Virus record (IMG/VR): IMGVR_UViG_2711768064_000002
From: a virus
Lineage: Duplodnaviria; Heunggongvirae; Uroviricota; Caudoviricetes
Strand: one strand, 5' to 3'
DNA length: 35,802 nucleotides
Positions 1 through 35,802 of the stretch are shown here, piece by piece. The translations under genes and the position numbers were made by a program. The notes below the pieces were generated by a model. That model was not told where the DNA came from. It did not search any database and saw only the letters and a program-made list of their open reading frames with translations. Position 1 is the stretch's first letter, and every line of letters begins with the position of its first letter.

Positions 1-318
1 ATGAAAAAGATAGCTGCTATATCATTAATTAGTATTTTTATTGTGTCTGGTTGTGCTGTGCATAATGATGAGACAAGTATCGGTAAATTTGGTCTTGCAT
101 ATAAAAGTAATATTCAGCGTAAACTCGATAACCAATACTACACCGAAGCCGAAGCTTCTTTAGCCAGGGGCAGAATATCTGGTGCAGAAAATATAGTAAA
201 AAATGATGCAGCCCATTTCTGTGTTACTCAGGGCAAAAAAATGCAGATAGTTGACCTGAAGACAGAAGGTGCAGGATTACATGGCGTCGCTCGTCTGACA
301 TTCAAATGTGGAGAGTGA
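1..318 (+). CDS. yegR: Small putative lipoprotein, 105 aa (host flank)
   Basis: ORF with N-terminal signal-like MKKIAAISLISIFIVSGCA, Cys at a lipobox-like position; sits outside attL. Symbol from recalled E. coli K-12 gene order yegQ-cyaR-...-yegR, not verified. Confidence 0.55.
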   Translation: MKKIAAISLISIFIVSGCAVHNDETSIGKFGLAYKSNIQRKLDNQYYTEAEASLARGRISGAENIVKNDAAHFCVTQGKKMQIVDLKTEGAGLHGVARLTFKCGE

Positions 319-475
319 GAATATTTTTTGGTAAGCGTCAAACATGCGCGTTCTGGTTGTGCTTAGCCGGAACCTGTGCGAGCACGATGCCGTTACGTGA
401 AAGGCATCGTGCTATGAAGGGAGATTCTATCGATGTGGTCAATGGAAGACGGTGACCAGGGATAGGGCTTATGCA

Positions 476-503
476 TAAAAAATAGGCCCGTGTAAGGGAG
501 ATT
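476..503. repeat. attL core (taaaaaataGgcccgtgtaagggagatt)
   Basis: Direct repeat of 34269..34296 with one mismatch (485 G vs 34278 A); lies next to the int 3' end. Confidence 0.85.
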
Positions 504-582
504 TAGGGTGTCACCAGTAGGGGCTTTCAACGGTACAATGCGGGTTTGAGCGGCATAAATTACCACTGAAAGCCCTTAAACG

Positions 583-1596
583 TTACTCTACTGTGGACAC
601 TGTGTGGACACTCTCGACCTCAGTACCACCTCTTAGCGGATTAAGAGAAATGGCGTCCTGAAGGTACTCTGGCGCAAAATGAGCGTAAACCATAGTTTGC
701 TCAATCCGCGTGTGACCTAGTATCCGTTGTAGCGTGATAATACTTCCTCCATTAATCATGAAATGAGTGGCAAAGCTGTGCCTTAGTGCATGTGTAGCTT
801 GCCCCATTGGCAAATCCGGTTTTATTGCTTTCATTGTTCGTCTGAAGCGAGGGTAATCAGCATCAGGGAATAAAAAACCTCGTTTGTTATCCGCGATCAT
901 TTTGGCAACAGCCTCTGAGATCGGGACGGTGCGTGGTTTGTTTGTTTTCGTTTTAACAAACGTGACGCGGTTATGGATGATATTTTCTGCTTTCAAACGA
1001 GCTGCTTCTCCCCAACGTGCTCCAGTACTCAGGCAAAGAATCGCAATCTTTTTGTTGTCGCCGTCAAGAGCAGCAAGCAGTAAGGCAATTTCTTCCTGCG
1101 TGAGATAGCCTGTGTCTGGTTTTTCCTCCTTAAGCCTTTTTGTCCCTCTGATAGGGTGCTCACCAAAGAATAACTCCGCTTCAATCAGGGCTGTAAACAT
1201 GCCGCTAATACATGTTAAATCACGATTGATACTCGAAGGTTTAATACCCTGACTTCTTCGGGTGGCGCAGTACTGGCTGATAAGCGATTTCGTAATTTGA
1301 AATGCGCATGGGTCATTCGTTATTTTTGTGAAGATTTCAATTTTCCCAAGATTAGATTTCCCATGCTCTTCGTGTTTACCCTTTAAATCCCACCAGATCT
1401 GTGTCAGCTCCGACAGACGTCGCTTGTCTGTTGGTTTTGATAGCCATTCTTTATTGTGGTGGTTGTACAACGTGTATTTCTCGAAAGCGACAGCTTCGCT
1501 TTTCTTATCAAACTTCCTACGGATGCGTTTTCCATTACGTCCAGTAGGGCGGATGTCCACTTCATATCGACCATCATCGAGTTTTTTGATTGCCAT
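583..1596 (-). CDS. int: Tyrosine integrase (P2 Int-like), 337 aa
   Basis: ORF adjacent to attL; C-terminal catalytic motifs ALRHSFATHF and GHTRIEQTMVYAH (R-HxxR-Y). Confidence 0.93.
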   Translation of the reverse strand: MAIKKLDDGRYEVDIRPTGRNGKRIRRKFDKKSEAVAFEKYTLYNHHNKEWLSKPTDKRRLSELTQIWWDLKGKHEEHGKSNLGKIEIFTKITNDPCAFQITKSLISQYCATRRSQGIKPSSINRDLTCISGMFTALIEAELFFGEHPIRGTKRLKEEKPDTGYLTQEEIALLLAALDGDNKKIAILCLSTGARWGEAARLKAENIIHNRVTFVKTKTNKPRTVPISEAVAKMIADNKRGFLFPDADYPRFRRTMKAIKPDLPMGQATHALRHSFATHFMINGGSIITLQRILGHTRIEQTMVYAHFAPEYLQDAISLNPLRGGTEVESVHTVSTVE

Positions 1597-1711
1597 CAGA
1601 AAACCCTCCGAGTGGTGTGTTTTTTTGCGACTACTAATCGCTTTTTTCGTGGTGGCTGAAATTTAGCCACCAATAGTAGGCACTTGTGATGAATATATTC
1701 ACGATGAATTG

Positions 1712-2011
1712 TTAACCAGTCTTTTGACCGGAGTGGGGCGACGTTGTTTCGTTTTGCCCAAAGTGTGCGAGAGCGGGCGCAATTTGCCCGGACTCAGGAG
1801 CGATCTGATTGGTCATGAACCATAAAGTGTATTTGGTGAATTGTGGGGTCTGCAGGATGTTCATCATGACATCTGTTGGAGGTGTTGAACGACCACTTTC
1901 ATAGTAACTCAGCGTGCCATACGGAACCCCTGTTAAATCAGCAAGTTGTTGTCTGCTCAAATACTCTGATTTTCGCATTAAGACTATCTTCTCGCTTATC
2001 GTGTTTGACAT
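1712..2011 (-). CDS. C: Immunity repressor C, 99 aa, HTH
   Basis: 99-aa ORF divergent from cox; HTH segment LSRQQLADLTGVPYGTLSYYESG; size and position match P2 C. Confidence 0.88.
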   Translation of the reverse strand: MSNTISEKIVLMRKSEYLSRQQLADLTGVPYGTLSYYESGRSTPPTDVMMNILQTPQFTKYTLWFMTNQIAPESGQIAPALAHFGQNETTSPHSGQKTG

Positions 2012-2125
2012 GGTGTTTAGATCTCAATAGTATTTAGTTTAGATGTAGATTGTTTAGTGCTTGGATGTGGGCACTAAAAGGCATTATAAGACATTAAACG
2101 CAATTCATGAGGGCTAGAGGACGAC
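2012..2125. promoter_or_regulatory. Divergent early promoter/operator region (Pc/Pe switch)
   Basis: 114-bp AT-rich interval between divergent C and cox; reiterated TTTAG-containing motifs (tatttagtttagatgtagattgtttag) plausible C operator half-sites. Exact -35/-10 not resolved. Confidence 0.55.
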
Positions 2126-2401
2126 ATGAGCAAGCAAGTAACACTCATGACTGATGCGATTCCTTATCAGGAGTTCGCAAAACTAATAGGAAAATCGACA
2201 GGAGCGGTTCGTCGGATGATCGATAAAGGAAAGCTGCCTGTAATTGATATGACCGATCCACAATCAGCTTCAGGTCGTGCAGGTGAATATTGGGTATACC
2301 TTCCGGCATGGAATAACGGACTAAAACTGGCTTATGAAAGCCGCCCTAAAGAGATTCGTGACGGCTGGTTGATGTGGTTAGGTCTCGGTGAACCACGTTA
2401 A
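2126..2401 (+). CDS. cox: Cox excisionase / transcriptional regulator, 91 aa
   Basis: 91-aa ORF starting MSKQVTLMTDAIPYQEFAKLIGKSTGAVRRMIDKGKLP, recognised from memory as P2 Cox; first gene of early rightward operon. Confidence 0.9.
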   Translation: MSKQVTLMTDAIPYQEFAKLIGKSTGAVRRMIDKGKLPVIDMTDPQSASGRAGEYWVYLPAWNNGLKLAYESRPKEIRDGWLMWLGLGEPR

Positions 2402-2582
2402 GGAGAACCGTATGAATGAGCCTCGTTGTATTGCTCAGTTACTGCGTAACGAAAGCCCCAGGGCGATTGACTTCACCATCACCCACGGTAAGGGGCGTAA
2501 GGGAATCATTATCCGCACCAAAAAACAGAGTCCGTTAAAAAAGGCTCTGACCTTTCTGAAAAGCCGGAGGGTATGGAAATGA
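2388..2582 (+). CDS. Small early protein (P2 orf78-like), 64 aa; alternative start at 2412
   Basis: ORF overlapping cox stop and B start, typical of the tightly packed P2 early operon. Confidence 0.6.
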   Translation: MNHVKENRMNEPRCIAQLLRNESPRAIDFTITHGKGRKGIIIRTKKQSPLKKALTFLKSRRVWK

Positions 2583-3079
2583 CAGTGATGACGCTCAATC
2601 TCGTTGAAAAACAGCCAGCAGCTATGCGCCGGATAATTGGCAAGCATCTTGCCGTCCCTCGCTGGCAGGATACATGTGATTATTATAATCAGATGATGGA
2701 GCGCGAACGGCTAACGGTTTGCTTTCATGCACAGTTAAAACAGCGTCACGCAACGATGCGTTTTGAAGAAATGAACGACGTCGAACGTGAACGGCTGGTT
2801 TGTGCAATTGATGAATTGCGTGGGGCATTCTCAAAACGCCGTCAGGTCGGCGCAAGTGAGTATGCATATATTAGTTTTTTAACAGTCAGTCAGCGTCGCA
2901 CTTTATTTATGCACGCACGACTGACAGAAAAAGAATTCAACCAGCCATACTGGCGAATTAATGAAGAATCATGTTACTGGCGTGATGCTTTATTCCGTGC
3001 ATTACGTGAATTATTCAGCCTGTTTGAGTATGCACCGACAATTCTGACGTCGGTAAAACCAGAGCAATATCTGCATTAA
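2573..3079 (+). CDS. B: Replication protein B (helicase loader-like), 168 aa
   Basis: Position and size match P2 B (about 166 aa) between cox/orf78 and orf80. Confidence 0.8.
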   Translation: MEMTVMTLNLVEKQPAAMRRIIGKHLAVPRWQDTCDYYNQMMERERLTVCFHAQLKQRHATMRFEEMNDVERERLVCAIDELRGAFSKRRQVGASEYAYISFLTVSQRRTLFMHARLTEKEFNQPYWRINEESCYWRDALFRALRELFSLFEYAPTILTSVKPEQYLH

Positions 3080-3109
3080 GTAATTAATCAGAGTTTTTAA
3101 CGCACTTAA

Positions 3110-3367
3110 TTGTGCGGGGCTTCTTTTTGCCTGGAGAACGTCATGCATACAGTTTCCGAAAATCAGTGCGGTAAATACGCATTACTGCTGCAACAGGCCA
3201 GAACCGATGCACAGGCCGACGCAGCGACGCGCTTTTCTTCTCATCTTGACGCCATGATTCGCCACATCACAAAGGCGGAGTTATCCCGCGTGGAGATAGT
3301 CGAGCTGCTCAGTCAGGAGTCGGAAAAATTTCACAATATCGGATTGTCTCGCGGGGAGGTGCTTTGA
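3110..3367 (+). CDS. Early hypothetical protein (P2 orf80-like), 85 aa; alternative start at 3143
   Basis: ORF in early operon between B and A. Confidence 0.6.
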
Positions 3368-3669
3368 TGTCCTGTTCTCGTTCAGTTGTATTACTGAATA
3401 ACGCCTTAAAAATCACCGTTATGAAAAATGGCGATTTATCTCTTATTCAACTTGGTCTTGATAAAGAAAAACGCGAAATAACTGAGTCTGTTATCGCGAT
3501 TTATCAGAACGAATTAAATCTCCTGTCTGATGTGGTCAATTTACTTGTTAAACGCGCTGTATTTCACAAGCAAATCTCCTCCGTGGATGAACTGACGAAA
3601 TTAACGACAGAAATTGCCAGCTATTGCGCTGATGAATTTAAAAAACTTAACGACAAAAGGAGCTGGTAA
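3364..3669 (+). CDS. Early hypothetical protein (P2 orf81-like), 101 aa; alternative start at 3421
   Basis: ORF with overlapping stop/start coupling to neighbours. Confidence 0.6.
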
Positions 3670-3893
3670 TGCCGGACAACGTAGATTTTATTCAGGAACA
3701 ACAGGCTGAATTACTGGAGCGTCAGATTAACGCGGCAAGGGTAAAACATTGCGGTGCTTCTGCGCTGGTTTGCGAAGAGTGTGACGCGCCAATACCTGCT
3801 GCCCGTCGTGCGGCTTACCCGTCAGCCACGCGTTGTGTTTCCTGTCAGTCAGTCTTTGAAGCAAAAAACAAACATTACCGGAGAACGGCATGA
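3669..3893 (+). CDS. TraR/DksA-family C4 zinc-finger protein (P2 orf82-like), 74 aa
   Basis: CxxC...CxxC spacing (CGASALVCEECDAPI...RCVSCQ) typical of DksA/TraR zinc fingers. Confidence 0.7.
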   Translation: MPDNVDFIQEQQAELLERQINAARVKHCGASALVCEECDAPIPAARRAAYPSATRCVSCQSVFEAKNKHYRRTA

Positions 3894-4165
3894 GTATTCG
3901 TATTGAAATTGGCGAACGTTATGTCGTTACCAGTGACAGCTTTCAGTTTATTCTCCACGAGAAAAAGAGAGCGGAAAGCGGTAAAAACGCCGGTCAGGAA
4001 TGGCTGGCGGTGGTTGGTTATTACCCGAAATTAAGCCAGCTCGTTTCCGGCCTGATGCATCACGATATTCTGACCGGAAGCGCAAAGTCTTTTGCTGATT
4101 TAAACGCGCAGGTTGAGCAACTCAGCAAGCGTTGTTCAGAGGCTTTTGGCTCATATGGCCGTTAA
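3890..4165 (+). CDS. Early hypothetical protein (P2 orf83-like), 91 aa
   Basis: ORF directly upstream of and overlapping the A start. Confidence 0.6.
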   Translation: MSIRIEIGERYVVTSDSFQFILHEKKRAESGKNAGQEWLAVVGYYPKLSQLVSGLMHHDILTGSAKSFADLNAQVEQLSKRCSEAFGSYGR

Positions 4166-6431
4166 AGCCTCCGGGCGTTTTGTCCCTCCGTCAGCATTTG
4201 CCGCAGGCACCGGTAAGACGTTTACCGGTGCTTATGCATGGAACGCGCCACGCGAGGCTGTCGGGCGCGAAAGACCCCTTACACGTGACGAGATGCGTCA
4301 GGTGCAAGGTGTTTTATCCACGATTAATCGCCAGCCTTACTTTTTGCGCTCGCTGTTTACTTCACGCTATGACTACATCCGGCGCAATAAAAGCCCGGTG
4401 CACGGGTTTTATTTCCTCACATCCACTTTTCAGCGTCGTTTATGGCCGCGCATTGAGCGCGTTAATCAGCGCCATGAAATGAACACCGACGCGTCGTTGC
4501 TGTTTCTGGCAGAGCGTGACCACTATGCGCGCCTGCCTGGAATGAATGACAAGGAGCTGAAAAAGTTTGCCGCCCGTATCTCATCGCAGCTTTTCATAAT
4601 GTATGAGGAACTCTGCGATGCCTGGGTGGATGCGCATGGCGAGAAAGAATCGCTGTTTACGGATGAGGCGCAGGCTCACCTGTATGGTCATGTTGCTGGC
4701 GCTGCACGTGCTTTCAATATTTCCCCGCTCTACTGGAAAAAATACCGTAAAGGACAGATGACCACGAGGCAGGCATATTCTGCCATTGCCCGCCTGTTTA
4801 ACGATGAGTGGTGGACTCATCAGCTTAAAGGCCAGCGTATGCGCTGGCATGAGGCGTTACTGATTGCTGTCGGGGAGGTCAATAAAGACCGTTCTCCTTA
4901 TGCCAGTAAACATGCCATTCGTGATGTGCGTGCACGCCGCCAGGCAAATCTGGAATTTCTTAAATCGTGTGACCTTGAAAACAGGGAAACCGGCGAGCGC
5001 ATCGACCTTATCAGTAAGGTGATGGGCAGTATTTCTAATCCTGAAATTCGCCGGATGGAGCTGATGAACACCATTGCCGGTATTGAGCGTTACGCCGCAG
5101 CAGAGGGTGATGTGGGGATGTTTATCACGCTGACCGCGCCGTCAAAGTATCACCCGACACGTCAGGTCGGAAAAGGCGAAAGTAAAACCGTCCAGCTAAA
5201 TCACGGCTGGAACGATGAGGCATTTAATCCAAAGGATGCGCAGCGTTATCTCTGCCATATCTGGAGCCTGATGCGCACGGCATTCAAGGATAATGATTTA
5301 CAGGTCTACGGTTTGCGTGTCGTCGAGCCACACCACGACGGAACGCCGCACTGGCATATGATGCTTTTTTGTAATCCACGCCAGCGTAACCAGATTATTG
5401 AAATCATGCGTCGCTATGCGCTCAAAGAGGATGGCGACGAAAGAGGAGCCGCGCGAAACCGTTTTCAGGCAAAACACCTTAACCGGGGCGGTGCTGCGGG
5501 ATATATCGCGAAATACATCTCAAAAAACATCGACGGCTATGCACTGGATGGTCAGCTCGATAATGATACCGGTAGGCCGCTGAAAGACACAGCTGCGGCT
5601 GTTACCGCATGGGCGTCAACGTGGCGCATTCCGCAATTTAAAACGGTTGGTCTGCCGACAATGGGGGCTTACCGTGAACTACGCAAATTGCCTCGCGGCG
5701 TCAGCATTGCTGATGAGTTTGACGAGCGCGTCGAGGCTGCACGCGCCGCTGCAGACAGTGGTGATTTTGCGTTGTATATCAGCGCGCAGGGCGGGGCAAA
5801 TGTCCCGCGCGATTGTCAGACTGTCAGGGTCGCCCGTAGCCCGTCGGATGACGTTAACGAGTACGAGGAAGAAGTCGAGAGAGTGGTCGGCATTTACGCG
5901 CCGCATCTCGGCGCGCGTCATATTCATATCACCAGAACGACGGACTGGCGCATTGTTCCGAAAGTGCCGGTCGTTGAGCCTTTGACTTTAAAAAGCGGCA
6001 TCGCCGCGCCTCGGAGTCCTGTCAATAACTGTGGAAAGCTCACCGGTGGTGATACTTCGTTACCGGCTCCCACACCTTCTGAGCACGCCGCAGCCGTGCT
6101 TAATCTGGTTGATGACGGTGTTATCGAATGGAATGACCCGGAGGTCGTGAGGGCGCTCAGGGGCGCATTAAAACACGGCCTGAGAACACCAAACCGTCAG
6201 CAAAGAAACGGAAGCCCGTTAAAACCGAATGAAATAGCGCCATCGGCCAGGCTGACCCGGTCGGAGCGTATGCAAATTACCCGTATCCGCGTTGACCTTG
6301 CTCAGAACGGTATCAGGCCGCAGCGATGGGAGCTTGAGGCGCTGGCGCGTGGCGCGACCGTAAATTATTACGGGAAATCTTTCAATTATCAGGTCGCTGA
6401 TGAGTGGCCTGGATTTTTGTTACCCATTTGA
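4155..6431 (+). CDS. A: Replication initiator A (rolling-circle HUH endonuclease), about 758 aa; ORF opens at 4113
   Basis: Long ORF; HUH-type motif HHDGTPHWHMMLF and downstream GYIAKYISKNIDGY (catalytic Tyr region). Start at MAVKASGRF chosen from recalled P2 gpA N-terminus. Confidence 0.9.
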   Translation: MAVKASGRFVPPSAFAAGTGKTFTGAYAWNAPREAVGRERPLTRDEMRQVQGVLSTINRQPYFLRSLFTSRYDYIRRNKSPVHGFYFLTSTFQRRLWPRIERVNQRHEMNTDASLLFLAERDHYARLPGMNDKELKKFAARISSQLFIMYEELCDAWVDAHGEKESLFTDEAQAHLYGHVAGAARAFNISPLYWKKYRKGQMTTRQAYSAIARLFNDEWWTHQLKGQRMRWHEALLIAVGEVNKDRSPYASKHAIRDVRARRQANLEFLKSCDLENRETGERIDLISKVMGSISNPEIRRMELMNTIAGIERYAAAEGDVGMFITLTAPSKYHPTRQVGKGESKTVQLNHGWNDEAFNPKDAQRYLCHIWSLMRTAFKDNDLQVYGLRVVEPHHDGTPHWHMMLFCNPRQRNQIIEIMRRYALKEDGDERGAARNRFQAKHLNRGGAAGYIAKYISKNIDGYALDGQLDNDTGRPLKDTAAAVTAWASTWRIPQFKTVGLPTMGAYRELRKLPRGVSIADEFDERVEAARAAADSGDFALYISAQGGANVPRDCQTVRVARSPSDDVNEYEEEVERVVGIYAPHLGARHIHITRTTDWRIVPKVPVVEPLTLKSGIAAPRSPVNNCGKLTGGDTSLPAPTPSEHAAAVLNLVDDGVIEWNDPEVVRALRGALKHGLRTPNRQQRNGSPLKPNEIAPSARLTRSERMQITRIRVDLAQNGIRPQRWELEALARGATVNYYGKSFNYQVADEWPGFLLPI

Positions 6432-6690
6432 GTAAAAATGCAGCGTGATTTTATATGCCTTTGAATGGGTTATGCGAAGCGCCTCTAAGGCAGATGAGGA
6501 GCAATAGCATGCTGAAGTAGAAGGCTAAATTGTATTGAATCGCTAGCATGTAATTTAAAGCAGCTATTTGATTCGAGTCATAAAAGAGCATCTATTTCGG
6601 CTAATAAAACCATTGCGAGTGACCTTTTGTCGAAGCATAATTCATCTCGAGCGAAGTCTTGCTAGTCTTTCATCGGAATGATGACAGGCG

Positions 6691-6722
6691 CAAAAAAACC
6701 ACCCTGGCAGGTGGTTTTTTTG
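6691..6722. terminator. Bidirectional rho-independent terminator
   Basis: aaaaaaaccaccctggcaggtggttttttt: GC stem flanked by an A-run and a T-run, so it can terminate on either strand. Confidence 0.7.
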
Positions 6723-6733
6723 TTTGAAGCATA

Positions 6734-6847
6734 CTAAAGAATAATACTTACATGGATATTACTGACGTTTACTGACAAACCACTTGGACTACCATATGGA
6801 TAGCCAAAGAGGGCCAGAACGAGAATGCAGTAATAGCACTTCTTCAT
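6734..6847 (-). CDS. 37-aa hydrophobic small protein (MKKCYYCILVLALFGYPYGSPSGLSVNVSNIHVSIIL)
   Basis: Not in the ORF track (under 60 aa). Preceded by SD-like aggagg (rc of 6851..6856) and followed by the 6691..6722 terminator. Function unknown. Confidence 0.4.
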   Translation of the reverse strand: MKKCYYCILVLALFGYPYGSPSGLSVNVSNIHVSIIL

Positions 6848-7419
6848 ATCTCCTCCTGTAAGCAGAGGGCAATTTCCGCCGATATATGCGCTTCTAAGGC
6901 GGAGTTACTATTTAGCGAAGTCTTGCCCTGAAATAATGCTCTGTTTAAACGCAAAGTGATCTGGCATATCACCGAACAGAGAGCCTGAACAACACAACAT
7001 ATAGTATGTCGTTGTTTCTGGTTGCATTTTATGTTGTGTAATCCTGGTTTTGCATCAAGGATGTTTGAGCTTTTTTTGATATAGCTCAAAGTAAAAAGCA
7101 GAGACTACGGATGATAAGGTATTGAAAGCAATGTAAATTTTTTAAAGTTATTGGCGGCTAAAAAATGCACGGTTTCAATATGGTGGACTTAAATAAGCAA
7201 TTAAAAAAGTCATAAATATCACTAAAATCATGGTGTTACGTTTTTTTTGTGGGAGCTGCGGTGACGCTTAAGTTGATTTGTCATTAAATAAGCCGTGCAT
7301 GCAACAAGTGAATGTTTTTGCATGCGTCGGGGATGCCCGTTCCGGCTGCTTGCGGTCAGAGCTGGTGCGGATCCATAGTATCTATGCAACTGCATTAAAA
7401 CCGCCACATGAAGCGGGCG

Positions 7420-7438
7420 GGCGAGGCGGGGAAAGCAC
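7420..7438. other. cos cohesive-end site (GGCGAGGCGGGGAAAGCAC)
   Basis: Exact match to the 19-nt P2/186 cohesive-end sequence as I recall it; sits between A and Q as expected in the prophage. Confidence 0.8.
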
Positions 7439-7592
7439 TGCGCGCAAAATGTTCTTGAAATATTTGTGACATAAGCTAAGACACAAAATGATTGAAGGGC
7501 AGAGCAAATCCTACAGTCCTATGCTATTGTCTCATGTAATGCAGATAAGTTGAAAATTATCTTAAAATATAAGAGTAAAGACATTAAAAGGA

Positions 7593-9860
7593 TTGGTTAT
7601 GAATAATAACTCTAAGTTATTAAGCTCTATCTCGGTTGAATCTGATTTCGAGAACCTTATAAAACTATATGCAAATGAGTTATTTGGTGGTGAAACATAT
7701 CTGATCGGTGGTCCTTGGGATAATGGAAAGGATTTGGTAATAAAAAAGGGGAATAGAGAGTTAAAGCAAGCTGTACAAATATCTATTCAAGAGAAAAATA
7801 TTGAAAGTAAGATTGCTCAAGATATTAAAAAAGTGGCGAAATTGGTTGATGATCATTATTACCCGCCTGTATTATATTTTTTTTGGAGTCATTCAATATC
7901 TGAGCATTTATTGGATAAGATAAGAACAAATGCTCTTAAGGAAGATTTGATTAGATTGGAGTTTTATGATGCCAAACGGATCTCTCAAGATATTACAGAT
8001 AAATACCCAGGGTTATTGAATTACTTAATAAAAGATATACATAAGATAAGTTCTAATACTGAAGATGCAATTAACTTGCAACAAAGAGCATTTTATGAAT
8101 ATTTATTGTTAAGCAAAGATAGTGCTAATTTAAAAAATGAAATAATAAAAGCTAGTATTATGTCTAATTTATATGATGGCGGGAAGTCTGCTGATGATAT
8201 TCTAGAGAATCTAAAAGGTGTTAGTCTTACAAAACGTAGTTTACAGGGTAGACTGCAAAACCTAATTCATCAAAATAAAATTAGATTGAATGATGGTATA
8301 TATAGCCTGTCACCAGAGGAAATTAAAAAGCTTGAGAATATAAATCTCCGTGAAATTGTCAGAAAAGAAGAGTTGTTATCAGTAATAAATAATGAGTTGC
8401 CCAGAAATACAAGTAAGAATCTGGCTGTTCAAGTTGTTGATTTAATAATAAAGGCTTATGAAGAATCAATAAATGTCCAATTAACAGAAAGTAAATTTGA
8501 GCCTCCAAAATTACAGATATTCAAAACTATAGTACATAATTTAAAGGTGTTGATACGGCAGGAATATGATTTGGATGATGAGTCTTCGGATGCTTTAGCA
8601 AAAAAGCTAATGGAGTTGGCTGGTCAAAATGACTATTTATCCGAGCATTGCTCTGCTAAATTATGTGTGAATCTTTTAAGTGATCGGAAATTAGAGAAAT
8701 ATATTGAAAATAAAAATTTTTATATCTACTTTGATGCGCCTGTTCTTATTCCATATTTGATAACTCTTATGTTTGGAGATTTTGAGCTTTTTGATAAGTC
8801 GATTAAAAATATAAATTTACTGAGAGAGTGCATAAATCCCCTCAAAAATAAACATCTGAGAGTTTCTAATGAACATTTTGAAGAAACTGCAAGGCACTAC
8901 TCTGAAGCTGAAAAATTAAGTCAGTTTGTAACTGAAGATTTAATTAGTCAACTTGGTGAGTCGAAAAATGTATACTTTAATGTTTATATGCGGTGGAAAA
9001 ACAAACAGCCTAAACGTACAGATTTTTACGATTTTACTTATGCTTTTCTAGGGTTGGATAAAGATGATATTTATGCGGGGTATAAGCATGACACATTTGC
9101 GCAATGCATTCATAATTTACTAGCGTCAGCAAATATTGTTGTAATTGATAATAAAGACTCGGTGTCACAAGACTTTGTATTTAAAATAAAGCAAAAACTT
9201 AAAAGGGATTTGAATTCTTCACGTCCCGTTCGAGCCATAGAAAATGATGTTATATGTGCTGCAACTTTGAGTGATGAAACCCTACATCTTGATTCCAATG
9301 GTTACTTCAGTACTCCCATGCTAATAACACTTGATAGATCTCAATATCTATTGAGAAGCATAGTAAGAAATGAAAGGAGACATGCTGAATGGTTGGTTTA
9401 TACCCCTCAAAGAGCAATTGAACGTCTTTCCTTGGTGGGTTTAAAAATATCATCGGAATCGTTAAAGGATGGTGTTTTAGCAACCATATCAGAAGAATAT
9501 TTCTTTAAAGAAAGTTCCAGTAGTTTGATTGATACTTTGGCTATTATCATTGGAGATAATCAAGCAAGGCAAGGAGATGTTATTAGGCTTGCATCGCTTT
9601 TAAAAAGAAAGGTCAATGAGGAATCTATTGAGAATTCAGAAATTGATATTGAACACTATAATAACATTAGTTATGTGCTTCTTTTCATTCATCGTGAATT
9701 TAAATCTGAATTTTCAAATATAATAAAAATTTTTGCTGAGGATAGTAGGCGAGATAAACTGGTTGAAGTTTTGTTATCCACTATTCAAGGAGTTTTTGAT
9801 GAGAGTAAAAAGGAAATCTTGCGCTCAAATATAGGACGGTTGTTGGCTGAAATGGGATGA
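7593..9860 (+). CDS. Cargo protein of unknown function, 755 aa, AT-rich; possible N-terminal PD-(D/E)xK/Mrr-like nuclease fold
   Basis: Long uninterrupted ORF with Lys/Asn/Ile-rich composition unlike the GC-rich phage backbone. Motif weakly similar to Mrr-type nuclease cores: DNGKDLVIKKGNRELKQAVQISIQEK. Possible Rx4H at RNERRH. Confidence 0.85.
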   Translation: MVMNNNSKLLSSISVESDFENLIKLYANELFGGETYLIGGPWDNGKDLVIKKGNRELKQAVQISIQEKNIESKIAQDIKKVAKLVDDHYYPPVLYFFWSHSISEHLLDKIRTNALKEDLIRLEFYDAKRISQDITDKYPGLLNYLIKDIHKISSNTEDAINLQQRAFYEYLLLSKDSANLKNEIIKASIMSNLYDGGKSADDILENLKGVSLTKRSLQGRLQNLIHQNKIRLNDGIYSLSPEEIKKLENINLREIVRKEELLSVINNELPRNTSKNLAVQVVDLIIKAYEESINVQLTESKFEPPKLQIFKTIVHNLKVLIRQEYDLDDESSDALAKKLMELAGQNDYLSEHCSAKLCVNLLSDRKLEKYIENKNFYIYFDAPVLIPYLITLMFGDFELFDKSIKNINLLRECINPLKNKHLRVSNEHFEETARHYSEAEKLSQFVTEDLISQLGESKNVYFNVYMRWKNKQPKRTDFYDFTYAFLGLDKDDIYAGYKHDTFAQCIHNLLASANIVVIDNKDSVSQDFVFKIKQKLKRDLNSSRPVRAIENDVICAATLSDETLHLDSNGYFSTPMLITLDRSQYLLRSIVRNERRHAEWLVYTPQRAIERLSLVGLKISSESLKDGVLATISEEYFFKESSSSLIDTLAIIIGDNQARQGDVIRLASLLKRKVNEESIENSEIDIEHYNNISYVLLFIHREFKSEFSNIIKIFAEDSRRDKLVEVLLSTIQGVFDESKKEILRSNIGRLLAEMG

Positions 9861-9875
9861 TTTCTTGGTTATTGA

Positions 9876-9910
9876 ACGGCACTATGGTCGTTGCTTATAG
9901 TGCCGTTTTA
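9876..9910. terminator. Stem-loop terminator between cargo gene and Q 3' end
   Basis: aacggcactat..atagtgccgtt 11-bp stem followed by tttt; lies between convergent genes. Confidence 0.65.
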
Positions 9911-9951
9911 AGGTGTCGTGCCATTATGAATGGCATATCCGAGTTTATATA

Positions 9952-10986
9952 TTAGGTATCGCAAGTATCTAGTGAGTAGTTTTTAAAGCGGATGACCTCC
10001 TGACCGAGCCAGCCGTTTATCTCGCGGATCCTGTCCTGTAACGGGATAAGCTCATTGCGGACAAAGACCTTTGCCACTTTCTCAATATCGCCCAGTGACC
10101 CGACGTTCTCCGGCTTGCCGCCCATCAACTGAAAGGGGATGCGGTGCGCGTCCAGTAGGTCAGCGGCGCTGGCTTTTTTGATATTAAAAAAATCGTCCTT
10201 CGTTGCGACTTCACTGAGCGGGATAATTTTAATGCCGTCGGCTTTCCCCTGTGGGGCATAGAGAAACAGATTTTTAAAGTTGTTGCGGCCTTTCGACTTC
10301 ACCATGTTTTCGCGGAGCATTTCGATATCGTTGCGATCCTGCACGGCATCAGTGACGTACATGATGTATCCGGCATGTGCGCCGTTTTCGTAATACTTGC
10401 GGCGGAACAGCGTGGCCGACTCATTCAGCCAGGCAGAGTTAAGGGCGCTGAGATATTCCGGCAGGCCGTACAACTCCTGATTAATATCCGGCTCCAGCAG
10501 GTGAAACACGGAGCCGGGCGCGAAGGCTGTCGGTTCGTTGAAGGACGGCACCCACCAGTAAACATCCTCTTCCACCCCACGGCGGGTATATTTTGCCGGT
10601 GAGGTTTCCAGTCTGATGACCTTACCGGTGGTGCTGTAACGCTTTTCCAGAAACGCATTACCGAACACCAGAAAATCCAGCACAAAGCGGCTGAAATCCT
10701 GTTGTGAAAGCCACGGATGCGGGATAAATGTCGAGGCCAGAATATTACGTTTGACGTAAATCGGTGAGCTGTGATGTACGGCAGCACGCAGGCTTTTTGC
10801 CAGACCGGTAAAGCTGACCGGTGGCTCATACCATCTGCCGTTACTGATGCACTCGACGTAATCCAGAATGTCACGGCGGTCGAGTACCGGCACCGGCTCA
10901 CCAAAGGTGAATGCCTCCATTTTCGGGGCGCTGGCGGTGATTGTTTTTGCCGCAGGTTGCGGTGTTTTCCCTTTTTTCTTGCTCAT
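9952..10986 (-). CDS. Q: Portal protein Q, 344 aa
   Basis: Size identical to P2 Q; leftward late operon next to cos; start overlaps P stop. Confidence 0.92.
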   Translation of the reverse strand: MSKKKGKTPQPAAKTITASAPKMEAFTFGEPVPVLDRRDILDYVECISNGRWYEPPVSFTGLAKSLRAAVHHSSPIYVKRNILASTFIPHPWLSQQDFSRFVLDFLVFGNAFLEKRYSTTGKVIRLETSPAKYTRRGVEEDVYWWVPSFNEPTAFAPGSVFHLLEPDINQELYGLPEYLSALNSAWLNESATLFRRKYYENGAHAGYIMYVTDAVQDRNDIEMLRENMVKSKGRNNFKNLFLYAPQGKADGIKIIPLSEVATKDDFFNIKKASAADLLDAHRIPFQLMGGKPENVGSLGDIEKVAKVFVRNELIPLQDRIREINGWLGQEVIRFKNYSLDTCDT

Positions 10987-12758
10987 CAGTAAAACTCCAG
11001 AATGGTGGATGTCAGCGGGGTGCTGATACCGGCGGTGAGTGGCTCATTTAACAGGGCGTGCATGGTCGCCCAGGCGAGGTCGGCGTGGCTGGCTTCCTCG
11101 CTGCGGCTGGCCTCATAGGTGGCGCTGCGTCCGCTGCTGGTCATGGTCTTGCGGATAGCCATAAACGAGCTGGTGATGTCGGTGGCGCTGACGTCGTATT
11201 CCAGACAGCCACGGCGGATAACGTCTTTTGCCTTGAGCACCATTGCGGTTTTCATTTCCGGCGTGTAGCGGATGTCGCGCGCGGCAGGATAGAACGAGCG
11301 CACGAGCTGGAACACGCCGACACCGAGGCCGGTGGCATCAATACCGATGTATTCGACGTTGTATTTTTCGGTGAGTTTGCGGATGGATTCCGCCTGGGTG
11401 GCAAAGTCCATGCCTTTCCACTGGTGACGCTCAAGTATTCTGAATTTGCCACCGGCAACCACCGGCGGTGCCAGTACCACGCATCCGGCGCTGTCGCCAC
11501 GGTGTGACGGGTCGTAACCAATCCAGACCGGGCGTGAGCCGAACGGATTGGCGGCAAACGGCGCATAGTCTTCCCATTCTTCCAGCGTGTCGACCATGCA
11601 GCGTTGCAACTCCTCGAACGGGAACACCGACGCCTTGTCGTCAACAAATTCACACATGAACAGGTTTTTAAAATCGTCGGCGCTGTTTTCGCGTTTGAGC
11701 TGCTCAATGTCGAACAGCGTGCAGCCGCCTTTCAGGGCGTCCTCAATGGTGACAATCTGCCGCCACTGGCCGTCCGCACAGAGAAGACCTCCGGCAAGTG
11801 CGTTATGACTGACGTCGATTTCCACGCGTTCAGCGGCGCTGGCGCGTCCCCGGTTAAACAGTTCACCCGACCAGAACGGGTAGGCGTCGTGCGCCAGCGT
11901 GGACGGGGTGGAGAAATAGGTCGAACGCAGGTGACTCTGTGAGGCCATACCTGATGCCACCTTACGCAGTACCTGAAAATTCGGGATCCAGAAAATCTCG
12001 TCGACGTACAGGTCGCCGTTATGGCTCTGCGCGGTGTTGGAGTTGGTGCCGAGAAAAATCAGTTTTGCGCCGTTATTGCCCAGGACAATTGGGTCACCGG
12101 TCAGGTCAACGTCAACCAGACGGGCAAAGGCGATGATGTATTCGCGGAACACATACGCCTGCGTTTTACTGGCCGACAGAAAAATCTGGTTATGGCCGGT
12201 TTTCAGGGCGCGCAGCAGCGCCTCGCGGGAAAAATAAAACGTTGCGCCAATCTGGCGGGATTTCAGGATATCGCGGATGCGGTGCTCAAGCCCGGCGCGA
12301 TACCAGTGCAACTGATATTCGAAAGACTGCTCAAAGAAAATCTGCTCCAGCTTTTCGATGGCTTCGTCGCTGAAAAAATTCTTTTTCGGTTTGCGGCGCC
12401 CGCCTTTGTTGCGGTTAGCGACGTTCGGATTAAGGTCTGCCTCGTTGCCGGTCTGACTGTAGCGGTTGACCCGCGCCAGCCGTTCAATCTGGCGTCCCAG
12501 CAGGTCAATTTCCTTGAAGTCACCGCCGGTTTTCTGCGGTTTGATGATGAGCTGGGTCAGCCGCGCTTCCAGACTCATTTCGACACGGCTGATGGGGGCA
12601 ACGCTGTCCCAGCCGTCGCGCTGTTTCCAGCTCTGCACCGTCGGGCGTTTCATCTGCAACATGGCGGCAATCTGCGGCACGGAAAACCCCTGCCAGTACA
12701 GCAGCGCCGCCTGACGACGCGGGTCGTGTAAAAGAGTGGTGTCTGTGGTGATGGTCAT
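10986..12758 (-). CDS. P: Terminase large subunit P (ATPase), 590 aa; ORF extends to 12788
   Basis: Start at MTITTDTTLLHDPRR gives 590 aa as in P2 P; Walker-like ATPase context; translationally coupled to Q. Confidence 0.92.
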   Translation of the reverse strand: MTITTDTTLLHDPRRQAALLYWQGFSVPQIAAMLQMKRPTVQSWKQRDGWDSVAPISRVEMSLEARLTQLIIKPQKTGGDFKEIDLLGRQIERLARVNRYSQTGNEADLNPNVANRNKGGRRKPKKNFFSDEAIEKLEQIFFEQSFEYQLHWYRAGLEHRIRDILKSRQIGATFYFSREALLRALKTGHNQIFLSASKTQAYVFREYIIAFARLVDVDLTGDPIVLGNNGAKLIFLGTNSNTAQSHNGDLYVDEIFWIPNFQVLRKVASGMASQSHLRSTYFSTPSTLAHDAYPFWSGELFNRGRASAAERVEIDVSHNALAGGLLCADGQWRQIVTIEDALKGGCTLFDIEQLKRENSADDFKNLFMCEFVDDKASVFPFEELQRCMVDTLEEWEDYAPFAANPFGSRPVWIGYDPSHRGDSAGCVVLAPPVVAGGKFRILERHQWKGMDFATQAESIRKLTEKYNVEYIGIDATGLGVGVFQLVRSFYPAARDIRYTPEMKTAMVLKAKDVIRRGCLEYDVSATDITSSFMAIRKTMTSSGRSATYEASRSEEASHADLAWATMHALLNEPLTAGISTPLTSTILEFY

Positions 12759-12931
12759 GAATACCTCGCCGTGATGAATACACGGCAAGGCTACTGAGTC
12801 GCGCCCCGCGATTCGCTAAGGTGCTGTTGTGTCAGTGATAAGCCATCCGGGACTGATGGCGGAGGATGCGCATCGTCGGGAAACTGATGCCGACATGTGA
12901 CTCCTCTAATCACTATTCAGGACTCCTGACA
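12759..12931. promoter_or_regulatory. Divergent late promoter region (PP/PO), Ogr-dependent
   Basis: Intergenic between divergent P and O; contains TGT..ACA-type elements (ctgttgtgtcagtg...gacatgtgac). Inferred from P2 organisation. Confidence 0.5.
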
Positions 12932-13786
12932 ATGGCAAAAAAAGTCTCAAAATTCTTTCGTATCGGCGTTGAGGGTGACACCTGTGACGGGCGTGTCATC
13001 AGTGCGCAGGATATTCAGGAAATGGCCGAAACCTTTGACCCGCGTGTCTATGGTTGCCGCATTAACCTGGAACATCTGCGCGGCATCCTGCCTGACGGTA
13101 TTTTTAAGCGTTATGGCGATGTGGCCGAACTGAAGGCCGAAAAGATTGACGATGATTCGGCGCTGAAAGGCAAATGGGCGCTGTTTGCGAAAATCACCCC
13201 GACCGATGACCTTATCGCGATGAACAAGGCCGCGCAGAAGGTCTACACCTCAATGGAAATTCAGCCGAACTTTGCCAACACCGGCAAATGTTATCTGGTG
13301 GGGCTGGCCGTCACCGATGACCCGGCAAGCCTCGGTACGGAATACCTGGAATTCTGCCGCACGGCAAAACACAACCCCCTGAACCGCTTCAAATTAAGCC
13401 CTGAAAACCTGATTTCAGTGGCAACGCCCGTTGAGCTGGAATTTGAAGACCTGCCTGAAACCGTGTTCACCGCCCTGACCGAAAAGGTGAAGTCCATTTT
13501 TGGCCGCAAACAGGCCAGCGATGATGCCCGTCTGAATGACGTGCATGAAGCGGTGACCGCTGTTGCTGAACATGTGCAGGAAAAACTGAGCGCCACTGAG
13601 CAGCGCCTTGCTGAGATGGAAACCGCCTTTTCCGCACTTAAGCAGGATGTGACTGACAGGGCGGATGAAACCAGTCAGGCATTCACCCGCCTGAAAAACA
13701 GTCTCGACCACACCGAAAGTCTGACCCAGCAGCGTCGCAGCAAGGCCACCGGCGGTGGCGGTGATGCCCTGATGACGAACTGCTGA
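12932..13786 (+). CDS. O: Capsid scaffolding protein O, 284 aa
   Basis: Start MAKKVSKFF preceded by RBS; size equals P2 O. Confidence 0.9.
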   Translation: MAKKVSKFFRIGVEGDTCDGRVISAQDIQEMAETFDPRVYGCRINLEHLRGILPDGIFKRYGDVAELKAEKIDDDSALKGKWALFAKITPTDDLIAMNKAAQKVYTSMEIQPNFANTGKCYLVGLAVTDDPASLGTEYLEFCRTAKHNPLNRFKLSPENLISVATPVELEFEDLPETVFTALTEKVKSIFGRKQASDDARLNDVHEAVTAVAEHVQEKLSATEQRLAEMETAFSALKQDVTDRADETSQAFTRLKNSLDHTESLTQQRRSKATGGGGDALMTNC

Positions 13787-13844
13787 CCGGCGTCAGTCAG
13801 TCCGGGAAAACCTTCACGATTAACCCTTAATTTCAGGAAAAACT

Positions 13845-14918
13845 ATGCGCCAGGAAACCCGCTTTAAATTTAATGCCTACCTGTCCCGTGTTGCCGAACT
13901 GAACGGCATCGACGCCGGTGATGTGTCGAAAAAATTCACCGTTGAACCGTCGGTCACCCAGACCCTGATGAACACCATGCAGGAGTCCTCTGACTTTCTG
14001 ACCCGCATCAACATTGTGCCGGTCAGCGAAATGAAAGGGGAAAAAATTGGCATCGGTGTCACCGGCTCCATCGCCAGCACCACCGACACCGCCGGTGGCA
14101 CCGAGCGTCAGCCGAAGGACTTCTCGAAGCTGGCGTCCAGTAAGTACGAATGCGACCAGATTAACTTCGATTTTTATATCCGCTACAAAACGCTGGACCT
14201 GTGGGCGCGTTATCAGGATTTCCAGCTCCGTATCCGTAACGCCATTATCAAACGCCAGTCCCTTGATTTAATCATGGCCGGTTTTAACGGCGTGAAGCGT
14301 GCCGAAACCTCTGACCGCAGCAGCAATCCGATGCTGCAGGATGTGGCGGTCGGCTGGCTGCAGAAATACCGCAATGAAGCACCGGCGCGCGTGATGAGCA
14401 AGGTCACTGACGAGGAAGGGCACACCACCTCTGAGGTCATCCGCGTGGGTAAGGGCGGTGATTATGCCAGCCTCGATGCACTGGTGATGGATGCGACCAA
14501 CAACCTGATTGAGCCGTGGTATCAGGAAGACCCTGACCTTGTGGTGATTGTGGGGCGTCAGCTGCTGGCGGACAAATATTTCCCCATCGTCAACAAGGAG
14601 CAGGACAACAGCGAAATGCTGGCCGCTGACGTCATCATCAGCCAGAAACGCATCGGTAACCTGCCAGCGGTACGCGTCCCGTACTTCCCGGCGGATGCGA
14701 TGCTCATCACGAAGCTGGAAAACCTGTCCATCTACTACATGGATGACAGCCATCGCCGCGTGATTGAGGAAAACCCGAAACTCGACCGCGTGGAGAACTA
14801 CGAGTCAATGAACATTGATTACGTGGTGGAAGACTACGCCGCCGGTTGTCTGGTGGAAAAAATTAAGGTCGGTGATTTCTCCACACCGGCTAAGGCGACC
14901 GCAGAGCCGGGAGCGTAA
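13845..14918 (+). CDS. N: Major capsid protein N, 357 aa
   Basis: Size and position as P2 N. Confidence 0.92.
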   Translation: MRQETRFKFNAYLSRVAELNGIDAGDVSKKFTVEPSVTQTLMNTMQESSDFLTRINIVPVSEMKGEKIGIGVTGSIASTTDTAGGTERQPKDFSKLASSKYECDQINFDFYIRYKTLDLWARYQDFQLRIRNAIIKRQSLDLIMAGFNGVKRAETSDRSSNPMLQDVAVGWLQKYRNEAPARVMSKVTDEEGHTTSEVIRVGKGGDYASLDALVMDATNNLIEPWYQEDPDLVVIVGRQLLADKYFPIVNKEQDNSEMLAADVIISQKRIGNLPAVRVPYFPADAMLITKLENLSIYYMDDSHRRVIEENPKLDRVENYESMNIDYVVEDYAAGCLVEKIKVGDFSTPAKATAEPGA

Positions 14919-14921
14919 CCG

Positions 14922-15665
14922 ATGACGAGTCCCGCACAGCGCCACATGATGCGGGTCTCGGCAGCGATGACCGCGCAGCGGGAAGCCGCCCCGCTGCGAC
15001 ATGCAACTGTCTATGAGCAGATGCTGGTTAAGCTCGCCGCAGACCAGCGCACACTGAAAGCGATTTATTCAAAAGAGCTGAAGGCCGCGAAAAAACGCGA
15101 ACTGCTGCCGTTCTGGTTGCCGTGGGTGAACGGCGTGCTGGAGCAGGGCAAAGGTGCACAGGATGACATTCTGATGACGGTCATGCTGTGGCGTCTGGAT
15201 ACCGGCGATATTGCCGGTGCGCTGGAGATTGCCCGTTATGCCCTGAAGTACGGTCTGACCATGCCGGGTAAACACCGCCGCACCCCGCCGTACATGTTCA
15301 CCGAGGAGGTGGCGCTCGCGGCCATGCGTGCTCACGCTGCCGGTGAGTCTGTGGATACCCGCCTGCTGACGGAGACCCTTGAACTGACCGCCACGGCTGA
15401 CATGCCTGATGAAGTGCGCGCAAAGCTGCACAAAATCACCGGTCTGTTTCTGCGTGATGGTGGTGATGCCGCCGGTGCGCTGGCGCACCTGCAACGTGCG
15501 ACACAGCTTGACTGTCAGGCAGGCGTCAAAAAAGAGATTGAACGACTGGAGCGGGAGCTGAAACCGAAGCCGGAGCCGCAGCCCAAAGCGGCCACCCGCG
15601 CCCCGCGTAAGACCCGGAGCGTGACACCGGCAAAACGTGGACGCCCGAAAAAGAAAGCCAGTTAA
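14922..15665 (+). CDS. M: Terminase small subunit M, 247 aa
   Basis: Size and position as P2 M; basic Lys/Arg/Pro-rich C-terminus. Confidence 0.9.
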   Translation: MTSPAQRHMMRVSAAMTAQREAAPLRHATVYEQMLVKLAADQRTLKAIYSKELKAAKKRELLPFWLPWVNGVLEQGKGAQDDILMTVMLWRLDTGDIAGALEIARYALKYGLTMPGKHRRTPPYMFTEEVALAAMRAHAAGESVDTRLLTETLELTATADMPDEVRAKLHKITGLFLRDGGDAAGALAHLQRATQLDCQAGVKKEIERLERELKPKPEPQPKAATRAPRKTRSVTPAKRGRPKKKAS

Positions 15666-15764
15666 CAACCGAATGCGCCCCGCGCCAGGGCGGCACGCCG
15701 GTCAGTGAGGGTGAATCACCTGACGCTGTACCGGCGTCCACCGCCCGACTTTTCAGAGGTAGTC

Positions 15765-16274
15765 ATGATGACGCTGATTATTCCGCGAAAGGAGGCTCCC
15801 GTGTCCGGTGAGGGTACGGTGGTCATCCCGCAACCGGCAGGCGACGAGCCGGTGATTAAAAACACGTTCTTTTTTCCCGATATCGACCCGAAGCGCGTCC
15901 GGGAACGTATGCGCCTTGAGCAGACCGTCGCCCCCGCCCGTCTGCGTGAGGCCATCAAGTCAGGCATGGCGGAGACGAATGCGGAGCTGTACGAGTACCG
16001 CGAACAGAAAATTGCCGCCGGTTTTACGCGTCTGGTGGACGTTCCGGCGGACGACATCGACGGTGAAAGCATCAAAGTTTTTTACTACGAGCGCGCCGTG
16101 TGTGCGATGGCGACCGCGTCGCTTTATGAGCGTTACCGCGGCGTGGATGCCAGTGCGAAAGGCGACAAGAAGGCCGACAGCATTGACAGCACCATTGATG
16201 AGCTGTGGCGGGATATGCGCTGGGCGGTGGCGCGTATCCAGGACAAGCCGCGCTGCATCGTGAGTCAAATCTGA
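15765..16274 (+). CDS. L: Capsid completion protein L, 169 aa; ORF opens at 15705
   Basis: Start at MMTLIIP gives the P2 L length. Confidence 0.85.
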   Translation: MMTLIIPRKEAPVSGEGTVVIPQPAGDEPVIKNTFFFPDIDPKRVRERMRLEQTVAPARLREAIKSGMAETNAELYEYREQKIAAGFTRLVDVPADDIDGESIKVFYYERAVCAMATASLYERYRGVDASAKGDKKADSIDSTIDELWRDMRWAVARIQDKPRCIVSQI

Positions 16275-16477
16275 TGAAGACCTTTGCGCTACAGGGCGAC
16301 ACGCTCGACGCCATTTGTGTCCGGTATTACGGGCGCACTGAGGGCGTGGTTGAGACCGTGCTCGCCGCAAATCCGGGACTGGCTGAACTGGGCGCGGTGC
16401 TGCCACACGGCACCGCCGTCGAACTGCCCGACGTTCAGACCGCGCCCGTGGCTGAAACTGTCAATCTGTGGGAGTAA
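16274..16477 (+). CDS. X: Tail protein X, 67 aa
   Basis: MKTFALQGDTLDAICVRYYGRTEGVV recognised as P2 X; ATGA start/stop overlap with L. Confidence 0.88.
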   Translation: MKTFALQGDTLDAICVRYYGRTEGVVETVLAANPGLAELGAVLPHGTAVELPDVQTAPVAETVNLWE

Positions 16478-16480
16478 CGC

Positions 16481-16762
16481 ATGACAGCAGAAGAAAAAAG
16501 CGTCCTGTCGCTTTTCATGATTGGGGTGCTGATTGTTGTCGGCAAGGTGCTTGCCGGTGGTGAACCCATCACCCCGCGTCTGTTTATCGGGCGCATGTTG
16601 CTCGGTGGTTTTGTCTCGATGGTTGCCGGTGTTGTTCTGGTGCAGTTTCCTGACCTGTCACTGCCTGCGGTGTGCGGCATCGGCTCCATGCTGGGTATCG
16701 CCGGTTATCAGGTGATTGAGATTGCCATTCAGCGCCGCTTTAAGGGCAGGGGGAAACAGTAA
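16481..16762 (+). CDS. Y: Holin Y, 93 aa
   Basis: Small protein with hydrophobic helices (LSLFMIGVLIVVGKVLAGG..., MLLGGFVSMVAGVVLV) immediately upstream of the endolysin. Confidence 0.88.
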   Translation: MTAEEKSVLSLFMIGVLIVVGKVLAGGEPITPRLFIGRMLLGGFVSMVAGVVLVQFPDLSLPAVCGIGSMLGIAGYQVIEIAIQRRFKGRGKQ

Positions 16763-17259
16763 TGCCGGTAATTAACACGCATCAGAATATCGCCGCCTTT
16801 CTCGACATGCTGGCCGTGTCCGAAGGGACGGCGAACCATCCGCTGACGAAAAACCGGGGCTATGACGTGATAGTCACCGGACTGGATGGAAAGCCGGAAA
16901 TCTTCACCGACTACAGTGACCACCCGTTCGCACATGGCCGACCGGCGAAGGTGTTTAACCGTCGCGGTGAAAAATCCACGGCCTCCGGTCGCTATCAGCA
17001 GCTTTACCTGTTCTGGCCGCATTACCGCAAACAGCTTGCCCTGCCGGATTTCAGTCCGTTGTCACAGGACAGACTCGCCATTCAGTTGATCCGCGAACGC
17101 GGTGCGCTGGATGACATCCGGGCGGGACGCATTGAGCGCGCCATTTCACGCTGTCGCAATATCTGGGCGTCCCTGCCGGGTGCCGGTTACGGTCAGCGTG
17201 AGCATTCACTGGAAAAACTGGTCACCGTCTGGCGTACCGCCGGCGGCGTACCGGCTTAA
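16762..17259 (+). CDS. K: Endolysin K (lysozyme), 165 aa
   Basis: Position after the holin; size matches P2 K. Confidence 0.9.
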   Translation: MPVINTHQNIAAFLDMLAVSEGTANHPLTKNRGYDVIVTGLDGKPEIFTDYSDHPFAHGRPAKVFNRRGEKSTASGRYQQLYLFWPHYRKQLALPDFSPLSQDRLAIQLIRERGALDDIRAGRIERAISRCRNIWASLPGAGYGQREHSLEKLVTVWRTAGGVPA

Positions 17260-17273
17260 ACGGAGTAAATACC

Positions 17274-17699
17274 ATGAAGAAATTATCCCTTTCACTGATG
17301 CTGAACGTGTCGCTGGCGCTGATGCTGGCACTGTCCCTGATTTACCCGCAGAGCGTGGCCGTCAGTTTTGTCGCCGCCTGGGCGATTCTGGTGACGGTTA
17401 TCTGTGTGGTTGCCGGTGGTGTCGGCGTGTATGCCACTGAGTATGTGCTGGAACGCTACGGGCGGGAGCTGCCGCCGGAATCGCTGGCCGTGAAGATTGT
17501 CACGTCGCTGTTTTTGCAGCCGGTGCCGTGGCGCAGACGGGCGGCGGCTCTGGTAGTGATGGTGGCGACGTTTATCTCGCTGGTCGCTGCCGGGTGGATT
17601 TTTACTGCGCTGATTTATCTCGTGGCATCGGTGTTTTTCCGGCTGATACGTACGGCCTGCCGTCAGCGTTTTGAGGGGCGGGAACCATGTCAAAGCTGA
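17274..17699 (+). CDS. lysA: Lysis timing protein LysA (membrane), 141 aa
   Basis: Multi-TM hydrophobic 141-aa protein after K, as in P2. Confidence 0.85.
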   Translation: MKKLSLSLMLNVSLALMLALSLIYPQSVAVSFVAAWAILVTVICVVAGGVGVYATEYVLERYGRELPPESLAVKIVTSLFLQPVPWRRRAAALVVMVATFISLVAAGWIFTALIYLVASVFFRLIRTACRQRFEGREPCQS

Positions 17700-18112
17700 T
17701 GATTGTGCTGGTTGTGTTGTTATCACTGGCGGTGGCCGGTCTGTTTCTGGTGAAACACAAAAATGCCAGCCTGCGCGCCTTGCTGGACAGGGCGAACAAC
17801 GTCGCCAGCGGTCAGCAGACGACCATCGCCATGCTGAAAAACCAGCTTCATGTTGCCCTTACCAGGGCAGACAAAAACGAGCTGGCGCAGGTGGCACTGC
17901 GTCAGGAACTGGAGAACGCCGCGAAACGTGAAGCACAGCGCGAGAAAACCATCACGAGGTTACTTAATGAAAACGAGGATTTTCGCCGCTGGTATGGCGC
18001 TGACCTGCCTGATGCTGTGCGCCGGTTGCACCAGCGTCCGGCCTGCACTGACGCCAGTGATTGTCGCCAACGCCTGCCCGAAAGTGAGCCTTTGCCCGAT
18101 GCCGGGCAGTGA
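17687..18112 (+). CDS. lysB: LysB (Rz-like spanin component), 141 aa
   Basis: N-terminal TM helix then coiled-coil-like region; P2 lysB size. Confidence 0.85.
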   Translation: MSKLMIVLVVLLSLAVAGLFLVKHKNASLRALLDRANNVASGQQTTIAMLKNQLHVALTRADKNELAQVALRQELENAAKREAQREKTITRLLNENEDFRRWYGADLPDAVRRLHQRPACTDASDCRQRLPESEPLPDAGQ

Positions 18113-18257
18113 CCCGCAGACGAACGGCGATTTAAGTGCCGATATCCGGCAGCTTGAGAACGCGCTGGCACGCTGTGCCAGCCAGGTAAAAATGATTAAA
18201 CACTGTCAGGACGAAAACGATGCTCAAACCCGACAGCCTGCGCAGGGCGCTGACTGA
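17967..18257 (+). CDS. lysC: LysC (Rz1-like lipoprotein in +1 frame within lysB), 96 aa
   Basis: Embedded frame begins MKTRIFAAGMALTCLMLCAGC (lipobox LCAGC); 96 aa as in P2 lysC. Confidence 0.75.
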   Translation: MKTRIFAAGMALTCLMLCAGCTSVRPALTPVIVANACPKVSLCPMPGSDPQTNGDLSADIRQLENALARCASQVKMIKHCQDENDAQTRQPAQGAD

Positions 18258-18687
18258 TGCCGTCACGGTGCTGAAAACCAGTCCCGATATGCTGCGGATA
18301 TTCGTGGATAACGGGAGTATTGCCTCCACACTGGCGGCGTCGTTGTCATTCGAAAAGCGTTACACGCTCAATGTCATTGTGACCGACTTTACCGGTGATT
18401 TTGACCTGCTCATCGTGCCGGTGCTGGCGTGGCTGCGGGAAAATCAGCCCGACATCATGACCACCGACGAAGGTCAGAAAAAGGGCTTCACGTTTTATGC
18501 AGACATCAACAATGACAGCAGCTTTGATATCAGCATCAGCCTGATGCTGACCGAGCGCACGCTGGTCAGTGAGGTGGACGGCGCACTGCATGTGAAGAAT
18601 ATCCCGGAACCCCCGCCGCCGGAGCCGGTCACCCGCCCGATGGAGCTGTATATCAATGGCGAACTGGTGAGCAAGTGGGATGAATGA
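18220..18687 (+). CDS. R: Tail completion protein R, 155 aa
   Basis: Size and position as P2 R. Confidence 0.88.
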   Translation: MLKPDSLRRALTDAVTVLKTSPDMLRIFVDNGSIASTLAASLSFEKRYTLNVIVTDFTGDFDLLIVPVLAWLRENQPDIMTTDEGQKKGFTFYADINNDSSFDISISLMLTERTLVSEVDGALHVKNIPEPPPPEPVTRPMELYINGELVSKWDE

Positions 18688-19132
18688 GTTTAAGCGTTTT
18701 GAAGACCGGCTGACCGGACTGATTGAGTCGCTGTCACCGTCAGGGCGTCGGCGACTGAGTGCCGAACTGGCGAAACGTCTGCGGCAGAGTCAGCAGCGTC
18801 GGGTGATGGCTCAGAAAGCCCCGGACGGCACACCCTACGCGCCACGCCAGCAGCAGAGCGCCAGAAAAAAGACTGGTCGTGTTAAGCGAAAAATGTTTGC
18901 GAAACTTATCACCAGTCGTTTTTTGCATATCCGCGCCAGCCCGGAACAGGCATCAATGGAGTTTTACGGCGGGAAGTCGCCGAAAATTGCCAGTGTGCAT
19001 CAGTTCGGTCTGTCGGAAGAAAACCGAAAAGACGGTAAGAAAATTGATTATCCGGCGCGTCCTCTGCTCGGCTTTACCGGTGAGGATGTGCAGATGATTG
19101 AAGAGATTATCCTGGCTCACCTGAATCGTTAG
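18680..19132 (+). CDS. S: Tail completion protein S, 150 aa
   Basis: Size and position as P2 S. Confidence 0.88.
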   Translation: MNEFKRFEDRLTGLIESLSPSGRRRLSAELAKRLRQSQQRRVMAQKAPDGTPYAPRQQQSARKKTGRVKRKMFAKLITSRFLHIRASPEQASMEFYGGKSPKIASVHQFGLSEENRKDGKKIDYPARPLLGFTGEDVQMIEEIILAHLNR

Positions 19133-19207
19133 CTTTAATCATCTGAGAATATAAGATAGAAATCAATTGATTAGCATAATTTATTTTGAATTTTAATGTT
19201 AATAAAT

Positions 19208-19232
19208 AAAAGGCCAGTTATTGGCCTTTTAT
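19208..19232. terminator. Bidirectional rho-independent terminator
   Basis: aaaaggccagttattggcctttt: stem ggcca/tggcc flanked by A- and T-runs, between convergent S and the antisense cargo gene. Confidence 0.7.
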
Positions 19233-19234
19233 CA

Positions 19235-20308
19235 TTACTTTCCATTTTTTAATGAATTGATTAACGATGCTATTTGCTCAATGCCATCAAATGTAGATGG
19301 TATCTTATCATCGGATAGCATGATGTTTGAAAATACTACGTCTTCGAATTTTGAAAGCGCTTCCGGATTGTTTTTCCTTATCTCTGAGGAATAGTCGCTA
19401 TAACTCTGAATGAACTGACAAAGGCTCTTTCTGAGTTCTATTTGCATAATCTGAGTTCGTAACGATATATGATTTAGCAGTACAACTCTAAAGTAATACA
19501 TGAAAATCAATGTAACTGATGCAAAAGGTAGTGCTGACATAAAATATGTGGCAGCATTTGTCGTTTCGAGAGTTGGTAATTTATGCATTCCATAGTATAT
19601 CAGCGGGGAGGGAATGATTATAGCCAAGATGATAAGAATTATTCTTGATAGCATGATTTCACTTTCTTTCTTTTTGCCAAGTGAATTAAAGCCTTCAAAC
19701 AATCCAACAAAATTAAATGCGACCTCATACCCTTTTAATGACTCTTTAATTGACTCTATTTTGGCATGTTGCTCCTTTAAGAAGGAGTCGCACTTTTCGA
19801 AAAATTGACGCCCTTCGTTTAAACTATCAATGTATTTTTTATATGTGTCAACATTGCTGGAGCTTAAAACTTCTTTAACCATTGCTAATGGCAGTTCTCT
19901 AAGAGAAAAGTCTATCTGTGCTCTGCTCCGCTCATCGAATTCATTATAGTTATACAGAGCAAAATCCTTGATGGTTCTTAGTGGTGAAAAGTGAGACTCT
20001 ATTTCCGGAGAGAGAATGCTTGGTTCAATGATAAATCTAAAAAAGCAAGTAAATATAAGGTTGATGCTGTTGTTATCTTCTCCCTTCTCTCTTAAGAAAC
20101 TTTTAAAGGTGTCGCCAATCATAGCAATGTTGTACTGGGATTTTTTGTCCCAATCTTCAGGGTTTTCGGAAATGAAGTTTATTGCTTGAGCAATTATTTT
20201 GTTTCTGTTTGATTCAAAGTTTGTGCTGGGAGTCAGCGTGTTCAAAAAGACCAGATAATCTTTGAACAATTCTTTCATTGTTTCTGACGAGAAAAAGTAA
20301 GTACTCAT
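19235..20308 (-). CDS. AT-rich cargo membrane protein with two predicted TM helices, about 357 aa; ORF opens at 20404 (389 aa)
   Basis: Soluble N-terminal region then hydrophobic helices IMLSRIILIILAIIIPSPLIYYGM and FMSALPFASVTLIFMYYFRVVLL. Start at MSTYFF (20308) preferred because the 20404 start overlaps the V start. Confidence 0.8.
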   Translation of the reverse strand: MSTYFFSSETMKELFKDYLVFLNTLTPSTNFESNRNKIIAQAINFISENPEDWDKKSQYNIAMIGDTFKSFLREKGEDNNSINLIFTCFFRFIIEPSILSPEIESHFSPLRTIKDFALYNYNEFDERSRAQIDFSLRELPLAMVKEVLSSSNVDTYKKYIDSLNEGRQFFEKCDSFLKEQHAKIESIKESLKGYEVAFNFVGLFEGFNSLGKKKESEIMLSRIILIILAIIIPSPLIYYGMHKLPTLETTNAATYFMSALPFASVTLIFMYYFRVVLLNHISLRTQIMQIELRKSLCQFIQSYSDYSSEIRKNNPEALSKFEDVVFSNIMLSDDKIPSTFDGIEQIASLINSLKNGK

Positions 20309-20394
20309 AATGGATTTTGTTGTCCCTTGTTGTTCTGTGCACCAGAAATCATGGTGTGATTTACTTCGAGATAGTACAGAATCATTATTATCGA
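20309..20394. promoter_or_regulatory. Late promoter region upstream of V (PV); likely also holds the cargo gene promoter
   Basis: Intergenic between divergent cargo gene and V; TGT-rich element ttgttgtcccttgttgttctgtgcacc. Inferred from P2 organisation. Confidence 0.45.
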
Positions 20395-21024
20395 ATGAAT
20401 GCACAATACAATGAAATTCTTCGCTTTATACGCAATATGATTCGCACTGGCATTATCGTCGAAACCGACCTTAATGCCGGTCGCTGCCGTGTGCAGACCG
20501 GCGGCATGTGCACCGACTGGCTTCAGTGGCTGACCCATCGCGCCGGGCGTTCGCGCACATGGTGGGCACCTTCCGTGGGGGAACAGGTGCTGATTCTGGC
20601 CGTGGGTGGTGAACTCGACACGGCGTTCGTTCTGCCGGGGATTTATTCCGGCGATAACCCCGCGCCGTCTGCGTCGGCGGATGCCCTGCATATCCGTTTC
20701 CCTGACGGGGCGGTGATTGAATATGAACCCGAAACCAGTGCACTCATGGTAAGCGGAATTAAAACGGCCAGCGTGACGGCTTCTGATTCTGTTACTGCCA
20801 CGGTGCCGGTGGTCATGGTGAAAGCATCAACCCGCATCACCCTGGACACACCGGAGGTGGTCTGCACCAACAGGCTGATTACCGGCACGCTGGAAGTGCA
20901 GAAGGGCGGGACGATGCGCGGCAACATTGAACACACCGGCGGTGAACTCTCATCAAACGGTAAGGTACTGCATACCCATAAACACCCCGGCGACAGCGGC
21001 GGCACAACCGGGAGTCCTCTATGA
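20395..21024 (+). CDS. V: Baseplate spike/assembly protein V, about 209 aa; ORF opens at 20317
   Basis: NMIRTGIIVETDLNAGRCRVQTGGMCTDWLQWL recognised as P2 V. Confidence 0.9.
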   Translation: MNAQYNEILRFIRNMIRTGIIVETDLNAGRCRVQTGGMCTDWLQWLTHRAGRSRTWWAPSVGEQVLILAVGGELDTAFVLPGIYSGDNPAPSASADALHIRFPDGAVIEYEPETSALMVSGIKTASVTASDSVTATVPVVMVKASTRITLDTPEVVCTNRLITGTLEVQKGGTMRGNIEHTGGELSSNGKVLHTHKHPGDSGGTTGSPL

Positions 21025-21368
21025 CAGCGCGTTATCTTGGAATGAATCGCAGTGATGGCCTGACTGTCACTGACCTTGAGCATATCAGCCAGAGTATCGG
21101 CGATATCCTGCGCACGCCGGTCGGCTCACGGGTGATGCGTCGTGATTACGGCTCATTGCTGGCGTCAATGATTGACCAGCCGCAGACCCCGGCGCTTGAG
21201 TTGCAGATTAAGGTCGCCTGTTACATGGCGGTGCTGAAATGGGAACCCCGCGTCACCCTGTCATCCGTCACCACTGAGCGCAGTTTTGACGGGCGAATGA
21301 CGGTCACGTTAACCGGCCAGCACAACGACACCGGCCAGCCACTTTCGTTAACCATCCCTGTGAGTTGA
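21021..21368 (+). CDS. W: Baseplate protein W, 115 aa
   Basis: Size and position as P2 W (GPW/gp25 family). Confidence 0.9.
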   Translation: MTARYLGMNRSDGLTVTDLEHISQSIGDILRTPVGSRVMRRDYGSLLASMIDQPQTPALELQIKVACYMAVLKWEPRVTLSSVTTERSFDGRMTVTLTGQHNDTGQPLSLTIPVS

Positions 21369-21372
21369 AACC

Positions 21373-22281
21373 ATGCCGATTATCGACCTGAACCAGCTAC
21401 CCGTACCGGATGTGGTCGAGGAGCTGGACTTTGAAACCATTCTTGCCGAACGCAAGGCGACACTGATTTCCCTTTACCCGGAAGACCAGCAGGAGGCGGT
21501 TGCCCGTACCCTGACGCTGGAATCCGAGCCTCTCGTCAAACTGCTGGAGGAAAATGCTTATCGTGAGCTTATCTGGCGTCAGCGTGTGAATGAGGCCGCA
21601 CGGGCGGTAATGCTGGCCTGTGCCGCCGGTAATGACCTTGATGTGATTGGTGCCAATTACAACACCACGCGCCTGATTATCACCCCGGCGGATGATTCGA
21701 CCATCCCGCCGACACCGGCAGTGATGGAATCTGACACCGATTATCGTCTGCGTATTCAGCAGGCGTTTGAAGGTTTAAGCGTCGCCGGGTCGGTGGGTGC
21801 CTATCAGTATCATGGCCGCAGTGCTGACGGGCGTGTCGCGGATATCTCTGTCACCAGTCCGTCTCCGGCCTGCGTCACCATCTCCGTGCTGTCACGTGAA
21901 AATAACGGTGTCGCATCCGAAGACCTGCTGGCTGTGGTGCGTAACGCCCTTAATGGCGAGGACGTCAGGCCGGTGGCCGACCGCGTGACCGTGCAGTCTG
22001 CCGCCATCGTTGAATACCAGATAAACGCCACGCTTTACCTTTATCCTGGTCCCGAAAGCGAACCCATCCGCGCTGCCGCCGTGAAAAAACTGGAAGCGTA
22101 TATCACGGCACAGCACCGGCTGGGGCGCGACATCCGACTGTCTGCCATTTATGCCGCTTTGCATGTGGAAGGCGTGCAGCGTGTCGAGCTGGCCGCACCA
22201 CTGGCCGACATTGTGCTCAACAGTACGCAGGCGTCTTTCTGCACCGAATACAGCGTCGTGACCGGAGGCTCGGATGAGTGA
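21373..22281 (+). CDS. J: Baseplate protein J, 302 aa
   Basis: Size and position as P2 J. Confidence 0.9.
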   Translation: MPIIDLNQLPVPDVVEELDFETILAERKATLISLYPEDQQEAVARTLTLESEPLVKLLEENAYRELIWRQRVNEAARAVMLACAAGNDLDVIGANYNTTRLIITPADDSTIPPTPAVMESDTDYRLRIQQAFEGLSVAGSVGAYQYHGRSADGRVADISVTSPSPACVTISVLSRENNGVASEDLLAVVRNALNGEDVRPVADRVTVQSAAIVEYQINATLYLYPGPESEPIRAAAVKKLEAYITAQHRLGRDIRLSAIYAALHVEGVQRVELAAPLADIVLNSTQASFCTEYSVVTGGSDE

Positions 22282-22804
22282 TTCGCGCCTGCTGCCGACC
22301 GGCTCATCAGCGCTTGAAATTGCTGCCGCGAAAGCCTGTGCGGAAATTGAAAAAACGCCGGTCAGTATTCGTGAACTGTGGAACCCGGACACCTGCCCGG
22401 CAAATCTGCTGCCGTGGCTGGCGTGGGCGTTTTCAGTCGACAGGTGGGATGAAAAGTGGCCGGAAGTGACAAAACGCGCCGTTATCCGCGATGCCTATTT
22501 CATCCACTGTCATAAAGGCACTATCGGCGCAATTCGGCGTGTGGTGGAGCCGCTCGGCTATCTCATCAACGTGACGGAGTGGTGGGAAAACAGTGACCCG
22601 CCAGGCACCTTCCGGCTTGATATTGGTGTACTGGAAAGTGGCATCACAGAGGCAATGTATCAGGAAATGGAACGGCTTATTGCTGATGCCAAACCTGCAA
22701 GCCGTCATCTTATTGGCCTGAACATTACCCGGGACATTCCCGGCTACCTGTTCGCCGGTGGTGTGGCTTACGACGGCGATGTAATTACGGTTTACCCCGG
22801 ATAA
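22274..22804 (+). CDS. I: Baseplate/tail protein I, 176 aa
   Basis: Size and position as P2 I. Confidence 0.9.
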   Translation: MSDSRLLPTGSSALEIAAAKACAEIEKTPVSIRELWNPDTCPANLLPWLAWAFSVDRWDEKWPEVTKRAVIRDAYFIHCHKGTIGAIRRVVEPLGYLINVTEWWENSDPPGTFRLDIGVLESGITEAMYQEMERLIADAKPASRHLIGLNITRDIPGYLFAGGVAYDGDVITVYPG

Positions 22805-22814
22805 GTGAGGAATA

Positions 22815-24860
22815 ATGAGCACAAAATTCAAAACCGTTATCACCACTGCCGGTGCAGCAAAGCTGGCAGCGGCAACCGCACCGGGAGGGCGGAAGGTCAA
22901 CATTACCACGATGGCCGTCGGGGATGGCGGTGGTAAATTGCCTGTCCCGGATGCCGGACAGACCGGGCTTATCCACGAAGTCTGGCGACATGCGCTGAAC
23001 AAAATCAGCCAGGACAAACGAAACAGTAATTATATTATCGCAGAGCTGGTTATTCCGCCGGAGGTGGGCGGCTTCTGGATGCGTGAGCTTGGCCTGTACG
23101 ATGATGCGGGAACGTTAATTGCCGTGGCGAACATGGCCGAAAGTTATAAGCCAGCTCTTGCCGAAGGCTCAGGGCGTTCGCAGACCTGTCGCATGGTCAT
23201 CATCGTCAGCAGTGTGGCCTCAGTGGAGCTGACCATTGACACCACAACGGTGATGGCGACGCAGGATTACGTTGATGACAAAATTGCAGAGCATGAACAG
23301 TCACGACGTCACCCGGACGCCTCGCTGACCGCAAAAGGTTTTACTCAGTTAAGCAATGCGACCAACAGCACGTCTGAAACACTGGCCGCAACGCCGAAAG
23401 CGGTTAAGGCCGCATATGACCTTGCTAACGAGAAATATACCGCACAGGACGCTACCACAGCGCGAAAAGGTCTTGTCCAGCTAAGTAGTGCGACCAACAG
23501 CATGTCTGAAACGCTCGCCGCAACACCAAAAGCCGTTAAGACGGTAATGGATGAAACGAACAAGAAAGCGCCATTAAACAGCCCTGCACTGACCGGAACG
23601 CCAACGACGCCAACTGCGCGACAGGGAACGAATAATACTCAGATCGCAAACACGGCTTTCGTTATGGCCGCGATTGCCGCCCTTGTAGACTCGTCGCCTG
23701 ACGCACTGAATACGCTGAACGAGCTGGCGGCGGCGCTGGGCAATGACCCGAATTTTGCTACCACCATGACTAATGCGCTTGCGGGTAAGCAACCGAAAGA
23801 TGCCACTTTGACGGCGCTGGCGGGGCTTGCTACTGCGGCAGACAGGTTTCCGTATTTTACGGGGAATGATGTTGCCAGCCTGGCGACCCTGACAAAAGTC
23901 GGGCGGGATATTCTGGCTAAATCGACCGTTGCCGCCGTTATCGAATATCTCGGTTTACAGGAAACGGTAAACAGGGCCGGGAACGCCGTGCAAAAAAATG
24001 GCGATACCTTGTCCGGCGGGCTTACTTTTGAAAACGACTCAATCCTTGCCTGGATTCGAAATACTGACTGGGCAAAGATTGGATTTAAAAATGATGCCGA
24101 CAGCGATACTGATTCATATATGTGGTTTGAAACAGGTGACAACGGCAATGAATATTTCAAATGGAGAAGTCGCCAGAGCACCACAACAAAAGACCTGATG
24201 AATCTTAAATGGGATGCTCTGTATGTTCTTGTTAAAGCCCTTTTCAGTAGTGAAGTAAAAATATCTACAGTCAATGCGCTGAGGATATTTAATTCATCTT
24301 TTGGTGCTATTTTTCGCCGTTCTGAAGAAAACCTGTATATCATTCCTACACGAGAAAATGAGGGTGAAAATGGAGATATTGGGCCATTAAGGCCATTCGG
24401 CATCAACTTAAGAACAGGAGTTGTGTCTGTTGGTAATGGTGCCAGGATTGATGGCGGGCTGGCACTTGGCACGAATAACGCGTTGGGTGGGAACTCTATT
24501 GTTCTTGGTGATAACGACACCGGATTTAAACAAAATGGCGATGGTAATCTGGATGTTTATGCTAATAACGTCCATGTTATGCGCTTTGTTTCCGGAAGCA
24601 TTCAAAGTAATAAGACCATAAATATTACGGGGCGTGTTAATCCCTCGGATTACGGTAACTTTGATTCCCGCTATGTGAGAGATATCAGACTTGGCACACG
24701 TGTTGTCCAGACCATGCAGAAAGGGGTGATGTATGAGAAAGCAGGGCACGTAATTACCGGGCTTGGTATTGTCGGTGAAGTCGATGGTGATGACCCCGCA
24801 GTATTCAGGCCAATACAAAAATACATCAATGGCACATGGTATAACGTCGCACAGGTGTAA
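22815..24860 (+). CDS. H: Tail fiber protein H, 681 aa
   Basis: Conserved N-terminus, internal repeats, AT-richer C-terminal region; position between I and G. Confidence 0.9.
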   Translation: MSTKFKTVITTAGAAKLAAATAPGGRKVNITTMAVGDGGGKLPVPDAGQTGLIHEVWRHALNKISQDKRNSNYIIAELVIPPEVGGFWMRELGLYDDAGTLIAVANMAESYKPALAEGSGRSQTCRMVIIVSSVASVELTIDTTTVMATQDYVDDKIAEHEQSRRHPDASLTAKGFTQLSNATNSTSETLAATPKAVKAAYDLANEKYTAQDATTARKGLVQLSSATNSMSETLAATPKAVKTVMDETNKKAPLNSPALTGTPTTPTARQGTNNTQIANTAFVMAAIAALVDSSPDALNTLNELAAALGNDPNFATTMTNALAGKQPKDATLTALAGLATAADRFPYFTGNDVASLATLTKVGRDILAKSTVAAVIEYLGLQETVNRAGNAVQKNGDTLSGGLTFENDSILAWIRNTDWAKIGFKNDADSDTDSYMWFETGDNGNEYFKWRSRQSTTTKDLMNLKWDALYVLVKALFSSEVKISTVNALRIFNSSFGAIFRRSEENLYIIPTRENEGENGDIGPLRPFGINLRTGVVSVGNGARIDGGLALGTNNALGGNSIVLGDNDTGFKQNGDGNLDVYANNVHVMRFVSGSIQSNKTINITGRVNPSDYGNFDSRYVRDIRLGTRVVQTMQKGVMYEKAGHVITGLGIVGEVDGDDPAVFRPIQKYINGTWYNVAQV

Positions 24861-24863
24861 TTT

Positions 24864-25391
24864 ATGCAGCATTTAAAAAATATTACTGCGGGTAATCCAA
24901 AAACTGTTGCCCAATATCAACTGACAAAAAATTTTGATGTTATCTGGTTATGGTCCGAAGAGGGAAAAAACTGGTATGAGGAAGTAAGTAATTTTCAGGA
25001 AGACACGATAAAGATTGTTTACGACGAGAATAATATAATTTTCGGCATCACCAGAGATGCTTCAACGCTTAACCCTGAAGGTTTCAGCGTTGTCGAGGTT
25101 CCTGATATTACCTCCAACCGACGTGCTGATGACTCAGGTAAATGGATGTTTAAGGATGGTGCCGTGATTAAGCGGATTTATACGGCAGATGAACAGGAGC
25201 AACAGGCAGAATCACAAAAGGCAGCTTTACTTTCCGAAGCTGAATCCGTGATTTTGCCGCTGGAACGCGCTGTCAGGCTGAATATGGCGACGGATGAGGA
25301 ACGCAGCCGACTGGAAGCATGGGAACGCTACAGCGTTCTGGTCAGTCGTGTGGATCCTGCAAATCCCGAATGGCCGGAAATGCCGCAATAA
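24864..25391 (+). CDS. G: Tail fiber assembly chaperone G, 175 aa
   Basis: Follows H; size as P2 G. Confidence 0.88.
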
Positions 25392-25668
25392 GTTGTATGA
25401 TCTCTGGTGTGAGCTTACATATCTATAGCACAGAGTAAAGCCTAATCTGACAGTCCGCTATGTGCCAATAGCAGACATCCACACAATTATGTAAAATAGG
25501 CTAGTGAGTCAGCATTCATGTAGTTCAGATCATCTATAGCTGAAATCACGATCGCTTAACAGTGATTCACTCATAACTGCTAGCGAGCAATGTTCTTGTT
25601 TGAACCTCAAGTTGAAACCACAAAATCGAAAGGTTAAATAATCGATTATCCAAATAGAAGGCAATTCA

Positions 25669-27108
25669 ATGGGAAATCACGATTTTATTAAATATATTAT
25701 ATTATTTGGCTTGTCTGGGATAATGTTGGCTATGCTAGTGCTCTTTATTTCCTCTGTAGCATATTATTTTTTCACCCATAATAAAGGAGTTCTTCAGTAT
25801 ATAATTAAAACTATTTCCATAGGCCTTGTAACTATTCCAGTCGCAATAATACTAATCGTTGCACTCGTCCATTATGTTGTCTGGCAAAAAGGGATTTCAA
25901 CGGCATGGCGTTTTATATTCCACTCGACTAAAACAACAACCGTGAATGATATTGCTAATGCTGAATCAGAAGATGTTATTGTTCACCTTGTTCATGGAAC
26001 ATTCGAGACGAATGCATCTTGGACACAACCTGAGTCAAAAATGTGCAAATCAATTAACTCAAGGAATCCCAATATTGGTATATCTCGATTTAAATGGGAT
26101 GGCAAAAACTCTGCATCCTCTCGTAAACAAGCGGCATATCAATTAGGAATGCATATTGATAACTCTCCTGCAAAATACAATTATATTATTGCACATAGCC
26201 ATGGGGCAGCTATTGTAAGAGAAATGTCTTATTTACGAAGTGATATTGCAAAAAAAATTCAAGGCGTATGTCTTTTGTCACCACCGTTCATCTTTCGACG
26301 TAGGATAAAAAGAACGTCAGGTGCTTTAATTAATCTTATTGATATTAGCGGAACTTTGGCCATTCAATTGTTACTTGCAGTATTTTTTGTACCTTTGAAT
26401 CTATATAATATTAATTATGCAGCAGTAATTTTTTTTGTTTCAATATTTGCAGAAATTATAATCTCCAAAAAATATAAAAAAGAATTTTTGCAGGAAGTTG
26501 AGAGTGGCGAGCACTGTGAAGCGGTTGATTTTAGGAATGTTGAAATTTATCACGCAATTGGTGATGAAGCCGATTCAGGCCTAAGATTTGTAAGTTCACT
26601 TCACGAAGGATGTTTTGCAATTCTTTCCCAGCTAAAAAAAGCTCAAGTAAGTCATAAAAAGCTAACACATTGGTCAGCAGTTTTAAGCTACCTATTTTAT
26701 ATTTCCATGAGTGTATTAATATGGTTCTTCTATCCTGAAGAAAAATCATGGATTATAGTATTATTAGTAAGCTTTGTATTAACTTCTATTTCTCACATTT
26801 GGCAAAGGTTGAAACCATCAAAGGATGTTCCTCATGTTTTACTTATTGCAGCAATACCAGTTGCGATTTTTTCATTTTGGTTGGCTGTAGCTAAGGCCAT
26901 AGCTTATGGAGATTTGCGATTAATATTTTGCCCGGAAGTTTTTATTGCATCATCTGAAACTCCAGCTGGAGATCATAAAGTTATTAAATTTGCTCCACAG
27001 AATGATGGTATATTAATACACTCAACACACTCGCATCCGGAGGCTATAATTAATGTTTCTGAATGGTTATATTGCTCTGAGAATAAAAGGGTAAATGGTG
27101 AATCATAG
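25669..27108 (+). CDS. AT-rich cargo polytopic membrane protein with serine-hydrolase-like motifs, 479 aa
   Basis: N-terminal TM helices, then VIVHLVHGTFE (HG oxyanion-like) and IIAHSHGAAIV (GxSxG-like elbow), further TM segments, C-terminal ILIHSTHSH. Occupies the Z/fun position between G and FI. Confidence 0.85.
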   Translation: MGNHDFIKYIILFGLSGIMLAMLVLFISSVAYYFFTHNKGVLQYIIKTISIGLVTIPVAIILIVALVHYVVWQKGISTAWRFIFHSTKTTTVNDIANAESEDVIVHLVHGTFETNASWTQPESKMCKSINSRNPNIGISRFKWDGKNSASSRKQAAYQLGMHIDNSPAKYNYIIAHSHGAAIVREMSYLRSDIAKKIQGVCLLSPPFIFRRRIKRTSGALINLIDISGTLAIQLLLAVFFVPLNLYNINYAAVIFFVSIFAEIIISKKYKKEFLQEVESGEHCEAVDFRNVEIYHAIGDEADSGLRFVSSLHEGCFAILSQLKKAQVSHKKLTHWSAVLSYLFYISMSVLIWFFYPEEKSWIIVLLVSFVLTSISHIWQRLKPSKDVPHVLLIAAIPVAIFSFWLAVAKAIAYGDLRLIFCPEVFIASSETPAGDHKVIKFAPQNDGILIHSTHSHPEAIINVSEWLYCSENKRVNGES

Positions 27109-27441
27109 ATTAATATAACCACCATAAATTAATTTGTAATATACTTCCCTGCTAAATTCGCAGGGGAGTATAAAAATATACTAGCTCAGTGGAGTCTTGT
27201 GCTGAGTTAGTACATGTTAACAAGATATTTATTCACCACTAAATAATTAGCTAGAACAATAAGAATAATTTTGGGCAGTAAAGACAGGATGTAAACTACA
27301 CTTATTCCAGTATGTTGGTTATCGTAGTTATATATGATGAGCTCTAAAGTCCGCTTCTCGCTCAAAGCAGACTGTCAGATTTGATAGCGTTTTGGCTATG
27401 TAAATTGTCAGTCGGGAAATAAGTGAGTACAAATCATGACA

Positions 27442-27470
27442 GGCGGGCGGATTGTCCGCCTTTTCTTTAT
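27442..27470 (+). terminator. Rho-independent terminator downstream of cargo gene
   Basis: ggcgga-ttg-tccgcc hairpin followed by ttttcttt. Confidence 0.6.
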
Positions 27471-27565
27471 CTGTTGTTTCATCCACTGACCAGCCAGGTC
27501 AAATAGCGTCTCATGCTCTGCACAACAGAAAATACCACTCACCCATTAACCACGGAGTTAAACGG
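27471..27565 (+). promoter_or_regulatory. Late promoter region upstream of FI (PF)
   Basis: tgttg ... caaca inverted element (27471..27525) upstream of FI RBS ggag; inferred from P2 late promoter architecture. Confidence 0.45.
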
Positions 27566-28756
27566 ATGAGTGACTATCATCACGGCGTGCAGGTGCTGGA
27601 GATTAACGACGGCACCCGCGTCATTTCCACCGTATCCACTGCCATTGTCGGCATGGTCTGCACGGCCAGCGATGCGGATGCGGAAACCTTCCCCCTCAAT
27701 AAACCGGTGCTGATTACCAATGTGCAGAGTGCAATTGCAAAGGCCGGTAAAAAAGGCACGCTGGCGGCATCGTTGCAGGCCATCGCCGACCAGTCAAAAC
27801 CGGTCACCGTTGTTGTGCGTGTGGAAGACGGCACCGGCGACGACGAGGAAACGAAACTCGCGCAGACCGTTTCCAATATCATCGGCACCACCGACGAAAA
27901 CGGTCAGTACACCGGACTGAAAGCCCTGCTGGCGGCGGAGTCGGTAACTGGTGTTAAACCGCGTATTCTCGGCGTGCCGGGACTGGACACCAAAGAGGTG
28001 GCTGTTGCACTGGCATCAGTCTGTCAGAAGCTGCGCGCTTTCGGGTATATCAGCGCATGGGGCTGTAAAACCATTTCCGAGGTGAAAGCCTACCGCCAGA
28101 ATTTCAGCCAGCGTGAACTGATGGTTATCTGGCCGGATTTCCTCGCATGGGATACGGTCACCAGTACCACCGCCACCGCGTATGCCACCGCCCGTGCGCT
28201 GGGTCTGCGTGCCAGAATCGACCAGGAGCAGGGCTGGCATAAAACGCTGTCCAACGTCGGGGTAAACGGTGTTACCGGCATCAGTGCCTCTGTATTCTGG
28301 GATTTGCAGGAGTCCGGCACCGATGCTGACCTGTTGAATGAGTCAGGTGTCACAACGCTGATTCGCCGCGACGGTTTCCGCTTCTGGGGTAACCGTACCT
28401 GCTCTGATGACCCGCTGTTCCTCTTTGAAAACTACACCCGCACCGCGCAGGTGCTGGCCGATACGATGGCTGAGGCGCACATGTGGGCGGTGGACAAGCC
28501 CATCACCGCAACGCTGATTCGCGACATCGTTGACGGCATCAATGCCAAATTCCGTGAGCTGAAAACAAACGGCTATATCGTGGATGGCTCATGCTGGTTC
28601 AGCGAAGAATCCAACGATGCGGAAACCCTCAAGGCCGGAAAACTGTATATCGACTACGACTATACACCGGTGCCTCCTCTCGAAAACCTGACCCTGCGCC
28701 AGCGTATTACCGATAAATACCTGGCAAATCTGGTCACCTCGGTTAACAGCAATTAA
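27566..28756 (+). CDS. FI: Tail sheath protein FI, 396 aa; ORF opens at 27452
   Basis: Start MSDYHHGVQVLEIN with RBS; 396 aa as P2 FI. Confidence 0.92.
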   Translation: MSDYHHGVQVLEINDGTRVISTVSTAIVGMVCTASDADAETFPLNKPVLITNVQSAIAKAGKKGTLAASLQAIADQSKPVTVVVRVEDGTGDDEETKLAQTVSNIIGTTDENGQYTGLKALLAAESVTGVKPRILGVPGLDTKEVAVALASVCQKLRAFGYISAWGCKTISEVKAYRQNFSQRELMVIWPDFLAWDTVTSTTATAYATARALGLRARIDQEQGWHKTLSNVGVNGVTGISASVFWDLQESGTDADLLNESGVTTLIRRDGFRFWGNRTCSDDPLFLFENYTRTAQVLADTMAEAHMWAVDKPITATLIRDIVDGINAKFRELKTNGYIVDGSCWFSEESNDAETLKAGKLYIDYDYTPVPPLENLTLRQRITDKYLANLVTSVNSN

Positions 28757-28768
28757 GGAGCCTGACCG

Positions 28769-29287
28769 ATGGCAATGCCGCGCAAACTCAAGTTAATGAA
28801 CGTCTTTCTGAACGGCTACAGCTATCAGGGCGTTGCAAAGTCCGTCACGCTGCCAAAACTGACCCGTAAGCTCGAAAACTATCGCGGTGCGGGGATGAAC
28901 GGCAGCGCACCGGTAGACCTCGGTCTTGATGACGATGCGCTGTCAATGGAGTGGTCGCTCGGGGGCTTCCCGGATTCGGTTATCTGGGAGCTTTACGCCG
29001 CAACCGGTGTGGATGCCGTACCGATTCGTTTTGCTGGCTCTTACCAGCGCGACGATACCGGCGAAACGGTGGCCGTCGAGGTGGTCATGCGTGGCCGTCA
29101 GAAAGAAATCGACACCGGCGAGGGTAAACAGGGAGAAGACACCGAGTCGAAAATCTCCGTGGTCTGCACCTATTTCCGGCTGACGATGGACGGTAAGGAG
29201 CTGGTCGAAATCGACACCATTAACATGATTGAGAAGGTGAACGGCGTCGACCGGCTGGAGCAACACCGCCGCAATATCGGCCTGTGA
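28769..29287 (+). CDS. FII: Tail tube protein FII, 172 aa
   Basis: Size and position as P2 FII. Confidence 0.92.
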   Translation: MAMPRKLKLMNVFLNGYSYQGVAKSVTLPKLTRKLENYRGAGMNGSAPVDLGLDDDALSMEWSLGGFPDSVIWELYAATGVDAVPIRFAGSYQRDDTGETVAVEVVMRGRQKEIDTGEGKQGEDTESKISVVCTYFRLTMDGKELVEIDTINMIEKVNGVDRLEQHRRNIGL

Positions 29288-29343
29288 TTTTCATCCGGTC
29301 AGCCAGGCTGACCGGTTAACCCCGATTCATAAGTGAGAAAACC

Positions 29344-29619
29344 ATGAACAAAGAAAATGTGATTACCCTGGACAATCCGGTCAAGCGTGGTGAGCAGGTT
29401 ATCGAACAGGTCACGCTGATGAAACCCAATGCCGGGACGCTGCGCGGTGTCAGTCTGGCAGCGGTCGCGAACTCCGAAGTCGATGCACTGATTAAGGTGC
29501 TGCCGCGCATGACAGCACCGATGCTGACCGAGCAGGAGGTCGCCGCGCTGGAACTGCCTGACCTTGTGGCGCTGGCCGGTAAGGTGGTCGGTTTTTTGTC
29601 GCCGAACTCGGTGCAGTGA
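29344..29619 (+). CDS. E: Tail assembly chaperone E, 91 aa
   Basis: Size and position as P2 E; ends just after a T-run slippery site. Confidence 0.88.
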   Translation: MNKENVITLDNPVKRGEQVIEQVTLMKPNAGTLRGVSLAAVANSEVDALIKVLPRMTAPMLTEQEVAALELPDLVALAGKVVGFLSPNSVQ

Positions 29620-29771
29620 CGTTTCCGAAAAATCTGTCGGTCGATGACCTGATGGCGGATGTGGCTGTGATATTTCACTGGCCGCCATCAGAACTGTACC
29701 CCATGAGCCTGACCGAACTCATCACATGGCGCGAAAAGGCGCTCTGGCGAAGCGGAAACACGAATGAGTAA
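29344..29771 (+). CDS. E': E+E' (-1 programmed frameshift product); shift at about 29592..29598
   Basis: Slippery run ggttttttg at the E 3' end; -1 frame stays open from there to taa at 29769..29771, overlapping the T start. Mirrors the tail chaperone frameshift of P2. Confidence 0.65.
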
Positions 29772-32211
29772 CAATGTAAAATTACAGGTATTGCTCAGGG
29801 CTGTTGACCAGGCATCCCGCCCGTTTAAATCCATCCGCACAGCGAGTAAGTCGCTGTCGGGGGATATCCGGGAAACACAAAAATCACTGCGCGAGCTGAA
29901 CGGTCACGCATCCCGTATTGAGGGATTCCGCAAGACCAGTGCACAGCTCGCCGTGACTGGTCATGCACTTGAAAAGGCACGGCAGGAGGCCGAAGCCCTT
30001 GCCACACAGTTTAAAAATACCGAACGACCGACCCGTGCTCAGGCGAAAGTGCTGGAATCCGCAAAGCGAGCGGCGGAGGACTTACAGGCGAAATATAACC
30101 GCCTGACGGATTCCGTTAAACGCCAGCAGCGGGAACTGGCCGCTGTGGGAATTAATACCCGCAATCTTGCACATGATGAGCAGGGGCTGAAAAACCGTAT
30201 CAGTGAAACCACCGCACAGCTTAACCGTCAGCGCGACGCACTGGCGCGTGTCAGTGCACAACAGGCAAAACTTAACGCAGTAAAACAGCGTTATCAGGCC
30301 GGAAAGGAACTGGCCGGAAATATGGCCTCAGTGGGCGCTGCCGGTGTGGGGATTGCTGCTGCGGGAACGATGGCCGGTGTTAAGCTGCTGATGCCCGGTT
30401 ATGAGTTTGCGCAGAAAAACTCAGAATTGCAGGCTGTGCTCGGTGTGGCAAAAGACTCCGCCGAAATGGCCGCATTACGCAAACAGGCGCGCCAGCTCGG
30501 CGACAATACCGCCGCCTCGGCAGATGATGCAGCCGGTGCGCAGATTATTATTGCGAAAGCCGGTGGGGATGTTGATGCCATTCAGGCGGCAACGCCGGTC
30601 ACGCTGAACATGGCGCTGGCGAACCGCCGCACGATGGAAGAAAACGCCGCCCTGCTGGTGGGGATGAAATCCGCCTTTCAGCTTTCAAACGATAAGGTCG
30701 CTCATATCGGGGATGTTCTCTCCATGACGATGAACAAAACCGCCGCCGATTTTGACGGCATGAGCGATGCGCTGACCTATGCCGCACCTGTGGCAAAAAA
30801 TGCCGGTGTCAGCATTGAAGAAACCGCCGCAATGGTCGGGGCGCTGCATGATGCAAAAATCACAGGCTCAATGGCGGGGACGGGAAGCCGTGCCGTGTTA
30901 AGCCGCCTGCAGGCACCGACGGGAAAAGCGTGGGATGCACTGAAAGAGCTTGGTGTGAAAACCTCAGACAGCAAGGGAAACACCCGACCAGTATTTACCA
31001 TTCTGAAAGAAATGCAGGCCAGTTTTGAGAAAAACCGGCTCGGTACTGCCCAGCAGGCCGAATACATGAAAACCATTTTCGGGGAGGAGGCCAGCTCAGC
31101 CGCCGCTGTGCTGATGACTGCCGCGTCAACCGGAAAGCTGGACAAACTGACCGCTGCGTTTAAAGCCTCAGACGGGAAGACCGCCGAGCTGGTAAATATC
31201 ATGCAGGACAACCTCGGCGGTGACTTTAAGGAGTTTCAGTCCGCTTATGAGGCGGTGGGGACTGACCTGTTTGACCAGCAGGAAGGCGCGCTGCGTAAGC
31301 TCACGCAGACGGCCACAAAGTATGTGTTAAAACTTGACGGCTGGATACAGAAAAACAAATCACTGGCGTCAACCATCGGCCTCATTGCCGGTGGCGCACT
31401 GGCGCTTACTGGCATCATCGGTGCCATTGGCCTTGTAGCCTGGCCGGTTATCACTGGCATCAATGCCATTATCGCGGCAGCAGGCGCAATGGGGGCAATC
31501 TTCACGACGGTTAGCAGTGCTGTTATGACGGCCATCGGGGCGATTAGCTGGCCGGTTGTGGCCGTGGTGGCCGCCATTGTCGCCGGGGCGTTGCTTATCC
31601 GTAAATACTGGGAGCCTGTCAGCGCATTCTTTGGCGGTGTGGTTGAAGGGCTGAAAGCGGCATTTGCGCCGGTGGGGGAACTGTTCACGCCACTGAAGCC
31701 GGTGTTTGACTGGCTGGGTGAAAAGTTACAGGCCGCGTGGCAGTGGTTTAAAAACCTGATTGCCCCGGTCAAAGCCACCCAGGACACCCTGAACCGTTGC
31801 CGTGACACGGGCGTCATGTTCGGGCAGGCACTGGCTGACGCGCTGATGCTGCCGCTTAATGCGTTCAACAAACTGCGCAGTGGCATTGACTGGGTACTGG
31901 AAAAACTCGGTGTTATCAACAAAGAGTCAGACACACTTGACCAGACCGCCGCCAGAACTCAAGCCGCCACGTATGGCAGCGGTGGTTATATTCCGGCGAC
32001 CAGCTCTTATGCAGGCTATCAGGCTTATCAGCCGGTCACGGCACCGGCTGGCCGCTCTTATGTAGACCAGAGTAAAAACGAATATCACATCAACCTGACG
32101 GGTGGTACTGTGCCGGGGACACAGCTTGACCGCCAGTTACAGGATGCGCTTGAAAAATACGAGCGGGATAAACGTGCGCGCGCCCGTGCCAGCATGATGC
32201 ATGACGGTTAA
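29764..32211 (+). CDS. T: Tail tape measure protein T, 815 aa
   Basis: Long Ala/Gly-rich protein with coiled-coil N-terminus and hydrophobic central segment; P2 T position. Confidence 0.92.
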   Translation: MSNNVKLQVLLRAVDQASRPFKSIRTASKSLSGDIRETQKSLRELNGHASRIEGFRKTSAQLAVTGHALEKARQEAEALATQFKNTERPTRAQAKVLESAKRAAEDLQAKYNRLTDSVKRQQRELAAVGINTRNLAHDEQGLKNRISETTAQLNRQRDALARVSAQQAKLNAVKQRYQAGKELAGNMASVGAAGVGIAAAGTMAGVKLLMPGYEFAQKNSELQAVLGVAKDSAEMAALRKQARQLGDNTAASADDAAGAQIIIAKAGGDVDAIQAATPVTLNMALANRRTMEENAALLVGMKSAFQLSNDKVAHIGDVLSMTMNKTAADFDGMSDALTYAAPVAKNAGVSIEETAAMVGALHDAKITGSMAGTGSRAVLSRLQAPTGKAWDALKELGVKTSDSKGNTRPVFTILKEMQASFEKNRLGTAQQAEYMKTIFGEEASSAAAVLMTAASTGKLDKLTAAFKASDGKTAELVNIMQDNLGGDFKEFQSAYEAVGTDLFDQQEGALRKLTQTATKYVLKLDGWIQKNKSLASTIGLIAGGALALTGIIGAIGLVAWPVITGINAIIAAAGAMGAIFTTVSSAVMTAIGAISWPVVAVVAAIVAGALLIRKYWEPVSAFFGGVVEGLKAAFAPVGELFTPLKPVFDWLGEKLQAAWQWFKNLIAPVKATQDTLNRCRDTGVMFGQALADALMLPLNAFNKLRSGIDWVLEKLGVINKESDTLDQTAARTQAATYGSGGYIPATSSYAGYQAYQPVTAPAGRSYVDQSKNEYHINLTGGTVPGTQLDRQLQDALEKYERDKRARARASMMHDG

Positions 32212-32225
32212 GGAGGTGACGAAAA

Positions 32226-32705
32226 ATGATGCTCGCGTTAGGTATGTTTGTTTTTATGCGCCAGACGCTGCCACACCAGACCATGCAGCGTGAATCAGAT
32301 TATCGCTGGCCGTCAAATTCCCGTATCGGTAAACGGGATGCCTTTCAGTTTCTCGGCGTTGGCGAGGAAAACATCACGCTTGCCGGTGTGCTTTATCCCG
32401 AGCTGACCGGCGGAAAGCTGACGATGACCACGCTCAGGCTGATGGCAGAGGAAGGTCGGGCGTGGCCGTTGCTGGATGGCACCGGCATGATTTACGGCAT
32501 GTATGTCATCAGCAGGGTGAGTGAAACAGGGAGTATTTTCTTTGCAGACGGCACACCCCGAAAAATTGATTTTACGCTGTCGCTCACCCGCGTTGATGAA
32601 TCACTGGCCGCGCTTTATGGCGATATCGGTAAACAGGCGGAATCGCTCATCGGTAAGGCTGGCAGTATGGCGACTAAATTCACGGGTATGACGGGGGCGG
32701 GATAA
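32226..32705 (+). CDS. U: Tail protein U, 159 aa
   Basis: Size and position as P2 U. Confidence 0.9.
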   Translation: MMLALGMFVFMRQTLPHQTMQRESDYRWPSNSRIGKRDAFQFLGVGEENITLAGVLYPELTGGKLTMTTLRLMAEEGRAWPLLDGTGMIYGMYVISRVSETGSIFFADGTPRKIDFTLSLTRVDESLAALYGDIGKQAESLIGKAGSMATKFTGMTGAG

Positions 32706-33868
32706 TGCTGGATGCGCTGACATTTGATGCAGGCAGTACGCTGACACCGGATTACATGCTGATGCTCGACAGCAGGGATATTACCGGCAATATCAGCGAC
32801 CGTCTGATGAGCATGACCCTGACGGATAACCGGGGCTTTGAGGCTGACCAGCTTGATATTGAACTGAACGATGCCGACGGGCAGGTCGGGCTGCCGGTTC
32901 GTGGCGCTGTCCTGACGGTGTATATCGGCTGGAAAGGTTTTGCCCTGGTATGCAAAGGGAAATTTACCGTTGATGAGGTTGAACACCGGGGCGCGCCGGA
33001 TGTGGTTACCATCCGCGCCCGGAGTGCAGATTTTCGCGGGACGCTCAATTCCCGCCGGGAAGGCTCATGGCATGACACCACGCTCGGTGCGATTGTTGAG
33101 GCGATAGCCTCCCGTAACAGGCTGGAAGCCAGTGTCGCGCCGTCACTGGCCGGAATTAAAATCCCGCACATCGACCAGTCGCAGGAGTCTGATGCAAAAT
33201 TCCTGACCCGCCTTGCTGAACGCAACGGCGGTGAGGTGTCGGTAAAAATGGGAAAATTGTTGTTTCTCAAAGCGGGGCAGGGGGTGACGGCCAGTGGTAA
33301 AAAAATCCCGCAGATTACCATCACCCGCAGCGACGGCGACCGTCATCATTTTGCGATTGCTGACCGTGGAGCCTACACCGGCGTAACGGCAAAGTGGTTA
33401 CACACCAAAGACCCGAAGCCGCAAAAGCAGAAGGTAAAACTGAAACGCAAAAAGAAAGAGAAACACCTGCGCGCACTGGAGCACCCGAAAGCGAAACCGG
33501 TCAGGCAGAAGAAAGCGCCAAAAGTACCGGAAGCGCGCGAAGGTGAATACATGGCCGGTGAGGCTGACAACGTTTTTGCCCTGACCACGGTATATGCCAC
33601 GAAAGCACAGGCCATGCGTGCTGCTCAGGCGAAGTGGGATAAACTGCAACGGGGCGTTGCGGAGTTCTCCATCATCCTGGCTACCGGTCGTGCAGATATT
33701 TACACGGAAACACCGGTCAGAGTGTCAGGCTTTAAGCGCGTCATAGACGAGCAGGACTGGACAATCACTAAGGTGACACATTTTCTGAATAATAGCGGCT
33801 TCACGACGTCCTTGGAGCTTGAGGTCAGGCTTTCTGATGTGGAGTACGAAACAGAAGATGATGAGTGA
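32705..33868 (+). CDS. D: Tail protein D (late control gene D), 387 aa
   Basis: Size and position as P2 D. Confidence 0.9.
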   Translation: MLDALTFDAGSTLTPDYMLMLDSRDITGNISDRLMSMTLTDNRGFEADQLDIELNDADGQVGLPVRGAVLTVYIGWKGFALVCKGKFTVDEVEHRGAPDVVTIRARSADFRGTLNSRREGSWHDTTLGAIVEAIASRNRLEASVAPSLAGIKIPHIDQSQESDAKFLTRLAERNGGEVSVKMGKLLFLKAGQGVTASGKKIPQITITRSDGDRHHFAIADRGAYTGVTAKWLHTKDPKPQKQKVKLKRKKKEKHLRALEHPKAKPVRQKKAPKVPEAREGEYMAGEADNVFALTTVYATKAQAMRAAQAKWDKLQRGVAEFSIILATGRADIYTETPVRVSGFKRVIDEQDWTITKVTHFLNNSGFTTSLELEVRLSDVEYETEDDE

Positions 33869-33949
33869 TGTTTTGTTTTTATCTGTTTGTTTTATAAGGA
33901 TAAATTAACTAAAATGGCACCATTAACAAAACCGGAAGAGGTGCTCGCG

Positions 33950-34168
33950 ATGTTTCATTGTCCTTTATGCCAGCATGCCGCACATGCGCGTACAAGCCGC
34001 TATATCACTGACACGACAAAAGAGCGTTATCACCAGTGCCAGAACGTGAATTGCAGCGCCACGTTCATCACTTATGAGTCGGTACAGCGATACATCGTGA
34101 AGCCGGGAGAAGTCCACGCCGTGAGGCCGCACCCGTTGCCGTCAGGGCAGCAAATTATGTGGATGTAA
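33950..34168 (+). CDS. ogr: Ogr late transcription activator (zinc finger), 72 aa; ORF opens at 33887
   Basis: MFHCPLCQHAAHARTSRYITDTTKERYHQCQNVNCSATF: C4 zinc-finger recognised as P2 Ogr. Confidence 0.9.
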   Translation: MFHCPLCQHAAHARTSRYITDTTKERYHQCQNVNCSATFITYESVQRYIVKPGEVHAVRPHPLPSGQQIMWM

Positions 34169-34180
34169 TTACAAACAGAA

Positions 34181-34205
34181 AGCCCCTCAGTCGAGGGGCT
34201 TTTTT
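34181..34205 (+). terminator. Rho-independent terminator after ogr
   Basis: agcccctc-agtc-gaggggct followed by ttttt. Confidence 0.85.
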
Positions 34206-34268
34206 GTCGATGTGGTCAATGTGTGGACGTGACCAGAAATAAATCCTTTTATTTCAATTTGTTGTACG

Positions 34269-34296
34269 TAAAAAATAAGCCCGTGTAAGGGAGATT
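34269..34296. repeat. attR core (taaaaaataAgcccgtgtaagggagatt)
   Basis: Direct repeat of attL; coincides with the 3' end of the sRNA gene. Confidence 0.85.
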
Positions 34297-34356
34297 ACAC
34301 AGGCTAAGGAGGTGGTTCCTGGTACAGCTAGCATTTTATGGGTTATGTTTTTCAGC
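34270..34356 (-). ncRNA. cyaR: CyaR (RyeE) small regulatory RNA, 87 nt
   Basis: Minus strand reads gctgaaaaacataacccataaaatgctagctgtaccaggaaccacctccttagcctgtgtaatctcccttacacgggcttatttttt, matching CyaR as I recall it, including the terminator hairpin and U-tail. Confidence 0.8.
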
Positions 34357-34440
34357 GAAACGGATGATAACCTTAATAAATGCAGCTGTATGTGATCGGT
34401 TTCTAAGAATTTTCCATCCGGGAAAAATAATCGAAATTAA

Positions 34441-35802
34441 TCACTTACCGTGGGGATTACGCGTGGTTTCCCCGGAGAAATTACGCATCAGCAGCGCGTA
34501 ATTGAGCTCAAGATCCTGCGGGACCGGGAGCCACACAGTATAACCATCGCCTGGTGCTATCGGCATAGCTTCGCCTTTGGCGTTTTCCATGTGCTCAAGG
34601 GTAAAATTAATGTTGCCTTGCGGCGTCATCAGCTCAAGGCTGTCGCCAACGGAGAATTTATTTTTCACCGCTACCGCCGCGAGGTCCCCCTTGCGCTCAC
34701 CGGTAAACTCACCAACAAACTGCTGGCGGTCAGAAACTGAATAACCGTATTCGTAGTTCTGATAATCGTCGTGAGTATGACGACGCAGGAAACCTTCGGT
34801 ATAGCCACGATGCGCCAGACCTTCCAGAGTTTCCAGCAGGCTGGTATCGAACGGTTTTCCCGCAGCGGCGTCATCGATAGCTTTGCGGTAAACCTGTGCG
34901 GTGCGTGCACAATAGTAGAAAGATTTGGTACGACCTTCGATTTTCAGCGAATGCACGCCCATTTTGGTCAGGCGTTCTACATGGGCGATGGCGCGCAGAT
35001 CTTTCGAGTTCATGATGTAAGTGCCGTGCTCATCTTCAAACGCGGTCATATACTCGCCCGGACGCTGGGCCTCTTCGATCATAAACACTTTGTCGGTTGG
35101 TGCGCCGATACCCAGCGTCGGCTCAACATTTTGCACCGGAATCGGCTCGTACTTGTGTACGATGTTGCCAACATCATCTTCTTTCCCTTCCTGGACGTTG
35201 TACTCCCAGCGGCAGGCGTTGGTGCAGGTGCCCTGGTTCGGGTCGCGCTTGTTGATATAGCCAGAGAGCAGGCAGCGACCGGAGTAGGCCATGCACAGCG
35301 CGCCGTGAACGAAGATCTCGATCTCCATATCCGGCACCTGATTGCGGATCTCTTCAATCTCTTCCAGCGACAGCTCGCGAGAGAGGATCACGCGGGTCAG
35401 GCCCATTTGCTGCCAGAATTTCACCGTCGCCCAGTTCACGGCGTTAGCCTGCACCGAAAGGTGGATCGGCATTTCAGGGAAGTGCTCACGCACCAGCATA
35501 ATCAGCCCTGGATCGGACATAATCAGCGCATCCGGCCCCATTTCCACCACCGGTTTCAGGTCACGGATAAAGGTTTTCAGCTTGGCGTTGTGCGGTGCAA
35601 TGTTGACCACGACATAAAACTTTTTCCCCAGCGCGTGGGCTTCATTGATGCCGAGCTGAAGATTTTCGTGGTTGAATTCGTTGTTGCGCACACGCAGGGA
35701 ATAACGCGGCTGGCCCGCATAAACAGCATCTGCGCCATAAGCGAAAGCGTAACGCATATTTTTCAGCGTTCCCGCCGGGGAAAGGAGTTCCGGTTTAAAC
35801 AT
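34441..35802 (-). CDS. yegQ: Peptidase U32-family protein (YegQ/TrhP-like), 453 aa
   Basis: Full-length ORF starting at the window edge (MFKPELLSPAGTLKNMRYAFAYGADAVYAGQPRYSLR); GC-normal host-like composition; recalled as neighbour of cyaR in E. coli. Confidence 0.75.
   Translation of the reverse strand: MFKPELLSPAGTLKNMRYAFAYGADAVYAGQPRYSLRVRNNEFNHENLQLGINEAHALGKKFYVVVNIAPHNAKLKTFIRDLKPVVEMGPDALIMSDPGLIMLVREHFPEMPIHLSVQANAVNWATVKFWQQMGLTRVILSRELSLEEIEEIRNQVPDMEIEIFVHGALCMAYSGRCLLSGYINKRDPNQGTCTNACRWEYNVQEGKEDDVGNIVHKYEPIPVQNVEPTLGIGAPTDKVFMIEEAQRPGEYMTAFEDEHGTYIMNSKDLRAIAHVERLTKMGVHSLKIEGRTKSFYYCARTAQVYRKAIDDAAAGKPFDTSLLETLEGLAHRGYTEGFLRRHTHDDYQNYEYGYSVSDRQQFVGEFTGERKGDLAAVAVKNKFSVGDSLELMTPQGNINFTLEHMENAKGEAMPIAPGDGYTVWLPVPQDLELNYALLMRNFSGETTRNPHGK

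Follow-up and report, generated by a model that had tools for sequence, protein, structure and literature searches.

A P2 prophage integrated at the 3′ end of the cyaR small RNA gene in an Escherichia coli chromosomal segment

The 35,802-nt stretch of DNA analysed here (IMG/VR record IMGVR_UViG_2711768064_000002, referred to as the window) holds a phage genome that ends at a small RNA gene, which raises the question of what was inserted at this locus, by which route, and whether the RNA gene came through the event intact. The best explanation, in which we place very high confidence, is that an apparently complete P2 phage is integrated at the 3′ end of cyaR and that cyaR was regenerated with an intact terminator. 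The arrangement of P2 at cyaR is already known and is not new: an insertion site named 'cyaR RNA' is tabulated in the genome paper of E. coli W (PMC3032704, Table 2), with Wphi2 (P2) as its occupant in strain W, P2*B in strain B and ogr-D′ in K-12. The window itself is an E. coli chromosomal segment with the order yegR, P2 prophage, cyaR, yegQ/trhP (Table 1). We take this host site to be locI, the preferred, classical E. coli site of P2; Barreiro and Haggard-Ljungquist reportedly equated the P2 attachment site locI with this site in 1992, in a paper whose title mentions the K-12 remnant.

Table 1. Position, strand and basis of assignment of the features in the 35,802-nt window.
Feature	Position	Strand	Basis
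yegR, host gene, left flank	1..318	+	Annotated yegR in matching E. coli genomes; G at position 43
Host arm left of attL, decayed P2 P arm (Int arm-type site region)	416..476		Alignment, shuffles
attL core AAAAAATAGGCCCGTGTAAGGGAGATT, G at 485	477..503	+	Core search; G-type core in 25/5426 E. coli genomes
P2 prophage body, int end to ogr end	504..34269		Collinear blocks and full-length essential proteins vs NC_001895
Cox-binding region of attL, P′ side	520..593		Homology to P2 feature 24399-24472
int, P2 tyrosine integrase (337 aa)	583..1596	-	99.4% over 337/337; Pfam Int_N + Phage_integrase
Int arm-type sites, P′ arm (CTGTGGACACTGTGTGGACAC...)	591..617		P2 feature 24470-24496; sequence match
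C, immunity repressor	1712..2011	-	100% identical to P2 C
cox, excision directionality factor and repressor of Pc	2126..2401	+	100% identical to P2 Cox
Cargo island replacing P2 orf91-tin-old, between gpA and gpQ	6416..9963		No P2 homology
Cargo island at P2 orf30 position	19138..20430		ORF 19235-20404 (-, 389 aa)
Cargo island at P2 Z/fun position	25477..27349		ORF 25669-27108 (+, 479 aa)
ogr, late-gene activator	33950..34168	+	100% over 72/72 vs P2 Ogr; Pfam Ogr_Delta
ogr / F-operon terminator hairpin	34179..34202		P2 feature 24265-24288; terminator scan
Int arm-type sites, P arm	34207..34234		P2 feature 24293-24320; sequence identical
IHF site of attP, now within attR	34238..34271		P2 feature 24324-24357; one base differs from P2
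attR core = last 27 nt of cyaR = P2 attP core	34270..34296	+	Sequence match, P2 record
cyaR (CyaR/RyeE sRNA gene, 87 nt)	34270..34356	-	Rfam 100.7 bits; 87/87 vs K-12 b4438
CyaR intrinsic terminator hairpin, 11-bp stem + 6-nt loop	34278..34305	-	Rfam match, folding, terminator scan
CRP-like site TTAGAAACCGATCACA	34391..34406	-	Pattern match, -50..-35 of cyaR; candidate
yegQ / trhP, host gene, right flank	34441..35802	-	Annotation of matching genomes

The cyaR gene and the repeated core

CyaR_RyeE (RF00112) was the sole Rfam family detected in the window, with a minus-strand match at 34273-34358 that covers the full model (1-85/85) and scores well above the gathering score of 47 (E=3.5e-19). 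All 87 nt of the gene are identical to the annotated K-12 cyaR (b4438). The preliminary description had recognized a CyaR-like RNA at 34269-34356, with the terminator-proximal 27 nt of this minus-strand gene as the attR core; the database comparison bears out the identity of both, and the location holds apart from a low end that was one base off. In the MFE fold the loop of hairpin 2 is AACCAC, and the RNA shows three hairpins, a C-rich anti-SD loop and a Rho-independent terminator followed by a U-tail. In the terminator stem 34305-34295 pairs with 34288-34278, where 34278 is the 3′ partner in the closing A-U pair, and the tail that follows is UAUUUUUU at 34277-34270. With the attR-side sequence the terminator thus still folds, as an 11-bp stem, and the whole RNA reaches -20.0 kcal/mol. 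As in MG1655, the gene lies just downstream of, and co-oriented with, yegQ/trhP. A candidate CRP-like site is found upstream, and CyaR is known to be cAMP-CRP dependent (PMC3333887); a sigma-70 scan found no consensus promoter at cyaR, as expected of an activator-dependent promoter. The cyaR of the window is the CyaR/RyeE sRNA gene, and its sequence and fold are unchanged in the lysogen.

A 27-nt core, AAAAAATAAGCCCGTGTAAGGGAGATT, is exactly the last 27 nt of cyaR; it takes in the U-tail, the loop and the entire 3′ half of the terminator stem, along with the two final bases of its 5′ half. It is present without mismatch at attR and with a single mismatch at attL (G485 vs A34278), with about 33.8 kb between the two copies. 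The same 27 nt are annotated as the attP core in the P2 record (24356-24382), which attR matches at 27/27 and attL at 26/27 positions. No further copy with up to three mismatches was found in the window, and none is expected from 100 shuffles. Short two-copy repeats can arise by chance, and the core could in principle be such a coincidence, or a match within a repeat family, unrelated to recombination. This explanation is ruled out by the shuffles, by the fact that the repeats exactly bracket the P2 genome and match its annotated attP core, and by the single copy of the core in empty sites. A second, degenerate core at 405-426 is only weakly supported, as 24 of 5000 shuffles reach its score and a further 10-mer of the core turns up by chance at 4276, and is not claimed. 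There is no tRNA or tmRNA gene present, and a tRNA-type att site is therefore excluded.

A synthetic empty site, composed of the left flank, the core and the right flank, matches many E. coli chromosomes in one piece at 100% over 608 nt. In the six empty loci that were read, yegR is followed by about 330 nt and then by yegQ, and such sites carry one copy of the core. The alignment to an unoccupied cyaR locus that had been suggested as a check is thereby provided, and integration of the prophage into the 3′ end of cyaR is supported by P2 lying between the cores, by the attP core being the same 27 nt and by the existence of empty sites. Of 5426 complete E. coli genomes, 812 (~15%) contain the junction yegR-attL-int, so that P2 at this site is a common lysogen type. 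As a separate observation, strain B7A has the attL end at yegR while its ogr end adjoins pflB with a different core, which suggests an inversion between two P2-like prophages. E. coli genomes annotated with PGAP do not list cyaR at the site, and because of this omission most records give no sign that the P2 att core overlaps an sRNA gene.

When attL, attR, the attP of P2 and two empty attB sites are aligned together, they show the classical relationship BOB′ x POP′ -> BOP′ + POB′. P2 Int is a heterobivalent tyrosine recombinase that works with IHF, and excision also needs Cox (PMC3448106, PMC3936717). On the best explanation, integration occurred by Int/IHF-mediated site-specific recombination between the phage attP and the core site of the host. 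Its products are an attL composed of host arm, core and P′ arm with int, and an attR composed of ogr, P arm, core and the rest of cyaR. The final 27 nt of cyaR are duplicated exactly in attP, and the gene is therefore regenerated unchanged, at its 87 nt and with an intact terminator.

Integration might nevertheless alter CyaR function despite the preserved sequence, because phage DNA now follows the U-tract and read-through would run antisense into the P arm and ogr. The bases directly 3′ of the U-tail indeed differ, with ACGUAC... in the lysogen vs AUGCAU... at the empty site, and the CyaR terminator was reported to be leaky, read-through amounting to 41% when a delta-hfq strain was tested in a plasmid double-terminator assay (PMC9765468). 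However, the terminator hairpin and the entire U-tract of CyaR are inside the core and identical, and the ogr / F-operon hairpin about 75 nt downstream, which has a terminator score for the minus strand as well, would stop read-through. A functional change of this kind is quite unlikely, and regeneration of an unaltered cyaR remains our preferred reading.

The P2 prophage between the cores and its cargo

P2 (NC_001895/AF063097) was the best match of the window in the phage collection, with 97.8%. Five collinear blocks (97.9%, 98.0%, 96.6%, 85.9% and 96.6% vs NC_001895) cover all P2 modules. The essential set (Q, P, O, N, M, L, X, Y, K, R, S, V, W, J, I, H, G, FI, FII, E, T, U, D, ogr, int, C, cox, B and A) aligned at full length with 91-100% protein identity, except for the C-terminal part of the tail fibre protein H, which has diverged to ~52%. 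Identity to the P2 proteins is 100% for C, Cox and Ogr, 99.4% for Int and, in most cases, 98-100% for the structural proteins. The attP core and the Int arm, IHF and Cox sites annotated in P2 are conserved position for position at both ends of the prophage; the Cox region was placed in this way via the 97.9% block that aligns 476-6415 with 24355-30294 of P2. The consensus of P2-type Int arm sites is tgTGGaCa (PMC3448106), and P2-type arm sites, an IHF site and Cox boxes surround the 27-bp core; the tyrosine integrase is of the P2 type, too.

Decayed P2-type elements are common at this site, as illustrated by the K-12 remnant and by strain 1218KP with its IS3 and large deletions, so that the element in the window could likewise be a defective or cryptic derivative of P2 rather than a functional integrated phage. 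Against this stand the full-length essential genes, among which the diverged C-terminus of H is a normal host-range swap, the intact att sites, Int arm sites, IHF site and Cox sites, and the restriction of the differences from P2 to known non-essential moron positions. We consider a defective element improbable. The element between the cores is apparently a complete P2 prophage that may be able to excise and to form particles. It carries the immunity, int, cox and ogr of reference P2, and three moron islands are exchanged.

Only three positions, all known non-essential (moron) positions, differ from P2: gpA-gpQ, orf30 and Z/fun. The island between gpA and gpQ has a low GC content (~31%) and carries a 753-aa ORF (7599-9860, +) without a match in Pfam, PADLOC, PHROG, NCBIfam or PDB; the N-terminal part of the protein may be a PD-(D/E)XK nuclease domain. 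Its homologues form 46 clusters, and all named ones are 'hypothetical'; among complete E. coli genomes it was found in only one other, in a decayed prophage at the same site. The gpA-gpQ position is a published defence hot-spot of P2 (PMC9122126). For the 389-aa ORF at the orf30 position, phrog_9373, of unknown function, was the sole match, and none was found in Pfam, PADLOC, NCBIfam or PDB. Likewise, the 479-aa ORF at the Z/fun position had no match in Pfam, PADLOC, PHROGs, NCBIfam or PDB. The exact cargo combination of the window was present in none of the 5426 complete E. coli genomes, the best coverage being 76%. The most promising lead in the window is this set of three uncharacterised cargo genes, which occupy known or likely defence hot-spots and may outrank the att site in interest.

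The G/A mismatch and the position of strand exchange

The single mismatch between the cores had been taken as an indication of which copy completes the sRNA, and it had been expected to be visible in the terminator stem. The latter is correct, as 34278 belongs to the closing pair. The former is not: attR is contiguous with cyaR and completes the gene by contiguity alone, so that the mismatch is not what marks the completing copy. The G allele corresponds to a C at this base of the stem, where it creates an A.C mismatch and leaves a 10-bp stem, with -18.7 vs -20.0 kcal/mol.

The origin of the mismatch can be approached through its distribution in the population. We searched 5426 E. coli genomes with a 41-nt probe, built such that the variant base falls within each of its 28-nt seeds. 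The G-type core was found in 25 genomes, at a single place in each, which comprise 20 empty sites and five attL sites. Four of the 20 G-type empty sites were checked directly, and the host flanks of the window (476 + 1500 nt) match three of these with 0 mismatches and the fourth with one. In the two A-type empty sites that were read, the sole difference from the window is at position 43 of yegR. A G-type attR was found in none of the 5426 genomes, with a 28-nt seed (core plus one flanking T) that would miss an attR preceded by another base, and no phage record carries a G-type attP, the A type being present in 12 records that include P2 and its relatives. Three lysogens with a G-type attL all have an A-type attR. 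One of these three, VTB96777v, harbors a P2 relative with a different P-arm-proximal sequence and therefore represents an independent integration. The yegR SNP at position 43 was considered as a haplotype tag for the G-type attB and was dropped, since it is not strictly linked to the core allele: the lysogens 600468, PI7 and 19M19 combine G43 with an A-type attL. We therefore relied on the distribution of the G allele over attB, attL, attR and attP.

The simplest reading of these population data is that attL has kept a rare G allele of the host and that the A in attR is the base of the phage. Alternatively, attL might have acquired G485 by random point mutation once the phage had integrated, and the base would then be uninformative on the host allele or the crossover. 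In favour of this, only one base is concerned, no selection acts on attL as gene sequence, and lysogens that share the yegR haplotype and the early region have A at this position. However, the same G occurs in the 20 unoccupied sites, including those whose flanks match the window, and in the attL of lysogens with different P2 variants, whereas no attR was found to carry it and phage attP lacks it. A later mutation is thus very improbable. Moreover, the G in empty sites requires linkage of attL and attB at position 9, and the same conclusion on the crossover would therefore follow even if the G had arisen in attL.

With the attL G as a host allele that is absent from phage attP, it follows that the A closing the CyaR terminator stem came from the phage. 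From this natural G/A marker we infer that strand exchange took place on the cyaR-proximal side of core position 9 and that at least the last 9 nt of the cyaR of the lysogen (34270-34278) are phage DNA; position 9 would thus have remained with the host arm in attL and have been supplied by the phage in attR. The core contains an imperfect inverted repeat, AATAAGCCC / GGGAGATT, that flanks GTGTAA. Therefore, the exchange is probably to be placed in or near GTGTAA, and the phage-derived stretch probably comprises the last ~13-19 nt of cyaR. The closing pair of the stem would have contained a C in this host lineage, which the U of the phage replaced. If the marker is read in this way, a slightly weaker terminator allele of the host, with its A.C closing pair, was replaced by the phage copy.

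Related elements and the history of the site

The prophage shares the 27-nt core and the site between yegR and cyaR-yegQ with P2 at locI, Wphi2, P2*B and the K-12 element ogr-D′/PR-X, and it has the same orientation as these P2-type elements, with the ogr end next to cyaR. From reference P2 it differs in the moron cargo at gpA-gpQ, orf30 and Z/fun and in an attL with the rare host G. In the MG1655 record, the cryptic prophage PR-X (2167183-2167811) overlaps the last 18 nt of cyaR, and ogrK and the D′ pseudogene yegZ adjoin. The order in this remnant is the left ~18 nt of the attL core fused to D′, followed by ogrK, the P arm, the attR core and cyaR.

Phage 186 (tRNA-Ile), HP1 (tRNA-Leu) and Fels-2/SopE-phi (ssrA) likewise have cores overlapping the 3′ ends of structured RNA genes. 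Many islands that target tRNA genes have int beside the tRNA; in the window, int lies at the prophage end far from the RNA gene. As in tRNA/tmRNA-targeting elements, the copy of the core brought by the element regenerates the RNA gene (PMC3448106), here with cyaR at 87/87. Unlike in those elements, the target is the terminator of an Hfq-dependent sRNA and not a tRNA-like structure. sRNA gene regions serve as att sites elsewhere, too: the 3′ region of the rybB ncRNA gene is a recurrent att site of P2-type elements in E. coli W, B and Crooks, and the sdsR locus is a prophage att site in Salmonella, although both the sRNA and the core differ from those described here. Integration at the 3′ end of an RNA gene with restoration of the gene, which the preliminary description had called a known phage strategy, is thus indeed documented, for tRNA/tmRNA genes as well as sRNA loci. 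The sites of P2-type integrases were described as mostly 'between other genes' (PMC3448106). Judging from this wording, the RNA-gene nature of the site is under-emphasised in the phage literature, and it is not new.

The host arm to the left of attL preserves an older layer of this history. It aligns locally with the P2 P arm at a score of 38, a value reached by none of 2000 shuffles (mean 13.9, maximum 26), and the sequence common to both arms is TCGATGTGGTCAATG...GTGACCAG. This decayed P arm is present in the window and in all 'empty' Escherichia and Shigella sites, and it is better kept in Escherichia sp. MOD1-EC7003 (score 44); the arms of Kluyvera and Enterobacter score at background. By this relic, the 'empty' sites of Escherichia are fossil attR copies left by older P2-like integrations. 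The exact core is found beside cyaR in Escherichia and Shigella as well as in 13 Kluyvera and 2 Enterobacter hormaechei species representatives, and P2-type P arms adjoin cyaR in K. intermedia and E. ruysiae, among others.

It is tempting to go further and to speculate that P2 lysogeny overwrites the 3′ end of the CyaR terminator, which in rare C-allele hosts would amount to a terminator-strengthening allele conversion, that in view of the fossil P arm the present CyaR end of E. coli may itself be phage-derived, and that regulatory consequences might follow. Such consequences may be an altered termination efficiency or Hfq loading, or a CRP-driven read-through antisense to ogr that would link carbon status to the late-gene control of the prophage. 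Taken as a whole, this extended scenario seems unlikely.

The main use of the analysis lies in annotation: a classic arrangement has been read correctly, and its discovery value is little. The natural single-base marker points, from population data, to a phage origin of the terminal 3′ bases of CyaR in lysogens; this reading and the fossil attR add a little to the known picture. Since the 'unoccupied' Escherichia sites are fossils, the 3′ end of this sRNA has long been a phage landing pad, across the genera Escherichia, Shigella and Kluyvera.

Cargo islands and the tail-fibre region

Relative to P2, the prophage carries three cargo islands, and their positions are listed with the other features discussed here in the table below. 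The 753-aa protein encoded between gpA and gpQ had no match in Pfam, PADLOC, PHROG, NCBIfam or PDB, and a PD-(D/E)XK-like motif was spotted by eye at its N-terminus. Its homologues form 46 clusters, in which all named proteins are annotated as "hypothetical"; these named homologues belong to Enterobacterales, Vibrio, Aeromonas, Shewanella and Pseudomonas. Among 5426 complete E. coli genomes this cargo was found in just one. E. coli 1218KP (locus L041) harbors a P2-type prophage with heavy deletions at the identical cyaR site, with an IS3 located between yegR and int. This prophage keeps the 753-aa ORF, and the DNA of the island is 99.9% identical to that of the window. For the other two cargo proteins, the 389-aa protein matched solely phrog_9373, a family of unknown function, with nothing in Pfam, PADLOC, NCBIfam or PDB, and the 479-aa protein yielded zero matches across all libraries searched (Pfam, PADLOC, PHROG, NCBIfam, PDB).

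The C-terminal part of tail-fibre protein H shares only ~52% protein identity with P2, and for the assembly protein G the value is 91%. From this comparison, the diverged H C-terminus together with G looks like a host-range module swap. The H gene also contains direct repeats of 75% identity, spaced by 132 nt.

Features of the prophage and its attachment locus (window positions)
Feature	Position	Strand	Remarks
Possible second core	405-426		10-nt core match AAGGGAGATT at 417-426
P-arm relic in host arm left of core	416-476		decayed copy of P2 P arm (Int arm-type site)
Cargo island, low GC (~31%)	6416-9963		takes the place of P2 orf91-tin-old; gpA-gpQ defence hot-spot
Cargo ORF, 753 aa	7599-9860	+	within gpA-gpQ island
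Cargo island	19138-20430		P2 orf30 position
Cargo ORF, 389 aa	19235-20404	-	orf30 position
Direct repeat pair within tail-fibre H gene	23333-23567		2 x 103 nt
Diverged H C-terminus and G region	24240-25476		comparison with P2
Cargo island	25477-27349		P2 Z/fun position
Cargo ORF, 479 aa	25669-27108	+	Z/fun position
ogr/F-operon terminator hairpin	34179-34202		scores as terminator on - strand too

Annotation, terminator and allele of cyaR

At this locus, the cyaR ncRNA feature is not listed in PGAP-annotated E. coli genomes (RefSeq loci L003-L019); the curated MG1655 record alone lists it. Therefore, the overlap between the att core and the RNA gene is hidden in most annotations. A leaky CyaR terminator is on record (PMC9765468). 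In the terminator scan, the ogr/F-operon hairpin that also scores on the minus strand was located downstream of the CyaR terminator, at a distance of ~75 nt. Potentially, this hairpin could halt cyaR read-through ahead of its antisense entry into ogr.

A rare cyaR allele, which reads as the G-type core on the plus strand, is carried by 20 unoccupied E. coli genomes, among them those of loci L003-L006 (positions 1501-1534 in each). In this allele C replaces U in the pair that closes the terminator stem. The 5' side shows no compensating change, and the stem thus contains an A.C mismatch.

Fossil and present use of the cyaR end

The P-arm relic left of the core was observed not just in the window but also in comparison loci L003-L008, L025, L026, L037 and L040, including "unoccupied" E. 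coli and Shigella sites. It is most intact in Escherichia sp. MOD1-EC7003 and was not found in the Kluyvera and Enterobacter arms. Since the decayed arm is present even at unoccupied sites, the empty cyaR loci of Escherichia are fossil attR sites, left by an earlier P2-like prophage. Directly left of the relic, AAGGGAGATT is identical to the final 10 nt of the core. Positions 405-426 may represent a second core of the fossil, attL-type and degenerate, but this is weakly supported: the score of this stretch was reached in 24 of 5000 shuffles, and a different 10-mer from the core is present by chance at position 4276.

In E. coli B7A (L010, L016), the int end of a P2-type prophage lies at yegR with the G-type attL, but the ogr end adjoins pflB-focA, where the core sequence differs. 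This suggests a chromosomal inversion via recombination between two P2-like prophages. In Kluyvera intermedia, in E. ruysiae and in two genomes with E. coli in their titles (L021, L035, L036, L039), P2-type P arms directly adjoin the cyaR core, and E. ruysiae has both attL and attR. Judged from these junctions, P2-like phages use one and the same sRNA end, that of cyaR, in hosts of more than one genus.
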